DNA from: a virus
Lineage: Duplodnaviria; Heunggongvirae; Uroviricota; Caudoviricetes
Direction: 5' to 3' (one strand)
DNA length: 64,000 nt
IMG/VR virus record: IMGVR_UViG_3300003973_000001
Coordinates: 1 to 64,000 of that record
The position numbers were made by a program, and so were the translations under genes. The notes under the pieces are model-generated. The model saw nothing but the letters and a program-made list of their open reading frames with translations, made no database searches and had not been told where the DNA came from. How positions within the stretch are numbered: position 1 is the first letter of the stretch; every line of letters begins with the position of its first letter. Shown here in pieces: positions 1 to 64,000 of the stretch.

Positions 1-51
1 AAAGATGATATTCTAACCAGCTTAACACGAGAAGACTCCTTGGAAGAATAA
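1..51 (+). CDS. 3' end of an upstream CDS (partial)
   Basis: Open frame from position 1 to a TAA at 49-51; no start inside the window. Confidence 0.3.
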   Translation, partial: KDDILTSLTREDSLEE

Positions 52-101
52 AGTATCGCTGCTCTTATTCCCCCTTTTCGGGGGGATGGGCAAAAACACC
101 C

Positions 102-359
102 ATGATGAAGGTTACCAGACAAGTGTGTATGGCAAGTATGCGCCTTGGTAGAAATGGCACTTTTATTGAAGGGAAGAAGTACTGGTGTAGACATTCAAGA
201 TTTGGAACTTCAATTTTGATGCTAAGCGAAGAGAAACAATGGATTAGAGTAATGGATTCTAAGATGACAACAGGCATTCAGCCTATATCTTACTTCACGT
301 TTACTGACATGTTCTTTGTAAAAGACAAGAAAGAGCTGAACGAATTAATTCAAAACTAA
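102..359 (+). CDS. hypothetical protein
   Basis: ORF track; weak RBS. Confidence 0.3.
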   Translation: MMKVTRQVCMASMRLGRNGTFIEGKKYWCRHSRFGTSILMLSEEKQWIRVMDSKMTTGIQPISYFTFTDMFFVKDKKELNELIQN

Positions 360-380
360 TATAAGTAGGAGGCAGTTATT

Positions 381-644
381 ATGAGGCTAAAATTAAATGA
401 TAAAAGAGAATATATAGCTAAAAAAGGTGATGTAATTGTTTATGGCATGTACAATTATCTAATTGTTCAAGAAGGTGACGGAGATTACACGCTACTGAAT
501 CTCAATGTTGGTAATGTAATGACTAATATTAAAGCTCAGACTATACCATCGCTAATGAAAGAAGCTCAAAATATATTGGGAAACTTAGGTTTTGCAGAAC
601 TCATACCAGAAGAAGAGATAGAGATGAGACGAGTAAAGGCTTAA
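381..644 (+). CDS. hypothetical protein
   Basis: ORF with TAGGAGG RBS at 365-371. Confidence 0.55.
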   Translation: MRLKLNDKREYIAKKGDVIVYGMYNYLIVQEGDGDYTLLNLNVGNVMTNIKAQTIPSLMKEAQNILGNLGFAELIPEEEIEMRRVKA

Positions 645-685
645 TAAAATCCATATTTTAATAATTATTACGGAGGTAAAGTGAT

Positions 686-838
686 ATGACAGTTGAAGAG
701 CTTATTGAGGAGCTAAAGCAATTAAATCCTAAGGAAACGCCTTTCTGGGTTGACGAGTATGGGAATAAGCGCATTATCAGCTCTGTGTCTGAAATTGATG
801 GCGACACAATGTTTGACTTAGATTACGAAGAAGAATAA
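686..838 (+). CDS. small hypothetical protein (50 aa)
   Basis: GGAGGT RBS at 673-678, then ATG at 686. Translation MTVEELIEELKQ... Too short for the ORF track. Confidence 0.4.
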   Translation: MTVEELIEELKQLNPKETPFWVDEYGNKRIISSVSEIDGDTMFDLDYEEE

Positions 839-849
839 ATCAAATTACA

Positions 850-868
850 TTAAACAAAAGTATTGCAC
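850..868 (+). promoter_or_regulatory. 19-bp conserved motif, class A (TTAAACAAAAGTATTGCAC); its TTGCAC followed 17 bp later by TATAAT (886-891)
   Basis: Exact-word repeat; see findings. Confidence 0.6.
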
Positions 869-896
869 AAAATAACAGGAAGAGGTATAATAACTT

Positions 897-1253
897 ATGA
901 AGACAAAAGCAGAACTTAAAAGAGAGCAGATTTTAACACGATTACGCAACCGAGGAGAGGTTGGAGCTACTAATGCAGAGCTTTCACACATCTCATTACG
1001 ATATGGTGCACATCTTGGAACACTGTATCAAATGGGTTACAAAATCGAGAAGGAATCTCTTGGAGAAGGTTTATACCGCTACATTTTAAAAGAAGAGCCA
1101 GAAGAAGGATTTGCTAAGATGCCAAAAGCATTAGAAGCTCTAAAGCAACATCTATTAGGACTTGGATATCCAGTTCTAACAAGCAACCTTGACTCTATTC
1201 TTGAAGATGTCGGCATTGCAGTAAAATACAAACCAAATACTTATAACAACTAA
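897..1253 (+). CDS. hypothetical protein
   Basis: ORF preceded by the 19-bp motif (850-868), a TATAAT at 886-891 and an RBS. Confidence 0.6.
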   Translation: MKTKAELKREQILTRLRNRGEVGATNAELSHISLRYGAHLGTLYQMGYKIEKESLGEGLYRYILKEEPEEGFAKMPKALEALKQHLLGLGYPVLTSNLDSILEDVGIAVKYKPNTYNN

Positions 1254-1269
1254 TCTGGAGGATGATAGT

Positions 1270-1548
1270 ATGAAACGCACTATGGATGATTTAACTAACT
1301 GTTTTAACGAAGCAAGTGAAGCAAATTCAAATTATGTATGTGTAGTAGTCAGTATGGCAGGTTTCCCAAAAGAAGAGGTTATTATTAACCAAAGAGAGAA
1401 CTTTGAAGCGAAGCTTAAATACTATCAAAACGTGTATGACAAAGGGTTAGACCACAAGCATGCCACAGGGGTTAAAATCATTGGATTCTCTCATGGCAAC
1501 ACATTTAATCAGATTCAAAAAGAGTTAGCTTTTAAAAACTTACTCTAA
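1270..1548 (+). CDS. hypothetical protein
   Basis: ORF with GGAGG RBS. Confidence 0.6.
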   Translation: MKRTMDDLTNCFNEASEANSNYVCVVVSMAGFPKEEVIINQRENFEAKLKYYQNVYDKGLDHKHATGVKIIGFSHGNTFNQIQKELAFKNLL

Positions 1549-1564
1549 AACAAAAGTATTGCAG
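1546..1564 (+). promoter_or_regulatory. 19-bp motif class A
   Basis: taaaacaaaagtattgcag overlapping the upstream stop codon; RBS follows directly. Confidence 0.55.
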
Positions 1565-1576
1565 AAGAGGTGTAAC

Positions 1577-1706
1577 ATGTTTTCAGCATTCGTACTTCTA
1601 GTGTTATTCATACTCCTTTTAACAGGGGTATGGTACACGCTAGGCAAATTAAACGTATTTGAGAAAATCGGAAACTTTATTTTAAATCTAAAAAATCTAT
1701 TTAACG
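1577..1706 (+). CDS. small hydrophobic membrane peptide (43 aa)
   Basis: AGAGGTG RBS then ATG. Translation MFSAFVLLVLFILLLTGVWYTLGKL... has a single TM segment. Lies immediately upstream of the SPFH gene. Confidence 0.35.
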
Positions 1707-1722
1707 AAAAGGAGTAATTATT

Positions 1723-2556
1723 ATGTCAATCAAAGCAAAAGTTGGAGCAGTAGTAGTAGCAGGAGGATTATTAGCAGGTGGAGTTTTAGGGATTATGTCT
1801 TTAACAGTTATTGACCAGGGACATGCAGGTGTTATCTATTCACGTTCAACAGGTGTACAGGAGCAAACATTAGGTCAAGGATGGCACATGGTTAGCCCAT
1901 TCGAGCGTGTAACAGAGTATCCAGTAGCAACAGAAACAGTTAAGGTAGACACATTTAAGGCTCAAACGAAAGATGGTAAGGCTTTAGAAGTTAGTATGTC
2001 TTATGACTACTCAAATGAATTAGAGAAGTTGCCACACATCTACAATAAATTCAAAGGTCAAGACCCAGATACTATTGAGGAAAGTTGGTTACAAACTCGT
2101 ATTAAGAAGGCTACATTGAATGTATTCTCTAAATACTCAGTTCTAGATGTATTCCAAAAGCAAGGTGAAATTAACGCTGAAGTCGAGAAAGAGTTCCGCG
2201 ACATGGTATCTAAACATGGATTCCGAGTTGATTCTGTAACAGTTGATTCTCCAACTCCAGATAAGAAGACTCGTGAAGCTATCCAAGCAGTAGTTAATGC
2301 ACAACAAGAACTTGAGCGTTCTGAAATCAAGAAGAAACAGGCTATCATCGATGCTGAAAAATCTGTAGAAGAAGCTCGTGGACAAGCTGAATCTGAGCGT
2401 GTTAAAGCTGAAGGCACTGCAAAAGCAAACCAATTACTACGTGAGTCATTAACTCCAGAAGTAATCCAGAACAAAACTATTGAGAAGTGGGACGGTAAAT
2501 TACCACAGGTAACTGGTGGTTCAACGCCAATGATTACAGTTCCACAAGCTAAGTAA
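1723..2556 (+). CDS. SPFH/band-7 (stomatin/prohibitin/HflC-like) membrane protein
   Basis: N-terminal TM segment followed by the SPFH-type block GVIYSRSTGVQEQTLGQGWHMVSPFERV, then a coiled-coil C-terminus. Confidence 0.75.
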   Translation: MSIKAKVGAVVVAGGLLAGGVLGIMSLTVIDQGHAGVIYSRSTGVQEQTLGQGWHMVSPFERVTEYPVATETVKVDTFKAQTKDGKALEVSMSYDYSNELEKLPHIYNKFKGQDPDTIEESWLQTRIKKATLNVFSKYSVLDVFQKQGEINAEVEKEFRDMVSKHGFRVDSVTVDSPTPDKKTREAIQAVVNAQQELERSEIKKKQAIIDAEKSVEEARGQAESERVKAEGTAKANQLLRESLTPEVIQNKTIEKWDGKLPQVTGGSTPMITVPQAK

Positions 2557-2663
2557 TGAAGAAGCGTAATAAGAGAAAGGGGAGCGCCATTGGGGCGTTC
2601 TTCGAATTTCTCGGAGCAATTCTAGAAGCTATATTCGAAGGATTATTTAAGATATTCGATTGA
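2556..2663 (+). CDS. small ORF (35 aa)
   Basis: ATG overlaps the SPFH stop. Basic N-terminus then a hydrophobic stretch. Confidence 0.25.
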   Translation: MKKRNKRKGSAIGAFFEFLGAILEAIFEGLFKIFD

Positions 2664-2673
2664 GGTGATTATA

Positions 2674-2832
2674 TTGGAAAAGACAGTAACAATGCAACTT
2701 AATAAGCAGGAGATACTTATTATCTCTAAAGCTCTAACTAAGGAGCAGTTATCAAAGATGCAATTTGACCCAGAGCTAGATGAGATTACAACTAAGATGG
2801 CTGTATCATATATGGAACTAACAAAAGAATAG
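2674..2832 (+). CDS. small hypothetical protein
   Basis: GAGGTGA RBS then a TTG start; in-frame ATG at 2692. Confidence 0.3.
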   Translation: MEKTVTMQLNKQEILIISKALTKEQLSKMQFDPELDEITTKMAVSYMELTKE

Positions 2833-2850
2833 AGAAGGGAGAGGAAGGCT

Positions 2851-3420
2851 CTGAAGCAGTTTTTAATACGCTATGATGAACTTCCTCCTTCTGTAAACAG
2901 CTACATTAAACCGAGTGCAAAGGTTATGGGTGGCAAGGCGATTGTACATATGTATGAAACGTCTCAAGCAAAGGATTTTAAAAAGAGATTTCAAGCTTAT
3001 TTAAAGCGAGAAGTGGCTAAACAGGGATGGGATAAGTCATCTACTGCAGAAGGACACTTTTACTTGGATTGCGTATTCTACCAGTCCAGAACAAATCAAG
3101 ATAACAATAACTACTACAAAATACTATGTGATGCACTAACTGGAATCGTAATTGAGGATGATAAGAACATTCTAGTCCGTACCCAATGGGTTATGTACGA
3201 TGCTAAGAATCCGCGTTTTATGGCTGTATTACGACCAGTTGAATACAAAGGAATATTTAGAAACCAAGAGTCCTATGGCAGATTCTTTGAGGATAACTGC
3301 TTCAATTGTAAGAAAGATAGCGAGAAATGTGCTATTCTTCGTAAGGCAAAAGAAGGTAGGGTTCAAGAAGATATCGAACAGGATAATAAGGGGTTTGTTT
3401 GCAAAAAGAGGAAGAGATAA
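2851..3420 (+). CDS. rusA: RusA-like Holliday-junction resolvase
   Basis: Motif YYKILCDALTGIVIEDDKNI matches the RusA catalytic region. The track ORF starts at ATG 2926, but the conserved RusA N-terminal motif (ELPPSVNSYIKP) is encoded in-frame upstream without an ATG. Start uncertain: CTG at 2851 or ATG at 2926. Confidence 0.7.
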   Translation: MKQFLIRYDELPPSVNSYIKPSAKVMGGKAIVHMYETSQAKDFKKRFQAYLKREVAKQGWDKSSTAEGHFYLDCVFYQSRTNQDNNNYYKILCDALTGIVIEDDKNILVRTQWVMYDAKNPRFMAVLRPVEYKGIFRNQESYGRFFEDNCFNCKKDSEKCAILRKAKEGRVQEDIEQDNKGFVCKKRKR

Positions 3421-3510
3421 TCTTTCTCTTTTTTTTATTGACTATAGTTGATTCTTGTGTGTTAGTGTGATACTATGTAATTAGAACATGAGGTTAGGAG
3501 AGGGTGATAA

Positions 3511-4548
3511 TTGGTAACAGAAATTGAGAAGATGCTACTCATCGATAATAGAACCAAGAAGAGAATCGGTAGCAATATCTTCTCTCGTGCATCTACAAGA
3601 AAAGGTGGGACTAACCAAGCGTTAAGAACGCCATATTTATATATGTCTACAAAAGAACGTAAAGCACTAAATGGGGAGGTTAAGAGATACAATATGAATG
3701 ATATTATTTCTTACAAAGACTTTAAAACAAAAGATTTACAAGAGAAAAAGAGGTTGATGAACTACTGGAGAGCTAATTATAAAGTTATTGATATCAAGAA
3801 GCAGATGGGTGGAATCACTGACTACATTTTCTACAAAATATTAGACGAGCTTGATATGGATAGAACTCCTTCTGGAGGCGGAGACCATAGAGAGATATTA
3901 GAGATTTCTCCAGAAGAACTTGAACAATATAAGAAGGAGTTTATAGATTATGAAATGTTCAAGCATCTCTCTAGAGAGACCCAATACGAATTGTTTAGTG
4001 TTTACTACGCGAAGACACCTGTTGTTAGTGAACTTGTTAGACAGTGGGAAGGCGCAGAGGCAGGTTATTTATACAACGTTAAAAGTAAGTGGATGAAATT
4101 TATGAAGGCGCAGAAAGCTGAAAAAGATACCAAAGAAGCTCCTAAATCAGAAGGAACTCCAGTTATCAAGGAAGAGAATCCTGCCAAAGAAGAGATTAAG
4201 GAACTGGGACAATCTATTGTAGAGAAATCTCCAGAAGTCTTTGAGAAGAAACCAGAGCCAGTAGCAGTAGTAGAAGAGCTTTCAGAAGATACAGTAGAGA
4301 TAAACGAACCTATAGGTACGGAAGAATCGTCCGAACCAGTAGTAGAAGTTCCAGAAGAGAAGGTAGTTGAGCAAGAAATCAAAGAAGATAAAGAAGATAA
4401 GTCTTCTTCAAATAAGAACAAGTTATCATTTGAGTTAAAAGGAAATTACAGTACAAGTGCTATTATGAAGTGTCTTCAATTTACTTTGGAAACGCTAGAG
4501 CAAGAAGAATCATTAACAGATATAGAAATCAAGGTTAAGAAGAAATAG
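3511..4548 (+). CDS. hypothetical acidic protein (345 aa)
   Basis: TTG start after AGGAGAGGGTGA RBS. Sigma-A-like promoter upstream (TTGACT at 3437, extended -10 TGTGATACT). E/K/P-rich low-complexity C-terminus. Confidence 0.55.
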   Translation: MVTEIEKMLLIDNRTKKRIGSNIFSRASTRKGGTNQALRTPYLYMSTKERKALNGEVKRYNMNDIISYKDFKTKDLQEKKRLMNYWRANYKVIDIKKQMGGITDYIFYKILDELDMDRTPSGGGDHREILEISPEELEQYKKEFIDYEMFKHLSRETQYELFSVYYAKTPVVSELVRQWEGAEAGYLYNVKSKWMKFMKAQKAEKDTKEAPKSEGTPVIKEENPAKEEIKELGQSIVEKSPEVFEKKPEPVAVVEELSEDTVEINEPIGTEESSEPVVEVPEEKVVEQEIKEDKEDKSSSNKNKLSFELKGNYSTSAIMKCLQFTLETLEQEESLTDIEIKVKKK

Positions 4549-4557
4549 GGGATAGAT

Positions 4558-4986
4558 ATGGTTGAAATACTGAGGATGAATTATGAAGAAAGTGTTAGAG
4601 TACACGAAGAGAATGGAATAATGTTAGAAAAGAAAATGTGCTACAACAATGTATTTAATGTATTATCTTATCATACTGGAAAGTTTCGCAGTGGAGAATG
4701 GCGCGTTGCATACGGATATTGGACTGCAATAGATGGTATTATGGCTAGACATTGTTATATAGTTGATAAGGATAATAATGTAATTGACCCTACAGCACCA
4801 CTTTCTACTGACGAAAATGTCAAAGATAAGAAGTATCTCACATTCAAAATAATTGACGGTCTAGATTCATATCTAGACCTTATAAATGAACATGACAGAG
4901 AACCTGCTCTATATAGAGCTTTCCTAGAAGAAGAAAAGGAAGCTCACGAATATGCTATGAAGAATAACTTAATTCTTATAACATGA
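4558..4986 (+). CDS. hypothetical protein
   Basis: ORF track. Confidence 0.55.
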   Translation: MVEILRMNYEESVRVHEENGIMLEKKMCYNNVFNVLSYHTGKFRSGEWRVAYGYWTAIDGIMARHCYIVDKDNNVIDPTAPLSTDENVKDKKYLTFKIIDGLDSYLDLINEHDREPALYRAFLEEEKEAHEYAMKNNLILIT

Positions 4987-5113
4987 GTATCATCTGTAGT
5001 CATCAATGTCATGAAGCCTATTGTATAAGAATTGGCTTTGTGACATAATATGGTTACAGATATACTATATAGTATATACTGTTACCATTAGAGACACTAA
5101 GGAGGATACGAGT

Positions 5114-5281
5114 ATGAGTAGCAAAAAGAGAGTACTCAATCCAGTAGAAATTAAAAAAGATGTAGATTACATTCCACTAGGAAGAGCATTCGATTTCTGG
5201 AACAACGAGGGAGACGATATTTATGACGAAGTCTATGGGGAAGACAGTGAATCAGGGCGAGGTATGGATAGCAAACGTTAA
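5114..5281 (+). CDS. small acidic ORF (55 aa), antitoxin candidate
   Basis: TAAGGAGG RBS at 5098-5105, ATG at 5114. Overlaps the MazF-like gene in another frame. Acidic C-terminus (DDIYDEVYGEDSESG). Confidence 0.3.
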   Translation: MSSKKRVLNPVEIKKDVDYIPLGRAFDFWNNEGDDIYDEVYGEDSESGRGMDSKR

Positions 5282-5567
5282 GTTCGTCCAAGATAATCAA
5301 ACCAAAGTCAGACCAGTCTTAGCAATAAGCTTAGAAATCGATGGGGATGACGATGTTGTCGTCCTCCCTGTCACTTCTCAGAATCCAAGAAATGACTACG
5401 ATGTAGAAGTTTCGGATTACAAAGGGACTGGATTGTTAAAACAACCATCGTACATAAGAACATCAAAGCCATTAACAATCGAAAAGAGAGAGCTTAAAAG
5501 AAAAATAGGCGAAATCAAAGATGTTGACCTAGCGAACGCATTGGAAAAGTTTCGTTCATTATTTTAA
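5223..5567 (+). CDS. MazF/PemK-like (CcdB/MazF fold) toxin endoribonuclease
   Basis: GEVWIANVKF...TKVRPVLAIS...VVVLPVTSQ...YIRTSKPLTIEKREL matches the MazF/PemK pattern (GDI-WxxxF...KxRPxLVxS...xxPxTS). Start is ATG 5223 or ATG 5235. Confidence 0.6.
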   Translation: MTKSMGKTVNQGEVWIANVKFVQDNQTKVRPVLAISLEIDGDDDVVVLPVTSQNPRNDYDVEVSDYKGTGLLKQPSYIRTSKPLTIEKRELKRKIGEIKDVDLANALEKFRSLF

Positions 5568-5573
5568 GCAGAA

Positions 5574-5612
5574 AAGATGGAAGATTCATAGTCTTTCATC
5601 TTTTTATTTTTC
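5574..5612 (+). terminator. rho-independent terminator after the MazF-like gene
   Basis: GATGGAAGA-ttcata-GTCTTTCATC stem followed by TTTTTATTTTT. Confidence 0.55.
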
Positions 5613-5616
5613 TCTG

Positions 5617-5728
5617 ATATCTCAAAAGACAAGTATTCTCTACTCTATGAGATATGATACCAATTTCATAATTATACTTAATATCTCATAAATATAAGTA
5701 ATCTTAACTTTCTGAGATGTCTTACAAC
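5617..5728. repeat. four operator-like half-site repeats (TGAGATAT / ATATCTCA) in alternating orientation
   Basis: gatatctca (5621), tgagatatg (5649), atatctcat (5685), tgagatgtc (5716). Confidence 0.4.
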
Positions 5729-5794
5729 CTCAAAAAATGACTACCTATAATAAAGCTTATGTAAACTAACTAAAAGTAAGTAGGTAAATAAAGC

Positions 5795-5831
5795 AAAACC
5801 CTCCTGCATGAACAGGAAGGCTGTTTTAGGA
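5795..5831 (-). terminator. rho-independent terminator for the small minus-strand gene
   Basis: CCTTCCTG-ttcatg-CAGGAGGG then TTTTGCTTTATTT on the minus strand. Confidence 0.5.
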
Positions 5832-5950
5832 TTCTGTATATTTTGTTGTATATTTGTTATGTAGATTTTACATAGCTATATGCTACCAGAGCGTCCTCTG
5901 GTGTATCGATACTCCCCTATTGTACTAAATGAGAGAGCGAATATCAATAT

Positions 5951-6112
5951 CTAATTTTTAGTTGCTTTCTTAGCAATATTATTAAATTTCTTAACTTCCT
6001 CAATATTCAAATCTTTTAGTTCTACATCTCTAACAGAACCATCCGTATATATCCCTACAGGTATAAGATGACCGTTCTCGTCTTTTCTTGCTCCAATAGT
6101 TACTCTAATCAT
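5951..6112 (-). CDS. small hypothetical protein (53 aa)
   Basis: Strong AGGAGAGG RBS, ATG at 6110-6112. Own rho-independent terminator at 5795-5831. Divergent from the XRE gene. Confidence 0.45.
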   Translation of the reverse strand: MIRVTIGARKDENGHLIPVGIYTDGSVRDVELKDLNIEEVKKFNNIAKKATKN

Positions 6113-6241
6113 TTATACTTCACCTCTCCTCATTTTATATAATAGCAAAAAATAGCCTCGCTCACTAACTTAACTTTTCTTGACCAATCGGTTAAGTTTT
6201 GTTAAGATAGCCTTACTATAATTTTACAAAGGAGAATCTAC

Positions 6242-6595
6242 ATGTCCGATATTGCTCATGTCACCGCAAAAAGAGTTAAAATGTTAAGATTAAAGAAAGG
6301 ATTGACTCAAAAGAGTCTTGGGGAATTGGTTGGGGTATCTGAAGCATTTATATCCATGATAGAATCTAGGTCATCTACTAACAAGAGACCATCTGGGAAA
6401 ACTATATCTCTTATAGCAGAAGCCTTAAACGTATCAACTGATTACTTATTAGGATTATCTAATACAGAAGATTTATTACCTTACTCTGATACAAGAAGAG
6501 AATTTGAAGCAATCATTGAAAAGGTCGAGCAGTTAGATGAGGATAAGCGTGTGATGGTCATAAAGATGATTCAATCTATGGTCAAAACATTATAA
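6242..6595 (+). CDS. XRE-family helix-turn-helix transcriptional regulator (CI/Cro-like)
   Basis: HTH block LTQKSLGELVGVSEAFISMIE. Sigma-A-like promoter upstream (TTGACC-17-TAAGAT and a TATAAT at 6216). Confidence 0.8.
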   Translation: MSDIAHVTAKRVKMLRLKKGLTQKSLGELVGVSEAFISMIESRSSTNKRPSGKTISLIAEALNVSTDYLLGLSNTEDLLPYSDTRREFEAIIEKVEQLDEDKRVMVIKMIQSMVKTL

Positions 6596-6651
6596 TTGCT
6601 GTTAGCGCATAATATTACGATACAATGGCTACACTTCTATTGGAGGTGTAT

Positions 6652-6889
6652 CATGTTATTTAAGAAGAGTAAGTCCCAGAAGGAAAAGGAGTTTAAGGCA
6701 ATTGAGGATATGTTAGTTAGCTCCAAGATAAAGTACGATGCGTATACTCTCGATTTGGTTAATGTCAAACATGATGAGACAAAGGAATTACTATCCAGAG
6801 AAATCGTTCATCTAAGAGAACTAATCGACACTCTGAAAATTACATATGTGGAATATGAGAAGAAGCATTTAAAGCGCAGAGAGAAATAG
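6652..6889 (+). CDS. hypothetical coiled-coil protein
   Basis: GGAGGTG RBS then ATG 6652. The track ORF from 6596 looks over-extended. Confidence 0.45.
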
Positions 6890-6926
6890 CATGGTATAAT
6901 ATGTATGAGTCGCGTCATTTTTCATT

Positions 6927-6958
6927 GCCTTGGCTAACCCCCAAGGTTTCTTTTTAAT
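6927..6958 (+). terminator. rho-independent terminator
   Basis: CCTTGG-ctaaccc-CCAAGG followed by TTTCTTTTTAATT. Confidence 0.55.
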
Positions 6959-7021
6959 TATCCCAATATTCTGAATAATATTGAAAAATAAGGCTATTTC
7001 ACTTTCGCTTCATTCTCCTAC

Positions 7022-7040
7022 TATATAATAGGAAGAAACA
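7022..7040 (+). promoter_or_regulatory. TATATAATAGGAAGAAAC promoter-like element (copy 1, upstream of rap)
   Basis: Perfect TATAAT plus conserved downstream AGGAAGAAAC. Same 18-mer at 10261 and (one base shorter) at 55133. Confidence 0.45.
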
Positions 7041-7071
7041 TGACATATATATATGGATGAAGGAGGATACT

Positions 7072-8166
7072 ATGAACGTCCCAGTCAAAGGAAACGAAAA
7101 GATTACGCAGTTATTAAACGAATGGTACATTGAAATTCGTGCCAGACGAATTGGTCAAGCTCATAGATTGAAAGAAGAGATTGATAAAAAGATTGATAGT
7201 ATAGAAAAAGACCAAACTCTACTATTGTATTACTCTCTCTTAGACTTTCGATACCAGTACATTTTAGACAATCTAGGAGTCTCTGTTAACAGCTTTGATA
7301 AGGTTGAAGAGTTTGAGATTCCAACGAACAACTTTTTAACTTATTACTACCACTTTTTTAAGGCTATTCATGCTTCTGGTATTGGTAACTACATGATAGC
7401 AAAAGAACACTTTGACAAAGCTGAATCTCTTCTTGAATTAGTTCCAGATGAGATTGAAAAAGCTGAGTTCTACTACAAATTAGGCGCTTTCCACTATGAC
7501 ATCTACGAATCACTTAACTCAGTTAAATATACTTCAAAGGCAAAGGAAATCTTTGAGCAACATGAAAATTACGAGCGAAACATAGGTTTCTGCGAGAATC
7601 TTCTTGGAACTGCTTGTACAAAGCTAAGAGAATGGGCTTTGTCAGAAGAGCATCTTATTAAGGCTATGGATATTTTCAGTAAGCATGGAGAAGAAAAATA
7701 TGTTCTAATGGTTAGACATAACTTAGGATATATGTATTCTAGTCAGAACTTATCTCCACTAGCAATTAGATATTTATCAGAGGTGACAAACCACAATCCT
7801 AGACATCACAAAGCTTTATTCTTACAAGCTAGAGAGCATTACAAATTAGATGAGCTTGATATCGCAAAAGATTTGGCTGATAGAGGATATAGTATCTGTC
7901 TTGAGTTGGGGAATATAGAGTATAAGCACCTTTTTGCAATTCTGAAATGTCTTATCTCGAATGTGTCTAGTGATGAATTGGAGAAGGTTACAATTGAAGG
8001 AATATCTTACTTTGAAGGCGAATCATTATATGAGTATATAGAAGAGAGTCAAGAGTATATGGCTGTTAAGTTCTATGAAGAAGGCAACCATACTAAATCT
8101 AGTGAATACTTCTATCTAGCTTCAAAAACGAGACAAAAAATTAAGGAAAGGGAGTCTTTAAAATGA
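7072..8166 (+). CDS. rap: Rap-family (RNPP) TPR quorum-sensing regulator/phosphatase
   Basis: About 365 aa. N-terminus ...KITQLLNEWYIEIRARRIGQAHRLKEEIDK...LLLYYSLLDFRYQYIL resembles Bacillus Rap N-termini. TPR-like repeats throughout. AAGGAGG RBS before ATG 7072. Confidence 0.8.
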   Translation: MNVPVKGNEKITQLLNEWYIEIRARRIGQAHRLKEEIDKKIDSIEKDQTLLLYYSLLDFRYQYILDNLGVSVNSFDKVEEFEIPTNNFLTYYYHFFKAIHASGIGNYMIAKEHFDKAESLLELVPDEIEKAEFYYKLGAFHYDIYESLNSVKYTSKAKEIFEQHENYERNIGFCENLLGTACTKLREWALSEEHLIKAMDIFSKHGEEKYVLMVRHNLGYMYSSQNLSPLAIRYLSEVTNHNPRHHKALFLQAREHYKLDELDIAKDLADRGYSICLELGNIEYKHLFAILKCLISNVSSDELEKVTIEGISYFEGESLYEYIEESQEYMAVKFYEEGNHTKSSEYFYLASKTRQKIKERESLK

Positions 8167-8297
8167 AAAAAGTAGCATTGGGCTTAATGGGAATTTTAAC
8201 AGCTTTAACTATGATTGTGAGCGTTCAGTCTAATAGTGATAGTAAGCCTGCATCTCCTACTATTATGATGATGGAACATGGAGACCATGGTGGTTGA
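8163..8297 (+). CDS. phr: Phr-like secreted signalling peptide precursor (44 aa)
   Basis: ATG overlaps the rap stop (ATGA). Translation MKKVALGLMGILTALTMIVSVQSNSDSKPASPTIMMMEHGDHGG has a signal peptide plus a short polar tail. Canonical rap-phr arrangement. Confidence 0.55.
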   Translation: MKKVALGLMGILTALTMIVSVQSNSDSKPASPTIMMMEHGDHGG

Positions 8298-8313
8298 TAA
8301 GAATATAAAATGA

Positions 8314-8365
8314 AATAGCCAACCCACATTATATAGAGTGGGATTGGCTATTATTTTCCTTAAAT
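8314..8365. terminator. bidirectional terminator between phr (+) and the papain-like gene (-)
   Basis: Long hairpin AATAGCCAACCCAC-(11 nt loop)-GTGGGATTGGCTATT with T-runs on both sides. The minus-gene stop codon sits in the loop. Confidence 0.55.
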
Positions 8366-8844
8366 TTCTTTACGTATTTTATAAAATCGTATAGTTGGTT
8401 TGGGGTCATATCTATTCCACGAGTTCCGCCTCTAAGAGAAAGTTCTTTTAAAGTTCCTGCCTCTTCCAATACGACAAATACTAGCTCGGAACATATGTAA
8501 TTATTAGGATTATTAAATTTATTCTTACCCTTTAGCCTTAATAACTTGCTAATCATATACCAGATAATTTGCATATAATCGTATTTTTTACCAACCATTT
8601 TCGTTCCTATATCTACTACCCTACTTCTCTCTTCTTTGTTAAGCTCTAAATCAATTACTTCTATTATATTATATTGTTCCCTATCGAATGGGACTATAGA
8701 AACTCTTGTATCAAAATCCGCCTCCAATATATGAGTATTAGACATGGCGATTGCTACGTGACTAAATGTTCCCTTATCGAAGAATCGTACAGCTTTTGAT
8801 ATAAAGCTTTTGCCTTGTAGAAATACTACGTCACCTTGTTTCAA
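8329..8844 (-). CDS. permuted papain-like (NlpC/P60 superfamily, YiiX/DUF830-like) putative peptidase
   Basis: Pattern MKxGDVVF...SxxI...SHVAIA...YICSELV is typical of permuted papain-fold amidases. Lies in the lysis neighbourhood. Confidence 0.45.
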   Translation of the reverse strand: MKQGDVVFLQGKSFISKAVRFFDKGTFSHVAIAMSNTHILEADFDTRVSIVPFDREQYNIIEVIDLELNKEERSRVVDIGTKMVGKKYDYMQIIWYMISKLLRLKGKNKFNNPNNYICSELVFVVLEEAGTLKELSLRGGTRGIDMTPNQLYDFIKYVKKFKENNSQSHSI

Positions 8845-8858
8845 AGGAATCTCCCTTT

Positions 8859-9140
8859 CTATTTGCGCTTACGATATTTTAATAGCAATGAAAATTCAAT
8901 CGAACATAAAGTTAATGCAATCGTATTTGTAATCATAAATGCCCCTGCTGTATGAAGCACAAACCACATGTAGATAGCATAAGCCTCCATAAATGCTACA
9001 CCTAAACAGATTCCGCCTAGATAGGTTACACTAAAGTCGTCTACCGATTTTGTACGAATGAATTTAATGATTTGAGGAATGTATCCGAAACTCAATATTA
9101 ATCCACCTATTAACTGTAAAGTATTAAAAAATTCTGTCAT
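8859..9140 (-). CDS. PQ-loop (SemiSWEET-like) small membrane protein, putative holin
   Basis: 93 aa with 3 predicted TM segments. GYIPQIIKFIRTK PQ-motif. Adjacent to the endolysin. Confidence 0.45.
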   Translation of the reverse strand: MTEFFNTLQLIGGLILSFGYIPQIIKFIRTKSVDDFSVTYLGGICLGVAFMEAYAIYMWFVLHTAGAFMITNTIALTLCSIEFSLLLKYRKRK

Positions 9141-9235
9141 TATTTATATATCTCCTTATCTTTTCTTCCATTTAAAAGGTTCGAACATAGCGTTAGCTAC
9201 ATCCGAACCAATAGATTAATAAAATCTAAGTTTTA

Positions 9236-10213
9236 TTACTTAACGTGTACGTATGAAGGACTTGCAGTAATGTAGAAATACTTACATCTGTACATCTTAG
9301 AACCGTTAACTGTTAATTCCTCAAGGATTGTAAATGCTTCGCCCTTCGGAACAGTTTTTTCTTTTGCATTCCAATCTGGAGCTGAGTAGACCCATAACTC
9401 TGGAGCATCTACTACAACTAATTTCCCTACATTGCTAGTTTGTCTACGTGCAAAACGAGTGTAGCTAGGGTCTCCATATATCCACTGGTCTCCACCAAGG
9501 TTTAGCCATCCATCCTTTTCTGCCCATACAACATAGTCTTCTGGAGAGTTTAAGTAGCGAATAAATTCTCCACTTGTGCTTGGAGACTTACGCAATTTAA
9601 TGTTAGTACCTTCGATATAAACGATACCTAAACCTTGCGTTCCTGCATCCCCACCGCCAGTTGGAGGAGCGATTGTGTTACCGCCACCAGAGCCATTGCT
9701 GCCTTGAACCATACTCTTGAATCCTTCGAATCCACCAGAACGATTTAAGATTGGTCGTGGGCAATATTTACCAGACCAACGTTGGTGAGGTACTACATTT
9801 CCAATGCCGATACCAGTCTGTCCCATTAAGAACTTAACTAATTTAGCACAGTTTGCTAATGCTTTCTCAAAGTTGCCATCTGAGTTTTCAGCAGTTTCGA
9901 TACCGATTGATTGGCGATTACCTGTTCCACTGCCACCATCTCCTGCATGCCAACCATTTTCATTAAGTGGTAAATGCTGAATGATACGTTTGTCATCTAC
10001 TGTAAAGTGCCAAGACACTCCTGCCGAACCGCCACCATTGTTAACAAAGTTAGAGTGAGCTAAAGCATCTGCTCCTTTGTCAGTGTTTTCAGTTGTATGA
10101 ACTGTAATGTACTTAGCTGTCATTGCATGTGCAGGACGATTACTATTACCCTTTGGAATTTCTCTAACTTCGAAAGGTACTCCACCAATGCTTGATACGT
10201 TTAAAAATGTCAT
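9236..10213 (-). CDS. endolysin: N-acetylmuramoyl-L-alanine amidase (Amidase_2/PGRP) with SH3b-like C-terminal binding domain
   Basis: Amidase_2 signature residues (H..H...E, CPRP) in the N-terminal 160 aa. C-terminal W/Y-rich SH3-like module. Confidence 0.85.
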   Translation of the reverse strand: MTFLNVSSIGGVPFEVREIPKGNSNRPAHAMTAKYITVHTTENTDKGADALAHSNFVNNGGGSAGVSWHFTVDDKRIIQHLPLNENGWHAGDGGSGTGNRQSIGIETAENSDGNFEKALANCAKLVKFLMGQTGIGIGNVVPHQRWSGKYCPRPILNRSGGFEGFKSMVQGSNGSGGGNTIAPPTGGGDAGTQGLGIVYIEGTNIKLRKSPSTSGEFIRYLNSPEDYVVWAEKDGWLNLGGDQWIYGDPSYTRFARRQTSNVGKLVVVDAPELWVYSAPDWNAKEKTVPKGEAFTILEELTVNGSKMYRCKYFYITASPSYVHVK

Positions 10214-10260
10214 ATAAATCTCCTTCTCTTGCTCTTTGGCAAGCTCTTATTTTTGTTTTA

Positions 10261-10292
10261 TATATAATAGGAAGAAACTCGGTTTAAATCGG
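10261..10292 (+). promoter_or_regulatory. TATATAATAGGAAGAAACTCGGTTTAAATCGG element (copy 2), antisense within the minus-strand late block
   Basis: 30-bp similarity to the copy at 55133. Preceded by hairpin CTTGC-TCTTTG-GCAAG plus a T-run. Confidence 0.4.
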
Positions 10293-10310
10293 CTCTCCCT
10301 ATTGATATCT

Positions 10311-10329
10311 CTGCAATACTTTTGTTTAA
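10311..10329 (-). promoter_or_regulatory. 19-bp motif class A (upstream of endolysin)
   Basis: Plus-strand ctgcaatacttttgtttaa. Confidence 0.55.
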
Positions 10330-10333
10330 TAAT

Positions 10334-10972
10334 CTATTTTGTATAAGTGATTTTTAACTGAGGCGCACCCCAATCACCATATCCATTGAAGATACCGTAG
10401 TATTCTCCGTTACCAGTATTAGCAAATATACTAACACCTTTATAATAGCCATCTCGAATCCCATAACCTAGAGCTACTGGAAGGTTAACCCATCCTGCAC
10501 TTCCGCGATTATAGAACTTCTGATAAGCTTTACCATATTCTGAATGGCTGAATGTATTTGGCTTACTGCCATGATTGTGGAATCCTGCGACTACAGTACC
10601 ACCTGCATAATAGTACCAATGCTCATTCTGTAAATACAACTCTACCTTATCGATACGCGCTCCTTGTAATTCGTTACGGATTCTTGAACCGTCATCAAAT
10701 CCAATTAGAGAACGCATGATTCCCCAAGGCTCATAAACATATCGACCTTGACAAATCTTTTCTGAGCGATAATCGGTACGTTTTGTACCTGCTTCACGAT
10801 AAGTTTGAGTAAATGTACAACCCCACGTTTTTGTATATGTTTGAGAGGTCATATTAGACCATCCAGAGCCATTCCATTTATACACTTTAGCATCTTGCCA
10901 ACTAGAGCCATTCCATGCCTTCACGCTTGCATCGTACCATTCAGAACCGCTCCATCTTTTGATATTACTCAC
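10334..10972 (-). CDS. hypothetical W/G/Y-rich protein (tail fibre or wall-binding associated)
   Basis: ORF. Repeated WNGS-type motifs. Confidence 0.5.
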   Translation of the reverse strand: MSNIKRWSGSEWYDASVKAWNGSSWQDAKVYKWNGSGWSNMTSQTYTKTWGCTFTQTYREAGTKRTDYRSEKICQGRYVYEPWGIMRSLIGFDDGSRIRNELQGARIDKVELYLQNEHWYYYAGGTVVAGFHNHGSKPNTFSHSEYGKAYQKFYNRGSAGWVNLPVALGYGIRDGYYKGVSIFANTGNGEYYGIFNGYGDWGAPQLKITYTK

Positions 10973-10987
10973 AACAACACTCCCTCT

Positions 10988-12358
10988 CTACACTTGAATC
11001 CAAATGTCTCCATAAGAAGCGCCAGATGGGGCATCCCCTCGAATATGAAGTCTTTTACCTTGTATTCTAATCTGGTTATTGAATTCCATCATGTTTTCAT
11101 TTCTGTTTGCAGTAAAGAAGTATCTGTCGTTATTCCAGTCGTACATGCCCAATTGTTTTGTATTATTGTTCATATAGAACCCCATACCCTTGTCGCCATC
11201 ATCTGCTCGGAACTTAAGGTCAGTTTCCTTATTCTTACTATTAAATTCCATTCCATACTCTGAAGTAATTACTCCATCATGTCGAACTCTCATATCTCCA
11301 TAGAATTGAGAACGCAGAACTAAAGTTCCGTTAGAATCAACGAATACACGACCAATTTCTCCATTACCGCCTTCTGCGAATACAAGGTCTCCAGAATTCA
11401 TAGAGCCTGCAGGCGCACGAAGAACGATGTCTTTACCATCTGTCATGATAAGATTCTTTTGGAAGTTAGGCTCTTCATCAACCCTAGCAAATTGATTAGC
11501 ATGAATGCCATCTAGCTTATCTGCATCTAAGCCACTTCCACTACCCATTTTCCCTGTATGCCAAACAGAATGTTCTTCTATTCCATCGTAGAACTTTAGA
11601 GTCTTTTTAGTATTAGTGTGAATGACTGTTTGAGCGCTCGTATCACCAATGATAACTGCATTGGCTACGCTGATTCTACCGATATTTATTGCTGAGCCAC
11701 CAGTATTTTTACCAGAGATTGACTGATTGTTTGCTACTGAAAGACCACCACTTAATGAACCGCCAGATAACTTAAGATAAGTATTATCGTGGTTATGATT
11801 AGTAGAATCCTTGCCCAATTGAGCGATAGCTGTCGCATTATCAGATGCTTTCTTTAGAGCTACATCTACCTCTGTTTGAACCTCATTTACTGCGCTTACA
11901 ACGCTAGTTTTATCAGAAGTTTTTAAGCTTGCTATTGAGCCGATGCTCGCATTGATAGTAGCAATTGCATCATTTGTTTTCTTACCGCCTGCGCTCCACG
12001 CACCAACTGTGTTGCCTACGATTGCTCTTTGGTGAGTATCGTTTCCTGCATGGTCGTAAAATGTTTGTAGAGCGACTGTATCTACAGCATCCACCTTCAT
12101 AAGATAAGTAGTTGTAGTCACCATACCAGACGGAGAATTTGTACAACCTTTAACTCGGTATAATCCATTCTCTTTGACTGTATTTAGGTTAACGCCTTGT
12201 AGTAGTTTACCTAGAAGGAACATTTCATTAAAATCTGATGTGATACCGCTAGTACCAACGATTTTAACCTGTTCCGCTTGTGTTTCATAATGGAGAGTAT
12301 CATAATCTGTTCCATTATGGATTTTAGCTTTAGACTTTTTAATTACCAAGTCTATCAT
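10988..12358 (-). CDS. putative tail fibre / receptor-binding protein
   Basis: 456 aa, G/S/T/N-rich beta-type sequence. Position is distal in the tail module. Confidence 0.5.
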   Translation of the reverse strand: MIDLVIKKSKAKIHNGTDYDTLHYETQAEQVKIVGTSGITSDFNEMFLLGKLLQGVNLNTVKENGLYRVKGCTNSPSGMVTTTTYLMKVDAVDTVALQTFYDHAGNDTHQRAIVGNTVGAWSAGGKKTNDAIATINASIGSIASLKTSDKTSVVSAVNEVQTEVDVALKKASDNATAIAQLGKDSTNHNHDNTYLKLSGGSLSGGLSVANNQSISGKNTGGSAINIGRISVANAVIIGDTSAQTVIHTNTKKTLKFYDGIEEHSVWHTGKMGSGSGLDADKLDGIHANQFARVDEEPNFQKNLIMTDGKDIVLRAPAGSMNSGDLVFAEGGNGEIGRVFVDSNGTLVLRSQFYGDMRVRHDGVITSEYGMEFNSKNKETDLKFRADDGDKGMGFYMNNNTKQLGMYDWNNDRYFFTANRNENMMEFNNQIRIQGKRLHIRGDAPSGASYGDIWIQV

Positions 12359-12367
12359 TCTCCTTTC

Positions 12368-12754
12368 TTATTCAATCTCTAATATTACGTTTATTGGCAT
12401 TTGCAATTCTTCATCCCATAACTGCTCTATAGAACTTACAATTCTATTTTCAACGTCATCATAGATATGGAACATATCTTGATTAATAGATGAGATTACG
12501 CCTTGAACAATCTTCTGGGCATTGTTATTTCCGATATCCTGCACGATTACAATGTCGTCAATATCAACAAATGAAACTAGATTATGAGGTATAATACATT
12601 CAGATTCACTGCCAAATACTTCAACTACACATCGTAAACCTTTTACATCTCTTACAATGCCAGTGTATGACTTTGTAAAGTTTACATTTTTAAGTCTTTC
12701 ACCTGCTAAAATCCGTACAGTTTCTAGCAGGCTATTTTGGATATCCTTCATCAC
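12368..12754 (-). CDS. hypothetical protein (paralog of the next gene)
   Basis: ORF. Shares the C..VE..G.E..C..P..L......D.V.VQD..NN..K..VQ pattern with 12751..13026. Confidence 0.5.
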   Translation of the reverse strand: MMKDIQNSLLETVRILAGERLKNVNFTKSYTGIVRDVKGLRCVVEVFGSESECIIPHNLVSFVDIDDIVIVQDIGNNNAQKIVQGVISSINQDMFHIYDDVENRIVSSIEQLWDEELQMPINVILEIE

Positions 12755-13026
12755 TGTTTCGTACCAATCTTACTTTGCACGAATTTTTTAACACTGTTGT
12801 TATACAGGTCTTGCACAATAACAATATCTCCTACACCTATTTCCGTATGGAGATGCTCTGGTACTTTGCATGTTTCCTCATTCCCATATAACTCTACAAT
12901 GCAATCAAAGCCCATTAATTTCTTAACAAGACCAACATGAGAAGATGTGTAAGATGTACTCTTAACCGCCTCATCTACCATGATTTGAATTGCATCTATT
13001 AAACTAGTTTGTAGGTTTTTGTCCAC
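12751..13026 (-). CDS. hypothetical protein (tandem paralog)
   Basis: ORF. Overlaps the previous gene by 4 nt. Confidence 0.5.
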   Translation of the reverse strand: MDKNLQTSLIDAIQIMVDEAVKSTSYTSSHVGLVKKLMGFDCIVELYGNEETCKVPEHLHTEIGVGDIVIVQDLYNNSVKKFVQSKIGTKQ

Positions 13027-13040
13027 CTTACATCACCTCT

Positions 13041-13733
13041 TTAGTCAATAATTTCAATCCACATTAGACCTTCTTGCTGAACAGCAGGAGCAGTTTTACT
13101 TGCAATAAATCTATCAAACAAGAACCAATACGTCACATCAGTAGGCGCTTTACCTGCTGTCGTGTCTTTAGAGCAATAGAATAAGTTCCCTTGATAAGAT
13201 ACTGCATCCCCTACTTTGTAAGTAGCAGTTGCGCTGTATTGCCCACGATAATAGGTATTTAATCCAACGTCACCCTTATCACCTTTTGTAGAAACCTTTT
13301 GCCAGTAGCCAGTGTTTGTTGGAACTGTACCTGCAGGCGTATTCTTTGTACATAAGTACAGGTCGCCATTATACGTAACCATATTTTGAAACTTGTATCC
13401 TACAGATGCACTGTATACGCCTTTATGAACAAAGTCATTTACGTATGTAGCCCACTCTGCTTGCTTCGTATTAATGTATCCATCTACCTTATCTTTAAAG
13501 AACGTTTCTACATTGACGATACAATCAGCCATCTTATTAAACGTTTCTGGAGTAATAATATAGCTATTTAATTGAGATGTTAAACCATTCAATTCATTTT
13601 GCTCCGTCTGATTTAACGTAGGCTTAAGCTTTAATTCTTGATATCGCTTAGCTTGATTAAACTTACTAGGAGGCATGTCAAAAAGTTCGACAAATGAATC
13701 TACTTTACTTGGAAATTGACTTCTATTAGCCAA
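13041..13733 (-). CDS. tail-associated protein
   Basis: TTG start after AAAGGA RBS. Preceded by motif, hairpin, motif. Confidence 0.5.
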   Translation of the reverse strand: MANRSQFPSKVDSFVELFDMPPSKFNQAKRYQELKLKPTLNQTEQNELNGLTSQLNSYIITPETFNKMADCIVNVETFFKDKVDGYINTKQAEWATYVNDFVHKGVYSASVGYKFQNMVTYNGDLYLCTKNTPAGTVPTNTGYWQKVSTKGDKGDVGLNTYYRGQYSATATYKVGDAVSYQGNLFYCSKDTTAGKAPTDVTYWFLFDRFIASKTAPAVQQEGLMWIEIID

Positions 13734-13748
13734 AATACTTCATCCTTT

Positions 13749-13767
13749 CTGCAAATCTTTCGTTTAA
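13749..13767 (-). promoter_or_regulatory. 19-bp motif class B (TTAAACGAAAGATTTGCAG)
   Basis: Plus-strand ctgcaaatctttcgtttaa, 15 nt before the TTG start. Confidence 0.55.
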
Positions 13768-13826
13768 TAACCTCCATACGACACTACTTAAATGTCTACT
13801 ACCATGATATCATATATTGGAGGTTA

Positions 13827-13846
13827 TTGCAATACTTTTGTTTTAA
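13827..13846 (-). promoter_or_regulatory. 19-bp motif class A, directly after the stop of the upstream gene
   Basis: ttgcaatacttttgttttaa. Separated from the class-B copy by a 9-bp-stem hairpin (13776-13826). Confidence 0.55.
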
Positions 13847-13848
13847 AT

Positions 13849-15966
13849 TTATGGACGGTCAAAATCAACAGAAAATCCATAAGATGTGATACCATTTGCT
13901 TCACTATTTTTGAAAATATCTTCAGCATTTAATGGAATTGTTCCGCGATGGTCTGAGCCACCGATTGAACCAGTATCTAATTCGTCACCTGTTAAATTTA
14001 GCGATACGCCTGTCTTTACATAATTAACTGCATTAGCAGAGAAGTTATTTACAAAGTCTGCAAATGTTCCAAACGGTGTATGAGCCACAATGGCATCCTT
14101 AATTAATTCATTCGCCTTATAACCCTTCTTATCAGAATCCTTTATGTGCTTCATAATATCCTTCATAGTTTTACCACTAGAAAGCTTCTTATCTAAATAC
14201 TTCATGATAATGTATCCTGCTCCATAATCATCTGATAAGCTTTCCCATTGTCCACCGTTCAACAACTTTGTAGCTCTTGTAATTAAAGCATCCAGTCTCG
14301 TGTCGGAAATTTTACCGCCCTCAACAATAATAGTCTTTAATCGCTCATCAGCCCCATGAATAAACTCACCAGAACCCTCTTTAAACCATTCTTGCATATA
14401 CATCGTTTTATCCATACCGAATGAGCTATTCATAACAGCATGAACCATTTCGTGACCGAGAATACGGTCATTGTGGTCGCCTTTGCCCAGTTCGTTATCT
14501 CCACTCTCTCCTACTCCTGTGCCGAAATCTGCTAGGTCAATAGTTAAGGTTTGGATATCGAACCCTAAGTACCCAGTTACATATGCTGTAGTGCCACCTA
14601 CTGATTGATGTTCGAATCTCACAAACATCTTGGAATTATTCCCTTCTAATCCATAGAAATCTTTAACTCTCTTTTCTCCTAATGAGAGCCATCCCTTATT
14701 TTCAATACCATCGATAACTAGTTCGATAGCTTCCTTGTATTTCTCAGAGGCATCTTCCCCATCAAAAGCAGTATCATAATACATCTTATGACAGCCTATC
14801 TGCATCGTGTCGCTAACTCCTAGACCAAGAGAAATTGAATCAATAAGATATTCTTCAAGTTCTTTCGTGGCATGGTTTGTTACGAGAATAATGTTATTAG
14901 CATCTAGGTAATAGATAGGTAGCGAATCAATATTTAGCTTTTCTTGCATATTACTATTCTTAAACAACTCAAATCTAGCGCGAGATTGACATTGCTCTGG
15001 AAGACTATAATTGCCATCAGATACAACCATCTTTCTTAATCCGATTTCATCCTCATGAAAAGGAGATTCTATATTCGTAATAGACGATTCTGCCTTAGGT
15101 GCAATGCCTGTTGTACTATTTACTTGACCAACTACAACCACTTTATTTTTGACACTCTTATACGAAAATGTTTCAGAGAAGCTCGTGATTAAATCACCTT
15201 CGTCTGAGAAATTCCACATAGTAGGCTCTCCGCCTTTTCTCTGGATTTTCATCTTTCTAAAAATGAACTTACCACTTACATCGTAGAAGGCTTCCCAATC
15301 CATATATAAGTCTCTTATTTTTGTAATCATGTCTACAACGTTTTGACCTTCATTAAACTCCAATGTGTAAGGAACTGTGAGGTCTGTCCACTCTATAGAC
15401 GTATTAAATTCTCCATTCTGATTCAACACCATGCTCATTGCAATATGAATAGGTGTACCTGCAGGAATTACAACTTTATTTTCTAAAGGTGAATCTTCCC
15501 ATTTCATCATATAATCCTGTAAGTTGATTGTGATTGAGCGACTGTCATTCCCAATACTTATGCTAGGCTCTGTAATAAAGAATGTTCCTAAACAGAAATG
15601 TGTAACTGTATTATCTTGTGTTGCCAAATTCTCGACACCTGCATAAACACGAAGTTTATTCGTCATCCATAAGAGACTCTGTCTTCTTGGAAGTAGAGAA
15701 TCAAAGAGGACGAAGGACAGAGAACCTGTCCGTCTAATTAAGCTACCGCCCTCAATATTGATATTCCCACCTGTCGATAAGCCTTGAATCGTCTCAATGA
15801 CCTTATCGCTCTTATCAATCACCTCTACAGTGATATGAAGTCTTCTAATGGATTGTAAATGCAAGTTCGCATATTCGACTATCTTACTATGAACATCTTG
15901 ATTGTTCATAACGATATTTCCTTGAATATAATTGCTAGATTGCACTCTCAATCTCTCCTTCGTCAT
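13849..15966 (-). CDS. tail protein with HExxH zinc-metallopeptidase motif (Tal-like / tail endopeptidase candidate)
   Basis: 705 aa. GHEMVHAV motif. Confidence 0.55.
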   Translation of the reverse strand: MTKERLRVQSSNYIQGNIVMNNQDVHSKIVEYANLHLQSIRRLHITVEVIDKSDKVIETIQGLSTGGNINIEGGSLIRRTGSLSFVLFDSLLPRRQSLLWMTNKLRVYAGVENLATQDNTVTHFCLGTFFITEPSISIGNDSRSITINLQDYMMKWEDSPLENKVVIPAGTPIHIAMSMVLNQNGEFNTSIEWTDLTVPYTLEFNEGQNVVDMITKIRDLYMDWEAFYDVSGKFIFRKMKIQRKGGEPTMWNFSDEGDLITSFSETFSYKSVKNKVVVVGQVNSTTGIAPKAESSITNIESPFHEDEIGLRKMVVSDGNYSLPEQCQSRARFELFKNSNMQEKLNIDSLPIYYLDANNIILVTNHATKELEEYLIDSISLGLGVSDTMQIGCHKMYYDTAFDGEDASEKYKEAIELVIDGIENKGWLSLGEKRVKDFYGLEGNNSKMFVRFEHQSVGGTTAYVTGYLGFDIQTLTIDLADFGTGVGESGDNELGKGDHNDRILGHEMVHAVMNSSFGMDKTMYMQEWFKEGSGEFIHGADERLKTIIVEGGKISDTRLDALITRATKLLNGGQWESLSDDYGAGYIIMKYLDKKLSSGKTMKDIMKHIKDSDKKGYKANELIKDAIVAHTPFGTFADFVNNFSANAVNYVKTGVSLNLTGDELDTGSIGGSDHRGTIPLNAEDIFKNSEANGITSYGFSVDFDRP

Positions 15967-16888
15967 TAAATGTAAACTTGCCTAATTCAGCAGTTGAAAT
16001 CAAATCGTTCTTCAGCATATTGCCAAAGTTTAATTCGCCAATCTCTGTATAGTCAAATGATACCGATGCCAAATCTCTTAAAGCGCCTTCCTTATGTTGA
16101 GATGAAACGTTTTGCGTAGCCACCAGAATAAGAACTCCACTATCCATTCGTAATACTTTTGCTTTATGGTTATTTAAGAAGTCAAGCCAGTCTTGACGAT
16201 TGATTTGCTCTGCCAACTTATCAATTCCTCCGCCTGCCATAGCAATTGTTTCTCTAGACAATGGTAAGGTTGATAAGTTACCGCTTCTGTAATTACTGTT
16301 ACCAAATGTTACAATTGGATACGCACCATTAATAGGTTGATTTATGCTAGAAGCTTGGTTGTACGCTACATCTCCTAGTGAGATGTCGTATTCAAGTCTC
16401 TTGTTTTCTTTTCTATCAGTCAGGAAGATACCTTCGTACTCAGACTTAATCTGGTCTGATTTAAGCATATCCCCAATAACTTCATTCGCTACTGGAACAA
16501 TTGCGTACTGGTATGTAGCTCCATTCTGGACATATCTATCAATGTAGTTGTATACATTATACTCTTTGTTGTAATCGAATTGTGCGACTAAGTCCCACTT
16601 GTTACTTCCGTATACAGAGCGATATAGCTGAATGTGAGTTACTTTAAATCCTTCTGCACCAATAGAACCTGCATCTAAGTCTCCTGTAAATTTGGAGTCC
16701 ATGATAGTAGTTAGCGTCCACATAAATGGCTTCGCTGTGTCATTCGCGATTTGCGTGTTTAAATCGATATAGATTTCATCGTAAGTACCTTCGTTGATAT
16801 TTAACTCATCCATCATATCTGTACACACTGGCGTATCAAATATAGTTCCACCATGCTCATAATTGAAGAAATTATATCCAATAATCAC
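15935..16888 (-). CDS. tail protein
   Basis: ORF in the tail module. Confidence 0.5.
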   Translation of the reverse strand: MIIGYNFFNYEHGGTIFDTPVCTDMMDELNINEGTYDEIYIDLNTQIANDTAKPFMWTLTTIMDSKFTGDLDAGSIGAEGFKVTHIQLYRSVYGSNKWDLVAQFDYNKEYNVYNYIDRYVQNGATYQYAIVPVANEVIGDMLKSDQIKSEYEGIFLTDRKENKRLEYDISLGDVAYNQASSINQPINGAYPIVTFGNSNYRSGNLSTLPLSRETIAMAGGGIDKLAEQINRQDWLDFLNNHKAKVLRMDSGVLILVATQNVSSQHKEGALRDLASVSFDYTEIGELNFGNMLKNDLISTAELGKFTFNDEGEIESAI

Positions 16889-16901
16889 ATTATCACCTCT
16901 C

Positions 16902-17996
16902 TTATAAAATCTTTAATTCTACATCAATTCTATGCTCTATTACTTTTACATAAAGCATGAAAGCTGTTCCTTTAGGGATTGTTACGATATTTGAACAATA
17001 TCTAGCTCTTACTCCCTTATATTCTTTGATGGCAAGAACTCTATCTTTATACTTCCATAGTTGGATAGGAAGGTCATTTTTAACGCCCTTCTGACTTATC
17101 TCTAGAAACATTTTATCGTCTGGGATATCTTTGCACCAAACCTTCATAACGAAGTCTGAGGCGCGATTCATGCCCAATCCTTTAAACATGATTGGTCTTT
17201 CTTTTGGAACAACAATCCAATCATTGTCGAGATATTTATAGTTGTTACTATCCATACCATCGTCATCTACTTGCGGTGTACCTTCTACTTGCGTACCAAG
17301 AATCTGCTTTAAGTTGGATGCAATTCTAACGAATCCCTCTTCAGAATCGTTTCTAGTAGATATGACACCATTGATAGAAGGAACGATATATAGGGGAATG
17401 AATCTCTCTCTGTGAGAGTGGATGAACCCATTCGTAGTTTCTACGATACATTCTATAAAGTATCCTTTACTCTTCTCTAAGCCAGTTACTGTTTCCGATA
17501 GTCGATTCGGAGAATTTGTAGGCATTCTTAAAGGGAATTTCTGAATTACATCTTCATGCTCATCATATAGAATGAATCTATAATTCTTTACAGCCTCACC
17601 ATTCGCTTGTGAATACTTCGCTATGAAAGTTACGTTAGCATTGTACACATGTCCCAAACCATCAATATTATCAATGTCGAGAATAGGAGTTTTGACTGTC
17701 GCAAACACTACTTCTTGTGAATAAGGAGAGTATGTTGAATCAGAGAACTTTACTCTGATTTTTGCTACATATTTTTTACCATTTTGTAATGCCCCATCTG
17801 GTATGTGATGAACTCGCTCAAAGCTACTCCACTCATGGTCGTATACAGCCATACCTGTACTCTTGTCGTAGATATGGAGATTATTAACCATCGATTGCTG
17901 ACTTCCAGTGTATGTAAAATAAACACTAGTACCCTTGGTTGCATCAAACGGTTCTATTCTTTGTAAAAATGGTTGAATCTCTTGAACCTCTGCCAT
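16902..17996 (-). CDS. distal tail protein (Dit)-like
   Basis: Immediately downstream of the TMP. 364 aa. Confidence 0.5.
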   Translation of the reverse strand: MAEVQEIQPFLQRIEPFDATKGTSVYFTYTGSQQSMVNNLHIYDKSTGMAVYDHEWSSFERVHHIPDGALQNGKKYVAKIRVKFSDSTYSPYSQEVVFATVKTPILDIDNIDGLGHVYNANVTFIAKYSQANGEAVKNYRFILYDEHEDVIQKFPLRMPTNSPNRLSETVTGLEKSKGYFIECIVETTNGFIHSHRERFIPLYIVPSINGVISTRNDSEEGFVRIASNLKQILGTQVEGTPQVDDDGMDSNNYKYLDNDWIVVPKERPIMFKGLGMNRASDFVMKVWCKDIPDDKMFLEISQKGVKNDLPIQLWKYKDRVLAIKEYKGVRARYCSNIVTIPKGTAFMLYVKVIEHRIDVELKIL

Positions 17997-18011
17997 TTAA
18001 ACACCCTTTCT

Positions 18012-18030
18012 CTGCAAATCTTTTGCTTAA
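18012..18030 (-). promoter_or_regulatory. 19-bp motif class B (upstream of the Dit-like gene)
   Basis: ctgcaaatcttttgcttaa; RBS begins immediately after. Confidence 0.55.
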
Positions 18031-18060
18031 GAGGAGTGATTAAACTCCCCTAAGCATCAA

Positions 18061-21000
18061 TTATAGTTTATTCTTGCTTTTTTGTAAAGCAATTTGTGGA
18101 AGAGATAGAATCGCATCCTTAATTCCGTCAGCAGTCTTAATATTAGGGAATTCAATATTGTCGATAGTGATTTGAGTTGGAGAACTCGCAACACTTCTAG
18201 ATACCGCCTGTCCATTAAATGTGTTCGGCATTCGAGAAAGTAATGCATCCGCGAACACTTTCCCTAGCTCACTGCTGATTTCAGTAAATGTCTTTTTCAA
18301 TTCATTGTTAAAGTCATTAGAAATAGGCTTCATAATGTCTTTTACTGGTAATTTAGACAATACATCTTCGTTGCCTTTGATATACTTAGAATACGCATCT
18401 ACCAGTTCTTTAACATAGTCTGATTGGATTTGTGGAAAGTCTCCTAAGATAGACTCAAATGCATCTCCAAGTTTTCCAATTGCATCTTCAAACTCTTTAA
18501 CAGATTCGTAGTCGCCCTCTTTAGCATTAGAAAGAATCTTATCTAACTGACTCAAGTAATCCTCTTTTGCCTTCTCCTCCATTTTCTGAAGTTCTAGCTG
18601 AGCTTTCTCAAGGTCTTCTTTAGCCTTATCAAGTTCCTTCTGGTCTGCTTCATAAACCCAGTCCCATTGACCCAATTCATTCTGCTTTAACGTCTGAACT
18701 TTCTTCTCTTGGTTAAGATTATTAATCTTATTCTGAAGCTCAACAATATCAAGCTGTTTGTTTAGATAGTCCATTTCGAACTTGCTTAGCTTTTCCTGCT
18801 TGTCAAGAAGTGCTAATTTATCCTCGTTAATACTAGTGCCAAGGTCAGCCATTCTCTTATACATTTTCTCTAATGCAATTTCTCGTTCTAAACCTTCTAT
18901 CCATAATTCTTGATGTTGCTTCCAAGCCTTCTGAGTCTTGCCTCCGAAGAACTCTTTCTCCATTCTTCCAGTGATATTATCGAATGAGTTATCCATAATA
19001 CTCTTGTTAATCTGAAGCAGTTCTTTATTACTATCATTAAGTTGCTTATTGTATTGCTCAACTTGTGCATTGATTAGATTCCACTCGAAACTTCCTTTTT
19101 CATACAGACCAAGCTGTTGATTCAAGTAGTTTAGGGATTTTTTAATTTCAGCATTCTTGTTTTGCTCCACATTAAGCTGTTCGCCTAGAATAGTACCCTT
19201 TGTTGCTGTATTATTCTTGTCTAGTAAGTTAACGATACTTGTGAGGTAATCTAGACTAGCAGATGCCTTGTCATACTCTTTAACAGCTTTGCTAAGTAAA
19301 CTAAATTCAAATTCAAATCGCTTTTTAATAGAATCTTTGATACTATTTTGAGCGCCTACATTATCCTTTTCATAATTAACAATTTGCTGTTTAATTTTCT
19401 CTACTTGGTCATCTGTTAAACTTGTATCTTGTAACTGACGATTTAACTCTTCAATTGCCTCATTATTGCCCATAATATTAGCTCTCAGATACTTTTCTTG
19501 TATCTTCATACTATCGATAATATATTTGTTTGTAAGGGATTCTTTGTCATCTGGGCTGAAAGCTGAGGCAAGATTGCGCTCATACTCTTTTAAAAGTGAC
19601 GATTGCTCTTTCTGAACCTCTTTTATATACTTCGTAAGCTGTCCTGCTACAAGAGTACCGTAGCCTCTATCAATCTTATTAATGTCTCCCATATCTCCTA
19701 GTACTGAATATGATATTTTTGACATCGAGAAGTCTTGACCATTCTTATAGGCATTCTCTAAGCTTAAAAGTTGATTATACATTTGTTTGTTGATATCCAA
19801 TGTAGAATTGGCAACCCACTCTGTTCTCTCAACGTTTTTCTTAGCATATCCTGCCAATGCTTCTTGGACTTCTTTTTCAAGATTAATGCGCTCTATAGCC
19901 ATCTGCTGAAGTCTATTGTCTCTAGATAGGTCAAGCTCAGTAATATTGGAGCTATATAAGTCTCCAACTCCTGTTCTGCTTAAAAGACCATCTTGCAAGT
20001 TCTTTACAACATTATCAATCTTAGAGTTATTTTCATCGATTGCAGAATTAAATTTAGTCATATCTTCAGTAACACGACTAATTTCAATATCATTCATCGC
20101 TTGACGATACTTCATAACAGCATCTGCCTGAGCTAGAATTGCAGAACTAACCTTCTGTAGCTGAGACTGAATTGTAGAGCCATTCTCCTTGAATTGTACC
20201 GACATGGTAGATAATCGATTGAACTCATTAATCAATTCAGACATGTTCTGCTTAGACTCATTTAAAGCTCTTGCATTAAGATGTAGAGCAAGCTCCTTAT
20301 CTTGTGAACCAACGAATCCAAGCTTCTTAGAAGTTATAGTGTCAGAGTTTGTTACTTTTGTAAGTACCGCATCTACTCTCTTCATTACAGGTTCAAGTTT
20401 TTTCAGTTCTTCAGCGATTCTAGATTTTTCAATCGTGTCATCTAAGCCTTTTATATTAGAGTTTAGAGTAGCAATTGTATCTTGTAAGCCATTCATCTCC
20501 CCAAACAAAGACTTCCATCTATTAAGAAGTTCCTCAGCCTTTTGAGCCGACTCCCCTTTGAGACCTCTAGCATGGTCAAGGTTATTGATTTTATTAGAGT
20601 TTGTATCTACTGAGAACCCATAACCTCTAAGCTTATTAAGGATATCATTCATCTCATTATCTTTACTGCTATATAAAGATTGATTATAAGAGATTTGTTG
20701 ACGCATCAGAGATTGCTGTTGTTTATAAAGCTGAATAAGTTTCGTTTGGTCGTCTTTTGCATCAGTGATTGCACGAGTAAGCTCTTTTAATTGCTTCTCA
20801 AGGTCTCCACCTCTATATGTTTCTTGCCCCCAGTAGCGCCAAACAGCTTCGCTCACCGTAGCATTCTCATTCGCAGAGTTATCTCTGTCTGAATTATATT
20901 TAGAAACACCAGATACGCTTCTACCAACGCCTTTTACTGGAACTCCATTGGCGCTTATAGAAGAGCTTCGACTAGAAGAGACATTTGCTACACTTGAAGA

Positions 21001-24000
21001 TTTACCTTGCTCTGGAGTAGCTGATACAGACTTGTCAACTTTCGCACCAGTTCCACTTCCTGCAACTTTGTCCAACCAACTCTTAGCCGATTTAGCCTGT
21101 TCGATTATCCAGTCAAGACCTTTAGCAACAACGGTAGTTACAACTTCTTTAGGAATTTCACCGTACTTTGTATTAAGAATACCAATCTTCTTTTCTGTTT
21201 CTGAGGCTTGCTTTCCGCTTCCCTTAATTTCCGCTTGAACCTCTTTCTCCGCACCTATATGATTACCAATGGCTATAAGAGCTTCTTCAGCAGTCTTAAT
21301 AGTTGTGCCTTTTTCTTTTATCTTAGCATCAATATTATTCTGAATTTCTTTTTGTAAATTTTTGTCAGCCGCGATTTTCTCTGGAGCAATACCTGCATAT
21401 TGTTGAAGTTCCGCACCTAAAAGTTCGGTTTCTTCTTTAGAAAGTGCAGTTCCTTCAGCAACCTTTTTCTGAACATTAGCTAAATCATCAGAAGATTTAC
21501 GCATATTGCGGTACTGAGCAATCATGGCAGGATAAACCGTAGTAGCTTGCTCTGCTGTTAAGTTAGAAGCCTTCATATTCTTACCTTGTTTTAAAAGTGC
21601 TTCCGCAGATGCATTGATAGAATGTTGTGCAGTTTCATATTCTTTACCTGCAGTGTTGATTTTCTTACCTAATCCATCGTATTCACCTTGCAAAGTCTTA
21701 AGTGTTGCTTGCCACATTTTACGCTTTTGGTCATCTTCTGGAGACGTTCCTAACTTGCCCATAGCCTCTTCAATCTCATTCATCTTCTTCTTGACGTTAT
21801 CTTGCTCACCTTTTAACTCTGCAATAGTTTGCTTGGATGTTTCAAGCTTTTCCCAGTCTCCAGTCATCTGGGAAACGATTTCAACAGTAGATTTCTCAGC
21901 TAACTTATCTTTTCTCTTTTGCAACTCATCTATCTTAGACTGAATTTCATCGTAGTTGTTAAATGTAAGCTTAATATCTATCCCAAGGTCTTGACCTTGT
22001 TTTTCTATCTCTTCTTTAATTTTCACAAACTCATCTTGTTCCAACCAAGATTGCGTACCTTCTTGGTTAGGGTCTTTATCGGTTTGTCTTGCCTTGTCTA
22101 GCTTCTCTTGTAACTTATCAAGGTTGGCTTGAGTCTTTTCAATCATACCGTTGACAATAAAGTTTGTTGCTTCGAATTTCTTAACCGACTGGTCGTACTC
22201 TAGAGCTTGTTTTTCAGCGCTCTTAAATAGGTTGTCGTAAGCCTTACCCATATTTTCAAATACAGGAACTCCAACGAAATCTAGTAATAGCAAGGCATCC
22301 CCAACTAAAGGAATCATGCCAAGTACCTTACCAATCCCCTTACCTACTGCAGAAATCTTGCTACTGGTCGCATCCAACGCTGTACTTGCATTTGTTGCGC
22401 TTTGAACAGCATTTCTAGTACCATTATTTCTGTCAGCATCAGCGTTGTTGTTACTATTATTATTTCTGCCACCAGAGTTAACGTTTCTTGAACCGCCATT
22501 ATTAATATCTACAGTAGATACATTGGCTAATCTTGCCTCTTGATTATATCTCCGCTGTGCATTTGTTGCATCGCCAATTTTACCTGTAAGAGTTCCAAAG
22601 TAATTACCTACTTGAGACAGGTCTCTCATAATATTACCTGCACCAGTTCTCATAGTGTCTGTTAACTGTCTCATACCATTGCTCATAGCATGGATACCAA
22701 CAGCAAATGCAGTGAACTTTAAAGCTTCCATGAACTTCTCATTCGTTGCTACATCTGCAAGCTTTTGAAGTGCCACAGTTACAGCATCAACTAATCCTGT
22801 AAGACCTGTAGAATTTCCGATATTATTCATTAATTCCATCCAAGCGTTCTTTAACTCTACTAACTTGAACTTAAGAGATGATGCCTGTTTCGCATGCTCT
22901 AGGTATGCAGAACCATTTGTACCTTGACCAAGTTGGTTATTCGTTTCTCCTGCAACCTGTTCAACTCGTTCCCATTGGTCGATGATACCACCAAGAATTT
23001 CGGCATGCTCCTTACCTGCTAGATAGAATTTTGCAGTACCTTTTTGTTCTTGAGAAAGAGAATCCCACTTTTTAACTAGGTCTCCTAAGATTGCATCACC
23101 TTCACGCATCTGACCATTAGAATCTTTAAAGTCTACTCCGATTTGTTTGAACCATCCAAATTTCTTTTGAGTATCTGGAGTCAACTGAGAAGTGATATTA
23201 GTCATGTTCATGGCAATCGTCTTAATACCTGTACCAATACGTTCCCCACCCTTACGAGTAGCCTCCTGCGCTCCTGTAATCATACCTGTTAAGTATCCAA
23301 AGTCGATACCAGTATCTTTTGCAGTATTTGCAGAACGAACATAAGCTTTCCCAAGGTCATCCATTTCGATGGCATGGTTATTGGCAGTTTCGTTCATTAC
23401 GTTGATTACGTCATTGGTTTCAAGACCCTGCTTTTTGAACGCGTTTAATGGAACTGACATGTATTTAACCATGTCGTCTGGCTTTAAGTTACCTACGAAA
23501 GAACCGACTAGCGATACTTTCGCTTTCTCTTGAGCCTGCATAAATGTCTCACCAGATGTTACCCACGTTTCTACAGCCTTCATATAATCAGAGGCAGTTA
23601 CCCCTAAAGTAGAACCTACATCAAAGGCTGTATCTTTAAAGCTATTTAAATCGGCTTCTGATGCCTGTGCAACCTTAGACACACCAATAAACGCTTCATC
23701 AAGCTCTTTCATTGGCTCTATAATAGCTCGAATAGCTTGCTCGGCATTTGCATATGCAGAATAGAAATCAATAACACCATGAGCATCGTTACTCATTCTA
23801 TCTCTCTCTCTGGCTTCCGAGCGAAGACGATTTAATCTTTGTTGGGCATCTTGAGCCTGTTCAATAGCATGAATTTCTCTCATTCGTTCTTGCACAAGTG
23901 AATTTTGGGCTGACAGTGATGCTTTCATTGCTTCAGCTTTTGACTTTTCTCCAGAAAGCGCTCTTTCAATCTCAGCTCTTTCTCTTGTGCCTGCGAAAGC

Positions 24001-25563
24001 TAAATCTCTACTAAGCTGATTAATGTTTCGCATTACAGTTTCATATTCTTTAAGTTTAGCAGTAACCGCATCTTGCTCTGCTCTATGTTTAGCTGTAATT
24101 TGGCTACGTTCCATCTCTCGCTGATTAATCTTGCCTGTCTCAGTTAATTGCTTCTGCATTTCGCGAGTAACAAGCTGAACACTTTCAAACATTTGTCTGT
24201 TTGCCTGTTGGTTTCGTTCTGCCAGTACAAGTTGTTCACGCAATGCTCTTAATTGAGAATTCTCTGCAACGCCTGCGTTCCCCATACTCTTTTTAGTATC
24301 TAACTCAGCAATTTTCATCTTTAAGCGATGAACATCTTGAAGGTCTGCTTTCATAACAGCTAGAGCTTCTTTTTGTTCCTGTTTGGTTTTTCTTTCTTCT
24401 TCAGTAAGCTTCTTGGCATCAGCCAATGCTTGCTTTTTAGCTTCAGCTTGTTGGACTTGCAACATACCAATCGTTCTGAGATTGTCCATCTCATCTTTTT
24501 GAGCAGAGGTCATCTTATCTTGGAGATTATGTTTCTCTTTAATCTTATTTTGAGCCTTCTCATAATAACCGAACAACTCTTGCTGAGAAGCCTTTTCTTT
24601 CTCTGTCGCATTAACCATTTGTACAGCAAGAGCATTTTTCTTAGCTTCTAATTGAGCAATTTTTGATACAGCCTGTGCAATTTCATTATTAGCTTGCTTC
24701 TCCTGTTGTTTTAACGCCAATAGCATCTTGGTTTCTAACGCAACCTCTTGTTGACGTTTAAGCTCCGCCATAGAGCCATGCTGAAGGTCGAGTGCGCCAT
24801 ACTGATATTTCTGTTTGAATTGGTCTGACAAGATTCCCAATTGCTCTTTTTGAATACCGCGTTCTCTCTCAAGTATTTGGAAATGTTTCCCTTGTGCGTT
24901 TACCTGTTCCATCTCAATCTGATGGATTCTTCTAGCAACACCTTCAAGTTCTTTCATGGCTTTTAATCTATCTTCAACAACCTTTACGTCACTTGTTCCA
25001 TCTGGTTTATTAGTTGTCGTCTTGGATACGCCAGAGCCAACATTCTCTGTTACAACTTTTGTTTTTAACGTTGTAGTACTGCCATCTTGATTTCTAACCT
25101 GTCTAGACAGAGTACTAATTTTTGCCCATGCGCCTGCTTGCTCTTTTAACGCTTCCGTTTCGCCCTTAGTTTTAGACTTAAGGCTGTCCATAGCATCATT
25201 CATTCGTTTTGCGTCACTAAGAACTTCTTTTAGAGGAGCGTCTAAATCAATGCCTTTGACATCTATTTTTAATTCACGCTTCTTGGTTAGCTCTTGGTCG
25301 AGCTGTTTCAACTCTCTATGGAAAGTGTTTACAGCTTTTAAAGCATCGCTAACATCTGCCTTTAATTTAATTTCAAAGGCATCTTCTTTCAAAGCTGTTT
25401 TAATTTTAGCTCTTGCACTTTTTAGACTATTACCATCAATGTCAATGTTAATCTTACCTTCGAAACCATTCTTAACTTTTGCCCATTTCTGAGCTAATTG
25501 AGCCTGTAGTTCTCCAACCGTAGGGAATTCGACACCGACTTCAATTCCTATCTTATTTGACAC
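18061..25563 (-). CDS. tail tape-measure protein (about 2500 aa)
   Basis: Giant coiled-coil Q/E/K-rich protein with a central hydrophobic/glycine region. The track start (TTG at 25590) lies inside the 19-bp motif. A GTG at 25561-63, 10 nt after an AGGAAGG RBS, is more plausible. Confidence 0.85.
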   Translation of the reverse strand: MSNKIGIEVGVEFPTVGELQAQLAQKWAKVKNGFEGKINIDIDGNSLKSARAKIKTALKEDAFEIKLKADVSDALKAVNTFHRELKQLDQELTKKRELKIDVKGIDLDAPLKEVLSDAKRMNDAMDSLKSKTKGETEALKEQAGAWAKISTLSRQVRNQDGSTTTLKTKVVTENVGSGVSKTTTNKPDGTSDVKVVEDRLKAMKELEGVARRIHQIEMEQVNAQGKHFQILERERGIQKEQLGILSDQFKQKYQYGALDLQHGSMAELKRQQEVALETKMLLALKQQEKQANNEIAQAVSKIAQLEAKKNALAVQMVNATEKEKASQQELFGYYEKAQNKIKEKHNLQDKMTSAQKDEMDNLRTIGMLQVQQAEAKKQALADAKKLTEEERKTKQEQKEALAVMKADLQDVHRLKMKIAELDTKKSMGNAGVAENSQLRALREQLVLAERNQQANRQMFESVQLVTREMQKQLTETGKINQREMERSQITAKHRAEQDAVTAKLKEYETVMRNINQLSRDLAFAGTRERAEIERALSGEKSKAEAMKASLSAQNSLVQERMREIHAIEQAQDAQQRLNRLRSEARERDRMSNDAHGVIDFYSAYANAEQAIRAIIEPMKELDEAFIGVSKVAQASEADLNSFKDTAFDVGSTLGVTASDYMKAVETWVTSGETFMQAQEKAKVSLVGSFVGNLKPDDMVKYMSVPLNAFKKQGLETNDVINVMNETANNHAIEMDDLGKAYVRSANTAKDTGIDFGYLTGMITGAQEATRKGGERIGTGIKTIAMNMTNITSQLTPDTQKKFGWFKQIGVDFKDSNGQMREGDAILGDLVKKWDSLSQEQKGTAKFYLAGKEHAEILGGIIDQWERVEQVAGETNNQLGQGTNGSAYLEHAKQASSLKFKLVELKNAWMELMNNIGNSTGLTGLVDAVTVALQKLADVATNEKFMEALKFTAFAVGIHAMSNGMRQLTDTMRTGAGNIMRDLSQVGNYFGTLTGKIGDATNAQRRYNQEARLANVSTVDINNGGSRNVNSGGRNNNSNNNADADRNNGTRNAVQSATNASTALDATSSKISAVGKGIGKVLGMIPLVGDALLLLDFVGVPVFENMGKAYDNLFKSAEKQALEYDQSVKKFEATNFIVNGMIEKTQANLDKLQEKLDKARQTDKDPNQEGTQSWLEQDEFVKIKEEIEKQGQDLGIDIKLTFNNYDEIQSKIDELQKRKDKLAEKSTVEIVSQMTGDWEKLETSKQTIAELKGEQDNVKKKMNEIEEAMGKLGTSPEDDQKRKMWQATLKTLQGEYDGLGKKINTAGKEYETAQHSINASAEALLKQGKNMKASNLTAEQATTVYPAMIAQYRNMRKSSDDLANVQKKVAEGTALSKEETELLGAELQQYAGIAPEKIAADKNLQKEIQNNIDAKIKEKGTTIKTAEEALIAIGNHIGAEKEVQAEIKGSGKQASETEKKIGILNTKYGEIPKEVVTTVVAKGLDWIIEQAKSAKSWLDKVAGSGTGAKVDKSVSATPEQGKSSSVANVSSSRSSSISANGVPVKGVGRSVSGVSKYNSDRDNSANENATVSEAVWRYWGQETYRGGDLEKQLKELTRAITDAKDDQTKLIQLYKQQQSLMRQQISYNQSLYSSKDNEMNDILNKLRGYGFSVDTNSNKINNLDHARGLKGESAQKAEELLNRWKSLFGEMNGLQDTIATLNSNIKGLDDTIEKSRIAEELKKLEPVMKRVDAVLTKVTNSDTITSKKLGFVGSQDKELALHLNARALNESKQNMSELINEFNRLSTMSVQFKENGSTIQSQLQKVSSAILAQADAVMKYRQAMNDIEISRVTEDMTKFNSAIDENNSKIDNVVKNLQDGLLSRTGVGDLYSSNITELDLSRDNRLQQMAIERINLEKEVQEALAGYAKKNVERTEWVANSTLDINKQMYNQLLSLENAYKNGQDFSMSKISYSVLGDMGDINKIDRGYGTLVAGQLTKYIKEVQKEQSSLLKEYERNLASAFSPDDKESLTNKYIIDSMKIQEKYLRANIMGNNEAIEELNRQLQDTSLTDDQVEKIKQQIVNYEKDNVGAQNSIKDSIKKRFEFEFSLLSKAVKEYDKASASLDYLTSIVNLLDKNNTATKGTILGEQLNVEQNKNAEIKKSLNYLNQQLGLYEKGSFEWNLINAQVEQYNKQLNDSNKELLQINKSIMDNSFDNITGRMEKEFFGGKTQKAWKQHQELWIEGLEREIALEKMYKRMADLGTSINEDKLALLDKQEKLSKFEMDYLNKQLDIVELQNKINNLNQEKKVQTLKQNELGQWDWVYEADQKELDKAKEDLEKAQLELQKMEEKAKEDYLSQLDKILSNAKEGDYESVKEFEDAIGKLGDAFESILGDFPQIQSDYVKELVDAYSKYIKGNEDVLSKLPVKDIMKPISNDFNNELKKTFTEISSELGKVFADALLSRMPNTFNGQAVSRSVASSPTQITIDNIEFPNIKTADGIKDAILSLPQIALQKSKNKL

Positions 25564-25584
25564 TAAGCTAACACCTTCCTTTTT

Positions 25585-25603
25585 CTGCAATACTTTAGTT
25601 TAA
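25585..25603 (-). promoter_or_regulatory. 19-bp motif class A variant (upstream of TMP)
   Basis: ctgcaatactttagtttaa. Confidence 0.5.
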
Positions 25604-25612
25604 GAGAGGATA

Positions 25613-26644
25613 TTACTCCTCCCTGTTTTTCTCTCTGAGCTTCTTCATCTTATCGCGAATCTCAGCCTTAGACTTAGGTTTCACATAATGTTTTTGAGTT
25701 GTGCTAACATCGGAATGGTTAAGAAATTCCTGAGCTAATGTTAAATCCCCTGTTTCATCAACGATTCTATTTCCTGCTGTTTTACGAAGACAGTGAGGGT
25801 GTAAGTCTGGTAATCCTAAGATAGTACCAATCTTTCTAACTCGCATATAAATTGAAGTCTGAGACATCTTTTTATATTCTCCATCTTTCTTAACAAGGAA
25901 AATTCCATCGCATTCTAGATTATCCATAGACTCACGTTTTACCTTCCACTCTTCTAGCAACTTAGCAGAACCTTCTTCAAAAGCAACCTCTACCATCTTA
26001 CCGCGCTTCTCTCTGATATCTAAGAACATCATATTCTCGGCATCTAAACTAGACCACGTAAGCTTAGAAATAGCTCCATTTCGGTTTCCACTTTCAATCA
26101 TGATATGCCAGATTAATAGGTCTTGAATATCAAACTTTCTTCCCTTTTCTTTCTGGTAATCTTCATGAAGATATTTTGTTACAACATCAATCTGCTCTTG
26201 ATTTAAGAAGTAGTGGTTAATAAGCTTTTCATCATTAGCACCCTTCATTCTGTCTAGCTTTCTATCAAATGGATGAGCCTCGATAATACCTCGCTTCATA
26301 GCCCATAAGTAGTAACTAGATACAGCAGAAAGCTTTGTGTTAATTACTTTCTTGTTATTACCAAGCGTATCTTGACAGAAGCCAATGTACCCTTCCATAA
26401 TATCTACAGCATTTTCCATATACTCTTCATCATGAATGAAAATGTTTTCCCATTCCTCTTCCATGTATACAAGGAATTGATTGAAGTAATTTTGGTAAAC
26501 CTTGTAAGTTGTCTCTTTCACATCTTTGTTCTTAATAATGTTGGAGCGAAGGTATTTTTCATAAGCTTTAACACTCTTCTGATTAACCTTTGCCAACTTA
26601 TCTTTTGTAAAATAACGTTTATAAACTCGTTTCTGAGCCATCAA
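25613..26644 (-). CDS. tyrosine site-specific recombinase/integrase
   Basis: Catalytic signature: R (GNRNGA), HxxR (LHPHCLRK), H...Y (QKHY). Confidence 0.8.
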   Translation of the reverse strand: MMAQKRVYKRYFTKDKLAKVNQKSVKAYEKYLRSNIIKNKDVKETTYKVYQNYFNQFLVYMEEEWENIFIHDEEYMENAVDIMEGYIGFCQDTLGNNKKVINTKLSAVSSYYLWAMKRGIIEAHPFDRKLDRMKGANDEKLINHYFLNQEQIDVVTKYLHEDYQKEKGRKFDIQDLLIWHIMIESGNRNGAISKLTWSSLDAENMMFLDIREKRGKMVEVAFEEGSAKLLEEWKVKRESMDNLECDGIFLVKKDGEYKKMSQTSIYMRVRKIGTILGLPDLHPHCLRKTAGNRIVDETGDLTLAQEFLNHSDVSTTQKHYVKPKSKAEIRDKMKKLREKNREE

Positions 26645-26685
26645 TACACCTCTATTCTTGAGTAGTATGATAGCCTCCTAAATTC

Positions 26686-27189
26686 CTAAAATACCTTTAC
26701 GTCCCATCCTTCTCTACGAAGAGCCATTGCTAACTCTTTAGGAATGTCAGCGTCTAATTTATGGTAAGATTTCTCCATATAATGAGCGCCATCTCTATCC
26801 CATAAAGAACCACTTGTACCTTCTTCAACCCACATTGGAATGTATTCGCTAGTATCTTCTGTATATGAAACATCCGCATGGGCATTCCATCCGACTCCAC
26901 CAAAAGCTCCATTTCTGTTATGAGCATTGATTTTATCTGTATCCATAATGATTTCAAATGTAGCGAATTTAGTTCCAATTTTCAGATTATCGATGGTCAC
27001 ACTATTCATTAATTCGAACGTTCTATCATAGGCGTATTCACCTTGAGGCACATACGTGTCATAAACATTCTTCTTTACATTCTCCTGCACAACTTTGATG
27101 CAGATGTTTGTAATCTGATTCTGTATAGTATCGATAATGGAACGTTTTAGGTGAGCATGAAGAGCAGAGACACTATCGAACTTCCGCAC
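26686..27189 (-). CDS. hypothetical protein
   Basis: GTG start with GAGGTA RBS. Overlaps the upstream gene by 17 nt. Confidence 0.5.
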   Translation of the reverse strand: MRKFDSVSALHAHLKRSIIDTIQNQITNICIKVVQENVKKNVYDTYVPQGEYAYDRTFELMNSVTIDNLKIGTKFATFEIIMDTDKINAHNRNGAFGGVGWNAHADVSYTEDTSEYIPMWVEEGTSGSLWDRDGAHYMEKSYHKLDADIPKELAMALRREGWDVKVF

Positions 27190-27820
27190 CGTCTGCTACC
27201 TCATATTCTGTTTTCCCAGTTTTTAATTGAATTGTATCTTCCATTTGAGTAATGCTTGATTCTGCATTTTTCAACTCTTCTTCTCTTCTTAACATCTCTG
27301 TTTTTGCAAGATTCTCAATGTCTTGTGTAGTCTTTTCAATCTTATCTAAGTTTTCTTTTACCTTTGGATTGTAATTAGCATGGTTTAATAATGCTGAAGG
27401 GATAGAATTGATTAGTTCTGATTGAGCCAAGATGCTATCTGCGCTTATGATTTCAGACTTCATATTTTCAGCATAAAGCTTATTAATCTCTGAGATAATT
27501 TGAGCTACGATATTTTGTGCAATCAATAGGTGAACTGAAGGATTGTCAATTGTCTTATTAATCTCTTCATCCGACATATCGCTAACGTCAATATTCGTTA
27601 GTAATGGGAATACATCTTTCATCATTGTCATTCCATCGAATATGATTTTGTCATTTTCTAAACCCATTCCTTTTGCGTTCTGCAAATCGATGATTGCATT
27701 CGCATCAACTAAAGTTGGTTCATAAATTTCAATATTTCCTTGTGGAGCGTTAACGTATTCGCGAATCTTTCGAACTCCCTCTTGAGCTACTTGAAGTGAA
27801 TCTAATTTAATTTTTGTCAT
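27173..27820 (-). CDS. hypothetical protein
   Basis: AGGAGG RBS. Preceded by a motif copy. Confidence 0.5.
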   Translation of the reverse strand: MTKIKLDSLQVAQEGVRKIREYVNAPQGNIEIYEPTLVDANAIIDLQNAKGMGLENDKIIFDGMTMMKDVFPLLTNIDVSDMSDEEINKTIDNPSVHLLIAQNIVAQIISEINKLYAENMKSEIISADSILAQSELINSIPSALLNHANYNPKVKENLDKIEKTTQDIENLAKTEMLRREEELKNAESSITQMEDTIQLKTGKTEYEVADGAEVR

Positions 27821-27839
27821 AATTATGTATCCTCCTTGT

Positions 27840-27858
27840 TTGCAAATCTTTTGCTTAA
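27840..27858 (-). promoter_or_regulatory. 19-bp motif class B
   Basis: ttgcaaatcttttgcttaa upstream of 27173..27820. Confidence 0.55.
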
Positions 27859-27917
27859 TTAAATAATATCAAAAAAGATGGCATGCGTCAACACATACCA
27901 CCAAACTTTTTGATATT

Positions 27918-27936
27918 CTGCAAATCTTTTGTTCAA
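27918..27936 (-). promoter_or_regulatory. 19-bp motif class B variant
   Basis: ctgcaaatcttttgttcaa. A terminator-like hairpin plus T-run (27860-27900) lies between the two copies. Confidence 0.5.
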
Positions 27937-28058
27937 CCTAACAGCTTACAACGCTCACCATAGTTCGCGCTTGGGTTTTCCCATATGTAATGAGGCAGGG
28001 TTACTGGTTTGTCGAACTACTAATACTAACCCTTTTTCGTAATAAAACCGCTCTTTTA

Positions 28059-28514
28059 TTAATTCTTATCGTTCATAGAATCAAATTTGCCATCTTTAAA
28101 ATTGGCGCGGTCTCCACCTTTTCCTTTAACCTGTGACAATCTGTCAACAATACCTTGAGGAATTGGAACTCCTAAAGACGCTAGGTTTTCTAATACAGAT
28201 ACTCCCTCTACGAAGATATAGAACCATACAGCAACTGTTCTAAGCAGTGGCGCGGTCTCTGGCATTAAACCATCGAACATTGTAGCTAACATAATTACAA
28301 TGAAGTATCCAATTTTAGTTGTGAATCCTTCTCTCATTCTTTGGCTAGAGAAACTCTTATCTCTCCATCCTTTTAGCATTCCTGTTAAAATATCCAGAAT
28401 AACACAAGCAACAATTACCTGTAATGGTTTATCCCATCCTCCAAGTAATGCTGTTAATCCTGTCATACCGCCTGCAAAAATAACAGATACCTCATTTAAG
28501 TTTTCGAACTTCAA
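28059..28514 (-). CDS. holin (3-TM Bacillus phage holin type)
   Basis: 151 aa. Three hydrophobic segments and a charged C-terminus. Confidence 0.65.
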   Translation of the reverse strand: MKFENLNEVSVIFAGGMTGLTALLGGWDKPLQVIVACVILDILTGMLKGWRDKSFSSQRMREGFTTKIGYFIVIMLATMFDGLMPETAPLLRTVAVWFYIFVEGVSVLENLASLGVPIPQGIVDRLSQVKGKGGDRANFKDGKFDSMNDKN

Positions 28515-28776
28515 ATCATAACACCCTTCCGTTTTATAATAACCATTTATCTCTTAATGGATATTAATGATTGCAGGGTCTCCTATATCTCGTTTACTTG
28601 CTACCGTTCTTTAATTGCTCAATCTCTTGTTGCTGTGTAAAGATAACCGCATCTTTAACAGCATTGTCTCTAGTCAATTCTGCAATCTTTACGCTTAAAT
28701 TTTCAACCACTACAGCAAGGTCAACATTCATATTCATCTGCACCTACGTCACCACCTTTCTGTTTTAAGGAAACTA

Positions 28777-29325
28777 CTATTCAGACTTCGTTAGAACTGC
28801 TTCCTTTTTCTCTTCTTCTTTCTTTGGTGGCTCATTCCAGTTGATAAGAACTATTTCTGCATGAGTTGTTGCATTGTTGATTTTTGTCTTGCGCTCGCTA
28901 TACTTAAATAACTGAGTTTTCTTATGCATAAACGCCTCTCTATACACGTTATTCAACCACTCGTCTCTTGAATGTTCAATGTAGTCAACATCTTCGGTTA
29001 GCCAAGGGATTACTTGAGTTTCTTTGTCGAAGAAGATTAGCTCATGAGCTTGCCCTATGAAGTTAATTTGGTCTTCATTTTTCATTCTATATGTGTGTCC
29101 ATTAGTGGACTTAAATCCCTTTACAATAGCATCGTCACATATTTCAGACAACATTTCACTCTTTAGCTTTTTATGATGATTTAATATATATCCTTCTGTG
29201 ATTTGTGAGAGGACTGCGCCCTCCTTTCTTGCCAGTGTCGTAATAAGTTCATTCTTTTGCTCCATTGTCATTCTATCGAATCCAATGTCTACTAGTGTCT
29301 TTTCAATCTGAGAATCGAACAACAC
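28777..29325 (-). CDS. hypothetical protein
   Basis: ORF. Confidence 0.5.
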   Translation of the reverse strand: MLFDSQIEKTLVDIGFDRMTMEQKNELITTLARKEGAVLSQITEGYILNHHKKLKSEMLSEICDDAIVKGFKSTNGHTYRMKNEDQINFIGQAHELIFFDKETQVIPWLTEDVDYIEHSRDEWLNNVYREAFMHKKTQLFKYSERKTKINNATTHAEIVLINWNEPPKKEEEKKEAVLTKSE

Positions 29326-29337
29326 TTAATCATCTCC

Positions 29338-32300
29338 TTATCTGTTGTTTAATTGGTTTTTAAGGTATCTCACCTGCTCCGAAAGCTCTTGTATTGCCTT
29401 CCAAGCTAATGTTGTCATCCCATAACCATCTACTGTTTTACCATCTTTCCCTTGAATTAATTTAGGTGCTTCTTCTGCAATTAATCCAATGTTCAACTTT
29501 TCACTGTCATCTTGACTATTGTAGTGGTATAGCCTAGCCTTAGAAGCATTGATTATATCTAATGCACTTCTTTCAAAAGCCGAGATATTCTTCTTATAAT
29601 CTCTAGAAGAAGTATTCTCTATAATACCTGCTAATCTCGCCCAATCAGTATCATTCCCATTACGAGTTTCAAAGCGACCCATAGTTTGTTGATACTTGAA
29701 GATTGCATGAGTGCCATACTGTTGCATGTAGTTAGCCCCTTGAATCCAATAACCCATTAAACGGCTTCCATTTTGGTTAAAAGATATACCGCCACCATAT
29801 GCGTTTATTTCAGTTGACTGGTCTGCATTCTTGCCAATACCAGTTAAGAACTTAACACGACCATTTGCATCCTTAATCGACCAAGTTGCATATTTATCTG
29901 AATTGGGATTACCTACAATATTTCCCCAACCATTAATAATTGCTGATTGATAGCTTTGAAATTGAATAGCAGGTTCGTCCGCATTCTTGCCATGAATCTC
30001 GATTCCTGATTCAGTGGTAAACATTAATCCTGCGCCCGAACCATTTGATAAACCTTGAAACTCAACCGTAGACTTTACAGACCCAACGCTAAATTCAAGA
30101 ATTGACGGAAAGACCTTCGTGTTTCGACTACCATGCGTAACAGTCATTACTGAAGGCTGTATAGCAGTACCTTTATCACCAAAAGGCGAGCCACTTTCAG
30201 CCATTTCAAAGACCTTAACAAGACCTTCTTTTAACTCAGCGTAGTTCTGCTTCGTACCATCAGAAGCACCGTAACTTTTAAATGTGTTACCCTCAATGAC
30301 AGCCTTAATTTTAGGATTTGAAGCGTTAATACTTTGATAAGTAACACCCTTAATCGTACCACCGACAACTTTATCACCACTGATATTCTGAGATTTAAGA
30401 TTATTGATAAAAGCAGTATGAGCGAATAGGCTTGCTACATCTAACTGTTGAGCCTTAATAGAGCCATCAACAATTAATTCTCCAGTGTATCGTTTGCGAA
30501 CTTCTATATCTCTAATATAGTAATATCCACTAGTTCCACCATCTTTTTCAAAGAATAATTGGATACGAGAAATTGTCTTCGTGTCATCTGGAGCAGTCGT
30601 AATCTTAAGGTTCTTAATTACACGAGTGTCTGCTGTTGTAGGAAGAGCAGATATCGCCCCTGCATTTACCCAAGTACCATCAGTGTAATGATATCGCATA
30701 ATTAGATTAAGACTTGTTACACCTGCATCACGATACCCATTGAAGGCAATGTAATACTCATCGTTAACCTTAAACTCAACATAAGTATTGTCCATTATTG
30801 TAAGTGAAGCATAAGCTCCATTCCCAATTTTGAAGAATCTCTTATTGCTTAATAGAACCGTAGGATATCCATTAGGATTTTTCTCTTCGTTAATCTGAGA
30901 CAAGTTAGTAAAGTCGCCAATCGCAATCTGCTGAGCGAAGATTGTATTTGTGGCAATTTTTCCACCATTGATTAACGTTGTCCCTGATTTCCAAGAGTCT
31001 AGTAGGCTCTTTGCACCATTCCAGTTAGAAGCAGAAGAGATTTGTGCATCAAGGATAGTTCCACTTAACTTACTTGAGTTAAATGTTCCATTAGAGTTGA
31101 TATTAGAAGCTCTGTCCCATGTAGCCTTGTTACTATTGATAGCATTGTTTGCTGTGTTTGCTGTATTATTTGCCGTATTGGCAGTTCCTTGAGCGCCATC
31201 AGCTAATGACTTAGCTTTCTGATTAATTACCTTGACTAACTGTGCTTTCTTATCATAATAGTCATCAAATTGACCTCGGAATGTAGCGCCAGTAACAGCA
31301 GAAGTCGTTGTCATATTCGTTAGAATACCGCCAGTACCATTAAGAACAGTGTTTAGAGTGTTATAGGAATTAACAAAGTTTGTCTTCTCTGTTGTGATAC
31401 CATATGTTGTAGCCAATACTTCGTACTGAGGTTTCTCAGAAAGCATTACAGCCCACTCTTTCTTCAATTGAACTTTTTCCACTGGAGTAATCTTACTGTC
31501 AGAAGACATGTCTGCGATAGAGTTTTTAGCCTCTTGAGCTTTTGCATCTGCCCCAGTTCCAATACTTCTAGACAATTCATTAATCTTTCTAACCAGTTGA
31601 GCCTTCTTATCATAGTAGTCATCAAACGTATTTCTAAATGTTTGACCATTGACATCGCTTGTTATAGTAATGTTAGAGATAAGAGGTGAAAGGAGAGTAT
31701 TTAACGCATTATAAGAATTAACGTAATTTGTCTTTTCAGTAGTGATGCCGAAAGTATTTGACAATGCCTCATACTGAGGTTTCTCTGCTGAAATCGTTGC
31801 CCACTCTTTTTTTAACTGTTGCTTCTCAAGTGGAGTTAACTTATTATCATTTGACATATCTGTGATAGAGTAGTCATAGTCTGTAGCATCAATAACTGTC
31901 GCGTATGCAACATGCCAAGTTAAAGGTAATGTTCCACCTTCTAGGTTGAAGAAGTTCGTTGAACTGAAAGTTCCTGCTGAACCGCATTCTATTCTAAATA
32001 AGTATTCTTCCCACTTACCTGTACCTGCTGTTGGAGTTAACCACTCTTGCTTACCGCCTGTTCCAGTTGAATTACTAGCAAATACAAGCTTAGAACCAAC
32101 AGGTATTTTCGCGACAATTCTAGTTATAAAAATAGCATTTGCTCTAGAAGCAGTTTGGAATGAGAACCCACCGTAAGCAGGAGAGATAGGTAATGCAAGA
32201 GATTTTATCTCCAAGACATGTGTTGAATTCGTTGGAGCATCACTTGGCTTAGCAACCCTAGTTACTGTTACGTTTGTATTAGCTGAGTTGTTATATACTT

Positions 32301-35300
32301 TAACGTCATTAAGTCCATTCTTAAACATTGGGTCGCTGTATAAGACTTTCCCATTTAACCCTTGAGTTAATGTTCTCGACAACTCATTAATCTTTCTGAC
32401 TAATTGAGATTTTCTATCGTAGTAATCATCAAACTGCGCTCTAAACGTTGCACCAGTTACACTAGAAGTTGTCGTCATGTTTGTAAGTATTCCGCCACTT
32501 CCATTTAATGCTGTATTCAGAGTGTTGTACGCGTTAACGTAATTATTCTTTTCGGTAGTAACACCAAATCCATTCCCCAAAGCTTCGAATTGAGGCTTCT
32601 CGGCGACCATCACAGCCCATTCCTTTTTAAGCTGAACCTTTTCTACAGGAGTGATTTTGCTATCGCTAGACATATCTGCAATAGAGTTCTGAGCTGTTTG
32701 AGCTTTACTGTCCGCATTAGTACCAATCGTTCTAGCTAGTTCATTAATCTTTTTAACCAATTGTGACATCTTGTCGTAATAATCATCAAATGTATTTCTG
32801 AATGTCGCTCCGTTGATATCACTAGTCACTGTTGTATTAGCGATGATAGGAGTAACTGCTGTATTCAAAGTATTATAAGCATTGACATAGTTCGTTTTCT
32901 CAGTAGTAATTCCATAGATAGTAGCAAGTGCTTCATACTGTGGCTTTTCCGCTACGATTGTCGCCCATTCCTTTTTCAACTGTTGTTTTTCTAAAGGAGT
33001 AGCTTTATTGTCGTTTGACATATCGGCAATAGCACTTTGACTACTTTGAGCCTTTTTATCAACGTCAGCAACTAACTTATCGTAATCCTCTGGAGCTAAA
33101 GTGAAATCAGTTTTTCTGTTACCTTTTTCGAGTTTCATTCTCTTAACATAGAATTCTACTCCATTAGCAAGTGCTGTCGTATAGAAGATGACTGTTCCAT
33201 TTCCTACACCAGTCCCCTTGAATGTATGAGAATATTCTCTCCAAGTAGTGTCAACGTCTACTGTTTTAACGTCAATACTCTCTGCGCCAATGTGAAGCTT
33301 ATGATTTCCTGTACTAGCCTTCATCATTACGCTAACAGTGTACTCTTGGTCTTTCTCAAATACTTTAGTAGCAGAAGAACCGCCACCCAATCTCTGATAA
33401 ATACCTGCTCTTCCTGCTCCAGTGTTAGGAGTAAACTTGAAAGCCTTATCCTCTCCATCGTCTACAACTGCAGTTTGAGCCACGTTTGAATACCAGTTAG
33501 TAGCACCTTGAAGCAATCCTGCATTTAGGAATATGTTCCTACCACCGACAGACATGTTGTCGAGATTTCCTTGAACTCTGGCAATAGCCTCATCAATATC
33601 CTCTTGAGCCAAGCTGTAATCTGTAACTACGTTTCCTAGCTCACCTTTTACATTTCTTATTTTAAACGTAACAGGCGCACCGCTATTATTAACTAATCCA
33701 ATGTTAGATTGGTCGTATAAATCACTAGTGTAGTTATCCTTGTTCTTCCAAGTAAACCAACATTTAGTCCACGTATTAGCTTTTAAGCTTTTGCTAGAAG
33801 TCTGTCTCAATGCAGTATCGTCATTATCATTAGATGTGGACGTTCCAGTCACAGGGAAGTTATTTACATCAGCATTCCAAGTAGTATCGATAGGAGAATA
33901 AATCTCAAAGCTAACCGCGAACCAACTCCCAATAGGAACTACAGAAGTTTTATCGATTATTCTTACGCCTGCACCCCATGAACCACCTGCTCCACTATTA
34001 GCAGTTAAAGTCCAAGTATTTGTAGCTTCATCATATGATGAAGAGGTTACGTTTATAGGAGATATCTGTTTCTTTCTAACAATGTTTTTCGCACCGAATT
34101 GCATTCCATCGATTTTATCCTTAGCATCAGTACCTGCGTTAACTTTACCTTGCATAGCAGGGTCTAAGCTTTGGAATGTAACAGCTCCTGTGATATCAAG
34201 ATGTTTGCCAAGGATTTTAACACCTTCTGCACTAGCGTTGATAGAAGTTTTTACATTACCCTTCTTAACAACATTGATAGCAATCTCTTCAGCGGTTTGT
34301 TTAATTTGAGTTCCTTGAGATTCAACAGTTGTTTTCATACCGTCTACATCTTTTTTAACATCAGTAACAGTCTGTGAAATCCCCTTAGTAGTAACTTCGA
34401 TTTCTGATTTCAACTTAGTCGCAGATTCAGTAATCTTCCCATTTGCTTGCTCTATCGTATATACTTTATCAGCTTCAGCTTTAAGTGCAATACTTTTGTT
34501 TAATAATGTAATAGATGTATTATGCTCTTCAATAGCTGTTCCTTGTTGTGTAACAGACTTACTTAAATCCGTTACGGACTGCCTAATCTTTCCTGCGTCC
34601 TGTTCGATTGCTGTTGTTTTCTTTCCTAAATTATCTAATTCAGTTACGGTAAGTGAAATTTTATCATTCGCGACTTTAAGTGCGCCTTCTGCAACTTCGA
34701 CTCTTCCGTTTAGTTTGTCAACTTTTTCATCAGATGCCTTAAGTTCAATAGATTCGTCTAGTTGCTCTAATTTTGTTTGTTGTGTAGAGTATTTATCATT
34801 CAACTCATCAAAGTCTTTTTTCTCTACCGTATTAACTATCTTACCTTCTAAAATTTCAACGCTAGATTCCGCAGTCTCTAATCTATTAGAGTACTCATTA
34901 AATCTTTCCGTTTCTACTTTGGATTTAATAGCATCGCTTAATACCTCCATAGAAGATGATTGTGACTCCACTTTATTACCTAGCTCTGTCACTTCATCTT
35001 TTGTAGCCATAAGCTTAATACTATCTTCTGTCTGTTTGAGAGATGTTTCAGCCTCTCTTAGTCGAGCATCATTCTTGTCCCCAACGCCAATCACTGCAGT
35101 TAGCTTATCGACCTGCGTAGATAATTTAACGCCTAGATTCATAACTGGCGCTCCTGTGCGATTCCCATGGAGAATATCCACTGTATTCCATCCTGCATTA
35201 AATCCAAGAGCAACTTTAGTTCCAATAGTACTCATATGAGCATTTTCGTATATTTTAGCTCCATTCATATAGATGGTCAAACTATCTTCATGAACAACAT

Positions 35301-35988
35301 TAAAGTATACGGTTTTTCTATCTTTTAAATTTACGTTAGTAAAATAATGAGTGATAATATTGTCACCTGCGAAAGCTACCATACTTGAAGCATCTGGGGA
35401 TTCATTTACTTCCTTTGCGTTAAGACCTTTGATTAAGGAAAAAGATGGAGCTGTATTATCGAAATCAGTTCCTGCAACTTCATATTTTGAAGCAACCCAC
35501 TTGTTTAAGCCTAAATCATGCTCATATGTAGTTCTACTTACCTTTTGCTCAAGCGCTCCATTAATATTCTCGACAGATACATTTAAATTATCAACATCTT
35601 TCCCTACTTTTTGAAACTCTGTTAAGTCAGCCTTGTCTCTTAACTTACTTGTTACGTCTTCATATTCTTTCTCGTAATCCTCAACGTTAACCTTACTGCC
35701 AATCTCTGACTCCATATCCGCAACTTTTCCTTTTAGCTCGTTCCCAACTGTCGATATAGCTTCAACTTCATTATTCAAGGTATTAATTAGGTCTTGTGCG
35801 GTTTTAATGAGTTCGGCTTGTTTAATTTGCTCATCTACTACATCAGCCATTCCACCATCAATTAATGAATTAATTGCTGTTACCACATCAGTCTTTGCTA
35901 ATGTTTTGAGTTTAGATATGTCTCCAACATCTTTTACTGAAGCGTACTTCCATTCATTATTTTCTTTGTAACGAATATAACGTGACAT
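29338..35988 (-). CDS. giant tail fibre (2216 aa) with C-terminal intramolecular-chaperone (S74-like) domain
   Basis: Four internal repeats of about 125 aa (DMSNDNKxTPLEKQQLKKEWA...YGITTEKTNYVN...). C-terminal ...GLIAEEAP...YGMTTLAWKAIQEL matches the self-cleaving chaperone domain. Confidence 0.75.
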   Translation of the reverse strand: MSRYIRYKENNEWKYASVKDVGDISKLKTLAKTDVVTAINSLIDGGMADVVDEQIKQAELIKTAQDLINTLNNEVEAISTVGNELKGKVADMESEIGSKVNVEDYEKEYEDVTSKLRDKADLTEFQKVGKDVDNLNVSVENINGALEQKVSRTTYEHDLGLNKWVASKYEVAGTDFDNTAPSFSLIKGLNAKEVNESPDASSMVAFAGDNIITHYFTNVNLKDRKTVYFNVVHEDSLTIYMNGAKIYENAHMSTIGTKVALGFNAGWNTVDILHGNRTGAPVMNLGVKLSTQVDKLTAVIGVGDKNDARLREAETSLKQTEDSIKLMATKDEVTELGNKVESQSSSMEVLSDAIKSKVETERFNEYSNRLETAESSVEILEGKIVNTVEKKDFDELNDKYSTQQTKLEQLDESIELKASDEKVDKLNGRVEVAEGALKVANDKISLTVTELDNLGKKTTAIEQDAGKIRQSVTDLSKSVTQQGTAIEEHNTSITLLNKSIALKAEADKVYTIEQANGKITESATKLKSEIEVTTKGISQTVTDVKKDVDGMKTTVESQGTQIKQTAEEIAINVVKKGNVKTSINASAEGVKILGKHLDITGAVTFQSLDPAMQGKVNAGTDAKDKIDGMQFGAKNIVRKKQISPINVTSSSYDEATNTWTLTANSGAGGSWGAGVRIIDKTSVVPIGSWFAVSFEIYSPIDTTWNADVNNFPVTGTSTSNDNDDTALRQTSSKSLKANTWTKCWFTWKNKDNYTSDLYDQSNIGLVNNSGAPVTFKIRNVKGELGNVVTDYSLAQEDIDEAIARVQGNLDNMSVGGRNIFLNAGLLQGATNWYSNVAQTAVVDDGEDKAFKFTPNTGAGRAGIYQRLGGGSSATKVFEKDQEYTVSVMMKASTGNHKLHIGAESIDVKTVDVDTTWREYSHTFKGTGVGNGTVIFYTTALANGVEFYVKRMKLEKGNRKTDFTLAPEDYDKLVADVDKKAQSSQSAIADMSNDNKATPLEKQQLKKEWATIVAEKPQYEALATIYGITTEKTNYVNAYNTLNTAVTPIIANTTVTSDINGATFRNTFDDYYDKMSQLVKKINELARTIGTNADSKAQTAQNSIADMSSDSKITPVEKVQLKKEWAVMVAEKPQFEALGNGFGVTTEKNNYVNAYNTLNTALNGSGGILTNMTTTSSVTGATFRAQFDDYYDRKSQLVRKINELSRTLTQGLNGKVLYSDPMFKNGLNDVKVYNNSANTNVTVTRVAKPSDAPTNSTHVLEIKSLALPISPAYGGFSFQTASRANAIFITRIVAKIPVGSKLVFASNSTGTGGKQEWLTPTAGTGKWEEYLFRIECGSAGTFSSTNFFNLEGGTLPLTWHVAYATVIDATDYDYSITDMSNDNKLTPLEKQQLKKEWATISAEKPQYEALSNTFGITTEKTNYVNSYNALNTLLSPLISNITITSDVNGQTFRNTFDDYYDKKAQLVRKINELSRSIGTGADAKAQEAKNSIADMSSDSKITPVEKVQLKKEWAVMLSEKPQYEVLATTYGITTEKTNFVNSYNTLNTVLNGTGGILTNMTTTSAVTGATFRGQFDDYYDKKAQLVKVINQKAKSLADGAQGTANTANNTANTANNAINSNKATWDRASNINSNGTFNSSKLSGTILDAQISSASNWNGAKSLLDSWKSGTTLINGGKIATNTIFAQQIAIGDFTNLSQINEEKNPNGYPTVLLSNKRFFKIGNGAYASLTIMDNTYVEFKVNDEYYIAFNGYRDAGVTSLNLIMRYHYTDGTWVNAGAISALPTTADTRVIKNLKITTAPDDTKTISRIQLFFEKDGGTSGYYYIRDIEVRKRYTGELIVDGSIKAQQLDVASLFAHTAFINNLKSQNISGDKVVGGTIKGVTYQSINASNPKIKAVIEGNTFKSYGASDGTKQNYAELKEGLVKVFEMAESGSPFGDKGTAIQPSVMTVTHGSRNTKVFPSILEFSVGSVKSTVEFQGLSNGSGAGLMFTTESGIEIHGKNADEPAIQFQSYQSAIINGWGNIVGNPNSDKYATWSIKDANGRVKFLTGIGKNADQSTEINAYGGGISFNQNGSRLMGYWIQGANYMQQYGTHAIFKYQQTMGRFETRNGNDTDWARLAGIIENTSSRDYKKNISAFERSALDIINASKARLYHYNSQDDSEKLNIGLIAEEAPKLIQGKDGKTVDGYGMTTLAWKAIQELSEQVRYLKNQLNNR

Positions 35989-36073
35989 CTTATAGCATTC
36001 CTCCTTTTCGATATTTTACGTGGACGAAAGTCCCATATATTCATATATTCATTATAGCAGTCTGACAAAGTTA

Positions 36074-36092
36074 CTGCAATACTTTTGTTTAA
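36074..36092 (-). promoter_or_regulatory. 19-bp motif class A (upstream of the giant fibre); TTGCAG-17-TATAAT
   Basis: ctgcaatacttttgtttaa. On the gene strand TTGCAG is followed by 17 nt then TATAAT. Confidence 0.6.
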
Positions 36093-36123
36093 TAAAATTC
36101 AGATTTTATTAGGTCAATATGAT

Positions 36124-36160
36124 ACAAAAAAAATTGGGAAGACACATTATTATGTCTTCC
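36124..36160 (-). terminator. rho-independent terminator after the major-tail-protein extension
   Basis: GGGAAGACA-taataatg-TGTCTTCCC then A-ATTTTTTTT on the minus strand. Confidence 0.6.
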
Positions 36161-36335
36161 CAAAATCCTACTTATCTTCAGTAATAATTGATTCTTTTTC
36201 GGATGCGGTTTTTACACCACCAGAATTCTCTTCCCCACTCGTATCAGAACCAGTTTCTGGCTCTGAAGGAGTAGTTTCCTCCTCTTCGATTGGTGGAGGA
36301 GTCGGAATTACAGGAGGAGAGACTGGCTCATCCTC

Positions 36336-37094
36336 TCATTCACCGATGATTTTGTAAGTAGCCATATTCTTGTCTTTATCTGGGAACAAGTCAAATGTTA
36401 CTTCAAGCTTTGTAGGCTCTGTAGCAGACATTGTGATTGTAAAGTTAGATTGTGGACGAGCGTTTGGATACTCAATTTGTACGAACTCATCAGTTCCAGT
36501 TTCTTTTTCACGCATTAAAGCATCAGCAACAATGCGGTAAGCTTTAGGGAACTTATCTGCTGAGATAGAGATAGTACGAGCTTGAGCGTCTTTTACTAAG
36601 TAGTAAATAGCGTAAGCGTCACCTACAACTGCATCTGTAGCGAAAGTGATGTCAGAACCAGTGATAGTGAACTGACCTGCTGTTGGAGAAGCAGTAACCT
36701 TGTTTAAAGGCTCATCGATATGCTCGATTTGGTCTCCACCAACTTTGATAATTGTTACAGAATCAGCTACTGGAGCGCCTGCTAATGTAACTTTCTTAGT
36801 AGAAGGAATACGCACAACTTCACGTTTAGCGATGTTAGTTTCACCCTTAACAATTTCTGAACCTGCTACCATAGCTAACCATTGTAGTTCGAATACTTCC
36901 ATTTCAACTTTTAACGTACCTTGACGGTCAGCGTCCCAAGCGATAGAACGTACTCCTTTTGCGTTTGCGAATACACGCTCTGCTTGCCATTCGTTAGTAG
37001 CAACGTTAGCATAGTCAGAGAATACTGCAGGTTTTCCTGTTGCTAATTCAAAAAGACTTAAATTAGCGCAATCTTTAATACCGTAAATAGCCAC
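36336..37094 (-). CDS. major tail (tube) protein
   Basis: GTG start with AGAGGTG RBS. 252 aa, beta-rich. Position between the head-tail genes and the tail. An open in-frame extension follows its TGA stop (see findings). Confidence 0.65.
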   Translation of the reverse strand: MAIYGIKDCANLSLFELATGKPAVFSDYANVATNEWQAERVFANAKGVRSIAWDADRQGTLKVEMEVFELQWLAMVAGSEIVKGETNIAKREVVRIPSTKKVTLAGAPVADSVTIIKVGGDQIEHIDEPLNKVTASPTAGQFTITGSDITFATDAVVGDAYAIYYLVKDAQARTISISADKFPKAYRIVADALMREKETGTDEFVQIEYPNARPQSNFTITMSATEPTKLEVTFDLFPDKDKNMATYKIIGE

Positions 37095-37131
37095 GAAACA
37101 ACACCTCTTGTTTTCTTATAATTTTTAGCTT

Positions 37132-37150
37132 CTGCAAATCTTTTGCTTAA
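37132..37150 (-). promoter_or_regulatory. 19-bp motif class B (upstream of the major tail protein)
   Basis: ctgcaaatcttttgcttaa. Confidence 0.55.
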
Positions 37151-37180
37151 GCGTTTATATAATAAAAGACATATAGTCTT

Positions 37181-37939
37181 TTACTTTCCGATTTTCAATG
37201 TTTCTGTCCAGTGTTTGATAGTATCTTTCATATCAAACTTTTGACTTAATTTGTAGCTCATATTAATGTTGAAAGAATCTAATCCTACAACACTCTTATA
37301 AGCGTTCTGCAATTGATAATAAGTCATAATATCAATCTGTGTGAGCGGTATAAATGTCGAACCGCCAAAAGCAGTAAAGTTTATAATATCTTGAAGATAT
37401 ATAGCTTCCCTTTCGGCTTTTCTTCTTCTACCCTTTTGAAGTTTATCCCAAATATCTTTCTGTCTAGGAGTCATATTTTTAGGAGGCTTTTCAACCTCAA
37501 TATCTTTACGCCCCACAACACTTTGAATAGCATTCCGAACTGTGTTAAACTCAGCCTCATCAATTAGATAAGAATTGTTAACAATTATCTTCATTCTATT
37601 CTCTAATATTTCGATATCGTCAGTCTTAAAGAAGAATTGAAGACTTTCTTTAAGTACGCCCAAAGCGCTCTTCCCATCAAAAATACCATCTAGAAATCCA
37701 CCCTCTTCAGTCTTAGCAAAGAATAACTGAAATACAGTAAACTTCTCTATTAACTCTTCTTCATTCTCAACGCCACTAAATATAGCATCTAGAGTCAAAG
37801 TGTAAGGCATAATATATTCACTAAAACCTTTTTCTCCAATGTCAACAACATCGCTGATTAATGGTTGGTGAATAAATATATTATGCTCTTCACTTACAGA
37901 GATAGGTCTTCCCATCAATAACTTTAACTTATCCATCAC
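37181..37939 (-). CDS. hypothetical head-tail/tail protein
   Basis: ORF. Confidence 0.5.
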   Translation of the reverse strand: MMDKLKLLMGRPISVSEEHNIFIHQPLISDVVDIGEKGFSEYIMPYTLTLDAIFSGVENEEELIEKFTVFQLFFAKTEEGGFLDGIFDGKSALGVLKESLQFFFKTDDIEILENRMKIIVNNSYLIDEAEFNTVRNAIQSVVGRKDIEVEKPPKNMTPRQKDIWDKLQKGRRRKAEREAIYLQDIINFTAFGGSTFIPLTQIDIMTYYQLQNAYKSVVGLDSFNINMSYKLSQKFDMKDTIKHWTETLKIGK

Positions 37940-37944
37940 ATCAC

Positions 37945-38460
37945 CTACTTAAAGTCAGTAACAGTGAATGCAATAGAGTAACCGCCAAACTTGTTATTAT
38001 GCATCCATAGTTCATTTACATATCGCATTTTTAGTTCGCCCATTCCTAGACCTTTCGTTCCTTCGAACATTTTAACGATTTCACCAAGCATTAAATCTTG
38101 TCTAACACCAGTGTCTGTACGCATTAAGTCGTGATGAGTAAATAAGTAGAAATATAGCTCTCCACTCAGATAGTCATCGAAGGTTTTAAATCCCTCTTGA
38201 TGTCGCCTAAAACCGTTAACACCCAACGTTAAAAACGTCTTCTGTTCATCAACGGTAGCAGGGACAAATCGATAAGGGAATACGTGCGTATGCATTAATT
38301 CGTATGGGTCTTCTAAACTAGGTTTGAATAAAGCATCTCTAGTGCTGTACTTTATTAATTTTGTCAATTTATCAGATTCAAGTACGCGATTTAAGATTTC
38401 CATCTTGTACTCGCTAAGTTTTTCAACTGTTGATAATCCAAGCTTTGTCAACTTTTTCAC
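37945..38460 (-). CDS. hypothetical head-tail protein
   Basis: ORF. Confidence 0.5.
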   Translation of the reverse strand: MKKLTKLGLSTVEKLSEYKMEILNRVLESDKLTKLIKYSTRDALFKPSLEDPYELMHTHVFPYRFVPATVDEQKTFLTLGVNGFRRHQEGFKTFDDYLSGELYFYLFTHHDLMRTDTGVRQDLMLGEIVKMFEGTKGLGMGELKMRYVNELWMHNNKFGGYSIAFTVTDFK

Positions 38461-38468
38461 CCTTTCTA

Positions 38469-39467
38469 CTAATATGGACTAACGATTCGAACCGTCTTAG
38501 AGCCAACTGTACCGTCCTTAGATGTGGCAACTACGTTAATAGTTAAGCCAACTTTTCTAAAGTCTTTGACAATTCTAAGCTTGATACTATTCGCTGTCTG
38601 CTCAACTATTTCAGCAGATGAATCTATATCGGCAATTGTCCAATCGACTTCTTCCTCGACCTCTTTTCCATCATGGAAAACCTTAGCCTCATACTGTACA
38701 AGAGCGCCTATTCTAGCATTGTCCGCACCACTAACAATAACTTCTTTAGCTACGTTAGAAGGCTTTTCCTCTACATCCTTATCTGGATTAACAACATCGT
38801 AATAATCCGCAATTTCAAGTTCAACATTATCTCTACTAGGATTAACGAAGTCTTGCTCTAAAAGATAGTTGATTAAACCTTTACGAGAAACATAATCTTT
38901 GAACATTACTTGGAACACCATGCCACCAATAAAGATACGTTGACCAATTTTAATAGCCATCGTTTCCGCATTGTTCTGCATGTACATCATCATCTTTCCG
39001 TTTACAATCCAAGAGTAGTAACCACTTGTACTAACCCCTAATGTGTATAGAGTCTGGTTCTGAATGAACGCAGGAACGCCACTACCATTACCACAAACTT
39101 TTCCATCGACCATCCATTTGATGACTTGGTTAGAAGACTTCATCTTCCCTTGCTTGTGTGAGTTAATAGTTTTATATTCTTCTGTGAAGACCATCCAAGT
39201 TTTATCTCGCCAATCAACATAAGAGCCAACTTTCATATTACTATCGTTTTCAGTGATGATATATTTATCATCCGACAGGTCTTTATTGTTGTTCTGGTTG
39301 ACATCTTGGAAAACAGCAGGTTGCTCAATCCCATCGATTCTAACCAATTCTCTATTAATTGTATTTTCGAAATATAGCCCAAATTCTCTTTTCTGTTGAT
39401 TTAAACTTCTTTCAAATGCAGTATTACCCTTAAGACTCATTCTCTTTCTAAAAGTAGAATAAGACAT
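38469..39467 (-). CDS. structural protein with C-terminal Ig-like domain
   Basis: C-terminal about 90 aa (VVSGADNARIGALVQYEAKV...VVATSKDGTVGSKTV) resembles bacterial Ig-like Big_2 domains. Confidence 0.5.
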   Translation of the reverse strand: MSYSTFRKRMSLKGNTAFERSLNQQKREFGLYFENTINRELVRIDGIEQPAVFQDVNQNNNKDLSDDKYIITENDSNMKVGSYVDWRDKTWMVFTEEYKTINSHKQGKMKSSNQVIKWMVDGKVCGNGSGVPAFIQNQTLYTLGVSTSGYYSWIVNGKMMMYMQNNAETMAIKIGQRIFIGGMVFQVMFKDYVSRKGLINYLLEQDFVNPSRDNVELEIADYYDVVNPDKDVEEKPSNVAKEVIVSGADNARIGALVQYEAKVFHDGKEVEEEVDWTIADIDSSAEIVEQTANSIKLRIVKDFRKVGLTINVVATSKDGTVGSKTVRIVSPY

Positions 39468-39468
39468 A

Positions 39469-39903
39469 TTACCACCCCTCTAGTGAGAAGTTTTTATATG
39501 TGTACTCAACTGCGTATCTACGAACCTCATCTTCCATGTCTTTATCAAGTTTAGATAGTTCCTTTAAATACGTAGTACCTTGCACAGCCTTAAAGTCTCT
39601 GTCGCCAACCGTTTTACTCATTAAGTCGGCACTATTCTTCTTAGTAGATAACCAAGCTCTTTTCATGCCAAGTGCTAAAATAAATTGCTCTTGAGAACTT
39701 AAATCCTCTGCAAATTCACCTATACCATTTTCTTCAACAATGTTTTCTAGGTCTTTTTTGCATTGAGGAAAATACAAGCTTCTAGCCGTATCAAGAAAAC
39801 CAAAGAGAACTTCGCTCAACTCAGCATCACCAAGCAAGCCAAATTCATAGTCATCGATAGAGCCTAGAAACTTGTCATAAATAGAATCAAAAGATGTCGC
39901 CAC
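39469..39903 (-). CDS. hypothetical head-tail connector-type protein
   Basis: ORF. Confidence 0.5.
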   Translation of the reverse strand: MATSFDSIYDKFLGSIDDYEFGLLGDAELSEVLFGFLDTARSLYFPQCKKDLENIVEENGIGEFAEDLSSQEQFILALGMKRAWLSTKKNSADLMSKTVGDRDFKAVQGTTYLKELSKLDKDMEDEVRRYAVEYTYKNFSLEGW

Positions 39904-39917
39904 TGCAACACCCCCTA

Positions 39918-40553
39918 TTAAATTTCAATTTCATCATCGATTTCAGTTTCTTCTGCATCATCGAATAGGTCTTCGTTAACATATTCTTCGATTACTTTCA
40001 TCTTTGTGTAATCTCCGAACTCATCAAGTTTGAATAGTTTAACAGATGTTTCAATAACTTTAGCGCGTAATTTAGGACTCATAGACTCCATGACTTCCTT
40101 AAATTTCTTCGCACTTGTTCTCTGAATGAAGTTTTTGATAGCGTCTGGGTCAGCATCTCCATTAGACAGTGCATATAGCTCATCGTATACTTTAGTCAAT
40201 CCAAGGTATCCAAGGACATCCTCTAACGTATATTCTGGGTCTAGCACCTCTGTAATAATGATTGAGAAACCTTCCAAGTTTTTTCTACCAGAGTTAACCA
40301 ATGCTCGTAAATCGCCTACTGAAACTTCTGTTTCATCACCATGTTTCTCCATATCAATTCGTTCAGTCATTCTAGCATTCTCATAGAAGAATTGACCAAA
40401 TGAATTGTTCACGACAATACACATAGTATCTCGGTCTACATTTACGCGTCTTCGAACTGGTTTCTTTTCTAATAGTTCACGATTCTGTCTTTCATTTGAT
40501 TGAAAGCGCCCTTTCGGCTTACTTTTATTGTTGCTATAATTACGTTTTTCCAT
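39918..40553 (-). CDS. hypothetical protein
   Basis: Start moved to ATG 40551-40553 (MEKRNYS), downstream of the motif copy and an AGAGGGAGAG RBS. The track start at 40580 lies inside the motif. Confidence 0.5.
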   Translation of the reverse strand: MEKRNYSNNKSKPKGRFQSNERQNRELLEKKPVRRRVNVDRDTMCIVVNNSFGQFFYENARMTERIDMEKHGDETEVSVGDLRALVNSGRKNLEGFSIIITEVLDPEYTLEDVLGYLGLTKVYDELYALSNGDADPDAIKNFIQRTSAKKFKEVMESMSPKLRAKVIETSVKLFKLDEFGDYTKMKVIEEYVNEDLFDDAEETEIDDEIEI

Positions 40554-40574
40554 AACACAACTCTCCCTCTCTTT

Positions 40575-40593
40575 GTGCAATACTTTTGTTTAA
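40575..40593 (-). promoter_or_regulatory. 19-bp motif class A
   Basis: gtgcaatacttttgtttaa, 21 nt before ATG 40553. Confidence 0.55.
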
Positions 40594-40652
40594 ATATAGA
40601 GGGGCTGTATTGTTTAACCCCTCTATGATAGAATACCACAAACTTTCAAAGC

Positions 40653-40671
40653 CTGCAATACTTTTGTTTAA
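40653..40671 (-). promoter_or_regulatory. 19-bp motif class A, 2 nt after the MCP stop
   Basis: ctgcaatacttttgtttaa. Hairpin 40597-40625 lies between the two copies. Confidence 0.55.
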
Positions 40672-40673
40672 AA

Positions 40674-41657
40674 CTATTGGATTTTGTACATTCCGTAAAC
40701 TGCAGAACGAACTACACCAAGACCGAATTTCTTCATTAATTGGTGTTCCATTTGTTGGTCGTTACGCGCTCCTGCTTCAGCAGTTTCAAGCATAATAGAC
40801 TCACCCTCAACAACAACCTTGATTAATTTTTCCCCTTGAGGAACAACTAATAGCATATTGTCGTCTACAGCGAATTCTTCTGTACCAACTTTGTAAGCTT
40901 GTGGAAGCAAGATTAAATCAGTTCCAGAGAAAGTACCAATGTAACCAACTTGGTTCATTTTATCTTTCATACCGTCTGAAAGGTCTAACGCTTTAGAAAT
41001 CTTACGTAAAGCTTTCTTAGTTCCCATTACAACAGCTTTCTTCCCTGACTTCGTTTCAACGTGTTGAATCATGTTGAATAACTTGTCTTCATCGTAAGCT
41101 CCAGTTACACCGAAAGTAGCATTTAGTGTAGTGTAAGACTTAGCGATACCTTCATAGATACGAGTACCCATGTCGTTAACGTAAGATTGAGCAATACGGT
41201 CAACCATAGCAGTCCAATCAACTAAACCTGCGATGAACATCTCAAGTTCAGAGTAGATTTTCGTACCGAACCAGTCAGTGTCTACAGTGAAGTTACCGTT
41301 TAGTAATTTCTGTCTACGGAAGTCGTTGTTTCCGCCTGCTACACGCGAGATACGGAATAGAGATTTATCTTCCACAGTAAATACTAATTTGTCGCCAGTA
41401 GCGATATTACGTACTTCTGCTAAGCTATCAAATTGATTTGTTACAATGATTCCAGTTACTACGTCTACTGCTTCCGTGATAACGCGGAATAATTTGTATT
41501 TGTTTTCTTGGTAGTTGTAGAAGTTAAATTCTCCACCTACTGCGTCAAGAATAATATTGCGAAGTGCATCTTCGCCTGTTACATCATTAAATTTAACGTT
41601 TTTGCCTTGATATACATCTAAAGCTAAGCGCTGTAATTCAGTCATTTTTGCTTTCAT
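40674..41657 (-). CDS. major capsid protein (HK97-fold type)
   Basis: 327 aa. Position after the protease-scaffold and a decoration-like gene. Confidence 0.7.
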   Translation of the reverse strand: MKAKMTELQRLALDVYQGKNVKFNDVTGEDALRNIILDAVGGEFNFYNYQENKYKLFRVITEAVDVVTGIIVTNQFDSLAEVRNIATGDKLVFTVEDKSLFRISRVAGGNNDFRRQKLLNGNFTVDTDWFGTKIYSELEMFIAGLVDWTAMVDRIAQSYVNDMGTRIYEGIAKSYTTLNATFGVTGAYDEDKLFNMIQHVETKSGKKAVVMGTKKALRKISKALDLSDGMKDKMNQVGYIGTFSGTDLILLPQAYKVGTEEFAVDDNMLLVVPQGEKLIKVVVEGESIMLETAEAGARNDQQMEHQLMKKFGLGVVRSAVYGMYKIQ

Positions 41658-41767
41658 AAAGCGTATTCACCTTCCGTTGTTAAATATAGTTTTATTATTT
41701 TTTTACAGGAGTTACCCCAAACCTACTATTCTTTCACTTCTGGAGGAGTAGTAGGTTCTTCAGTAAT

Positions 41768-42211
41768 TCACTTAGTAGAAATGCGGATAACAGCCATTTC
41801 TCCTGCATACATGTCTTTATCGATAGCGATAACTTCACCATGTAAGCCTGCAGGTGTACCAACTTTGAATCCATTAGCATCTGGAACTACAAGAGCGCCT
41901 TTTGCTAGAGCGCCAGAAACGCCTTTCTTCTCAATAGAGATAACGTCTCCTTCTTCAAGAACGAACGCACGACCAACTTTTCCTTTTTCAAGAACGAAGT
42001 CTAGTTCATTTTGGCGTTCCCAGTAAGTTAATGGTACAGAAACGTGGAATACTAATTTCTTAGTAACATCTCCAGATGGAGTAACTTTGCGAGCCTCTCC
42101 GTCAGCTTCTAATGCTCCAAGAGCAAGGAATTGACCATTCACTAAATCTGTATCAGCGATAACAGACTCGATGTGGGCAGTTGATTTAATCTTGTCTAAA
42201 ATTACGTACAC
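41768..42211 (-). CDS. hypothetical head protein (decoration/auxiliary)
   Basis: ORF between the scaffold and the MCP. Confidence 0.45.
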   Translation of the reverse strand: MYVILDKIKSTAHIESVIADTDLVNGQFLALGALEADGEARKVTPSGDVTKKLVFHVSVPLTYWERQNELDFVLEKGKVGRAFVLEEGDVISIEKKGVSGALAKGALVVPDANGFKVGTPAGLHGEVIAIDKDMYAGEMAVIRISTK

Positions 42212-42239
42212 TAATATGCACCCTTTCTAATCTTCTAAA

Positions 42240-43631
42240 TTATTTTGTGAAATATGTTGATAGCGAACCATACGGTTGATTTGCATCTGTATTAGTCGCA
42301 TGAACACGATTTCGAGTCTCTTGCGTATTAGCAGAGAATTTATCTTTCTTAAGAAGCATGAATCCAATTTCTTTCTCGATTTCTACCATAGAGAAAGTAG
42401 CTAGATTTGCTTCAATTGCCTCAAACTCATCCTTAGATAAAGCAGACGCATAACTAGCAAGCTTGTCTTTCTTCTCAGCCAATTCAACATTAGCTTTGAA
42501 GGTACGAAGTTCATTAGCTTCGTCCGTTAAAGTCTGATACTTAGCTTTTAAATCAGCTAATTCAGTCTCTACAGCTTCAAACTTTTTCTTCTCTTCGTCT
42601 TCTTTAGACTTGTCAGCCTTAGACTTTTTCTCGTCCTCATCTTCCTCATCGTCAGAAGCAAACTTTTTCTTTTCGTCCTCATCTTCGTCCTCAGACTCAT
42701 TAGATTTAGAAGCTTTTTTAGCCTCTTTATCTTTCTCGTCTTCGTCATCATCAGCAAACTTTTTCTTAGCCTTCTCTTTTTCTTTTTCTTCTTCCTCTTT
42801 TGCTTTAGCTTTCGCTTCTTCTTCATCGGAATTAGCTTCTGGAGATTTAGCTTTGGCTTTCTCAGCCTCTAATTTTTTCTTTTCTTCCTCATCCTTCGTA
42901 GTGAAGTCTGGGTTAGTATTCAGTTTTGTCAAAGTTACACCACCTTCGGAATTGTTATTTGCAGAGAAGTGACTATTAAACTCTGCAAGAAGTTCTTTCA
43001 TCTCAGATTTAACATTGTTAGCAACTGAGAATCGCTCAACGGTACTTGATACCATTGCAGGAGTAACACCTTCACCCAAAATGCAAGCGCCTTCAAACTT
43101 AGCTTGTGTAAACACAAATAAGCCTTCATCATCAACGTAACCTTTGATGCTTGAAGGAGATAACTCCATTGACTGTGACTTTAAGCCACCGTCTCTATCA
43201 AAAATCTCAGATACCTCTTTGAATTTGTTCCAAAGAACTCCATCAACAACAAGGTATTCTCTTTCAATGCCATCTTCACCATATTTGGTTTCAAATCTAG
43301 CATTGTTTGCCTCTGGAATTACACCGTAGGCATGACCGACATATTTGATGTGAAACTCTCCACCTTCTATTACAAGTCGCTCTTCGTGACCTGCAAAATC
43401 AGTGCCAATCTCCTCTGTTGAAGTTAAATATCCAAGAATAGGAGTATTGGCGAGGGATGGAATCATAGATTCTAAAACCTGCTTTGAGAAGATGGAATTG
43501 TTTCTGTTTTCACCAACATGTGCAATCCAAATTTTCACTGTCATGAATCTGTCATCTAGAACATTTTTCATCTGTTCAAATTTAATTGGTAGACTAGTAT
43601 TAACTAATTTCACCATTTCACCACCCTTCAC
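42240..43631 (-). CDS. prohead protease fused to scaffold-like coiled-coil/KE-rich domain
   Basis: N-terminal about 180 aa resemble HK97-family prohead proteases. The rest is extremely acidic/lysine-rich low complexity plus coiled coil. Confidence 0.6.
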   Translation of the reverse strand: MKGGEMVKLVNTSLPIKFEQMKNVLDDRFMTVKIWIAHVGENRNNSIFSKQVLESMIPSLANTPILGYLTSTEEIGTDFAGHEERLVIEGGEFHIKYVGHAYGVIPEANNARFETKYGEDGIEREYLVVDGVLWNKFKEVSEIFDRDGGLKSQSMELSPSSIKGYVDDEGLFVFTQAKFEGACILGEGVTPAMVSSTVERFSVANNVKSEMKELLAEFNSHFSANNNSEGGVTLTKLNTNPDFTTKDEEEKKKLEAEKAKAKSPEANSDEEEAKAKAKEEEEKEKEKAKKKFADDDEDEKDKEAKKASKSNESEDEDEDEKKKFASDDEEDEDEKKSKADKSKEDEEKKKFEAVETELADLKAKYQTLTDEANELRTFKANVELAEKKDKLASYASALSKDEFEAIEANLATFSMVEIEKEIGFMLLKKDKFSANTQETRNRVHATNTDANQPYGSLSTYFTK

Positions 43632-45163
43632 TATTCGGCATCTTTAATACGAACAGTGGTATCAGTTGGCTTTTCTGATTGCGGTCTTCCCTTCTCTTTT
43701 TCTTGAGCTTCGTTTCCGCTCATTGTATGAGAAGTCTGTTTCGCAATCATAAGGTCATCAATCGTTAGAACTTGCTGTTCAAAGACTAATATCATAGCAA
43801 ATTCTATTGGAGTCATTCCGCAATAAGCTAAGTACTCCATACGAGAACCACCAAATGAAAGTTGGTCTTTAGCAGTCTTAATTGCTTCATCTCTATCGAA
43901 GTGTGAAATATTTAAGAATTTCGTTTTCCAAGTGACTGACTTTTTGCTTGCCTTCTTCAGTTCATAATTGTAATAATTAGTAAACATAGGAAGCAGGAAA
44001 CTGTACAGCCATTGGCAATCTACTTGAATAGAACGTTCTAAAGCTTGAGAGCTAGAGTTGTCGTCCGCGAATAACTGAGGTGATACACCTGCACCCTTAT
44101 AAAGTTGCTCAGATGTTTTATCTAGCAACGAGAATTTACCGTCTTTACCAGTTCCGTTAAGCGTAATACCTCTCGTATCGAAAGGATTCGTAATCGCTAC
44201 AGAACCTTCTGGTAAACTCTTTTTAAGAGCATTATGATATTCGTGAACTACTGGAAGCTCCATTAAAGGTCTTCCCTTGTCATCGGTCTCAATTTTAGAA
44301 TGAACAATTTTGGAATTATCCAGTTTATCTGTATCTTCCATTTTGTCTTTTGCATTCTCAATCTTGATTGCATCGATAAGAGCGTTGGCAATCGGTGGCA
44401 AAGCCATACCTCCGTTAGCTAAAACATCGGTATCGATTGTGAATGCTACACCTTTATCCGATACTTGATACCATCGTCCTTCAATCAACTTTTCAGTTTG
44501 ACCGTTTTTGTAAGACGTATAAGCATTCTGTAGCTCTTTTGGAAATACTTCAAAAGTAGCATCAGAAATCTTTGTTACGTCAAATTGGAATCGATATACG
44601 CCATCTTCCACGTATCCAACGCGACAGAAAGCAGGAGCAATATCTTGATAAACAACACCCTTTGAATCTTCCAATTTATACTGATATGTAACACCAGTAG
44701 TAAACAGTTTTTCTGTAAAGATTGGAAGATTGTACTTAGGGTTTAATCTATCTAAATAGACTGCTGTATTAACAAATGATTCCTGCGTTTTCTTCATATC
44801 GCTAGATTTAATCTTCATAGGATTCGTAAGAATTGGGTAAAGCACATGGTCAAATGTTAGCAAGCTACTCATATACTTTATGATTCTCTTGTACATACCA
44901 TTGACCTGTTTCATAGAAGACGATAGCCCTGCAACTTGCACAGCACTCTTAGCAGGGTCTTGAAGCATTGTCTTGAGACGAGATTCGCTCATACCTCTTG
45001 CTCCGTTATTACCACCACTAGAGCCTTTAAAGTTTGCTGAGGCTGATGCGAACTTAGAATGTTCTAGCACCGAATTCGGCTTCTCGCTATTATTCTTGCG
45101 TCTTCGCTTGTAATAATTGTTAGTATTACGATTATTCAACGCTTCTTCACCTACCATAAGCAA
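43631..45163 (-). CDS. portal protein
   Basis: 510 aa, immediately downstream of TerL. Confidence 0.65.
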   Translation of the reverse strand: MLMVGEEALNNRNTNNYYKRRRKNNSEKPNSVLEHSKFASASANFKGSSGGNNGARGMSESRLKTMLQDPAKSAVQVAGLSSSMKQVNGMYKRIIKYMSSLLTFDHVLYPILTNPMKIKSSDMKKTQESFVNTAVYLDRLNPKYNLPIFTEKLFTTGVTYQYKLEDSKGVVYQDIAPAFCRVGYVEDGVYRFQFDVTKISDATFEVFPKELQNAYTSYKNGQTEKLIEGRWYQVSDKGVAFTIDTDVLANGGMALPPIANALIDAIKIENAKDKMEDTDKLDNSKIVHSKIETDDKGRPLMELPVVHEYHNALKKSLPEGSVAITNPFDTRGITLNGTGKDGKFSLLDKTSEQLYKGAGVSPQLFADDNSSSQALERSIQVDCQWLYSFLLPMFTNYYNYELKKASKKSVTWKTKFLNISHFDRDEAIKTAKDQLSFGGSRMEYLAYCGMTPIEFAMILVFEQQVLTIDDLMIAKQTSHTMSGNEAQEKEKGRPQSEKPTDTTVRIKDAE

Positions 45164-46902
45164 TATTGAAGTAAGTCATCGTTTCCACCAGTTTTTAAGA
45201 TGTCATTCTCTAATAGAGTCGCTACATAGTTTCCATATCCAATAGAGGAGTATCTATCCTTTGTAGTTGTTCCGACTTCTTTAATCTTGATGTAACCATT
45301 TCTAACTTCGTATACAAGGTTAACTAGCTCGTTCGTTAAAGCAGTTGTCTGCATAAACGGTCTTAGCATGTGAACCTGTTCTTCCGTTGTTTTCTTCATA
45401 TAACCCTTGCGCTCGATTAAATCTTCTTTCGCTTCAATATCATTGATAAGTAAGCGAATTTTGCGCTTCTCAAAAGCAATTCGTAATCCTGTAGCAACCT
45501 TATGGTTTAACTCAGAATTACCTTTAATGGAATAGATGATTGGAATGGCGTTAGCGTCAATTTTACGCTCATCCATTGCCTCATCATTAATTACTGTCCA
45601 AGCAGGATATTCTTCATCTCTATCTTTGTCATAGAGTATTTTTGTACAAGAATCATAGATTGCTATACCATTACCATTTGTATCCATGCCAACAAAGTCA
45701 GCTTCGAAATCATAGAATAGTTGTTTTAATCTAATTGCTTGAAGTTCAGCATGTTGTCCTGCCATACTCTCTAAGTAAACTACGTCGCGTCTAAATTCTT
45801 CGCCTTGTGGCAATAATCTCATTAACGTGAAAGCAGTTGTATCATTTCTAACCGATTTACTGCTACCCATTAAGGCAATATCCATACTTACAATACGGAT
45901 TTCTCCTGCCTGTTTAGGCATGTTCGTAAGTTTCTTCCTACTACCCTTGTTTTCTACAAACTCTCGGTCTGTAGGAGGATAGAAAGGTTTAGGAAGTGTT
46001 CTACACTTCTGAATATCATCTAATTTGTAGTAAGCGTTCTCATTTTCACCAACGAAAAGCGCCTCATATTCCATGTCCCAGCTCATCTGGTCAAAGTCTT
46101 CTTCTGTTCTTTGCTGTTCTACACGCTTCTTAGATAAGAGCTTGTGATACACAGATAACTGCCAAGGCAGTACAGCAACGAAGTAATCTTTGCCTGCCAT
46201 CATTTGTTTTATATACGAATTGAAAGATTCATATATCCAATGATTTTTATACCACGCTGAAGAGATATAAATTTCCTTATTCTCTTCTTCTAAGTGTTGG
46301 TATTTTGGATTTGCTAAGTACGGTGGAGTACGGTTTACGTTCAAGAATGGACGTAAAATAGTATCGATTGTTTCTTTTGATATCAACCTAAACTCGTCAA
46401 CTATTAATATATTAGCGCGGTATCCGCGAGCTGAGTCGCCTGACGTTACGGCTGTAATTTTAGAGCCATTAAAGAAGACTACGTAACATTCGTTAGCACT
46501 AGTCTTGAATTCTTTTATTTCTCGCTCAACATTTTTAGAGTTGTTTTTAAGAGCGAATATCTTCTCTGTGATTATTAATCTCGCTTGTCCTTTTGTACCA
46601 GATGCAAGCACGATATTAGAGCCTGGGAAAAGTATAGCCCTAATTACACAGTAAACTGCGATTAGGTAAGACTTCCCTTGTCCGCGCGCCGCCAAATACA
46701 TAAAGAAACCATAGTGGTTCATCGCCCACAATAGAATCTTCTGATATAGAAACAAGTGTATTCCGAGATAATCCTTTGCAAATCGTTGTGGATTTGCTCT
46801 ATAGAACGATGTCCATAATTTAAAGCCATCTCTCAGCTTATCTGTTTTTGTTTTAGTTTCTTGGGAATTTTTAGTAACCTTAGACATATCAGTCTTCACC
46901 AT
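45151..46902 (-). CDS. terL: terminase large subunit
   Basis: Walker A (AARGQGKS), ATPase then nuclease domain order. 583 aa. Confidence 0.85.
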   Translation of the reverse strand: MVKTDMSKVTKNSQETKTKTDKLRDGFKLWTSFYRANPQRFAKDYLGIHLFLYQKILLWAMNHYGFFMYLAARGQGKSYLIAVYCVIRAILFPGSNIVLASGTKGQARLIITEKIFALKNNSKNVEREIKEFKTSANECYVVFFNGSKITAVTSGDSARGYRANILIVDEFRLISKETIDTILRPFLNVNRTPPYLANPKYQHLEEENKEIYISSAWYKNHWIYESFNSYIKQMMAGKDYFVAVLPWQLSVYHKLLSKKRVEQQRTEEDFDQMSWDMEYEALFVGENENAYYKLDDIQKCRTLPKPFYPPTDREFVENKGSRKKLTNMPKQAGEIRIVSMDIALMGSSKSVRNDTTAFTLMRLLPQGEEFRRDVVYLESMAGQHAELQAIRLKQLFYDFEADFVGMDTNGNGIAIYDSCTKILYDKDRDEEYPAWTVINDEAMDERKIDANAIPIIYSIKGNSELNHKVATGLRIAFEKRKIRLLINDIEAKEDLIERKGYMKKTTEEQVHMLRPFMQTTALTNELVNLVYEVRNGYIKIKEVGTTTKDRYSSIGYGNYVATLLENDILKTGGNDDLLQYCLW

Positions 46903-47725
46903 CTAGCTTAACTATGTCTTCATCTTTAATTAATCCGAATACACGCTTGATTTGCGTTACGAACCATCGGTCAACGTATTTCTTAATACCGTCAACATCT
47001 CTTAGGTCTTCGGATGCTTCTGGAATAGGCTCGGTTTCCTCAATTTTCTTTACCCAAGAACCCCAGTCATTCAGTCCACTATCTTGAGCGTTACCTGTAT
47101 CTTGAACTGGTTTTAAGTTAGCATCATTCATCTGCTTCGATAAAGTATTCATTAACTTCTCGAACTTGCTTACGTCACCGTCATCTAGTGCGGTGTTAGC
47201 TAACCATTGAGTGCGTGCCATATTCTTATAGATGTTCTCTTGGATTGGGGTATCACATCCATATGCGATTGCGAGTCTATCGAACTCTTCTTGTAAGAAC
47301 ATATAATCGTCCTTTTGCAAGTTTCTTCCCCATCTCTTGACAATAGTTTCGGTTACCTCGAAATCTTTATATTCGATTTCGGTCAGTTCGGCTCTATTTG
47401 TTCTTCCTGTTAAATCATCACTATCTTTGAATCTCTTTTCTTGATTCTGTTTCAGTGAATTGATATTTTTGAAGTAAGTGCCGACTGTCTCTGTACTAGC
47501 GTCATTCGCTACTTTCCATTGTGATTTGAAATACGGAATATCCATTGTCCGTAAGAAATCAACCATTGTGTCCATGTCGTCTAAATCGACATTCTCTTTC
47601 ACACATTTTTTACAGAATCCAAATTGTTCATTTATTAACGGATTCCTGTGTGAATAAAACGAAGAAACCGCATATTCTTTACCGCATTTCAAACAAGTCT
47701 TTTTTTCTGATGGCTGTCGTGCCAT
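46889..47725 (-). CDS. putative terminase small subunit / zinc-ribbon DNA-binding protein
   Basis: CxxC...CxxC N-terminus. Sits directly upstream of TerL. Confidence 0.4.
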   Translation of the reverse strand: MARQPSEKKTCLKCGKEYAVSSFYSHRNPLINEQFGFCKKCVKENVDLDDMDTMVDFLRTMDIPYFKSQWKVANDASTETVGTYFKNINSLKQNQEKRFKDSDDLTGRTNRAELTEIEYKDFEVTETIVKRWGRNLQKDDYMFLQEEFDRLAIAYGCDTPIQENIYKNMARTQWLANTALDDGDVSKFEKLMNTLSKQMNDANLKPVQDTGNAQDSGLNDWGSWVKKIEETEPIPEASEDLRDVDGIKKYVDRWFVTQIKRVFGLIKDEDIVKLDGED

Positions 47726-47779
47726 ACTATCACCGCCTTGTGAAACACGAATAAAAAGAAAGGAGATTACTCCCCTTCC

Positions 47780-48220
47780 TTAAATGTTTTCTGAAATATT
47801 TATTACATCTGTTAATGCTTCATAAACAGATTCTAGTTTTAATTCAATTCTAAATTTACTACCACTACCAAAGTGTTCTTTAACCTCTTGCGGTAAGTAA
47901 TGCGGTAGAATCATAATGTCTGACTCATGGTCAATGTATTTCTTGTTAACGCCTTTGATATCATCTGCGTAAAAGGCATTGCCTTCTTCTCCAATATCAG
48001 AGGTAACAAGAAAGTATTCTTTAGCGCCTAAGTCAATAGCCTTTTCATCATATAATGATAGGTCGATTACTTTTAAAAGCTCAAGCGTATCATTCTTATC
48101 TAAGACGATTGCAATATTGCGCTTTGTTTCTCCATATGGATGTCCACCAATGAAGTAAGCGATATGTTCCATCGCTATTTTATGTGAGTCTACTGGCATT
48201 TCATATTTAACTTGGTTCAC
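47780..48220 (-). CDS. hypothetical protein
   Basis: ORF. Confidence 0.5.
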   Translation of the reverse strand: MNQVKYEMPVDSHKIAMEHIAYFIGGHPYGETKRNIAIVLDKNDTLELLKVIDLSLYDEKAIDLGAKEYFLVTSDIGEEGNAFYADDIKGVNKKYIDHESDIMILPHYLPQEVKEHFGSGSKFRIELKLESVYEALTDVINISENI

Positions 48221-48410
48221 CGTTAAGTAACCTCCCTGCTTCTAAATGATAAGAAGATTCTGCAATATTTTTCTGCATTTCAACATATCGTTGCATATCA
48301 GAGATTTGTTTAATATCAATGTTTTCGTGACTCTTAATGTCATTAATTTTCTCTTGAACGAATTCCCAGTTTGAATCTAGGGACTCTTTTTTTGTTTTAA
48401 TGTCTTTCAT
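48207..48410 (-). CDS. hypothetical protein
   Basis: ORF. Confidence 0.4.
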   Translation of the reverse strand: MKDIKTKKESLDSNWEFVQEKINDIKSHENIDIKQISDMQRYVEMQKNIAESSYHLEAGRLLNGEPS

Positions 48411-48429
48411 GTCTGTGTTCCCTCTCTCT

Positions 48430-48660
48430 CAATAAGACATTTCTACAGTGCGTTAGGCTGTGAAGCACGAGACTTCACAAGATAAACACAAAGGAGTGTG
48501 CGAGAATAACGAGTGCAACTAAAGATAAATAACTTAAATACACAAAGGATTGGTGTACTACACACCCTAACGCACTGCAGAATGCTTTGGTCTAATACGA
48601 TTTAAAAGACCCAGATAATAAGACCTCTCTTGGAGGAATTCAAAGCACCGCATAGCAGTG
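48430..48660. other. structured non-coding region between the late operon and the tRNA island
   Basis: 12-bp long-range inverted repeat CAGTGCGTTAGG (48446) / CCTAACGCACTG (48567) enclosing local hairpins (TGTGAAG-cacgaga-CTTCACA, GGTGT-actac-ACACC) and repeated ACACAAAGGA words. Confidence 0.35.
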
Positions 48661-48682
48661 CAACATAATATTTAGTTGTCAA

Positions 48683-48753
48683 CAGGGGTTGTAGGAATCG
48701 AACCCACACTGGAGGTTTTGGAGACCTCTGTTCTACCGTTAAACTAAACCCCT
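48683..48753 (-). tRNA. tRNA-Trp (anticodon CCA)
   Basis: Hand-folded cloverleaf. Acceptor AGGGGTT/AACCCCT, anticodon loop CTCCAAA, T-loop GGTTCGATTCC. CCA not encoded. Confidence 0.75.
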
Positions 48754-48757
48754 AAGA

Positions 48758-48834
48758 TGGCATCCCATACAGGATTCGAACCTGCGAATGCTCGATAGAA
48801 AGTCGAGTGTGTTAGCCAATTTCACCAATGGGAC
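48758..48834 (-). tRNA. tRNA-Glu (anticodon TTC), CCA encoded
   Basis: Cloverleaf with anticodon stem CTCGA/TCGAG and loop CTTTCTA. Position 37 is U, which is unusual. Confidence 0.6.
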
Positions 48835-48965
48835 ATAAAGCACAAGGGTTGTTTACGTTTTTTGTTTTGGACACCCAAGAAACATAAAACTTTCTATAAT
48901 TAGTGACGAATCAAGGCATTGCCTTTGCGTTTTTTTGAATAGAAAGAAACGTATTAAGTCCATAA

Positions 48966-49039
48966 TGCCGACTGTAGGAATCGAACCCACGACCTGTTGC
49001 TTACAAGGCAACCGCTCTAACCTGCTGAGCTAAGTCGGC
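48966..49039 (-). tRNA. tRNA-Thr (anticodon TGT)
   Basis: Acceptor GCCGACT/AGTCGGC. Anticodon stem-loop GTTGC CTTGTAA GCAAC. Confidence 0.75.
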
Positions 49040-49094
49040 AAAACTGAGGACTAGCCTCAGAAATCATAGTAAGGAGGGCTTACAAATGAATAAA

Positions 49095-49166
49095 AGGGAC
49101 ATGAGGGAATCGAACCCTCGTCATCTGGTTGGAAGCCAGAGATAATAGCCTCTATACGAATGCCCC
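49095..49166 (-). tRNA. tRNA-Gly (anticodon TCC)
   Basis: Anticodon stem-loop TCTGG CTTCCAA CCAGA. T-loop GGTTCGATTCC. Confidence 0.7.
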
Positions 49167-49167
49167 A

Positions 49168-49244
49168 TGGAGGAGAGAGTGAGATTCAAACTCACGAATA
49201 ATAGGGTTGCAACCTATCGCGTTAAGCCACTTCGCCATCTCTCC
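49168..49244 (-). tRNA. tRNA-Cys (anticodon GCA), CCA encoded
   Basis: Acceptor GGAGAGA/TCTCTCC. Anticodon stem-loop ATAGG TTGCAAC CCTAT. Confidence 0.7.
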
Positions 49245-49247
49245 ATA

Positions 49248-49334
49248 TGGTGGGAAAGGTAGGATTCGAACCTACGAAACTTGTAAGGTAACAGATTTAC
49301 AGTCTGCCTGCTTTAACCCCTTGCATACTCGCCC
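49248..49334 (-). tRNA. tRNA-Tyr (anticodon GTA), long variable arm, CCA encoded
   Basis: Anticodon loop CTGTAAA. 87 nt, class II. Confidence 0.7.
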
Positions 49335-49342
49335 AAATAAAA

Positions 49343-49372
49343 TAGCGCCCATATTTCAGAGCGCTGTTATGT
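49343..49372 (-). terminator. hairpin terminator after 49374..49637, immediately upstream of tRNA-Tyr
   Basis: AGCGC-(12 nt)-GCGCT followed by ATTTTATTT. Confidence 0.45.
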
Positions 49373-49373
49373 T

Positions 49374-49637
49374 TTAATCTAATTCTACAAATTTATTAAT
49401 CTTGGCTTTAAATCGAGCATTTTGCTCTTTGCCTGCTTTTGCACTATTTACAGAAGATTGAAGTTTATCAATTTCGGCTTGCTTCTTGGCGATTTCGCCT
49501 TGGGCATCCTTAATAATAACGTCAAATTCAGCATCTGATTTATCTACTGATGCAATCGCATCTGCAAAAACCGTTTGTGCATTTTTAAAAGTATTTTCTG
49601 CTTTCGCAATCTTTTGTTCATGATTCATCTTTAGCAT
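49374..49637 (-). CDS. hypothetical coiled-coil protein embedded in the tRNA island
   Basis: ORF with a downstream hairpin terminator (49343-49372). Confidence 0.5.
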   Translation of the reverse strand: MLKMNHEQKIAKAENTFKNAQTVFADAIASVDKSDAEFDVIIKDAQGEIAKKQAEIDKLQSSVNSAKAGKEQNARFKAKINKFVELD

Positions 49638-49660
49638 AACTCTCTCATTCTCCCTTGTTT

Positions 49661-49735
49661 GCTAATTTAATGGTACAGGTGGCAGGATTTGAACCTGCGT
49701 GACCTCCGCCCCAAACGGAGTGACTGACCTCTAGC
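49661..49735 (-). tRNA. tRNA-Pro (anticodon TGG), CCA encoded
   Basis: Anticodon stem-loop CTCCG TTTGGGG CGGAG. Acceptor has two G-U pairs. Confidence 0.6.
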
Positions 49736-49851
49736 CTACACCCATATAATAAAAGCTACCGTTATTTTAAGCTTCTATAGTCCTCTTAATAAGAGTCCAG
49801 AAGTGTGCTTTCATGAGAACCGTAGCGAAACTCAGTGTGTGTGAAAAATAT

Positions 49852-49938
49852 AAGTAAGGAAAGGAGAATACAGGATTCGAACCTGTGGGAGCATTCAGTC
49901 TCCACTTCTTTAGCAAAGAAGCACAATAAGCCACTCTG
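49852..49938 (-). tRNA. tRNA-Ser (anticodon GCT), class II
   Basis: Acceptor GGAGAAT/ATTCTCC. Anticodon stem-loop CTTCT TTGCTAA AGAAG. Long variable arm. Confidence 0.7.
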
Positions 49939-50017
49939 ACAATTCTCCACGTTGGTACTCGTTTTATTCGGAACACGAGTATACATTCCACTCATCGATG
50001 ACAATGCTAGGTGAGCA

Positions 50018-50091
50018 ATCGCATAAGCTTCGGAGGAAGGGGTCGAACCTCCACGTTCTTGGGTCAAAGCCAAGTGACTTTACCAATTTGT
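50018..50091 (-). tRNA. tRNA-Gln (anticodon TTG)
   Basis: Acceptor TTCGGAG/CTCCGAA. Anticodon stem-loop CTTGG CTTTGAC CCAAG. Confidence 0.65.
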
Positions 50092-50097
50092 CTACTC

Positions 50098-50187
50098 CGA
50101 AATAATGTGGCGGAGAGTGAGGGACTTGAACCCCCATCGGCTTTCACACCTACGCTAGTTTTCAAGACTAGTCTCTTACCAATTAGA
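50098..50187 (-). tRNA. tRNA-Ser (anticodon TGA), class II, CCA encoded
   Basis: Acceptor GGAGAGT/ACTCTCC. Anticodon stem-loop CTAGT CTTGAAA ACTAG. Confidence 0.7.
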
Positions 50188-50192
50188 GTAAC

Positions 50193-50267
50193 TCTCCACA
50201 TTTGGCGAGGATAACGAGATTCGAACTCGTGCTACATGGTAGACAGCCATGTGTGTTGACCACTACA
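50193..50267 (-). tRNA. tRNA-Asp (anticodon GTC), CCA encoded
   Basis: Acceptor GGGGATA/TATCCTC. Anticodon stem-loop CATGG CTGTCTA CCATG (U37 again). Confidence 0.65.
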
Positions 50268-50374
50268 CTATATCCCCAAAGCTGTTCTAGCCACCACAGC
50301 TAGAACAGGAGGTAGGAGGTTTTAAAATGAACCAAGATTTAGGTGTTTATAGATTGGATTTAACCAATGCCTAA

Positions 50375-50455
50375 ACATATTAAGAGCCGAGTGCAGGAAT
50401 CGAACCTGCGACCAAAAGTCTGTTACTGAGCGCTCCTTATCGCTTTACCACTAAG
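50375..50455 (-). pseudogene. tRNA-like element (81 nt) lacking a canonical anticodon arm
   Basis: Perfect acceptor GCCGAGT/ACTCGGC, D-arm GCTT/AAGC and T-arm GCAGG-TTCGATT-CCTGC. The 31 nt between them contain a GAGCGCTC palindrome and no 5-7-5 anticodon hairpin. Confidence 0.4.
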
Positions 50456-50521
50456 CTAACTCGGCATAATGTGGAGCAGGAAGTGAGGGACGACCTCATA
50501 GACAATCGTTAATTGCAACCT

Positions 50522-50618
50522 GCATATGGAGTTCTGTAGGTGGGAGTCGAACCCACATGACAAATACTTGACCCTTTCTTTCCCATTTGGGATTACTCGA
50601 ACCTTTCAATATCGCTGA
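50522..50618 (-). ncRNA. oversized tRNA-like element (about 97-100 nt)
   Basis: Acceptor-type terminal pairing GTTCTGT(G)/(C)ACAGAAC and perfect T-arm GTGGG-TTCGACT-CCCAC (the selC-type T-loop). The internal region is too long for a standard tRNA and I could not fold it by eye. Confidence 0.35.
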
Positions 50619-50624
50619 CCTTCA

Positions 50625-50701
50625 CAGAACATAATGGCGTGTCTAGATGGACTTGAACCAACGACCCTCCGCTTAACAGGCGGATGCTCTAACCAACTGA
50701 G
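50625..50701 (-). tRNA. tRNA-Asn (anticodon GTT), CCA encoded
   Basis: D-arm GCTCAGTTGGTTAGAGC. Anticodon stem-loop TCCGC CTGTTAA GCGGA. Confidence 0.7.
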
Positions 50702-50921
50702 CTACAGACACAAATTTGAGGATAGTACCGTTCCTATCCTCAATAACATATATAGTAGGAGGAAAATACATGTCGAGAAAAACAAGCAGGTTGTAACTGG
50801 ATTTGCACCAGTCATCATCCATCTAGGACAACCATGAAAAGAAGCCACGCCAATCAGCATGACTCCTTGGGTATGTTTTGGGGAGTAGCTATCGCATTTC
50901 CCCAGTTATGTTTGTTTTAAA

Positions 50922-51191
50922 TTAGAATTTACGTAATGATTTTGCTAATTTAGCAGATGCTTTACGGTGAGCAGGAACAGTGATTGCTTCGCCAGTTTGT
51001 GGATTACGACCAGTGCCTTCAGCAACTTCTTTTGATACGAATGAAGCTAAACCTTTAAGTTCTACATCTTCTCCGCGAGTTACAGCGCCAACAATTACTT
51101 CTTTAAAAGCATCGAAATGTGCCTTCGCGTCTTTCTTAGTTCCACCTGTAATTTCTGCCATTGCGTTTACTACTTCTGTTGTTTTCATCAT
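50922..51191 (-). CDS. HU/IHF-family histone-like DNA-binding protein (SPO1 TF1-like)
   Basis: MMKTTEVVNAMAEITGGTKKDAKAHFDAFKEVI...GRNPQTGEAITVPA matches the HU fold signature (GRNPQTGE). Start set at ATG 51189-91 after an AAAGGGAGAT RBS. Confidence 0.8.
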   Translation of the reverse strand: MMKTTEVVNAMAEITGGTKKDAKAHFDAFKEVIVGAVTRGEDVELKGLASFVSKEVAEGTGRNPQTGEAITVPAHRKASAKLAKSLRKF

Positions 51192-51275
51192 AATTTGATA
51201 TCTCCCTTTCTCTCTCATTCCATTATGAGATTTAATAAAATATTTGTTTTATTAGTTTTGTAATAATTTTGTTTG

Positions 51276-51346
51276 AGCCGAAGGTGGGAATCGAACCCAC
51301 TCTACCACCTTGCGATGATAAGCTTTCCATATACTTCTCTTTCGGC
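51276..51346 (-). pseudogene. tRNA-like element (71 nt) with a degenerate anticodon arm
   Basis: Acceptor GCCGAAA/CTTCGGC and T-arm GTGGG-TTCGATT-CCCAC are intact. No convincing D or anticodon stems. Confidence 0.35.
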
Positions 51347-51445
51347 ATAATAAGAAGCCCAAGCTAGGAGACTTGGGCAAATTTGAGATACAACGATTTA
51401 GGAGGCAATCATTAATTGCTAAGTTTTTAAATCCATTAACCACTT

Positions 51446-51464
51446 CTGCAAATCTTTTGCTTAG
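51446..51464 (-). promoter_or_regulatory. 19-bp motif class B variant (downstream of the sigma gene, upstream of the tRNA/HU unit)
   Basis: ctgcaaatcttttgcttag. Confidence 0.5.
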
Positions 51465-51525
51465 TGGCTTACACTATATATAGCAGTAGCCTCCAAAATA
51501 GTTCGTATCATTTCTCATATTTTTT

Positions 51526-52584
51526 TTATTTATTTTTGATGGCGATTTTATAAAGCTCTTTAACGTAGAATTCTGCTGACTTTTTAGCGATTCGTGTAAT
51601 CGTCTCTGAAACAGTATTCTTCTTGATTCCCAGTAATTCCTCTAGTTCTTCTTGTGCATATCCCTGTCTGAATAAGTCAACAATACTTTGCTCACGAACA
51701 GTCAGAACCATTCTATCTAGCATTCTATTGTAGTCATATATAATGATTCCTAATCCATCTTCATCCATCATATCTTCTCTATTAAGCATTCTGAGAAGCT
51801 CTTTGTTATTTACAATATCAGCGAAATCAATAACATCTAACTTGTTTGCCACACCCTCATCCTTAAGTAGATTCTTAAATTCGATAGGACGCTTGATAGC
51901 TTTCTTGATAGCAATCTGATTATCTTTCGCCTCGCGAATCCAACGAGTTACATAGCCTTTGACGTTTTTGCGAATCTTTAGGAGCTTCGCACGAGCCTCT
52001 TCTTCCATTATAATAGGAAGAGATGCGTCAATTCGATTTTCAATCATCTTCACAAACGAGTCGTCTCCTGCCTTTTCGACTAAGTCTTGCAGTCTGCCAA
52101 TCTCTACTATTTCTCTAATATCCTTAGAAAGTATACTCATACCCTTGACTAGCTTCTGATTTTTATCTTCATTAGAATAGAACATATCGAATACTTCTAC
52201 TTCTGAATTGCCATCTCCACTTTCAAATGCTGAAGCTACAACGTTCTCAGACTCTTTATATTGCTTGAACTCTCTCTCACTCTTCCAAAATCGGTACTCT
52301 ACCTTTCTGTTAGTGTCGATATCTTTTGCATTAAGAAGATATGTACCTAGCATCTCTAACGTTCGGCATACAGCATCCTGCTCAGCCATCCAACCTTGTT
52401 GCGTTGGGCTTACATCGTAATATTCACCAAAGTATGCAGAGAAGAATTCATGTACATTCCCTTCTCCATCACCAATCACTTCATTTATTACCTCTAATCT
52501 ATCATGAAACTTCTCAACTGAATAATCCTGCTGTTGGAAATCCACCAATTTTTTACCTGCAATTGAACTACTGAAGTACTTCAC
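51526..52584 (-). CDS. phage-encoded sigma-70-family sigma factor
   Basis: C-terminal region-4 HTH (QSIVDLFRQGYAQEELEELLGIKKNTVSETITRIAKK). 352 aa. Confidence 0.6.
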   Translation of the reverse strand: MKYFSSSIAGKKLVDFQQQDYSVEKFHDRLEVINEVIGDGEGNVHEFFSAYFGEYYDVSPTQQGWMAEQDAVCRTLEMLGTYLLNAKDIDTNRKVEYRFWKSEREFKQYKESENVVASAFESGDGNSEVEVFDMFYSNEDKNQKLVKGMSILSKDIREIVEIGRLQDLVEKAGDDSFVKMIENRIDASLPIIMEEEARAKLLKIRKNVKGYVTRWIREAKDNQIAIKKAIKRPIEFKNLLKDEGVANKLDVIDFADIVNNKELLRMLNREDMMDEDGLGIIIYDYNRMLDRMVLTVREQSIVDLFRQGYAQEELEELLGIKKNTVSETITRIAKKSAEFYVKELYKIAIKNK

Positions 52585-52789
52585 GTTTCATCTCTCCTTG
52601 TGCTTTTCTATATGTTTTCATCTTTGTAATAAATCTAGCTGTTGCTTGTAGTTGTTTTTCTCGCTCAATATCGTCATACATTTTATCTAGCTCTCCACTA
52701 AGATATAATTCATTCATCTCATCTGGTGACAATGTCCCTAGATAGTTCTCTAATGGTATGTATGAACCAAACTCTCTCATCATTTCCAT
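52568..52789 (-). CDS. hypothetical protein
   Basis: ORF overlapping the sigma start by 17 nt. Confidence 0.4.
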   Translation of the reverse strand: MEMMREFGSYIPLENYLGTLSPDEMNELYLSGELDKMYDDIEREKQLQATARFITKMKTYRKAQGEMKREVLQ

Positions 52790-52871
52790 ACTTTTGTTTA
52801 ACTCCTTTGTTTAAAATTCACCTTTGTTTTATTCGCCTTTGTGTGTACATTATATAACGTTTCTTTAATTT

Positions 52872-52890
52872 CTGCAATACTTTTGTTTAA
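52872..52890 (-). promoter_or_regulatory. 19-bp motif class A
   Basis: ctgcaatacttttgtttaa. Confidence 0.55.
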
Positions 52891-52926
52891 GGTGAAACTA
52901 GCCAGAAGCTCAAGGCTTCTATAGGC

Positions 52927-53313
52927 TTATTTCATCTTCGGTTCTTTAAGAATTCCCATCTCTTTAAGCTGTTCAGTAGATTTTAGATATGTCTCTCTAT
53001 CCATTCTAAGCTCTTTATGGAACATTTCTTTACCATACTCATCTCTCTTAACAGATTTATTCGTATTCTTATCTGTAGAACGGTAAGCGAAAATCATTTC
53101 GTACATTCTCTCAGTTGGTGTCTGTATATATTCAATCAACTTTTGTACTAGCACTCCACTTGGCGCACTTCTGTTCCCAATACAGTTCATATAGTAGTTA
53201 TAGTTAACCTCGAAAACGTCAGTAAACTCTCTCTTAGATACGTTTTCTGCAGTACGTTTAATTTCTCCTAATCGAAGAATTTCTCTTCCATCCATTGTTT
53301 CTAGTAAGTTCAT
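52927..53313 (-). CDS. hypothetical protein
   Basis: ORF. Confidence 0.5.
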   Translation of the reverse strand: MNLLETMDGREILRLGEIKRTAENVSKREFTDVFEVNYNYYMNCIGNRSAPSGVLVQKLIEYIQTPTERMYEMIFAYRSTDKNTNKSVKRDEYGKEMFHKELRMDRETYLKSTEQLKEMGILKEPKMK

Positions 53314-53372
53314 TTGTAATTCCTCCGTTAACCTTATGTGTTATAGTGTTAGTGTAACACAATCACACTAGA

Positions 53373-53822
53373 TTAACAACTGCTTTTTTGGATTACTTTT
53401 CTTAATTCCTCAATTTCTTTCTCGCGGTTCTTTATTTCCTTCTCAGCTTTAACCTTAATTCCTTTTAATATAATGAATCTAAGATTCTCCATTATATATA
53501 GAAACTTCTCGTCATCAAGGAAACTAGCATATATCTCATTAGCAATGATATGACTAACCTTATGAAGAATGAAATCATCTTTACTATTATGGTAAGGAAG
53601 CTCCTCATAATCTTCTCTAGACATTGGATATACGGAATCTACAAATTCATAAAATCCGTCTTCCATATCGTATACGCCTGCAAGGTCGATAATTTCAAAT
53701 ACACGTTTAACTCGTGTATCTTTTAGGTCTCGATATTCGTCCATGAAAGTTGTCCATAGTTCTAATATCTCACCTTTCTTCTGTTTATATTGCTTTGTCG
53801 TTCCATTTTTAATTACTGCCAA
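53373..53822 (-). CDS. hypothetical protein
   Basis: ORF. Confidence 0.5.
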   Translation of the reverse strand: MAVIKNGTTKQYKQKKGEILELWTTFMDEYRDLKDTRVKRVFEIIDLAGVYDMEDGFYEFVDSVYPMSREDYEELPYHNSKDDFILHKVSHIIANEIYASFLDDEKFLYIMENLRFIILKGIKVKAEKEIKNREKEIEELRKVIQKSSC

Positions 53823-54593
53823 CTATTCCACCTCATTAATAGGATTGTTATTTCTATCTAATACTTGGATATAATGAGTCTCATTACTATAGCCCAGTTT
53901 ATCCATAGCATCTTGAATATAGATAAAAATTGATTTTGCACTATCCCCTACTCTCCAGTAGAAGTTGTGCGTCTTAGAAATGCTCTTGCCTTTAATTTGC
54001 TTCTTGGCTGTAAATCTCATCTTTCTAAAGTCAATGACACTGAGTTCATCTTTTAATATGTAGATGTACTTTGATACGGTTTTGTCACTAATGCCTGTTT
54101 CAAACTGAATTGTTCCTTGAGAAATCCAAGACACCTTGCAACTTGATTCGCTCTCGAATATAGGAGATACGATACTAGCATATACAGAGAATACTCCAAA
54201 CTTCTTCTTCTTATCCAACGTCATGAACTTCTTGATAATATCCACATCAAACATTGTGAAGTATCCACCCTTGTTAGGCTCTACCATTTTAATAAAGTAT
54301 AGTGTAGAAGGTCTCATCTTAGATGCCTCTATCCTGCACATTTCCGCTTGGTCTTCGTATACTTCAATAAATTGATGAACTTCTAGATTAGTAACGAATC
54401 CTTTCATCTTAGATTTATTTCTACTGTCCGAATGATTCATTCCCATCTGTTTGAGAAGATTTGTAATACTAACCGTTGCAGAGCCAGTTGGATTATTGGC
54501 TCGAATGACAGCGTATGTAAATTTCTCTTCTGATGTAATTACTTCGTGTTTAATTAGGGAGTCGCTAATTTTAATAAAGTTATTATTTTTCAA
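53823..54593 (-). CDS. hypothetical protein adjacent to the iteron region (possible DNA-binding/replication function)
   Basis: ORF. Motif copy 14 nt upstream. Confidence 0.5.
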   Translation of the reverse strand: MKNNNFIKISDSLIKHEVITSEEKFTYAVIRANNPTGSATVSITNLLKQMGMNHSDSRNKSKMKGFVTNLEVHQFIEVYEDQAEMCRIEASKMRPSTLYFIKMVEPNKGGYFTMFDVDIIKKFMTLDKKKKFGVFSVYASIVSPIFESESSCKVSWISQGTIQFETGISDKTVSKYIYILKDELSVIDFRKMRFTAKKQIKGKSISKTHNFYWRVGDSAKSIFIYIQDAMDKLGYSNETHYIQVLDRNNNPINEVE

Positions 54594-54613
54594 ATTCTAT
54601 CATATTCTCCTTC

Positions 54614-54632
54614 CTGCAATACTTTTATTTAA
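54614..54632 (-). promoter_or_regulatory. 19-bp motif class A variant
   Basis: ctgcaatacttttatttaa, 20 nt before the start of 53823..54593. Confidence 0.55.
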
Positions 54633-54649
54633 TGAAGTGTGTGAAAGTC

Positions 54650-54740
54650 GAAAGCGCCACTGCGCGCGACCACCCACTTATCTCTCTCTTCTTAATATGG
54701 TTCTTTTCTGCTTAAATGGTTCTCTTTTATTAGACCCCCA
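54650..54740. repeat. GC-rich segment (GCGCCACTGCGCGCGACCACCCAC...TTAGACCCCCA) duplicated at 54948-55016
   Basis: About 80-bp imperfect direct repeat preceding each iteron array. GC-rich, unlike the flanking AT-rich DNA. Confidence 0.5.
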
Positions 54741-54862
54741 GATTTACACCAATAGGGGGTGTGTATTTCCGTATACCTGTCGGAGATTTACACCCCCTAT
54801 TGGTGTAAAAATCCGTATACCCTCGGAGATATACACTAGCAGGGGGTGTAAATCTCCGTATA
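54741..54862. repeat. iteron array 1: at least 3 copies of a ~22-bp unit TATACGGAGATTTACACCCCCT (some as inverted pairs)
   Basis: Direct and inverted copies of GGTGTAAATCTCCGTAT / TACACCCCCTATTGGTGTA. Confidence 0.6.
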
Positions 54863-54903
54863 CTTTAACTCATGGATAAATTTTAACAGAGAATAAGAAA
54901 TAC

Positions 54904-54922
54904 TGCAATACTTTTGTTTAAA
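54904..54922 (-). promoter_or_regulatory. 19-bp motif class A heading the first iteron unit
   Basis: ctgcaatacttttgtttaa. Confidence 0.55.
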
Positions 54923-55016
54923 GGAATACGTTTCAGTAGTGGGAAAAGAGCGCCACCGCGCGACCCCACTACTATCTCTCTCTGCTTCGTCTGGTTCTCT
55001 TATTATTAGACCCCCA

Positions 55017-55094
55017 CATTTACACCCCCTAGTGGTGTAAATCTCCGTATGGTATGCGGAAATACGCACCCCTAGAGGGTGTAAATCTCCGTAT
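55017..55094. repeat. iteron array 2: 2-3 copies of the same unit
   Basis: atttacaccccctagtggtgtaaatctccgtat ... agagggtgtaaatctccgtat. Confidence 0.6.
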
Positions 55095-55132
55095 CAGTGA
55101 GATGTATAGAAATTTGGGTGAGTGATTTTTGC

Positions 55133-55165
55133 TATATAATAGAAGAAACTCGATTTGAATCGAAT
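55133..55165 (+). promoter_or_regulatory. TGCTATATAATAGAAGAAACTCGATTTGAATCGA element (copy 3), upstream of the winged-helix gene
   Basis: Extended -10-like TGCTATATAAT plus a hairpin TCGATT-TG-AATCGA. Confidence 0.45.
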
Positions 55166-55410
55166 GAACCAGAAATTTATTGTCAGATTGAAGGGGATTC
55201 TGCTACAATGAATACAACAAACAAATCTTGAAAAAGCAAAAACGCCCTATCCTTTGTAAGTTTGGCGACCTGCAAGGATAAAGCGTTCGAAAGATAAAAC
55301 ATAGAATTCAGTTTTTTGTTACCTCAATAATATCATACATATAATATGTATGCAAAGGAATTCTATGATTTTTTCTTCCTGCTTTTTCTATAAAAATGGG
55401 GGAATTGAAT

Positions 55411-56445
55411 ATGGCTAGACCAGATGGTTATGATGTAGAAGGTTACATCCACTTTATTAAGAAGAGAGTAGATGGGACTCATTGGGTTGGCAAAGGAGAG
55501 AGTGCTAGAGAGATGCCTAATAAAGAAGCGTATGAAGTGCCTTTTGAATCTATCGAAAACTTAGACCTTAATAGGATTGGTAATGAGATTTCTTATCTTA
55601 ATAGCAATGTCTGGAATGTAGAAAGATATATGGCTTATTTCTGGAAGCAAATAATGGATGCTGATTCTATTTTCGTTTGGAAGCATCTGTGGGAATATGC
55701 AAATGAAGCAGAGAATATTGATATGTGTTATCCGAAAATGTCTGAATTGATGCAGAGATGCGGATTATCGAGACCCACCCTAATTGACAAGATAAAGAAA
55801 CTGGAAGAGAACAACTTCCTTATTCAAATACATAGATTAAACAAGAAGTCCGATAATAAAAAAGAAGACAGCCCATTATTCAAATTAAGAAGAACTATAC
55901 CTCTGCTGTCGAAAGAACAGGTTGAAAAGCTTACTCCTTTTATGAAGAAAAAGCATGACGATTACATGAATAAGTTTGCTAGTAAATCTAGTCTAGAATG
56001 GTTCTCTGCGAGCGGTAAAGAAACTGTTGATAATCTTATAGAGACTTCTGGAGACAGAATCGTATCTAGCAAGGCAAGACAGGAAATCAAGAATCTGCTA
56101 AAGAACGAGGAAGAAGAAGGTTATATAATTGTGAACCTCCCTCCTCATATGCAGGACACATTAAAAGATTCTAATTCACTACATGAGGCTCTTATGAAGA
56201 ACGGATTTAGTAAACCGTCAGTAGAATTGCTATTTGGAGACGTAATGTCTACATATGATAGTGAGACATCTACTGCACATATTATTACCAGAAAAAGTTC
56301 TCAGAAAGAGTATTATGAGAAAAATATGGAAGATAAGTATAAAGACATGCTATTCTCATCACTAATTGAAATGTACGATTCTGTTGGAGATATAAAGTAC
56401 TTCACTACAGAACAATATATAATTACAATTCTGAAGGGCAAATAA
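55411..56445 (+). CDS. winged-helix DNA-binding protein flanked by repeat arrays (replication initiator / origin-binding candidate)
   Basis: HTH-like segment PKMSELMQRCGLSRPTLIDKIKKLEENNFL. Iterons upstream, DnaA-box/palindrome array downstream. Start moved to ATG 55411 (GGGGGA RBS). Confidence 0.55.
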   Translation: MARPDGYDVEGYIHFIKKRVDGTHWVGKGESAREMPNKEAYEVPFESIENLDLNRIGNEISYLNSNVWNVERYMAYFWKQIMDADSIFVWKHLWEYANEAENIDMCYPKMSELMQRCGLSRPTLIDKIKKLEENNFLIQIHRLNKKSDNKKEDSPLFKLRRTIPLLSKEQVEKLTPFMKKKHDDYMNKFASKSSLEWFSASGKETVDNLIETSGDRIVSSKARQEIKNLLKNEEEEGYIIVNLPPHMQDTLKDSNSLHEALMKNGFSKPSVELLFGDVMSTYDSETSTAHIITRKSSQKEYYEKNMEDKYKDMLFSSLIEMYDSVGDIKYFTTEQYIITILKGK

Positions 56446-56493
56446 GCCCTTCTTTTTTTTATCTATTTTCGTTCACATTTTAGACACATTTGG

Positions 56494-56720
56494 TTATCCG
56501 CCTAGTGTAAAGAAATTTTATACTATGATTTTCGCCTAGTATAAAGAAATTTTATACTATACCATAAAGAAATTTTATACTATAGTGTAAAGAAATTTTA
56601 CACTATAGAAACACTCACTTATCCCCAGATTCTGTGGATAACCTAGTATAAAGTTTTTTTATACTATAAAACCCTAGTGTAAAATTTCTTTATAGTCCCC
56701 CTAAAGAATCTTTACACCCT
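56494..56720. repeat. array of at least 6 palindromic 24-bp repeats (TAGTRTAAAGAAATTTTATACTAT) flanked by three DnaA-box-like 9-mers
   Basis: TTATCCGCC at 56494, TTATCCCCA at 56619, perfect TTATCCACA (complement) at 56634-56642. Each repeat is itself an inverted repeat TAGTATAAA/TTTATACTA. Confidence 0.6.
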
Positions 56721-56979
56721 ATATCTTTATGATTCTATATATCTTTTTATTATTAATTAATATAAGATTCCATAAGAATCATTAGTGTAGAATTTTCAGA
56801 AAATACAAGTCTCCAGAAATACGAATCTCGAATCGGTAGACATATAGACCCTCCAGAATACTCCTCTCACCTCCATACTGACTCACTGACACGTTCTACG
56901 AACGAAGTAATCCAAATATATCTGTAAAAATAGCCCCTCCCCTACGGAGCGCTACCTATCTTAAAATTTATTATTTTTA

Positions 56980-56998
56980 TTAAACAAAAGTATTGCAA
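56980..56998 (+). promoter_or_regulatory. 19-bp motif class A (upstream of the antirepressor)
   Basis: ttaaacaaaagtattgcaa. Confidence 0.55.
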
Positions 56999-57053
56999 AG
57001 ATATAGGGTTATGGTGTAGTATGAAAACAACAACAAAACACAGGAGGTTCTAT

Positions 57054-57818
57054 ATGGACAAATTACAAGTATTCAACAATGACGAACTCGGACAGGTTCG
57101 AACGGTTACTATCGGAGAGGAAGCTTGGTTCGTAGCGAAAGATGTTTGCGATGTCTTATCAATCGGCAATATTACAAAAACGATTTCGCGACTGGATGAA
57201 GATGAGTTTACTACTAGTAAAGTCACCGATTCTACAGGAAGAAACCAAGATACATTCGTTGTAAACGAAAGTGGTCTTTACTCTATTATTATGACTAGTC
57301 GTAAACCGCAGGCAAAAGTATTTAAGAAGTGGGTTACATCAGAAGTGTTGCCGATGATTCGCAAAACTGGCGGTTACGTAAATAACGATGAGATATTCGT
57401 TAATACATATCTGGCTCATGCGGATGAAATGACAAAGACATTATTTAAATCAACATTAGAAACGGTGCGTAAGCAAAACGAAAAGATTGCTGTACTAGAA
57501 CCGAAAGCCGAATATCACGACAATGTACTTGATAGCAAAAACTCATTTACAATCACAGAGATTGCTAATGACTTGGGAATGACAGCTCGTAAATTGAACT
57601 CCCTACTACACCAATTAGGAGTGCAGAGAAAAGTTGGGGCAACATGGGTGTTGTACGCGGAACATCAGAATAAAGGCTACATCGATACAAAGACTTATGT
57701 ATATGATGGCGGTAACGAAGGATTCCAAACAGCCATGCATACACGATGGACTCAGAAAGGTCGCAAGTTCATTATTGATTTAATGACTGAGATGGGTCTT
57801 CAAAAAACATTTTACTAA
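57054..57818 (+). CDS. antirepressor (Bro-N N-terminal domain + KilA-C/ANT C-terminal domain)
   Basis: Bro-N-like LQVFNNDELGQVRTV...WFVAKDVCDVL...ESGLYSIIM...KVFKKWVTSEVLP. C-terminal TITEIANDLGMTARKLNSLL. AGGAGG RBS before ATG 57054. Confidence 0.75.
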   Translation: MDKLQVFNNDELGQVRTVTIGEEAWFVAKDVCDVLSIGNITKTISRLDEDEFTTSKVTDSTGRNQDTFVVNESGLYSIIMTSRKPQAKVFKKWVTSEVLPMIRKTGGYVNNDEIFVNTYLAHADEMTKTLFKSTLETVRKQNEKIAVLEPKAEYHDNVLDSKNSFTITEIANDLGMTARKLNSLLHQLGVQRKVGATWVLYAEHQNKGYIDTKTYVYDGGNEGFQTAMHTRWTQKGRKFIIDLMTEMGLQKTFY

Positions 57819-57833
57819 ACAAAAGTATTGCAG
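57815..57833 (+). promoter_or_regulatory. 19-bp motif class A overlapping the antirepressor stop (upstream of the helicase)
   Basis: ctaaacaaaagtattgcag. Confidence 0.55.
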
Positions 57834-57885
57834 AAAATGTGACGATGTGTTAGTATAACATTAACGATAACTAGGAGGAATCATT

Positions 57886-59850
57886 ATGAAATTAACAACA
57901 GAACAACAATTGGCAGTAGATACTATTGACGGAAACGTTTGTACAATCGCGAGTGCAGGCTCTGGAAAAACTAGCGCCTTCACTACTCGTATTGCGAACA
58001 TGGTAAACAATCACTATATCAATCCTACATGTATTCTAGGAATCACGTTTACGAAGAAGGCATCCGAGGAAATGCAGAAGCGACTTGCCAAGCTTATTGG
58101 TAAGGAAACAGCAAAGAAGGTCGTGCTTAGTACATTCCACAGCATCGCTTACCGATTACTAAAGGTTTTAGATTCAGAGTTTGATAAATTACAAATTGCC
58201 CCAGATTGGTGGAAGATGTCGCGCCTTAACGACTTGTGTAAGCCTCGCGATGAGCGAAACCATTTAGGTATGAATCTAGGAATCAAGGCAGGCGAACTTG
58301 CCCAGTTTATTTCTTACCAGAAAGCGAATATGGTGAAGCCGACTGACAATCTCATTATCAATGAGCAAGTCGAATTTGTAGACGGAGTGTCAGAACCACT
58401 TCTCAGAGAGGCATACGCCACGTATGAGCGACTTAAAACAGAATCTAGACAAGTAGACTTCGATGACATGTTATTGCGATTCTACGAGAAACTGAGAGAC
58501 GACAGCGTATTCCGTTCTCGCATTGCTAAACAGTATCAGTACATCATGATAGACGAATACCAAGATACTTCAACTATCGTGCTTGAAATTGTTAAGCTTA
58601 TCAACTCTCGAAACGTATTCGTAGTTGGCGATTTCCGCCAATCCATCTATGCATTCATCAATGCGAATGTTGAGAATATCCTTAACTTCAAAGATGAATT
58701 TGAGAATGTTAAGCTAATTGAATTGAACAAAAATTTCCGCTCAACGCAGAATATTGTTCACCTATCAAACAAAATTATTGAAAACAGTTCGATTGAAAAA
58801 TACAAGCAATTCAAGCCATCCGAGAGTGTTGGCGAAGTTGGAGATAAAGTTAAGTTTTCTCTATACCAAGACGAAGGAAAACAGATTCTTGGAATCGCTA
58901 ATCAGATTCAAGATTTAGTAGATGGCGGTATGCCATATAAGGAGATTGCTATTCTAGTTCGCGCAAATGCGGATACAGCAATCATTGAGGAAGTACTGGC
59001 AGATAAGGATATTCCTTACGATGTATCCAAATCCCTATCCTTCTTCGACAGAAAGGAAATCTTAGATTTACTAAGCTACGGAAGACTTGTAGTAGATAGC
59101 GAAGACGACAGCAGTTTCCGCAGAATCATCAATTCACCGAATCGATATTTAGGAAAGCAGTTTGTCGAGGAACTGGAGCGATTTGCAGGTTCGCACGATA
59201 TGAACTTAATGCAGGCGCTACGCGTAACTCCTCAGAATGGTGAGTGGAAATTCAAGCGAGGAATCGATAACTTCACTAAGATTATTAGCGATTTGCACTA
59301 TCAATCTAATTCTAGTACGAATGCAGGGCGATTCCTTCGCAATGTAATTAAAGCGACTCGCTACATTGAGTTTGTGAATGAGACGACTCCTAACGCATCT
59401 TCTATTGATGAGAAATTGGAATCTATCGAAAAGCTTTGCACTATGGCTTCTAAATTCCCTAATATCAAAGCGTTCTTGGCTCACGTTTCTACCATTAAAG
59501 ACAAACAAGCGAAGTCTAAAGGTAAAGATGCGGTGCAGGTAATGACTAGCCATGCATCTAAAGGATTGGAATTTGACGCGGTATTCGTTCCGAATGCTAA
59601 TGAAGGGCTTATTCCTCACAAGATGAATCCAGACGAGGAAGAAGAGCGAAGACTGTTTTACGTATCATGTTCTCGCCCTCGTAAGCACCTATATATCAGT
59701 TGGTTCTTTTACGATGCCGAAGCCATGCTTCAAAATGAGAGTATCTTCGTACAGGAATTGCTTGGAGAAGATACGATTCTAGAAATGAAGAAAGACCTCT
59801 TCCGAGGCAAATCGGAGACCCATGTGTGGTATCCTTCAAAAACTAGCTAA
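57886..59850 (+). CDS. UvrD/PcrA-like superfamily-1 DNA helicase
   Basis: Walker A AGSGKT. Motif II DEYQD. 654 aa. Confidence 0.8.
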   Translation: MKLTTEQQLAVDTIDGNVCTIASAGSGKTSAFTTRIANMVNNHYINPTCILGITFTKKASEEMQKRLAKLIGKETAKKVVLSTFHSIAYRLLKVLDSEFDKLQIAPDWWKMSRLNDLCKPRDERNHLGMNLGIKAGELAQFISYQKANMVKPTDNLIINEQVEFVDGVSEPLLREAYATYERLKTESRQVDFDDMLLRFYEKLRDDSVFRSRIAKQYQYIMIDEYQDTSTIVLEIVKLINSRNVFVVGDFRQSIYAFINANVENILNFKDEFENVKLIELNKNFRSTQNIVHLSNKIIENSSIEKYKQFKPSESVGEVGDKVKFSLYQDEGKQILGIANQIQDLVDGGMPYKEIAILVRANADTAIIEEVLADKDIPYDVSKSLSFFDRKEILDLLSYGRLVVDSEDDSSFRRIINSPNRYLGKQFVEELERFAGSHDMNLMQALRVTPQNGEWKFKRGIDNFTKIISDLHYQSNSSTNAGRFLRNVIKATRYIEFVNETTPNASSIDEKLESIEKLCTMASKFPNIKAFLAHVSTIKDKQAKSKGKDAVQVMTSHASKGLEFDAVFVPNANEGLIPHKMNPDEEEERRLFYVSCSRPRKHLYISWFFYDAEAMLQNESIFVQELLGEDTILEMKKDLFRGKSETHVWYPSKTS

Positions 59851-59866
59851 AACAAAAGTATTGCAC
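59847..59866 (+). promoter_or_regulatory. 19-bp motif class A overlapping the helicase stop
   Basis: ctaaaacaaaagtattgcac. Confidence 0.55.
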
Positions 59867-59883
59867 AAGAAAAGGAGAATCGC

Positions 59884-60130
59884 TATGAAAATTATTCCAG
59901 TGTTAGCGCCAAGCTACCAAGAGTTCAGATATTTTGTTCAAGACAATCAATTGAAGTTTCAGCAATTTGCTTATATCACAACGGAAGATAACCTTAGAGG
60001 ATATGGCGGTATCGTCATAGTTCTACCTAATTGGAAGAGAAATGATAAGTATGACGTAAACTTCAGACGTAGGCTGATTGAAATGGAAGTATTAAAACAT
60101 ATCTTTTTATCGAGACATGTAGAAATCTAG
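59884..60130 (+). CDS. hypothetical protein
   Basis: AAGGAGA RBS then ATG 59884. The track start at 59822 lies inside the upstream gene/motif. Confidence 0.5.
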
Positions 60131-60196
60131 GGAGGTGTGGGCAATTCGCCCTCCCCTGTCCTTCAATACTTTTGCTCTATAAATCTCTATTTTTTG

Positions 60197-60247
60197 GACG
60201 AAAGTATTGCGAGGCATTTTATACAATTAAACTAAACTATTGCGAGG
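60197..60247 (+). promoter_or_regulatory. two degenerate tandem motif copies (GACGAAAGTATTGCGAGG and AAACTAAACTATTGCGAGG)
   Basis: Upstream of 60257..60520. Confidence 0.35.
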
Positions 60248-60256
60248 ACTGATAGA

Positions 60257-60520
60257 ATGGAAACGACAAAAAATATAATGATGACAGCTATATTAGTAGA
60301 TGGTAGAAATGTAGTAATACGCCCATCCCCTACTAGCAATGAAGAAATGCTATGGAGATTTACGAATGGATTTGACGATGAAGAGAATGCAGGCATTGCA
60401 TTTATCTATCAATGGAACAAAGCTAAAATCATGGGCAAGGCTAAGGTATTTAAGAATACTACAACCTGCTACATTGAAATTAAAGGCAACAATATCGTAC
60501 TTAACTTGCTAGAGGACTAG
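60257..60520 (+). CDS. hypothetical protein
   Basis: ORF. Confidence 0.5.
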   Translation: METTKNIMMTAILVDGRNVVIRPSPTSNEEMLWRFTNGFDDEENAGIAFIYQWNKAKIMGKAKVFKNTTTCYIEIKGNNIVLNLLED

Positions 60521-60711
60521 AAATAGTCTTCTTTTTTATTTTGTACCACTTTTAGACCAATAATTGGTACATAGGGTGGTCAATCTATTATTTTTTCTAT
60601 ATTTTTTTCATCTATCAAACTCTTCAGTACCAAGGCTTGGCACTGAGGGTGGTCTAATTTCTGTCTTTCGGGTATTGCAAAGTAGAGAAATGCGTGATTT
60701 AATATAGACAA
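60521..60711. repeat. repeat sites upstream of the ParM-like gene: two palindromes each followed by AGGGTGGTC(A/T)AAT
   Basis: GACCAATAATTGGTACATAGGGTGGTCAATC and ACCAAGGCTTGGCACTGAGGGTGGTCTAATTTC. Confidence 0.45.
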
Positions 60712-60738
60712 ATGGTAAATGAAGGAGAGATTGGCAAA

Positions 60739-61878
60739 ATGGTCAAGAAAACTGCGTTAAAAGTTACTATGAAATACGATAGAGTTATTGGAATCGACTT
60801 AGGTAACGGTCTTGTAAAGATTAGAAGTGTTTACAAAAGCGGTGAATTATATGAACTGACTCTTCCAAGCGCATTCGGAAAACTGATTGATGTAGGGAAC
60901 AGTGTTGGGGGAGAAGAGCTAGATTTAGATACATATAGAATTAATGGCATCGATTATGTATGGGGAGAAGATATCACTAGACTTCGAGACAAGATGAAGC
61001 CTTGCTACGGTCATCAAGGAAGATATGAATCTGAAGCATATAAGATTATGGCTCAAATCGCTATGTCTAGAGTTGTAAAGGATTTAGGAATCGATGCAAC
61101 GGAAAAGGTTTTAGTAGTAACTGGAGTTCCTTCTATTGAAACTGATACAGAGTGCGAGACTGATATAGCGAATGCTTTCTATGGAGAAAGCTCTGGATTC
61201 TTCGAAACAGTAGTAAATGGACAAGAGTACAGCTACAGATTAGCTCACGTACAGGTTACAGCACAGGCTCTGGCAACTGTAATTGGAAGATATATAGATG
61301 AGGTTGGAAGAGTATTAAATTCGGATTATGAGAAGATTAAGGTAGCTGTAGTTGATATCGGTGCAGGCACAACGGATTTAGATGCTGTATTTGAGCTTCG
61401 TAGACAATCGAACTACCATAGTATCCAACGAGGATTCAGAGATGTTTATGAGGATATCAGAACGTATATTAGAAAGTATCATCCTTCTCATGTTGTTACG
61501 GACTACGATATCTTAGAAATCATCGAAGAAGTAGGGGATATGAGGAAGAGGCAGGAACTTGAAGCTTCTATTAGCAAGAAGAAGAAAGAGGATATTCGAT
61601 ATGAATACACTCCTTCAAAGAGAAGCGCACCAGTAGATTTCACTGATGTATTCCTTAATTCATTATATGAGCTTGCAATGGATATTCAGCAGGCTATACT
61701 TGATAAGTGGAAGAATACACTTGAATTTGATGAAATATTAATCGTTGGAGGAAGCGCAGAACACTTCTCTGACATGATGTTAAAGATTGTTAAGGATGCA
61801 ATTATCCCAGAGAACAATGGAGATAGTAACGTAGAGGGTTATTACAGATTGGGCGTAAGTATCGCACTGGCAGGATAA
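60739..61878 (+). CDS. ParM/StbA-like actin-fold partition ATPase
   Basis: N-terminal phosphate-1 motif VIGIDLGNGLVKI. DIGAGTTD phosphate-2 motif. GAAGGAGAG RBS then ATG 60739. Confidence 0.7.
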   Translation: MVKKTALKVTMKYDRVIGIDLGNGLVKIRSVYKSGELYELTLPSAFGKLIDVGNSVGGEELDLDTYRINGIDYVWGEDITRLRDKMKPCYGHQGRYESEAYKIMAQIAMSRVVKDLGIDATEKVLVVTGVPSIETDTECETDIANAFYGESSGFFETVVNGQEYSYRLAHVQVTAQALATVIGRYIDEVGRVLNSDYEKIKVAVVDIGAGTTDLDAVFELRRQSNYHSIQRGFRDVYEDIRTYIRKYHPSHVVTDYDILEIIEEVGDMRKRQELEASISKKKKEDIRYEYTPSKRSAPVDFTDVFLNSLYELAMDIQQAILDKWKNTLEFDEILIVGGSAEHFSDMMLKIVKDAIIPENNGDSNVEGYYRLGVSIALAG

Positions 61879-61890
61879 GGAGTGTAAAGA

Positions 61891-62178
61891 ATGTCTATAT
61901 ATAAGCTACCATTAGATGATGATGTTGATGTGGATATACAGAAGTGGATGGACAAGATACCTAGAAACAAGAAGGCTGAAGTTATACGACACGCTATAAG
62001 GCTGTATAAGAGCCAACTGAAAGAAGGGGAATTCTTCTATTATCCTACTGGAGAAGGCGTGTATAAGGTCAATAATACGCAAGAGGAAGTTATTGAAGAG
62101 GAAGAGATAGAAGAAGAGAGACCGATGGCTAATCCTGCATTCTTAGCTAGTATGCACAAGGCGAAGGGTGATAAATAA
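61891..62178 (+). CDS. ParR-like ribbon-helix-helix adaptor (putative)
   Basis: 95 aa. KKAEVIRHAIRLY RHH-like N-terminus, acidic C-terminus. Immediately downstream of the ParM-like gene. Confidence 0.45.
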   Translation: MSIYKLPLDDDVDVDIQKWMDKIPRNKKAEVIRHAIRLYKSQLKEGEFFYYPTGEGVYKVNNTQEEVIEEEEIEEERPMANPAFLASMHKAKGDK

Positions 62179-62384
62179 TGAGAAGAGTCTTTTATGAAAT
62201 GAACGTTATGACCAAGGGTGAGACGTTCACTAAGAAATTCTCTATAGAATACGATAGGGAAGAGTACGATAGTAATTCTGAGAATTTAGATGCTGAGATT
62301 ATTTCATATAAATGGAGCGAACTAGTTAAGGAGTACGGTATAGATGCATTTCTAGTTAGCTATTCAATAGAAAGAGAACTTTAA
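62178..62384 (+). CDS. hypothetical protein
   Basis: ORF. ATG overlaps the upstream stop. Terminator hairpin at 62388-62420. Confidence 0.45.
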   Translation: MRRVFYEMNVMTKGETFTKKFSIEYDREEYDSNSENLDAEIISYKWSELVKEYGIDAFLVSYSIEREL

Positions 62385-62387
62385 GTC

Positions 62388-62420
62388 GAGTAGAGATACT
62401 CGGCTTTTGTTTATGTTTGG
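62388..62420 (+). terminator. rho-independent terminator
   Basis: CGAGTA-gaga-TACTCG followed by GCTTTTGTTTATGTTT. Confidence 0.55.
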
Positions 62421-62478
62421 ATATATTTGGGTAGTATAAATAATGCGATTTATATAATGAAAAAGGGGAGGGATTTAC

Positions 62479-62739
62479 TTGCTTAGCGATAAGGAGATAG
62501 TGATTGCAAACTTTGCATTTAATGATATTCGCAAGAATTGTTTTGAGGAAGATAGTCCTATGACTGCATACGCAGGCGAGAAATTGATAAAGGACTTGTG
62601 TAATTCGTTATTTAAAAGAGGTGCTACAGTAGAAGAGATAGAGATTATTATGAAAAATAATGGATTCGACATGATAATAAATGTTAAAGATGTAGATGAG
62701 TTAACAATGAAAAGGTTGAAGAAGACAGAGGAGATGTAG
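62479..62739 (+). CDS. hypothetical protein
   Basis: TTG start after GGGGAGGGA RBS. Confidence 0.45.
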   Translation: MLSDKEIVIANFAFNDIRKNCFEEDSPMTAYAGEKLIKDLCNSLFKRGATVEEIEIIMKNNGFDMIINVKDVDELTMKRLKKTEEM

Positions 62740-62741
62740 GT

Positions 62742-62990
62742 ATGAATTTTCCAGTTGGTCTTACAAGTGGGGCTAAATATCTATTAGAACTTTACACTGA
62801 CAGAAATAGAGATAAGATGGATATCTCTCTAGCTGAGTTGGTGGGTAAGTATTATGATGGAGAATCTGCGATGGATTACTCTGCGGTGATGCTTGGAAAT
62901 CATGTCTTGGTAGGGTATGAGAACAAAGAAGGCAAGTTTATGGCTGAAACTCTTGATGAAATTGTAATGAGAATGAAGGAAACTGGCTAA
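62742..62990 (+). CDS. hypothetical protein
   Basis: ORF. Confidence 0.45.
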   Translation: MNFPVGLTSGAKYLLELYTDRNRDKMDISLAELVGKYYDGESAMDYSAVMLGNHVLVGYENKEGKFMAETLDEIVMRMKETG

Positions 62991-62999
62991 AATATAGCA

Positions 63000-64000
63000 A
63001 ACCGAGACGATTTTGTGGTAAAATTGTAGCAAATAATGCTGTGATAAGCCCAGATTCGTCTTATTTTTGTTATTATGAGTCGAAACAGGGTTAAAAAGGT
63101 GTAAAAGCGTGACAAAAGTGCTAAATAACGCTTAATAAGGCTTATTTATGGCTTATTATAGGCGTATCGGTGAATATATGATGAAATATCGTTAAAATAG
63201 CTTTCGAACGACCTTAACGTACAGAGGTAGATGGTAGAAGGGGTTAGTTGTATTTAAGTACCTATTTTATGTCGTAAATAACCCCTCTGGATGGTTAAAT
63301 AGGGTAGGGGAAGTAAGGATGTTGACGAGACGCTTTACGAGAGGGATAAAATAGCAAAAAAGTCAATGGTTGGTAAGATTAGGGTAGGATTAGTGGAGAT
63401 TCGTATCGGAATCGGTAAAATATTTGTGGTGTGTGGATGAGGGTACATAGGTCGGTTGGCTAGGAAAAGTCCCCCTAATATGTGGTAAATAGCCCCCCTA
63501 CGCCTGTCATCCTATTTCCTATTAGTGCGACACGTACACGCCACACATGCAGGCAGGCGCACACATACGCGCACACGTACACGCGCGAGCGCATGGAAGG
63601 AAATGGAAAAGTTGAGAGACTCCTTACAATGGGAATCATTTACTATACATTGTTTATGCATACGCTGAATAGCGCGCAGGAGGAGAGGGAAAATTCCACC
63701 GACCCAATAGGGATAGGCTTCTCGGTAAGGAATGCATGCGGTGTGGAACATGGAGCTACCATACATATTTATTCATTCTTACCACTCACCACGACACCAT
63801 ACAACCTCAATTAATCCCACGCTTTCCAACACCACAAACCCACTAATACCAATACTTCAACCACTATGACAACATACCATACAACTAACATCAATCACCA
63901 CTGTATAAACACTGCATATACAACGTTATACATTCCAACAATTACCAACAAGACTATATCAACTATACAACCTACTTGTATACATGGCATCATCGAATAC
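63000..64000. other. ORF-free region with extreme, polarity-switching strand composition and a (CA/CG)n core
   Basis: 63000-63500 is C-poor and G/T/A-rich on the plus strand. 63520-63600 has CACGTACACGC/CACACATACGCGCACACG microsatellite-like words. 63780-64000 is almost G-free and C/A-rich. No credible ORF. Confidence 0.5.

What the first reader, a model, noticed from the sequence alone, without database searches (positions are those of the whole stretch)
54626..55130. Duplicated GC-rich segment plus iteron arrays: candidate replication origin or multi-operator
Two about 280-bp units are each headed by a class-A 19-bp element. Each contains an unusually GC-rich stretch (GCGCCACTGCGCGCGACC..., duplicated at 54650 and 54948). 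Each is followed by 2-3 copies of a ~22-bp unit TATACGGAGATTTACACCCCCT, present both as direct repeats and as inverted pairs (TACACCCCCTATTGGTGTA). That is 5-6 iterons in total. The region lies between divergent transcription units, 53823..54593 (-) and the winged-helix gene 55411..56445 (+). Iteron clusters next to an initiator gene are the hallmark of theta/plasmid-type origins. Alternatively they are cooperative operator sites for the neighbouring DNA-binding protein.
Basis: seen in the sequence. Interest (0 to 1): 0.8.

Follow-up and report, generated by a model that had tools for sequence, protein, structure and literature searches.

The report
Duplicated origin-like Rep-binding cassette
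The repeats are real: they are five palindromic protein-binding sites, an AT-rich tract and a GC-rich hairpin. This cassette travels with a plasmid-initiator-like gene on its left in a family of large Bacillus phage/plasmid elements. It most likely serves as a second replication origin and self-control site, while the textbook iteron origin lies 1.5 kb to the right.

Summary
Positions 54614-55100 hold two tandem ~289-bp units. Each has a 19-mer motif, a GC-rich hairpin, a pyrimidine-rich tract (+ strand) and 3 or 2 palindromes of 36-41 bp spaced 43-44 bp apart (10 half-sites, GTATACGGAGATTTACACC).

The sites do not belong to the right-hand initiator (55411-56445). Its own iterons, the window's only perfect DnaA box and an AT-rich stretch lie downstream of it (56499-56775). 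That layout is conserved and covaries with the initiator in relatives.

The palindromes go with the left neighbour (53823-54593). Its AlphaFold model (pLDDT 92) has two winged-helix domains, and its best full-length structural matches are the plasmid initiators RepE and Pi.

About ten diverged relatives, including circular Bacillus 'plasmids', keep the same order: sigma-A-type promoter, 1-4 palindromes, AT/purine-rich tract, GC hairpin, gene. In one B. velezensis element the three-palindrome cassette sits downstream of the gene and only one palindrome stays at the promoter.

Best reading (about 0.5): a transcribed, DnaA-box-less, origin-type cassette for the RepE-like protein that also autoregulates. 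Main rival (about 0.3): a purely transcriptional operator or roadblock. No binding or replication was tested. I rate it a new variant of a known kind, of moderate interest.

The parts
53823..54593 (-). Gene for a 256-aa protein with two winged-helix domains (RepE/Pi-initiator-like fold). It is the proposed binder of the palindromes and the first gene of the leftward operon.
54614..54632 (-). It is followed directly by the ribosome-binding site GGAAGGAG, with no -10 element at the right spacing.
   Evidence: A motif in the same position occurs in relatives L185, L187, L188, L140, L189 and L191.
54635..54679 (.). GC-rich hairpin 1 (58% GC against about 37% locally).
   Evidence: dG -17 kcal/mol, z -2.6. 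In the close relative the outer stem is changed with compensation: AAGTGTGTG/CACCCACTT becomes AAGTGCA/TGCACTT. Eleven of 13 homologous positions in relatives hold a different hairpin-forming GC island.
54680..54739 (-). AT-rich, purine-skewed tract 1. The minus strand reads GGGGGTCTAATAAAAGAGAACCATTTAAGCAGAAAAGAACCATATTAAGAAGAGAGAGAT. It is the candidate unwinding or R-loop element.
   Evidence: 71% AT and 76% purine, about the 99th percentile of strand bias in the window. By my reading of the alignment it is roughly 85% identical to relatives whose palindromes differ. The ends of the tract, TTGG(GGGTC/TACTG)TAA..AAGAGAGA and AGAGAGAT, are conserved down to 26-30% protein identity.
54736..54863 (.). 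Palindromes P1 (54736-54776), P2 (54780-54820) and P3 (54823-54863). They give six half-sites of consensus GTATACGGAGATTTACACC, with a period of 43-44 bp.
   Evidence: Arm mismatches are not compensated, which fits a protein site better than an RNA stem.
54880..54921 (-). Leftward sigma-A-type promoter: motif copy 1 (54921-54903) ending in the -35 element TTGCAG, a 17-nt spacer ending in TG, and the -10 element TAAAAT (54885-54880). The predicted transcription start is about 54873, so P3 begins at about +10.
   Evidence: Read from the sequence. TTGnnn-17-TAnnnT is kept in 9 relatives. The generic scan did not list it because the -35 element matches only 3 of 6 positions.
54935..54973 (.). GC-rich hairpin 2 (AGTAGTGGGG...CCCACTACT).
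   Evidence: dG -21.6 kcal/mol, z -4.3. It is identical in the close relative.
54974..55017 (-). Purine-skewed tract 2. It is a shorter copy with a single AGAACCA element.
   Evidence: (family D3).
55012..55096 (.). Palindromes P4 (55012-55052) and P5 (55056-55096). They belong to the extra partial cassette and lie upstream of the leftward promoter. No convincing promoter of their own was found.
   Evidence: Only the window and UViG_2529292751 carry this second unit.
56499..56775 (.). Not part of the cassette. This is the separate canonical iteron origin of the right-hand initiator: 6-7 repeats of TAGTGTAAAGAAATTTTATACTA, DnaA boxes at 56619-56641, and an AT-rich stretch at 56720-56775.
   Evidence: The same architecture with different iterons occurs in PJN02 and in UViG_2529292751.

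Best explanation
The region is a tandemly duplicated cis-acting cassette that belongs to the left-hand gene 53823-54593. That gene encodes a protein with the two-winged-helix fold of the iteron-plasmid initiators RepE and Pi.

Read on the minus strand, one cassette is an array of dyad-symmetric binding sites (three in unit 1), then a roughly 60-bp AT-rich, purine-skewed tract, then a GC-rich hairpin island.

The proposed mechanism has four steps. Step 1 is read from sequence and conserved in relatives; steps 2 to 4 are inferred.

1. A strong sigma-A-type promoter (54921-54880) fires leftward through the cassette into the Rep-like gene.
2. Dimers, or head-to-head monomer pairs, of the Rep-like protein occupy the palindromes. 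These are phased about four helical turns apart and start about 10 nt after the transcription start.
3. This occupancy throttles the protein's own expression and that of the downstream sigma-like and HU genes.
4. It also builds a nucleoprotein complex that opens the adjacent AT-rich tract, possibly helped by the purine-rich transcript. That would give a second, DnaA-box-independent replication origin beside the plasmid-type iteron/DnaA origin at 56499-56775.

Unit 2 (P4, P5, tract 2, hairpin 2) is a recent partial duplicate that adds two more sites between the divergent promoters.
For: - Synteny: the palindromes lie next to the Rep-like gene in all ten diverged relatives inspected where sequence upstream of the gene is available. 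These include two Bacillus plasmid records annotated as circular and an integrase-bearing element.
- Fixed order and orientation: sites, then an AT/purine tract (64-78% AT, 71-85% purine), then a GC island, across proteins only 26-60% identical.
- Autonomy: in B. velezensis NZ_CP069392 one palindrome stays at the promoter. The three-palindrome/AT-tract/GC-island cassette sits immediately downstream of the gene, still in the transcribed orientation. The palindrome occurs nowhere else in 148 kb.
- Locality: the exact 14-mer half-site occurs only at this locus in the 126-kb relative and in the window.
- Specificity: the palindromes never follow the right-hand initiator, and within close groups they follow the Rep-like protein.
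- Promoter: TTGnnn-17-TAnnnT is conserved, and the first site lies at about +10 to +18.
- Precedents: lambda iterons are 19-bp imperfect inverted repeats bound by O dimers next to an AT-rich tract (PMC7466680). Inc18 origins need transcription through an initiator-bound site with an adjacent AT-rich melt (PMC4981023).
Against: - No binding, unwinding or replication was tested. Everything functional is inferred.
- The sites are palindromes, not the direct iterons typical of RepE/Pi origins. In that family, inverted repeats are the autorepression operators.
- There is no DnaA box within one mismatch in 54594-55400.
- No helicase-loader gene was recognised beside the Rep-like gene.
- The AT tract is only moderately AT-rich (71% against about 63% for the genome).
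- A full plasmid-type origin already exists 1.5 kb away.
- The B. wiedmannii and B. velezensis proteins are only 37% identical yet share the same palindrome core. Covariation with the protein is therefore imperfect, and another binder is not excluded.
- Structural similarity to RepE/Pi is modest (TM 0.35-0.43). No Pfam Rep_3 hit was found.
- Unit 2 has no evident promoter.
Confidence: 0.5

Rival explanations
1. The region is a purely transcriptional switch. The palindromes are operators downstream of the leftward early promoter. The Rep-like protein, or another phage regulator, binds them cooperatively and blocks or attenuates transcription into the operon that leads to the sigma-like factor, HU, the tRNAs and the late genes. 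The AT/purine tract and the hairpin would be leader or attenuator elements, and no replication would start here.
For: - The first site begins about 10-18 nt after the predicted start of a conserved promoter.
- B. velezensis and B. wiedmannii keep a single promoter-proximal palindrome, which is classic autoregulation.
- In the RepE/Pi family, dimers on inverted repeats repress the rep promoter. This point is from established knowledge of those plasmids.
- The region is the divergent control point between the replication/partition arm and the sigma-factor/late arm.
- In some relatives the hairpin is followed by a U-rich tail on the gene strand (L187, L192, B. velezensis).
Against: - A simple operator does not explain the conserved sequence and orientation of the AT/purine tract, which is better conserved than the palindromes.
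- It does not explain the GC island.
- It does not explain the relocation of the whole three-site cassette downstream of the gene in B. velezensis.
- In the window the hairpins lack a U-tract.
- The protein family's detectable relatives are replication initiators, not transcription factors.
Confidence: 0.3
2. The function is at the RNA level. Each unit encodes a structured noncoding RNA or leader of about 230 nt, running from promoter to hairpin. The palindromes would act as RNA hairpins, and the purine tract would act as an antisense or protein-binding segment, for example in copy-number or immunity control.
For: - A conserved promoter reads through the unit. A hairpin with compensatory changes closes it, and it is followed by a second promoter-like motif, a terminator-promoter layout seen at other motif copies.
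- The folds score well below shuffles (z -5.2 and -4.7).
- The purine block is conserved at the sequence level.
Against: - Palindrome arms carry uncompensated C.C or G.G mismatches in several relatives, and P1 has three mismatches.
- No Rfam family matches. Only chance-level miRNA hits appear.
- The hairpin energies give no strand preference.
- In B. velezensis the cassette has no promoter of its own.
- The one 14-nt complementarity to the initiator mRNA (54684-54697 against 55455-55468) is not conserved in the close relative.
Confidence: 0.1
3. The repeats would be iterons or operators of the right-hand winged-helix initiator 55411-56445, and together with that gene they would form its origin.
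For: - The sites are adjacent to and divergent from that gene.
- Its product matches PHROG replication-initiation families.
- The heptamer GTGTAAA is shared between the palindrome half-site and some of the initiator's iterons.
Against: - The initiator has its own conserved iteron/DnaA-box array downstream.
- PJN02 and FADO have the initiator and its iterons but no palindrome cassette.
- The window and UViG_2529292751 share the palindromes at about 95% identity while their initiators are 60% identical with different iterons.
- Initiators that are 79% identical go with different palindromes, and initiators that are 41% identical go with the same palindromes.
Confidence: 0.04
4. The palindrome arrays are a partition centromere for plasmid-prophage segregation.
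For: - Phased arrays of palindromes with a period of about 43 bp resemble some plasmid centromeres such as sopC of F. This resemblance is from memory.
- The element encodes an actin-like segregation protein (60712-61878).
- Relatives are recorded as plasmids.
Against: - The actin-like gene has its own upstream inverted repeats and a small downstream gene 5.6 kb away.
- The neighbouring protein has an initiator fold, not a known centromere-binding fold.
- The conserved AT tract and GC island are not explained by a centromere.
Confidence: 0.04

Closest known systems
Iteron-plasmid replicons with two-winged-helix initiators (RepE of F, Pi of R6K, and the Rep_3 type)
   Same: - The neighbouring protein's best full-length structural matches are RepE54-iteron and Pi-iteron complexes.
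- Half-sites of about 19-22 bp are repeated many times next to the gene.
- The order sites, AT-rich tract, GC-rich segment matches RK2, pPS10 and similar origins. This comparison is from memory.
- Inverted repeats at the promoter of the rep gene are used for autorepression in that family.
   Different: - All sites here are dyad-symmetric pairs phased at 41-45 bp, not head-to-tail iterons.
- There is no DnaA box.
- There is no Pfam Rep_3 signature.
- The cassette lies in the transcribed leader, or in one relative in the 3' flank, of the gene.
- The host element is a large tailed-phage/plasmid genome that already has a separate iteron/DnaA origin.
Phage lambda origin with O protein (the O-some)
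   Same: - Tandem imperfect inverted-repeat sites are bound by an initiator dimer, immediately beside an AT-rich tract where unwinding starts (PMC7466680).
- Origin use depends on nearby transcription (PMC3017604, title and abstract).
- Members of the protein family hit PHROG 'replication initiation O-like' families.
   Different: - Lambda's sites are 19 bp long, closely packed and inside gene O. Here they are 36-41 bp long, about 43 bp apart and outside the gene.
- No P-type helicase loader is encoded next to the gene.
Inc18 theta plasmids (pAMbeta1 and pIP501: oriR with RepE/RepR)
   Same: - They occur in Firmicutes.
- The initiator site includes an inverted repeat with an AT-rich segment just downstream that melts.
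- The origin must be transcribed from the rep promoter, and the rep transcript is thought to supply the primer (PMC4981023).
- In B. velezensis the cassette likewise lies directly downstream of the rep-like gene.
   Different: - The Inc18 initiator is a large, unrelated 57-kDa protein with a single binding site.
- Here there are 3-5 phased palindromes and a small two-winged-helix protein.
- A primer role for the purine-rich transcript is speculation.
Dual replicons of phage-plasmids such as P1 (plasmid oriR/RepA with iterons and DnaA boxes, plus lytic oriL/RepL under an operator-controlled promoter)
   Same: - There are two initiator-type genes.
- One has a canonical iteron and DnaA-box origin.
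- The other sits behind a promoter that carries operator-like sites.
- Relatives are maintained as plasmids.

The comparison with P1 is from memory.
   Different: - There is no sequence relationship to P1 RepL or C1.
- Which origin serves which life-cycle phase is unknown.
- Here the two replicons are back to back.

Membership tests
Iteron-type theta origin with a RepE/Pi (Rep_3-like) initiator | An adjacent gene encodes an initiator with two winged-helix domains. | tested here: met
Iteron-type theta origin with a RepE/Pi (Rep_3-like) initiator | Sequence membership of the initiator in Pfam Rep_3 or a related curated family. | tested here: not met
   The window protein has no Pfam hit. Homologues hit only HTH_36, DnaD_N and, in 2 of 33 members, RepL.
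Iteron-type theta origin with a RepE/Pi (Rep_3-like) initiator | Several directly repeated iterons of 17-22 bp. | tested here: not met
   The 19-22 bp half-sites occur as five inverted pairs. Direct periodicity exists only at the level of whole palindromes, at 43-44 bp.
Iteron-type theta origin with a RepE/Pi (Rep_3-like) initiator | An AT-rich unwinding element beside the repeats. | tested here: inconclusive
   A tract of about 60 bp with 64-78% AT and strong purine skew always follows the array. It is only moderately less stable than the surrounding DNA, and unwinding was not tested.
Iteron-type theta origin with a RepE/Pi (Rep_3-like) initiator | One or more DnaA boxes in the origin. | tested here: not met
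   There is no TTATCCACA within one mismatch in 54594-55400. The only perfect box in the window is at 56633-56641, in the other origin.
Iteron-type theta origin with a RepE/Pi (Rep_3-like) initiator | Supports autonomous replication that depends on the cognate initiator. | not testable with these tools
   This needs cloning into an origin-less vector, or marker-frequency or 2D-gel analysis.
Lambda-type origin (O-some) | A tandem array of dyad-symmetric initiator sites next to an AT-rich tract. | tested here: met
   Five palindromes are followed by AT-rich tracts. The lambda layout is described in PMC7466680.
Lambda-type origin (O-some) | The origin lies inside the initiator gene, which is followed by a helicase-loader gene. 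| tested here: not met
   The cassette lies outside the coding sequence. The downstream ORFs 53373-53822 and 52927-53313 have no Pfam or PHROG hit.
Autoregulatory operator array | The regulator's binding sites overlap or directly follow the promoter of its own gene. | tested here: met
   The conserved promoter TTGnnn-17-TAnnnT is followed by the first palindrome at about +10 to +18 in 9 relatives. Binding by the protein itself was not tested.
Transcription-primed origins (Inc18, ColE1 and T4 oriF type) | A promoter must read through the origin, and the transcript forms the primer or an R-loop. | tested here: inconclusive
   The promoter and the orientation of the cassette relative to transcription are conserved, including where the cassette is downstream of the gene. 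The transcript over the tract is 71-85% purine. R-loop or primer formation cannot be tested here.
Known RNA families (Rfam 15) | A match at or above the family's gathering score. | tested here: not met
   At gathering threshold only tRNAs match. At E up to 10 the region gives only sub-threshold miRNA-type hairpin hits.

The most novel reading that the evidence does not exclude
The cassette is a transcription-primed, initiator-gated lytic origin. The strong early promoter makes a purine-rich RNA that forms a persistent R-loop on the pyrimidine-rich template just past the Rep-bound palindromes. The GC hairpin would mark the RNA-to-DNA transition. The RepE-like protein would decide whether the transcript is used as mRNA leader or as primer. 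This would let one element switch between DnaA/iteron plasmid-mode replication (56.5 kb) and phage-mode replication (54.7 kb) from two back-to-back origins.
Probability: 0.2. Interest if true: 0.7.

Novelty: new variant of a known kind. Interest (0 to 1): 0.5.

Why it matters
Large temperate Bacillus phages that live as plasmids are common but almost unstudied at the level of replication control. The papers found describe only 'a replication initiator' and give no origins (PMC9703825 and PMC8026635).

This locus defines two things:
- The canonical iteron/DnaA origin of these elements.
- A second, conserved cis-cassette coupled to an uncharacterised RepE/Pi-fold protein family. That family has only 53 cluster representatives among 1.8 billion proteins.

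If the cassette is an origin, these elements carry two adjacent replicons that could separate plasmid maintenance from lytic amplification. If it is only an operator, it is the master switch in front of the phage sigma-factor operon.

Either way it gives precise, testable sites for binding, incompatibility and vector construction in the B. cereus and B. subtilis groups.

Tried and rejected
- **Rfam and tRNA scans of the region.** Nothing beyond chance-level hairpin hits.
- **DNA searches for relatives.** INPHARED gave no relative except a 47-nt leader hairpin. tblastn of the 256-aa protein and of a family member against phages found nothing. A strict palindrome pattern in IMG/VR found nothing because no palindrome is perfect. 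The 14-mer half-site gave only single chance hits apart from the one close relative.
- **Type III toxin-antitoxin (ToxI-like) repeat array.** Considered because the layout is promoter, repeats, hairpin, gene. Rejected because the repeats are imperfect palindromes (66-78% identical) and the downstream protein has a winged-helix initiator fold.
- **Sigma-54 promoter in TGGTTC-N5-TGC.** Rejected because the GG-to-GC spacing is one base short.
- **Class-A element as a plus-strand promoter (TG-n-AATACT).** Rejected because relatives conserve TTAAACAAAA and TTG on the other strand, not AATACT.
- **Hairpin as an intrinsic terminator.** U-tails occur only in some relatives. Fold energies on the two strands are similar, so no strand call was possible.
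- **Trans pairing of the CU-rich strand with the initiator mRNA.** The 14-nt match is not conserved in the close relative.
- **First structure model.** The 7-sequence alignment gave a poor model (pLDDT 64) and only non-significant matches. It was superseded by the 33-sequence model.
- **Profile search against PDB sequences.** Only generic winged-helix regulators were found.
- **Lactococcal phage c2 origin.** I recalled it as an early promoter plus an essential noncoding transcript. I could not verify this in the library, so it is not used as evidence.
Full report
**Setting**

The window is part of a large low-GC (about 37%) tailed-phage genome of the Bacillus type.
- It carries 13 tRNA genes at 48.7-50.7 kb, a large terminase and a portal, and an HU-like and a sigma-like gene.
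- It also carries a UvrD helicase, an Ant/Bro protein and an actin-like segregation protein.
- No close DNA relative exists among 50,697 phage records.
- One IMG/VR contig of 126 kb, UViG_2529292751, is a close relative.
- Proteins 92-97% identical to the left-hand neighbour occur on roughly 128-kb Bacillus cereus contigs.
- More distant relatives are deposited as circular plasmids of B. wiedmannii and B. velezensis.
- The more distant PJN02/FADO group is described in the literature as temperate 'Tyroviruses' with a suspected plasmid stage (PMC9703825).

The element is therefore probably a plasmid-prophage or a large temperate phage of the B. cereus group.

**Check of the observation**

The two units are real.
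- The 19-mer recurs at 54614 and 54903, 289 bp apart. The GC-rich segment recurs at 54651 and 54945. The stretch 54727-54818 recurs at 55003.
- The GC-rich 21-mer is unique to these two places in 64 kb.
- The '22-bp unit' is the half-site of five palindromes of 36-41 bp: P1 54736, P2 54780, P3 54823, P4 55012 and P5 55056. Their spacing is 43-44 bp.
- The 13-mer core occurs 8 times at up to 2 mismatches against 1.4 expected. Seven of these lie within 360 bp.
- The ten half-sites give the consensus GTATACGGAGATTTACACC(CCC).

**The 'class-A' element**

It occurs 15 times in the window against 0.16 expected.
- Every copy is antisense to the adjacent gene. On the gene's strand it reads TTAAACAAAAGTATTGCAG.
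- In at least 9 of 15 copies it is followed, 17 nt after TTGCAx, by TGnTATaAT. It is thus the upstream and -35 part of sigma-A-type promoters.
- The copy at 54921-54903 has TTGCAG, a 17-nt spacer and TAAAAT preceded by TG. This predicts a leftward start near 54873, about 10 nt before P3.
- The copy at 54632-54614 has no -10 element and abuts the ribosome-binding site of gene 53823-54593.
- The generic promoter scan did not list the 54921 promoter because its -35 matches only 3 of 6 positions. My assignment rests on conservation: TTGnnn-17-TAnnnT is kept at the homologous place in nine relatives.

**The right-hand initiator has its own origin elsewhere**

- Gene 55411-56445 matches PHROG replication-initiation families and HTH_36.
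- Directly after its terminator lie 6-7 repeats of TAGTGTAAAGAAATTTTATACTA, with spacings of 34, 23, 23, 61 and 31 bp. Next come the only perfect DnaA box of the window (56633-56641), a one-mismatch box in inverted orientation (56619-56627), and an AT-rich stretch.
- In phage PJN02 the initiator is 45% identical. The same layout recurs with spacings of 34, 23, 23, 50 and 32 bp, a DnaA box in the same gap and a different iteron sequence.
- In the close relative the initiator is 60% identical. The iterons again differ, and two DnaA boxes are present.
- Iterons that change together with their initiator, inside a fixed architecture, identify 56499-56775 as that protein's origin.
- PJN02 has no palindrome cassette upstream.

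**The palindromes do not follow that initiator**

- The window and the close relative share the whole 54560-55420 region at 94% identity, although their initiators are 60% identical with different iterons.
- Across relatives, initiators 79% identical go with different palindromes (UViG and L187). Initiators 41% identical go with the same palindromes (L185 and L187).

**What does go with the palindromes**

The left-hand gene (256 aa) has no family hit of its own.
- Its homologues carry HTH_36.
- A profile search of 1.8 billion representative proteins finds only 53 relatives.
- Of 33 members scanned, 23 hit HTH_36, 7 hit DnaD_N and 2 hit RepL. In PHROGs they hit mainly 'replication initiation protein', 'O-like' and 'DnaD-like loader' families.
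- With this deeper alignment AlphaFold2 gives a confident model, pLDDT 91.9 and pTM 0.89, with two winged-helix domains.
- Foldseek against the PDB ranks eight RepE54-iteron complexes first, with E 3.5e-4 to 3.5e-3 and probability 0.93-1.0.
- TM-scores are modest (0.35-0.43), so this is fold-level resemblance. It is not family membership.

**A conserved cassette**

I collected the homologous intergenic region from relatives whose Rep-like proteins are 26-96% identical to the window's. The loci are L003/L184, L185, L187, L188, L140, L189, L191, L192, L195 and L196.

Read on the gene's strand, they share one order:
1. A promoter.
2. One to four palindromes with a period of 40-45 bp.
3. A tract of about 60 bp that is 64-78% AT and 71-85% purine.
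4. A GC-rich island that can form a hairpin.
5. Usually a second copy of the motif.
6. The ribosome-binding site and the gene.

Further points on the cassette:
- Palindrome sequences differ between groups: GGAGATTTACACC, AAACTGTCAC, AAAAAGTGTC and GAGACGATAATCGTCTC.
- The AT/purine tract is better conserved than the palindromes. By my reading of the alignment it is roughly 85% identical between the window and L185/L187/L188. Its ends, TTGG(GGGTC/TACTG)TAA-AAGAGAGA and AGAGAGAT, are recognisable in the most distant members.
- The GC island has a different sequence in nearly every relative. In the close relative the outer stem of hairpin 1 changed with compensation, including a 6-nt deletion.
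- Its folding energy does not favour either strand.
- Palindrome arms show uncompensated mismatches. P1 has three, and several relatives have C.C or G.G at the same half-site position. This fits protein half-sites better than RNA stems.

**The cassette is an autonomous unit**

- In B. velezensis NZ_CP069392 only one palindrome follows the promoter, and the gene comes next.
- Eight nucleotides after its stop codon lie three palindromes with a period of 40-41 bp. They are followed by TTGGTACTCTAAGAAGAGG and a 78% AT tract, then a GC island with a T-run.
- The palindrome occurs nowhere else in the 148-kb record.
- B. wiedmannii has the intermediate form: promoter, one palindrome, motif, three palindromes, tract, hairpin, gene.
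- So there are two components. One is a promoter-proximal operator. The other is a three-site/AT-tract/GC-island cassette that keeps its orientation relative to transcription but can lie before or after the gene.
- In the window the two are merged. A partial second cassette (P4, P5, tract 2, hairpin 2) has also been added upstream of the promoter. Only the window and its close relative have this duplication.

**Interpretation**

- An initiator-fold protein is coupled to a local array of its probable sites, followed by an AT-rich strand-asymmetric tract and a GC-rich segment. This is the anatomy of an origin.
- The sites are dyad-symmetric, as in phage lambda, whose 19-bp iterons are imperfect inverted repeats bound by O dimers beside an AT-rich tract (PMC7466680).
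- Obligatory transcription through the element has a Firmicute precedent in the Inc18 plasmids. There the initiator binds next to an AT-rich melt and the rep transcript is thought to prime synthesis (PMC4981023).
- The position of the first site just after the transcription start, and the lone promoter-proximal site in two relatives, argue for autoregulation. RepE and Pi dimers do this on inverted repeats; that point is from established knowledge of those plasmids.
- I therefore favour a bifunctional reading at confidence 0.5: a second, DnaA-box-less origin-type cassette that also serves as the Rep-like protein's own operator.
- A purely transcriptional switch in front of the sigma-factor operon is the main rival (0.3).
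- RNA-level function (0.1), the initiator-iteron reading (0.04) and a centromere (0.04) are less likely. The reasons are given under the rival explanations.

**Caveats**

- Nothing functional was tested.
- Assigning the binder rests on synteny, locality and fold. Covariation is imperfect: the B. wiedmannii and B. velezensis proteins are 37% identical yet share one palindrome core, although their helix-turn-helix segment is nearly the same.
- The cumulative GC-skew minimum lies at 54-56 kb. It coincides with the switch in gene orientation and cannot separate the two candidate origins.

**Verdict**

- Novelty: a new variant of a known kind.
- Interest: moderate (0.5).

Noticed in passing
window 56499-56775: This is the canonical iteron origin of the 55411-56445 initiator. 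It has 6-7 repeats of 23 bp (TAGTGTAAAGAAATTTTATACTA), the only perfect DnaA box in the window (56633-56641) paired with a one-mismatch inverted box (56619-56627), and then an AT-rich stretch. The same spacing with different iterons occurs in PJN02 and in UViG_2529292751.
   Followed up: yes
window 55243-55290 (+): A hairpin of about 48 nt lies in the initiator's 5' leader (AACGCCCTATCCTTTGTAAGTTTGGCGACCTGCAAGGATAAAGCGTT). It is 96% identical to PJN02, FADO, 2S-4 and PK-3, although the initiators are only 45% identical. In 8 relatives, 7 of 19 pairs show compensatory changes, and the apical GTTTGGCGAC is invariant. There is a sub-threshold CopA-like Rfam hit on the opposite strand. It is a candidate copy-control target.
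   Followed up: partly
window, 15 sites (for example 850, 10311, 25585, 36074, 40575, 52872, 56980, 57815, 59848): The motif TTAAACAAAAGTATTGCAG always lies on the strand of the adjacent gene. Most copies are followed by a 17-nt spacer and an extended -10 element. At least five copies (1546, 25585, 40575, 54614, 59848) lack a -10 and abut a ribosome-binding site. This suggests a second role, for example recognition by the phage sigma-like protein 51526-52584. The motif is also multi-copy in several IMG/VR contigs of about 130 kb.
   Followed up: partly
window 60540-62178: An actin-like (ALP_N / Alp7A_C) segregation gene lies at 60712-61878, followed by a 95-aa gene at 61891-62178. Upstream at 60540-60660 are inverted repeats (GTACCA...TGGTAC, and GTGGTC twice) that could be its centromere.
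   Followed up: no
window 54684-54697 and 55455-55468: There is a perfect 14-nt inverted match (CTCTCTTCTTAATA / TATTAAGAAGAGAG) between the pyrimidine tract of unit 1 and codons 15-19 of the initiator gene. It is not conserved in the close relative (3 mismatches), so it is probably chance.
   Followed up: partly
L197/L199 (B. velezensis plasmid NZ_CP069392.1, 330-13433 and 130239-143341): The 'circular plasmid' record lists the same run of about 20 proteins at both ends. This looks like a terminal repeat of about 13-18 kb from a linear phage genome that was joined by the assembler.
   Followed up: no
window 42540-42930: This is the strongest purine/pyrimidine strand bias in the window, up to 93% over 55 nt. 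It lies inside ORF 42240-43631 (PHROG 3313, unknown function).
   Followed up: no
L191 3170-4201: In one relative the right-hand initiator carries a precomputed Pfam DnaA_N hit in addition to HTH_36. This hints at a helicase-recruiting domain in this initiator family.
   Followed up: no
L185 about 3050-3075; L187 about 3015-3035; L195 about 4530-4600: In several relatives, perfect DnaA boxes (TTATCCACA / TGTGGATAA, often as an inverted pair) lie in the intergenic region between the initiator's promoter and the Rep-like cassette. The window has none there.
   Followed up: partly

Follow-up and report, generated by a model that had tools for sequence, protein, structure and literature searches.

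Genes and sequence features of the locus

The window, by which we mean the whole stretch of 64,000 nucleotides that was analyzed, is part of a large siphovirus-like genome. Its structural and lysis genes are on the minus strand, at about 9–48 kb, and the early genes are on the plus strand from 55.4 kb. The initiator gene rep is followed by a predicted terminator, an array of palindromes that encloses a pair of DnaA boxes, and a stretch of low GC content (Table 1). The ATG at nt 55411 is favored as the start of rep since it fits the MARP... start of the homologues.

Table 1. Positions of the features discussed in the text (numbering of the window)
Feature	Position	Strand	Sequence or description
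PemK/MazF toxin	5223–5567		
Rap-family protein	7057–8166		
Putative antisense RNA (countertranscript) to the rep leader	55236–55320	-	about 85 nt; two stem-loops
rep	55411–56445	+	initiator gene encoding 344 aa when read from the ATG at 55411; listed ORF begins at 55396
Predicted intrinsic terminator of rep	56433–56460	+	GAAGGGC-loop-GCCCTTC, then T8; kept in all aligned loci
Conserved 22-nt element	56470–56491	.	CGTTCACATTTTAGACACATTT; between terminator and first palindrome
Rejected "DnaA box"	56494–56502	+	TTATCCGCC; 2 mismatches to consensus
Palindrome P1	56503–56525	.	TAGTGTAAAGAAATTTTATACTA; proposed Rep dimer site
Palindrome P2	56537–56559	.	TAGTATAAAGAAATTTTATACTA
Palindrome P3	56560–56582	.	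TACCATAAAGAAATTTTATACTA; degenerate left arm
Palindrome P4	56583–56605	.	TAGTGTAAAGAAATTTTACACTA
Left DnaA box	56619–56627	+	TTATCCCCA, 1 mismatch; mean column conservation 0.83 across 12 loci
Right DnaA box	56633–56641	-	perfect TTATCCACA, plus strand reads TGTGGATAA; column conservation 0.98
Palindrome P5	56644–56666	.	TAGTATAAAGTTTTTTTATACTA
Palindrome P6	56675–56697	.	TAGTGTAAAATTTCTTTATAGTC; inverted central spacer, 2 mismatches in right arm
Palindrome P7	56697–56719	.	CCCCCTAAAGAATCTTTACACCC; right arm alone well kept; aligns in all aligned loci
Candidate DNA-unwinding element	56720–56790	.	GC 0.14–0.20; from base composition
Alp7A-type actin-like partition ATPase	60712–61878		

The Rep initiator

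Rep contains the Pfam domain HTH_36 and is a member of a replication-initiator family, phrog_26369 ('replication initiation protein', E 1e-26), which also holds RepA of the theta replicon pBS72 (7e-54). The two proteins are homologous over their full length at 25–28% identity; tblastn gave 27.9% over residues 51–198 (E 1e-12), and the full-length alignment gave 25%. The PHROG 'replication initiation O-like' family was matched weakly (E 1.6e-5). No Rep_3 domain was found in Rep, and a profile search of the protein against PDB sequences returned nothing useful.

The AlphaFold2 model of Rep is confident (pLDDT 84.8). It comprises an N-terminal beta-hairpin and a winged helix-turn-helix (about residues 17–165), a helical linker, and a C-terminal domain (residues 272–349), which has the fold of DnaA domain I according to a fold search on the model. 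The corresponding C-terminal segment of pBS72 RepA matches Pfam DnaA_N (3.7e-13). A sequence HMM did not detect the DnaA_N similarity in the window's Rep; it emerged from the fold and from the alignment with pBS72 RepA. Both initiators have a winged helix followed by a DnaA-domain-I-like C-terminus.

The pBS72 replicon reportedly requires RepA, an iteron-containing origin, DnaB, DnaC, DnaD, DnaG, DnaI, PolC, and DnaE, and is said not to require DnaA, PriA, PcrA, or Pol I. Delivery of the helicase has reportedly been proposed as the task of the DnaA-like domain in RepA.

The palindrome array and the DnaA-box pair

The unit of the array is a 23-bp palindrome, TAGTRTAAA-N5-TTTAYACTA (9-5-9). The array spans nt 56503–56719 and consists of six good copies and one degenerate copy, with start-to-start distances of 34, 23, 23, 61, 31, and 22 bp. 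Six matches with at most three mismatches were found, versus 0.37 expected, and none of 100 shuffles reached six; at the same threshold, the motif has no match elsewhere in the 64-kb window. The window has 12 perfect half-sites, 11 of them inside the array, and Tandem Repeats Finder assigns nt 56537–56608 a period of 23. The seventh, half-degenerate copy is the conserved seventh copy of the relatives and was recognized only via the alignment. The array stretch is AT-rich (GC 0.16–0.38), and no ORF of at least 40 aa lies between nt 56446 and 57020. Thus an earlier, sequence-only reading of this DNA, which had described an AT-rich, non-coding array of palindromic repeats after the winged-helix gene, is borne out, the unit being 23 bp.

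The two DnaA boxes form an inverted pair, TTATCCCCA-GATTC-TGTGGATAA (nt 56619–56641), a 9-5-9 dyad located between copies 4 and 5. The right box is the sole perfect DnaA box of the whole window. It lies on the complementary strand, as had been read before, at nt 56633–56641 instead of 56634–56642, a shift of one base. Three DnaA boxes had been proposed around the array; those at nt 56619 and 56633 are real and conserved, and the third, at nt 56494, has two mismatches and is not. Since this third sequence is unconserved even in a relative with 92% identity (L007), which reads AACTTCGCGCC there, it is not counted as a box and is taken as a chance near-match.

Counting DnaA boxes against background had been suggested as a check. 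With one mismatch allowed, the whole window has 19 boxes versus 18.8 expected, which is background; by the refuting condition proposed along with that check, the DnaA reading would fail. We regard this count as the wrong test, the signal of the boxes appearing to lie in their local pairing and in their conservation across relatives. No DnaA or DnaN family match was found among the ORFs scanned near the array (51.5–62 kb).

The GC content falls to 0.14 at nt 56725–56774, directly beside P7, the lowest value of nt 56400–57050. The stretch of nt 56720–56790 opens with a family-conserved junction motif, TCTTTATGATTCTA. The direct repeats TATATCTTTAT and TATATCTTTTTAT lie within the stretch, and the inverted repeat ATGATTCT / AGAATCAT encloses it. 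Judged from base composition only, it is likely the unwinding element. The palindromes themselves had been suggested for that role, which is not supported; they are read as initiator binding sites, with the unwinding element as the candidate stretch adjoining them. A CodY-box-like sequence at nt 56791–56805 is not significant (1 found versus 1.04 expected).

At the other end, the predicted terminator insulates the array from rep transcription. The 22-nt element that follows it occurs in the window and in six of the 11 other aligned loci. In the five loci that miss it, either the first palindrome is closer to the terminator or extra sequence precedes the terminator.

Comparison of related loci

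Fourteen loci with Rep homologues (92–25% identity) were fetched, and the sequence past each rep stop codon was scanned. The loci include Tyrovirus PJN02, a 148-kb plasmid of B. velezensis, IMG/VR contigs, and pBS72, a tested theta replicon. A profile search of genome contigs with the Rep alignment yielded no relatives, and the relatives were taken from protein look-ups and from plasmid and phage collections. With 20 kb of the window as query, Megablast detected no close relative among plasmids.

All 14 fetched loci have a lineage-specific array of dyad repeats after rep, and 11 of them align with the window column for column. The order common to these 11 is terminator, four palindromes, inverted box pair, three palindromes, the junction motif, and the AT-rich stretch, with a spacer of 5–6 bp within the box pair. 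The leading palindromes of PJN02 have the same spacings as those of the window, 34, 23, and 23 bp. L009 is built of the same parts; its palindromes are more heterogeneous, and it carries a third DnaA box, which is perfect. In L013 a gene of 547 aa sits between rep and the array. In pBS72 one DnaA box lies amid the repeats, and a central perfect box amid repeats is also found in distant RepA-type plasmids, a 79-kb plasmid of B. subtilis and a 347-kb plasmid of Cytobacillus.

The right DnaA box shows the highest conservation among the named segments of the 12-locus alignment. The palindromes have a mean column conservation of 0.68–0.78, and the spacer immediately preceding the boxes has one of 0.31. 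The position of the left box carries TTATCCACA in L004, L008, and L010. An alignment-free census of 9-mers in the 390 bp downstream of rep likewise found TTATCCACA to be the most widely shared, in 12 of 13 non-redundant loci. L015 lacks a perfect box and carries two that each have one mismatch, and L013 has one box with one mismatch and one with two; a perfect box is therefore not strictly required.

The palindrome half-sites differ by lineage: TAGTRTAAA, TAGTGTTCAA, TAGGGTTTAA, TAGGTTTCAA, TAGGGTAAA, TAGTATTAA, and AGGCTTAAA. The half-site tracks the start of the predicted recognition helix of Rep (SRPTL versus SK[GA]TL versus SRGSL). A helix with S/T-R-P-T-L pairs with TAGTRTAAA or TAGTATTAA, S-K-G/A-T-L with ..GTT(C/T)AA, and S-R-G-S-L with TAGGTTTCAA. 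Over some eight lineages the correspondence between helix and half-site is suggestive. Because the half-sites vary by lineage and the DnaA box is constant, the box pair appears to be selected independently of Rep specificity. Its conservation would be the pattern expected of a site for a host factor, and the sequence conserved is the DnaA consensus.

Exchange of rep together with its sites

The IMG/VR contig L004 reveals how far the exchanged sequence extends. Outside nt 55290–56730 the window and L004 are mostly 80–100% identical, typically about 90%; inside this interval the identity is 44–88%, mostly 50–75%. Nothing but the rep promoter, rep itself, and the palindromes of the array falls within this interval, which stops at the last palindrome. 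Since no other protein is encoded in the exchanged cassette, Rep is the probable cognate protein for binding the palindromes. Where Rep changes, so do the repeats, and the DnaA box stays constant; rep with its sites behaves as one exchangeable specificity cassette. A Rep site in the rep promoter was also considered and rejected: the resemblance is weak (repeat family D11) and is not seen in L004.

A second set of repeats lies upstream of rep, consisting of 41-nt palindromes at nt 54737–55091 that have the half-site GGTGTAAATCTCCG and are local to that region. These palindromes fall within a tandem duplication of 290 bp, in which a promoter element is likewise repeated. An array of some kind, with a spacing of about 42 bp, occupies the upstream position in every lineage. 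In L004 the upstream repeats are 96–100% identical to those of the window, yet its Rep and its downstream palindromes are different ones. L012 shares the Rep half-site of the window, and its upstream repeats are unrelated. The upstream repeats are therefore not Rep sites, and the likeness of an upstream half-site, GGTGTAAA, to a Rep half-site, TAGTGTAAA, is judged coincidental. The same two loci speak against a bipartite origin made up of the array and the upstream repeats, as the sequence-only reading had it.

The upstream repeats appear to follow the divergently encoded 256-aa winged-helix protein instead of Rep. This protein ranges from 219 to 261 aa across loci, and its relationships are decoupled from those of Rep. 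Between the window and L014 the upstream proteins are 59% identical and the Reps 38%; between the window and L008 the values are 27% and 61%. L008 and L011 have the mutually closest upstream proteins (46%) and a common upstream half-site, AAAAAGTGTC. The protein has an HTH_36-like motif (hhalign probability 78%). Its model is of low confidence (pLDDT 64), with a winged-helix N-terminal domain that gives generic winged-helix fold matches.

Putative antisense control of rep

The minus strand of the rep leader contains a large hairpin at nt 55243–55290, with the loop GGUCGCCAAAC, followed by a U-run. The loop is nearly invariant across loci, and 12 of the 15 loci carry the hairpin at a distance of 149–169 nt upstream of rep. 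A promoter-like site lies on the minus strand at nt 55356–55327. The minus-strand RNA folds at -22.4 kcal/mol with a z score of -3.07, versus -1.69 for the plus strand. Compensatory changes occur in five of the 18 predicted pairs, and the G-U pairs form on the minus strand only. The folding of the minus strand, the promoter-like site, the U-run, and a CopA-like match below threshold point to antisense control of rep, which is a typical copy-number device of plasmids.

The putative RNA resembles CopA and the other Inc-type antisense RNAs (IncFII R1, IncB, IncI-alpha) in being a short countertranscript opposite the rep leader, with a long hairpin and a loop containing CGCCAA. It differs in its Rfam score (RF00042), 28.3 bits (E 0.027) against a gathering score of 60, which is not reached, and in its host, a Firmicute. 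The antisense hairpin was not found in the 125 nt searched upstream of pBS72 repA.

The element as a phage-plasmid

The antisense-RNA hairpin, the Alp7A-like partition gene, and the toxin gene mark the element as a phage-plasmid; the gene for the Rap-family protein is counted among the maintenance genes as well. Close homologues of Rep occur on contigs of 126–165 kb that come from the B. cereus and B. subtilis groups. Several were submitted as circular plasmids, those with close relatives of Rep measuring 130–165 kb, and further homologues are carried by the Tyroviruses PJN02 and FADO. A plasmid prophage stage was inferred in the Tyrovirus paper (PMC9703825), which lists a 'replication initiator' and contains no origin analysis. 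The maintenance genes, the occurrence of Rep homologues on plasmids and Tyroviruses, and the inferred plasmid prophage stage together mean that the element is best described as a phage-plasmid.

A probable Rep-driven origin and its rivals

That the repeats and boxes exist and are non-random is observed directly. An iteron-type origin has at least three repeated initiator sites beside rep, changing with the cognate Rep, at least one DnaA box, and an adjoining AT-rich element. The locus has seven such sites, two boxes, and an AT-rich stretch recognized by composition. It lacks the asymmetric direct repeats of the classical Rep_3 type, the units being 9-5-9 palindromes, and with two boxes it lacks the many, enriched DnaA boxes of an oriC-like origin. 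We consider it likely that the locus serves a phage-plasmid of the Bacillus cereus group as its vegetative theta origin, which would be of the iteron type and driven by the Rep encoded immediately upstream. The earlier suggestion of an origin-like locus tied to the winged-helix gene is supported. The theta origin would most likely maintain the plasmid prophage, and possibly it is used for lytic replication too.

In the proposed mechanism, the winged-helix domains of Rep dimers would contact the seven 23-bp dyad sites, of which four are left and three right of the center, and an initiator-DNA complex would form. Host DnaA would bind the central inverted box pair, maybe aided by the C-terminal domain of Rep. 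The complex would melt the adjoining AT-rich stretch of nt 56720–56790, and the DnaA-domain-I-like domain of Rep would recruit DnaD, DnaB, DnaI, and the DnaC helicase, as proposed for pBS72 RepA. Host PolC and DnaE would then replicate the element, and the antisense RNA against the rep leader would set the supply of Rep.

The origin may be strictly dependent on host DnaA, with DnaA essential for unwinding or for helicase recruitment and Rep merely assisting, and this we think somewhat unlikely. In its favor, 12 of 13 loci retain one or more perfect TTATCCACA sequences amid diverging surroundings, and pNDH33, a derivative of pBS72, is thought to replicate by a DnaA-dependent mechanism (PMC5615212). 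Against it, there are two boxes only and no box cluster, L013 and L015 manage with degenerate boxes, and the DnaA-domain-I-like module of Rep itself could replace the recruiting role of DnaA. DnaA is also reportedly dispensable for pBS72. The host-DnaA dependence suggested by the sequence-only reading is thus not established: there are but two boxes, and the accounts for the tested relative conflict.

The box dyad might instead have a joint use. Its 9-5-9 geometry equals that of the Rep sites, and we offer as a speculation that it is a docking point for a mixed DnaA-Rep complex held by domain I contacts. If true, such a complex could explain the conservation of the boxes despite the reported dispensability of DnaA for pBS72. 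It would couple the replication of the plasmid prophage to the DnaA cycle of the host, and the element could then be exposed to regulators of DnaA domain I, for example SirA during sporulation.

It is improbable that the palindromes are only regulatory Rep sites, serving titration, handcuffing, incompatibility, or copy control, and that initiation takes place elsewhere, for example at the upstream palindromes with 42-bp spacing, where the divergent winged-helix protein would serve as another initiator. Such an arrangement would fit the minimum of the cumulative GC skew near 54–55 kb and the presence, about 1.5 kb to the left, of another palindrome array, also lineage-specific, and another HTH_36-like protein. 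However, the skew here follows the switch of gene orientation, and it is the array downstream of rep that has the full set of an origin: initiator sites, DnaA boxes, and an adjoining stretch with a GC content of 0.14. The position and layout are the same in pBS72, where RepA and the iteron-containing origin are reportedly required.

Even less credit can be given to the view that the box pair is a chance or relict sequence without function, or the site of another dimeric protein. The window-wide box count is at background, and the dyad geometry shared with the Rep sites could suggest another dimeric binder. Yet the perfect box matches the universal DnaA-box consensus exactly and is the most conserved named segment across elements of the B. 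cereus group, the B. subtilis group, and Cytobacillus, whereas the site of an element-encoded binder would be expected to vary between lineages.

Least credible of all is that the array is a partition centromere or the operator array of the downstream antirepressor gene: palindromic repeat arrays are typical of both and the element carries a partition system, but the Alp7A-like operon is 4 kb off and has its own upstream repeats (nt 60542–60654), the array always follows rep instead of standing beside the partition operon and is exchanged with rep only, most relatives have no antirepressor gene after the array, and neither role accounts for the DnaA boxes.

Comparison with known origins

The combination of initiator sites, at least one DnaA box, and an AT-rich element makes this a classical kind of origin, and its Rep family has already been characterized through pBS72. 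Like the window, pBS72 has a repeat-containing origin immediately downstream of rep. Several AT-rich dyad repeats flanked by G/C make up that origin, with a perfect TTATCCACA in mid-array, as in a sister plasmid. Unlike the window, pBS72 has a single box and no inverted pair, its repeats are of the ATTAAAATTTAAT type, and it is on a conjugative plasmid of the pLS20 family, not on a phage.

The origin of phage lambda has dyad-symmetric sites bound by dimers of the O protein, arranged in a short array with an AT-rich unwinding region alongside. Lambda O is a winged-helix initiator, the other end of which recruits the helicase. The window shares with it the short palindrome array and the adjoining AT-rich region. 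It differs in that the lambda origin lies inside the O gene and has four sites and no DnaA boxes; moreover, lambda O recruits the helicase through lambda P, whereas Rep has a DnaA-domain-I-like module.

Rep sites, one or more DnaA boxes, and an AT-rich element also make up pSC101, P1 oriR, F oriS, RK2 oriV, and R6K. P1 is itself a phage-plasmid, and RK2 oriV has inverted pairs of DnaA boxes. In the iteron plasmids of Gram-negative bacteria, the plasmid initiator and DnaA cooperate. Their initiators are of the Rep_3 type, however, and bind as monomers to asymmetric direct repeats, whereas the sites of the window are palindromes; the protein family and the host phylum are also different.

Significance

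Several features are less ordinary. The initiator sites are palindromic, as in the lambda origin, and not direct repeats. The DnaA-box dyad is the best conserved part of an origin whose initiator mimics DnaA domain I, and rep with its sites is exchangeable as a cassette within the Bacillus phage-plasmid family. This raises the question of why a DnaA box should be best conserved if the sole tested relative reportedly needs no DnaA.

The pBS72 replicon (Titok et al. 2003, 2006) is the basis of the pHT and pNDH vectors, and the present comparison links these Bacillus phages to this replicon of B. subtilis expression vectors. It also gives a precise replicon map for the large Bacillus phage-plasmids of about 126–165 kb, with an initiator, seven proposed sites, two boxes, a candidate unwinding element, and putative antisense control. 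Members of this family include relatives of the Tyroviruses whose hosts are B. anthracis, B. cereus, and B. subtilis, and the specificity cassette of rep plus its sites would predict incompatibility groups.

Organization of the probable replication locus

Around rep, which encodes the winged-helix initiator, the order rep, origin, helicase is conserved, and in most relatives (L002, L008-L012 and L014) the gene for a UvrD/PcrA-like helicase comes after rep and the palindrome array. In the related locus L013, a gene encoding 547 residues is inserted at nt 3570-5213 and separates rep from the array (nt 5390-5640), in which the DnaA boxes are degenerate, reading TTTTCCACA and TGTTAATAA.

Conserved elements are also found beside the array. 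The junction motif TCTTTATGATTCTA lies directly 3' of the last palindrome and is kept across lineages with differing Rep sites; a host factor might bind there, or unwinding might begin at this motif. A second element, the 22-mer CGTTCACATTTTAGACACATTT, is kept in the window and in 6 of the 11 other loci that align with it downstream of rep. The sequence AATTTTCAGAAAATA agrees with the CodY-box consensus at 14 of 15 positions, and is not significant alone, as one match with at most two mismatches was found against 1.04 expected.

Repeats left of rep and the divergent winged-helix protein

Nine copies of the half-site GGTGTAAATCTCCG form palindromes of 35-41 nt, which sit within a 290-bp tandem duplication. 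At the same position every related lineage carries a different array, with a spacing of about 42 bp. Across these lineages the arrays track a divergent winged-helix protein of 219-261 residues, not Rep. This divergently encoded protein may act as a regulator, or it may be a second initiator.

Putative RNAs and a repeated 18-mer

The conserved hairpin 5' of rep looks like a CopA-like antisense RNA, and its Rfam match to this RNA is sub-threshold. Compensatory changes occur at 5 stem pairs, and the G-U pairs are found on the minus strand only. In L007, a relative with 92% identity, the hairpin's upper part is inverted together with the loop (nt 2833-2879), and therefore GTCGGCAAAC is on the rep-sense strand.

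One stretch that may be a conserved RNA gene, for instance a tRNA, has short matches, 92-96% identical, in Bacillus and Listeria records that list no feature at the matching positions.

The 18-mer TTAAACAAAAGTATTGCA is present in 24 copies in the window against 0.18 expected, all oriented along the local gene direction, and is probably a promoter element used phage-wide.

Features in the window
Feature	Position	Strand	Remarks
PemK/MazF-type toxin gene	5223-5567
Rap-family gene	7057-8166		RapH_N + TPR
Bacillus/Listeria matches	about 48680-48760
Sigma-factor-like gene	51526-52584	-	phrog_5767, E 1.4e-36
Divergent winged-helix protein gene	53823-54593	-	ORF
Half-site repeats	54737-55091
Mini-ORF	55209-55232		7 codons; just upstream of the hairpin
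Putative antisense RNA	55236-55320	-	hairpin 55243-55290, loop GGUCGCCAAAC, U-run
22-mer	56470-56491
Junction motif	56722-56738
CodY-box-like sequence	56791-56805
Antirepressor gene	57021-57818		inserted between array and helicase gene
UvrD/PcrA-like helicase gene	57886-59850
GTACCAANNNTTGGNAC/GGGTGGTC repeats	60542-60654
Alp7A-like actin partition ATPase gene	60712-61878
95-aa ORF			3' of Alp7A-like gene; 60712-62178 spans both
18-mer	850, 10312, 34486, 40576, 52873, 54904, 56980, 57815		examples of 24 sites

Plasmid-type maintenance genes

Upstream of the Alp7A-like gene, GTACCAANNNTTGGNAC followed by GGGTGGTC occurs in two copies 73 bp apart, and these repeats are a candidate centromere or operator. 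With the PemK/MazF-type toxin and Rap-family genes, plasmid-addiction and quorum-type functions are carried in a phage genome.

What the first reader, a model, noticed from the sequence alone, without database searches (positions are those of the whole stretch)
60521..62178. Actin-like ParM/ParR partition cassette with upstream repeat sites: plasmid-prophage signature
The 60739..61878 product has the ParM/actin-fold phosphate-1 (VIGIDLGNGLVKI) and phosphate-2 (DIGAGTTD) motifs. The next gene, 61891..62178, encodes a 95-aa protein with a ribbon-helix-helix-like basic N-terminus and acidic tail, like ParR. Upstream, 60521-60711 carries two palindromes (ACCAATAATTGGT, CCAAGGCTTGG), each followed by AGGGTGGTC(A/T)AAT, and is a candidate parC centromere. 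A type II partition system implies stable low-copy extrachromosomal maintenance. Combined with the origin-like region, XRE repressor, antirepressor and tyrosine recombinase, the phage may lysogenise as a plasmid.
Basis: partly seen in the sequence, partly recalled or inferred. Interest (0 to 1): 0.75.

Follow-up and report, generated by a model that had tools for sequence, protein, structure and literature searches.

The report
ParM-type partition cassette of a phage-plasmid
This stretch is a self-contained plasmid-segregation module (an actin-like motor, a small DNA-binding adaptor and two paired binding sites) carried by a roughly 130-kb Bacillus phage whose relatives live as circular plasmids; it is a sound annotation, but of a kind already known in Bacillus plasmid prophages.

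Summary
60739-61878 encodes an actin-fold ATPase of the ParM family. Its best solved relative, by sequence and by fold, is pSK41 ParM. 61891-62178 encodes a ribbon-helix-helix (RHH) protein whose family profile best matches pSK41 ParR. Upstream lie two copies of a composite site, CCAA-N3-TTGG-N8-GGGTGGTC, exactly 73 bp apart. The site occurs nowhere else in the window.

New evidence:
- The sites and their 73-bp spacing are conserved in four diverged lineages, while the spacer sequence is not.
- In a complete 137.6-kb relative the site occurs only twice, both times upstream of the ParM gene.
- In a B. cereus relative that is 88-94% identical on both flanks, exactly 60.52-62.18 kb (sites, motor, adaptor) is replaced by a diverged cassette. 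This is the behaviour expected of an exchangeable partition module.
- Relatives carrying both this motor and the phage portal are closed circular plasmids. The nearest relative is a 129,129-bp contig assembled in two different rotations.

The plasmid-prophage reading is therefore supported by comparison, not shown for this strain. ParM-like plus RHH cassettes are already described in Bacillus plasmid prophages (B83, IEBH) and in large C. difficile plasmid phages. This is a new member of a known kind. Only the two-cluster centromere layout is a modest variant.

The parts
60511..60542 (+). Intrinsic terminator of the upstream gene. It marks the left edge of the transcription unit and lies about where similarity to the B. 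cereus relative L032 breaks down.
   Evidence: Terminator scan: 9-bp stem, 4-nt loop, T-run. Identity to L032 drops from about 90% to background from about 60520 onward.
60543..60581 (+). Site cluster 1. The composite site ACCAATAATTGGTACATAGGGTGGTC lies at 60556-60581, with one extra inverted half-site (GTACCAC, 60543-60549). The half-site cores are ACCA at 60545, ACCA at 60556, TGGT at 60565 and TGGT at 60577.
   Evidence: It is 63-85% identical to the matching site in three diverged lineages, against 24-37% for the spacer.
60582..60627 (.). AT-rich spacer with T-tracts. Its length is conserved but its sequence is not.
   Evidence: Start-to-start spacing is 73 bp in the window, L004, L001, L003, L006 and L029. 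Spacer identity to the other lineages is 24-37%.
60628..60658 (+). Site cluster 2. The composite site ACCAAGGCTTGGCACTGAGGGTGGTC lies at 60629-60654 and has three half-sites in the same register as cluster 1.
   Evidence: In B. mycoides the palindrome is perfect, GTGCCAAGGCTTGGCAC.
60675..60703 (+). Predicted promoter of the operon: -35 TTGCAA (60675-60680), a 17-nt spacer ending in TGA, and -10 TTTAAT (60698-60703).
   Evidence: I read this from the sequence. TTGCA and ATGATTTAATA are invariant across the lineages aligned. The consensus scanner did not report it because the -10 lacks A at position 2.
60739..61878 (+). Actin-like ParM-family ATPase, 379 aa: the filament-forming motor.
   Evidence: The actin-fold motifs are invariant in 24 homologues: D20-G22-N23-G24, T128-G129-P131, Q176, D206-G208-G210-T211-D213 and G337.
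61891..62178 (+). ParR-like adaptor, 95 aa. It has an N-terminal RHH (strand about residues 3-8, helices 14-21 and 25-42), an acidic linker, and a conserved C-terminal peptide with a short predicted helix at 82-88.
   Evidence: The family profile hits pSK41 ParR 2q2k (E=1.1e-3) and CopG 6iya. The identity of 2q2k was checked in PMC3074162. AF2 model. Family alignments.
62178..62384 (+). Third ORF, 68 aa and acidic. It is translationally coupled to the adaptor gene (TAATG overlap). It is co-transcribed but lies outside the exchangeable specificity cassette. Function unknown.
   Evidence: It is conserved at protein level in L001, L003, L004, L015, L018, L029 and L032 but absent in L002, L006, L007 and L009. 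It stays 93.6% identical in L015 and L032, where the ALP and adaptor are swapped. It is a small family with 12 representatives.
62383..62416 (+). Intrinsic terminator that closes the operon.
   Evidence: Terminator scan: 10-bp stem, 4-nt loop, T-run.

Best explanation
This is a type II (ParMRC-like) partition cassette of a roughly 130-kb Bacillus cereus-group siphophage-like phage-plasmid.

Proposed mechanism:
1. Dimers of the 95-aa RHH adaptor bind the KTGGYM half-sites of two composite sites (60543-60581 and 60628-60658).
2. The sites sit 73 bp apart, about seven helical turns, so they face the same side of the DNA across an AT-rich spacer.
3. Together they form a small bipartite nucleoprotein complex that acts as the centromere and probably also as the operator of the promoter just downstream.
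4. The adaptor's conserved C-terminal peptide recruits the ends of ATP-dependent filaments of the actin-like protein.
5. Filament growth between two such complexes pushes sister prophage plasmids apart before cell division.

Shown here:
- The folds and family membership of both proteins.
- The reality, uniqueness, conservation and fixed spacing of the sites.
- The cassette behaving as one exchangeable module.
- The plasmid state of relatives.

Inferred, not shown:
- That the adaptor binds these sites.
- That its tail binds the motor.
- That filaments form.
- That this particular element is episomal.
For: Motor:
- Pfam ALP_N 1.5e-13, Alp7A_like_C 1.9e-7 and MreB-like_C.
- PHROG 691 'partition protein' 1.1e-40.
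- NCBIfam ParM 5.6e-56 across the full length.
- PDB pSK41 ParM 3js6, 4e-14 by sequence.
- AF2 model with pLDDT 88.1 and pTM 0.87. Its top Foldseek hits are 3js6 (1.7e-23), Alp12, Bt ParM, Ta0583 and R1 ParM.
- The catalytic and nucleotide-binding motifs are invariant in 24 homologues.

Adaptor:
- It lies immediately downstream of the motor gene.
- Its family profile hits pSK41 ParR (2q2k, 1.1e-3) and CopG proteins.
- The RHH helices are modelled at pLDDT 88-91.
- The family shares a conserved core, Y-K-L-P-L-D...D-K-D-I..W...P-R-x-K-K-A-E-x-V-R-H-A-I-R-x-Y, and a conserved C-terminal (K/R)-(R/K)-P-x peptide.

Sites:
- Only two matches in 64 kb, with 0 expected.
- Exactly 73-bp spacing in the window, L004, L001, L003, L006 and L029, which have ALP identity of 60-94%.
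- Footprint: the sites are 59-85% identical across lineages, the spacer 24-37%.
- More distant relatives keep two copies of a CCAA/TTGG-type composite site about 180-210 nt upstream of the ATG, at 85, 95 or 97 bp.
- In the complete 137,592-bp B. wiedmannii plasmid the site occurs twice only, both times upstream of the ALP gene.
- The window lacks the divergent MerR gene present in relatives yet keeps the sites.

Module behaviour:
- L015 and L032 are 88% identical to the window up to about 60520 and 93.6% identical from exactly 62178.
- Between those points they carry a diverged sites-ALP-adaptor cassette with 97-bp spacing.

Plasmid context:
- Iterons, a Rep-like gene and a UvrD-type helicase lie next to the cassette.
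- Closed circular plasmids NZ_CP032366, NZ_CP069392, NZ_CP097785 and NZ_CP097781 carry both the ALP (51-61%) and the portal (about 65%).
- NZ_CP032366 is phage-like along its whole length, and no other partition gene is annotated.
- The B. mycoides 129,129-bp contig, about 92% identical to the window, is assembled in two rotations.

Literature:
- ParM-like plus RHH adaptor plus upstream iterons are described in Bacillus plasmid prophages (PMC6669507, PMC8026635, PMC11526630).
- parM is described in large plasmid siphophages of C. difficile, whose portal is the nearest phage homologue (PMC5786514).
Against: - No experiment links the adaptor to the sites or to the motor.
- The layout differs from characterised parC loci. 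There are 3-4 half-sites per cluster in two clusters, all upstream of the promoter. pSK41 has a contiguous array, and R1 has two iteron blocks flanking the promoter (PMC5016525). A very small segrosome may or may not be able to capture filament ends.
- Foldseek with the adaptor model found nothing. The monomer model lacks the beta-ribbon, and overall pLDDT is 69.7.
- The profile hit to ParR is marginal (E=1.1e-3).
- The episomal state of this exact element is not shown, and the window also encodes a tyrosine recombinase.
- Actin-like proteins also occur in strictly lytic Bacillus phages of the SPO1 group, so possession alone does not prove partition.
Confidence: 0.75

Rival explanations
1. The actin-like system works mainly in the lytic cycle. 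It would position or transport replicating phage DNA, as proposed for AlpC/AlpA of the Corynebacterium prophage CGP3 and for the ALPs of lytic phages, rather than segregate a prophage plasmid.
For: - ALP homologues of about 24% identity exist in lytic SPO1-like Bacillus phages.
- PMC8026635 and PMC5786514 note that phage actin-like proteins can serve intracellular transport and replication positioning.
Against: - The closest homologues (33-94% identity) are all on plasmids, or on 115-150-kb contigs that look like separate replicons.
- The cassette sits beside a plasmid-type iteron/Rep module.
- It is exchanged as a specificity cassette between near-identical backbones. That is the pattern expected under incompatibility selection acting on a maintenance function.
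Confidence: 0.12
2. The two composite sites are only an operator for autoregulation of the operon by the RHH protein. The real centromere lies elsewhere, for example in the gene-free, repeat-rich region that starts about 0.8 kb downstream of the operon.
For: - The sites lie upstream of, not around, the conserved promoter.
- There are only two clusters, few for a segrosome.
- A conserved gene-free region of about 2.4 kb with 10-bp-periodic ACCAC repeats follows the operon in relatives.
Against: - No further copy of the composite site exists in the window or anywhere in the complete 137.6-kb relative. An RHH protein with this specificity therefore has no other target.
- In known type II systems the operator and centromere are the same locus upstream of the operon (PMC5016525).
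- The downstream region is 85% conserved between the window and L015/L032 although their adaptors differ. It therefore does not co-vary with the adaptor.
Confidence: 0.1
3. The sites are bound by a different regulator, for example the divergent MerR-family protein found upstream in relatives. The small protein would then be an unrelated transcription factor.
For: Most relatives have a divergently transcribed MerR gene sharing the intergenic region.
Against: - The window and B. mycoides lack the MerR gene yet keep both sites.
- In relatives the MerR-proximal part of the intergenic region has its own separate repeats of CTGCCCTACANTATAG type at 64- or 43-bp spacing. These are absent from the window.
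- The sites are exchanged together with the ALP and adaptor.
Confidence: 0.03

Closest known systems
pSK41 ParMRC (Staphylococcus aureus), type II partition
   Same: - It is the best solved relative of both proteins: ParM 3js6 (sequence E=4e-14; Foldseek E=1.7e-23) and ParR 2q2k (profile E=1.1e-3).
- The gene order, motor then RHH adaptor, is the same.
- The centromere candidate lies upstream of the operon.
   Different: - Structural alignment to ParM shows only about 20% identity.
- The motor is about 55 residues longer, with an inserted helix and loop around residues 255-300.
- pSK41 parC is a contiguous array of tandem repeats (PMC5016525). Here there are two separate clusters 73 bp apart, each mixing inverted and direct half-sites.
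- The host replicon is a phage, not a conjugative plasmid.
ParM-like plus RHH adaptor cassettes of Bacillus plasmid prophages (vB_BtS_B83, IEBH and the B. cereus s.l. plasmid-prophage groups of Piligrimova et al.)
   Same: - It has the same three-part design in the same host group: a ParM-like gene, a small RHH protein, and repeats in the region upstream of about 165 bp.
- It is combined with a Xer-type tyrosine recombinase and an iteron/Rep module (PMC6669507, PMC8026635, PMC11526630).
   Different: - Those phages are about 50 kb, whereas this element is about 130 kb.
- The ALP has no detectable tblastn match at E<=1e-5 in any of 50,697 deposited phage records except distant SPO1-type ALPs. 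It is therefore a different ALP lineage.
- The B83 and IEBH proteins were not compared directly here.
R1 ParMRC
   Same: - The centromere is split into two blocks, as in R1 (PMC5016525).
- The adaptor has an N-terminal RHH and a conserved C-terminal tail, which in R1 inserts into a hydrophobic pocket of ParM.
- R1 ParM is a clear fold match (4a61, E=7.6e-17).
   Different: - R1 has 5+5 direct 11-bp iterons flanking the promoter.
- Here there are 4+3 half-sites, partly palindromic, and both blocks lie upstream of the conserved promoter.
Alp7A/Alp7R of Bacillus subtilis pLS20
   Same: - The host genus is the same.
- The Pfam Alp7A_like_C domain matches (1.9e-7).
- The Alp7A structure 5ec0 is a fold match (4e-15).
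   Different: - BLASTP against Alp7A finds no significant similarity (best E=0.15).
- The adaptor family is unrelated to Alp7R (hhalign probability 0.3%).
Large plasmid siphophages of C. difficile (phiCD211, phiCDIF1296T, phiCD5763)
   Same: - Genome size is about 130 kb.
- Their portal is the nearest phage homologue (about 30% identity).
[quoted passage not shown]
   Different: - They come from a different host class.
- Their ParM was not found as a homologue of this ALP at E<=1e-5.

Membership tests
Type II (ParMRC) plasmid partition system | Motor is an actin-fold NTPase of the ParM/ALP superfamily with intact nucleotide-binding motifs | tested here: met
   Pfam ALP_N 51.7 bits against a cut-off of 26.3. 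AF2 model closest to ParM structures. Phosphate-1, connect-1, catalytic Q176, phosphate-2 and adenosine motifs are invariant in 24 homologues.
Type II (ParMRC) plasmid partition system | [quoted passage not shown] | tested here: met
   The gene starts 13 nt after the ALP stop. The profile hits pSK41 ParR 2q2k (1.1e-3) and CopG (0.034). AF2 gives helices 14-21 and 25-42 at pLDDT 88-91, preceded by an extended N-terminus. Support is moderate: there is no Pfam hit and no Foldseek hit.
Type II (ParMRC) plasmid partition system | Conserved C-terminal tail of the adaptor that binds the motor | tested here: inconclusive
   A conserved C-terminal (K/R)(R/K)P-x-x-N/G... peptide is present across the family, with a short helix at 82-88 in the model. 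Binding to the ALP could not be tested.
Type II (ParMRC) plasmid partition system | [quoted passage not shown] | tested here: met
   Two composite sites with 7 half-sites lie only here in the window. The site is also unique in a complete relative, conserved with fixed spacing, and co-exchanged with the genes. The arrangement differs from the pSK41 and R1 arrays. Binding was not tested.
Type II (ParMRC) plasmid partition system | Nucleotide-dependent filament formation and stabilisation of a low-copy replicon | not testable with these tools
   This needs polymerisation assays and plasmid-loss assays.
NCBIfam PRK13917 'plasmid segregation protein ParM' (equivalog) | Score at or above the curated equivalog cut-off of 417 bits | tested here: not met
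   The score is 190.2 bits, E=5.6e-56, across the full length. This is a clear homologue but not an equivalog of that ParM subfamily.
Alp7A/Alp7R (pLS20) | Sequence relationship of the motor to Alp7A and of the adaptor to Alp7R | tested here: not met
   BLASTP against Alp7A gives a best E of 0.15. hhalign of the adaptor family against Alp7R gives probability 0.3%. Only the generic Pfam C-terminal domain is shared.
Phage-plasmid (plasmid prophage) | One replicon carries a complete virion and lysis gene set together with plasmid replication and partition functions | tested here: met
   Terminase, portal, tail and endolysin genes. Rep-like gene with iterons and a helicase. The par cassette (this report). 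The relative NZ_CP032366 shows the same content along its whole length.
Phage-plasmid (plasmid prophage) | Maintained extrachromosomally in lysogens | tested here: inconclusive
   Relatives are closed circular plasmids. The nearest relative is a 129,129-bp contig assembled in two rotations, with one contig end mapping inside the other's helicase gene. The state of this window's own element cannot be seen from 64 kb.

The most novel reading that the evidence does not exclude
The family uses a minimal bipartite centromere. Two oriented composite sites, each an inverted pair plus one phased direct half-site, are held an integral number of helical turns apart: 73 bp here, and 85, 95 or 97 bp in more distant relatives. 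The intervening AT-rich DNA loops so that only about 6-7 RHH dimers form the filament-capturing complex. This segrosome geometry would be distinct from the long iteron superhelices of pSK41 and R1. Whole sites-motor-adaptor cassettes are swapped between near-identical 130-kb phage backbones to escape partition incompatibility. The co-transcribed 68-aa protein might be an accessory factor not known in type II systems.
Probability: 0.2. Interest if true: 0.5.

Novelty: new member of a known kind. Interest (0 to 1): 0.3.

Why it matters
The cassette marks this roughly 130-kb element as a plasmid prophage. The same applies to a whole, largely unannotated family of 115-150-kb elements in Bacillus, Peribacillus and related genera. 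These are currently filed as 'plasmids' or 'hypothetical proteins'.

That matters for three reasons:
- How such elements are classified.
- How they spread accessory genes. This one carries 13 tRNA genes, a Rap phosphatase and a MazF toxin.
- Which related elements can coexist in one cell, because partition cassettes determine incompatibility.

The conserved two-site layout, and the clean cassette swap between near-identical backbones, give a compact system in which centromere geometry and partition specificity can be tested. The general principle of ParM plus an RHH adaptor plus upstream repeats in Bacillus plasmid prophages is already established.

Tried and rejected
- **Alp7A/Alp7R membership.** I fetched pLS20 and first compared the wrong gene pair (3466-4638 and 4642-4941). 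I then compared the annotated Alp7A and Alp7R. Neither shows significant similarity.
- **Megablast against deposited phages.** The cassette gave no match.
- **Exact-protein look-up of the ALP.** It is not on record.
- **Genome-contig scans.** Both yielded almost nothing useful.
- **Foldseek of the adaptor model against PDB.** No hit. The monomer model of a dimeric RHH with a disordered linker is a poor query.
- **Rfam.** Nothing at E<=1 in 60000-64000, and nothing relevant in L004. The palindromes are therefore not a known RNA element.
- **A promoter between the two sites, as in R1.** The scanner's TTGGTA-16-TATTAT at 60564-60591 is not conserved in relatives. I rejected it in favour of the conserved TTGCAA/TGATTTAAT promoter downstream of site 2.
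- **MerR as the binder of the sites.** Rejected: the window lacks the gene, and the MerR-side repeats are a different motif absent from the window.
- **Extra copies of the site elsewhere.** None in the window or in a complete relative. Partial resemblances in the downstream gene-free region of L004 (TACCAAGGCTT) are not conserved in the window, so I treated them as chance.
- **Covariation between the adaptor's beta-strand and the half-site.** Both are simply conserved (YKLP and CCAA/TTGG), so no covariation signal is available.
Full report
**What is at the coordinates**

The sequence between 60511 and 62416 is one transcription unit. It is bounded by two intrinsic terminators, at 60511-60542 and 62383-62416. 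It holds three tightly packed genes:
- 60739-61878, 379 aa, with the RBS AAGGAG at 60722-60727.
- 61891-62178, 95 aa.
- 62178-62384, 68 aa, whose ATG overlaps the preceding stop codon as TAATG.

The two palindromes lie at 60556-60568 and 60630-60640, each followed after 5 nt by AGGGTGGTC. The flank written as 'AGGGTGGTC(A/T)AAT' is one base out of register for copy 1.

**The motor**

- The 379-aa protein matches Pfam ALP_N (E=1.5e-13, above the gathering score), Alp7A_like_C and MreB-like_C.
- It matches PHROG 691 'partition protein' (1.1e-40).
- It matches NCBIfam PRK13917 'plasmid segregation protein ParM' over its full length (5.6e-56). The 190 bits fall below the equivalog cut-off of 417.
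- By sequence, the best solved relative is pSK41 ParM, 3js6 (4e-14).
- An AF2 model from 24 homologues is confident (pLDDT 88.1, pTM 0.87). Its best Foldseek matches are 3js6 (E=1.7e-23, TM 0.67/0.78), then Alp12, B. thuringiensis ParM, Ta0583, R1 ParM and Alp7A.
- The actin-fold nucleotide-binding and catalytic positions are invariant in the family alignment.
- It is not a close relative of pLS20 Alp7A (BLASTP not significant).

**The adaptor**

- The 95-aa protein has no Pfam or NCBIfam hit.
- Equivalent small genes follow the ALP gene in every relative examined. They align well over an N-terminal core, Y-K-L-P-L-D-(4)-D-K-D-I-x-x-W-L-x-x-x-P-R-x-K-K-A-E-x-V-R-H-A-I-R-x-Y.
- After the core come a variable linker (acidic in the window) and a conserved C-terminal (K/R)(R/K)P-x-x-(N/G) peptide.
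- A profile of 15 such proteins hits the pSK41 ParR-DNA complex 2q2k (E=1.1e-3) and two CopG-family RHH regulators. PMC3074162 confirms that 2q2k is pSK41 ParR.
- AF2 gives an extended N-terminus, helices 14-21 and 25-42 at pLDDT 88-91, and a short C-terminal helix at 82-88. This is the RHH monomer topology plus a candidate motor-binding peptide.
- Foldseek on this model found nothing.
- The family is unrelated to Alp7R.

Both proteins therefore point to the pSK41-type ParM/ParR pair as the nearest characterised system.

**The sites**

- The repeat finder reports one 26-nt direct repeat, at 60556-60581 and 60629-60654, with a start-to-start distance of 73 bp.
- The composite pattern, with up to three mismatches, matches only these two places in 64 kb. 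None were found in 100 shuffles.
- Read closely, each copy is ACCA-N5-TGGY-N8-TGGT: an inverted pair plus one direct half-site about one helical turn further on.
- Copy 1 has a fourth, mirrored half-site (GTACCAC, 60543-60549).
- Seven KTGGYM half-sites fall within 121 bp against 0.32 expected, the densest cluster in the window. The motif was defined after inspecting the region.

**Comparative evidence for the sites**

This is the strongest part of the case.
- Homologous ALP loci were collected from plasmids, IMG/VR and assemblies.
- Four lineages have ALPs 60-63% identical to the window's: L001 (B. wiedmannii plasmid), L003 and L029, L006, plus the 94% relative L004. All have two copies of (G)TCCAAGGCTTGG(A/T)AC-N3-AGGGTG(G/T)TC at exactly 73 bp.
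- In a five-sequence alignment the two sites are 59-85% identical to the window. The spacer between them is 24-37% identical, and the stretch from site 2 to the -35 is 20-35%.
- A TTGCAA -35 and an extended -10 (TGATTTAAT) downstream of site 2 are also conserved. This is the likely operon promoter.
- More distant relatives (48-54% ALP identity) keep two copies of a CCAA(A)/TTGG-type composite site at a similar distance from the ATG. Their spacings are 85, 95 and 97 bp. All are near whole numbers of helical turns, as is 73.
- In the complete 137,592-bp B. wiedmannii plasmid the site occurs exactly twice, both times upstream of the ALP gene.

**The cassette is an exchangeable unit**

- Two B. 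cereus-group loci, L015 and L032, are 88% identical to the window from the helicase gene up to about 60520.
- They are 93.6% identical from exactly 62178 (the start of the third ORF), and 85% identical further on.
- In between, the intergenic sites, ALP and adaptor are replaced by a diverged set: ALP 54% identical, adaptor about 40%, site spacing 97 bp.
- The break-points coincide with the coordinates of the finding.
- The sites travel with the two proteins, not with the flanking genes. Related backbones carry different partition specificities. This is the pattern expected for plasmid incompatibility determinants (my inference).
- The swap also places the 68-aa third ORF outside the specificity unit.

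**Is the element a plasmid prophage?**

- The window encodes a large terminase, portal, tail proteins and an endolysin.
- It also carries 13 tRNA genes, a Rap phosphatase and a UvrD-type helicase.
- A replication-initiator-like HTH protein (phrog_26369) is flanked by iteron arrays at 54727-55096 and 56499-56694.
- A Bro-N/ANT antirepressor, an XRE regulator and a MazF toxin are present.
- A tyrosine recombinase is embedded in the tail module.
- No deposited phage has a close ALP homologue.
- Four closed circular plasmids of 130-148 kb from B. wiedmannii and B. velezensis carry both the ALP (51-61%) and the portal (about 65%).
- NZ_CP032366 is collinear with the window and phage-like throughout. 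It has the same recombinase in the same place and no other annotated partition system.
- ALP homologues sit again and again on contigs of 116-148 kb.
- The nearest relative is B. mycoides, with ALP 94% and DNA about 92% identical over 50.8-64.0 kb. It is a 129,129-bp contig present in two assemblies in different rotations. One contig end maps inside the other's helicase gene at 99.99% identity. That indicates a circular, or circularly permuted, free replicon.
- The portal's nearest phage relatives are the large extrachromosomal C. difficile siphophages phiCD211 and phiCDIF1296T, which also carry parM (PMC5786514).
- Episomal lysogeny is thus well supported for the family but not demonstrated for this element. 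In this context the recombinase is as likely a multimer resolvase as an integrase (compare PMC8026635).

**Mechanism proposed**

- The model follows what is established for type II systems (PMC5016525).
- RHH dimers bind the half-sites of both clusters. The 73-bp phasing and AT-rich spacer let the clusters cooperate on one face of the DNA.
- The clustered C-terminal tails capture the growing ends of ALP filaments, which push sister plasmids apart. The same complex probably represses the adjacent promoter.
- The steps from 'binds' onward are inferred.
- The layout differs from the contiguous pSK41 array and from the R1 5+5 iterons flanking the promoter. That is the only element of novelty.

**Comparison with the known, and verdict**

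- ParM-like plus RHH adaptor plus upstream iterons is explicitly described for the Bacillus plasmid prophages B83 and IEBH, and for many B. cereus s.l. plasmid-prophage groups (PMC6669507, PMC8026635, PMC11526630).
- The finding is therefore a correct annotation, now well supported, of a new member of a known kind. It belongs to an as yet uncharacterised family of roughly 130-kb Bacillaceae phage-plasmids.
- Interest is modest, at 0.3.
- The main rivals are a lytic-cycle positioning role, an operator-only role for the sites, and a different binder. Each is less likely for the reasons given in its entry.

Noticed in passing
window 62991-64000 (runs off the end); L004 12016-14408: A gene-free region of about 2.4 kb begins about 0.8 kb downstream of the par operon. 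It is present at the same place in all relatives. In L004 the plus-strand GC skew is +0.4 to +0.5, followed by a GC-rich CACACACG stretch, then about 1 kb with skew -0.5 to -0.6. That last part holds 10-bp-periodic ACCACTTATT repeats next to a T-rich, AT-rich stretch. There is no Rfam match. It could be an origin, a pac region or a long non-coding RNA.
   Followed up: partly
window 62178-62384: A 68-aa acidic ORF is translationally coupled to the adaptor gene. It is conserved at protein level in about half of the relatives. It stays 93.6% identical in L015 and L032, where the ALP and adaptor are swapped. Only 12 representatives were found among 1.8 billion proteins. Function unknown.
   Followed up: partly
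window 54727-55096 and 56499-56694, flanking 55396-56445: Two iteron arrays bracket a replication-initiator-like HTH_36 gene. One has five copies of a 41-nt unit containing an internal palindrome (GGAGATTTACACC...GGTGTAAATCTCC), at 43-44 bp spacing in two clusters. The other has six copies of a 22-23-nt unit (CCTAGTGTAAAGAAATTTTATA). This is probably the plasmid-type origin.
   Followed up: partly
window 25613-26644 (-): A tyrosine recombinase (PF00589, E=1.2e-21) sits inside the tail module between ORFs of 2509 aa and 2216 aa. The placement is the same in the circular B. wiedmannii plasmid. Its role (dimer resolution, integration or tail-fibre switching) is not determined.
   Followed up: partly
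window 48682-50711 (-): An array of 13 tRNA genes: Trp, Glu, Thr, Gly, Cys, Tyr, Pro, Ser x2, Gln, Asp, Ala and Asn.
   Followed up: no
window 5223-5567, 6242-6595, 7057-8166, 50922-51218, 51526-52584: Accessory and regulatory genes: a MazF/PemK toxin, an XRE-type HTH regulator, a Rap-family (RapH_N plus TPR) phosphatase, an HU-like DNA-binding protein and a phage sigma-factor-like protein (phrog_5767).
   Followed up: no
L001 7619-7790; L003 5650-5808; L006 5643-5789; L002 and L007 upstream regions: Relatives with a divergent MerR-family gene upstream of the ALP carry a second, separate repeat set next to it (CTGCCCTACANTATAG-like, at 64- or 43-bp spacing). In the window and B. mycoides both the MerR gene and these repeats are absent. 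Two small ORFs, 59822-60130 and 60257-60520, take their place.
   Followed up: partly
L019 2155-2652: One distant relative (40% ALP identity, a 140-kb IMG/VR contig) encodes a 165-aa adaptor made of two tandem RHH modules. This is a covalent 'dimer' version of the adaptor.
   Followed up: no
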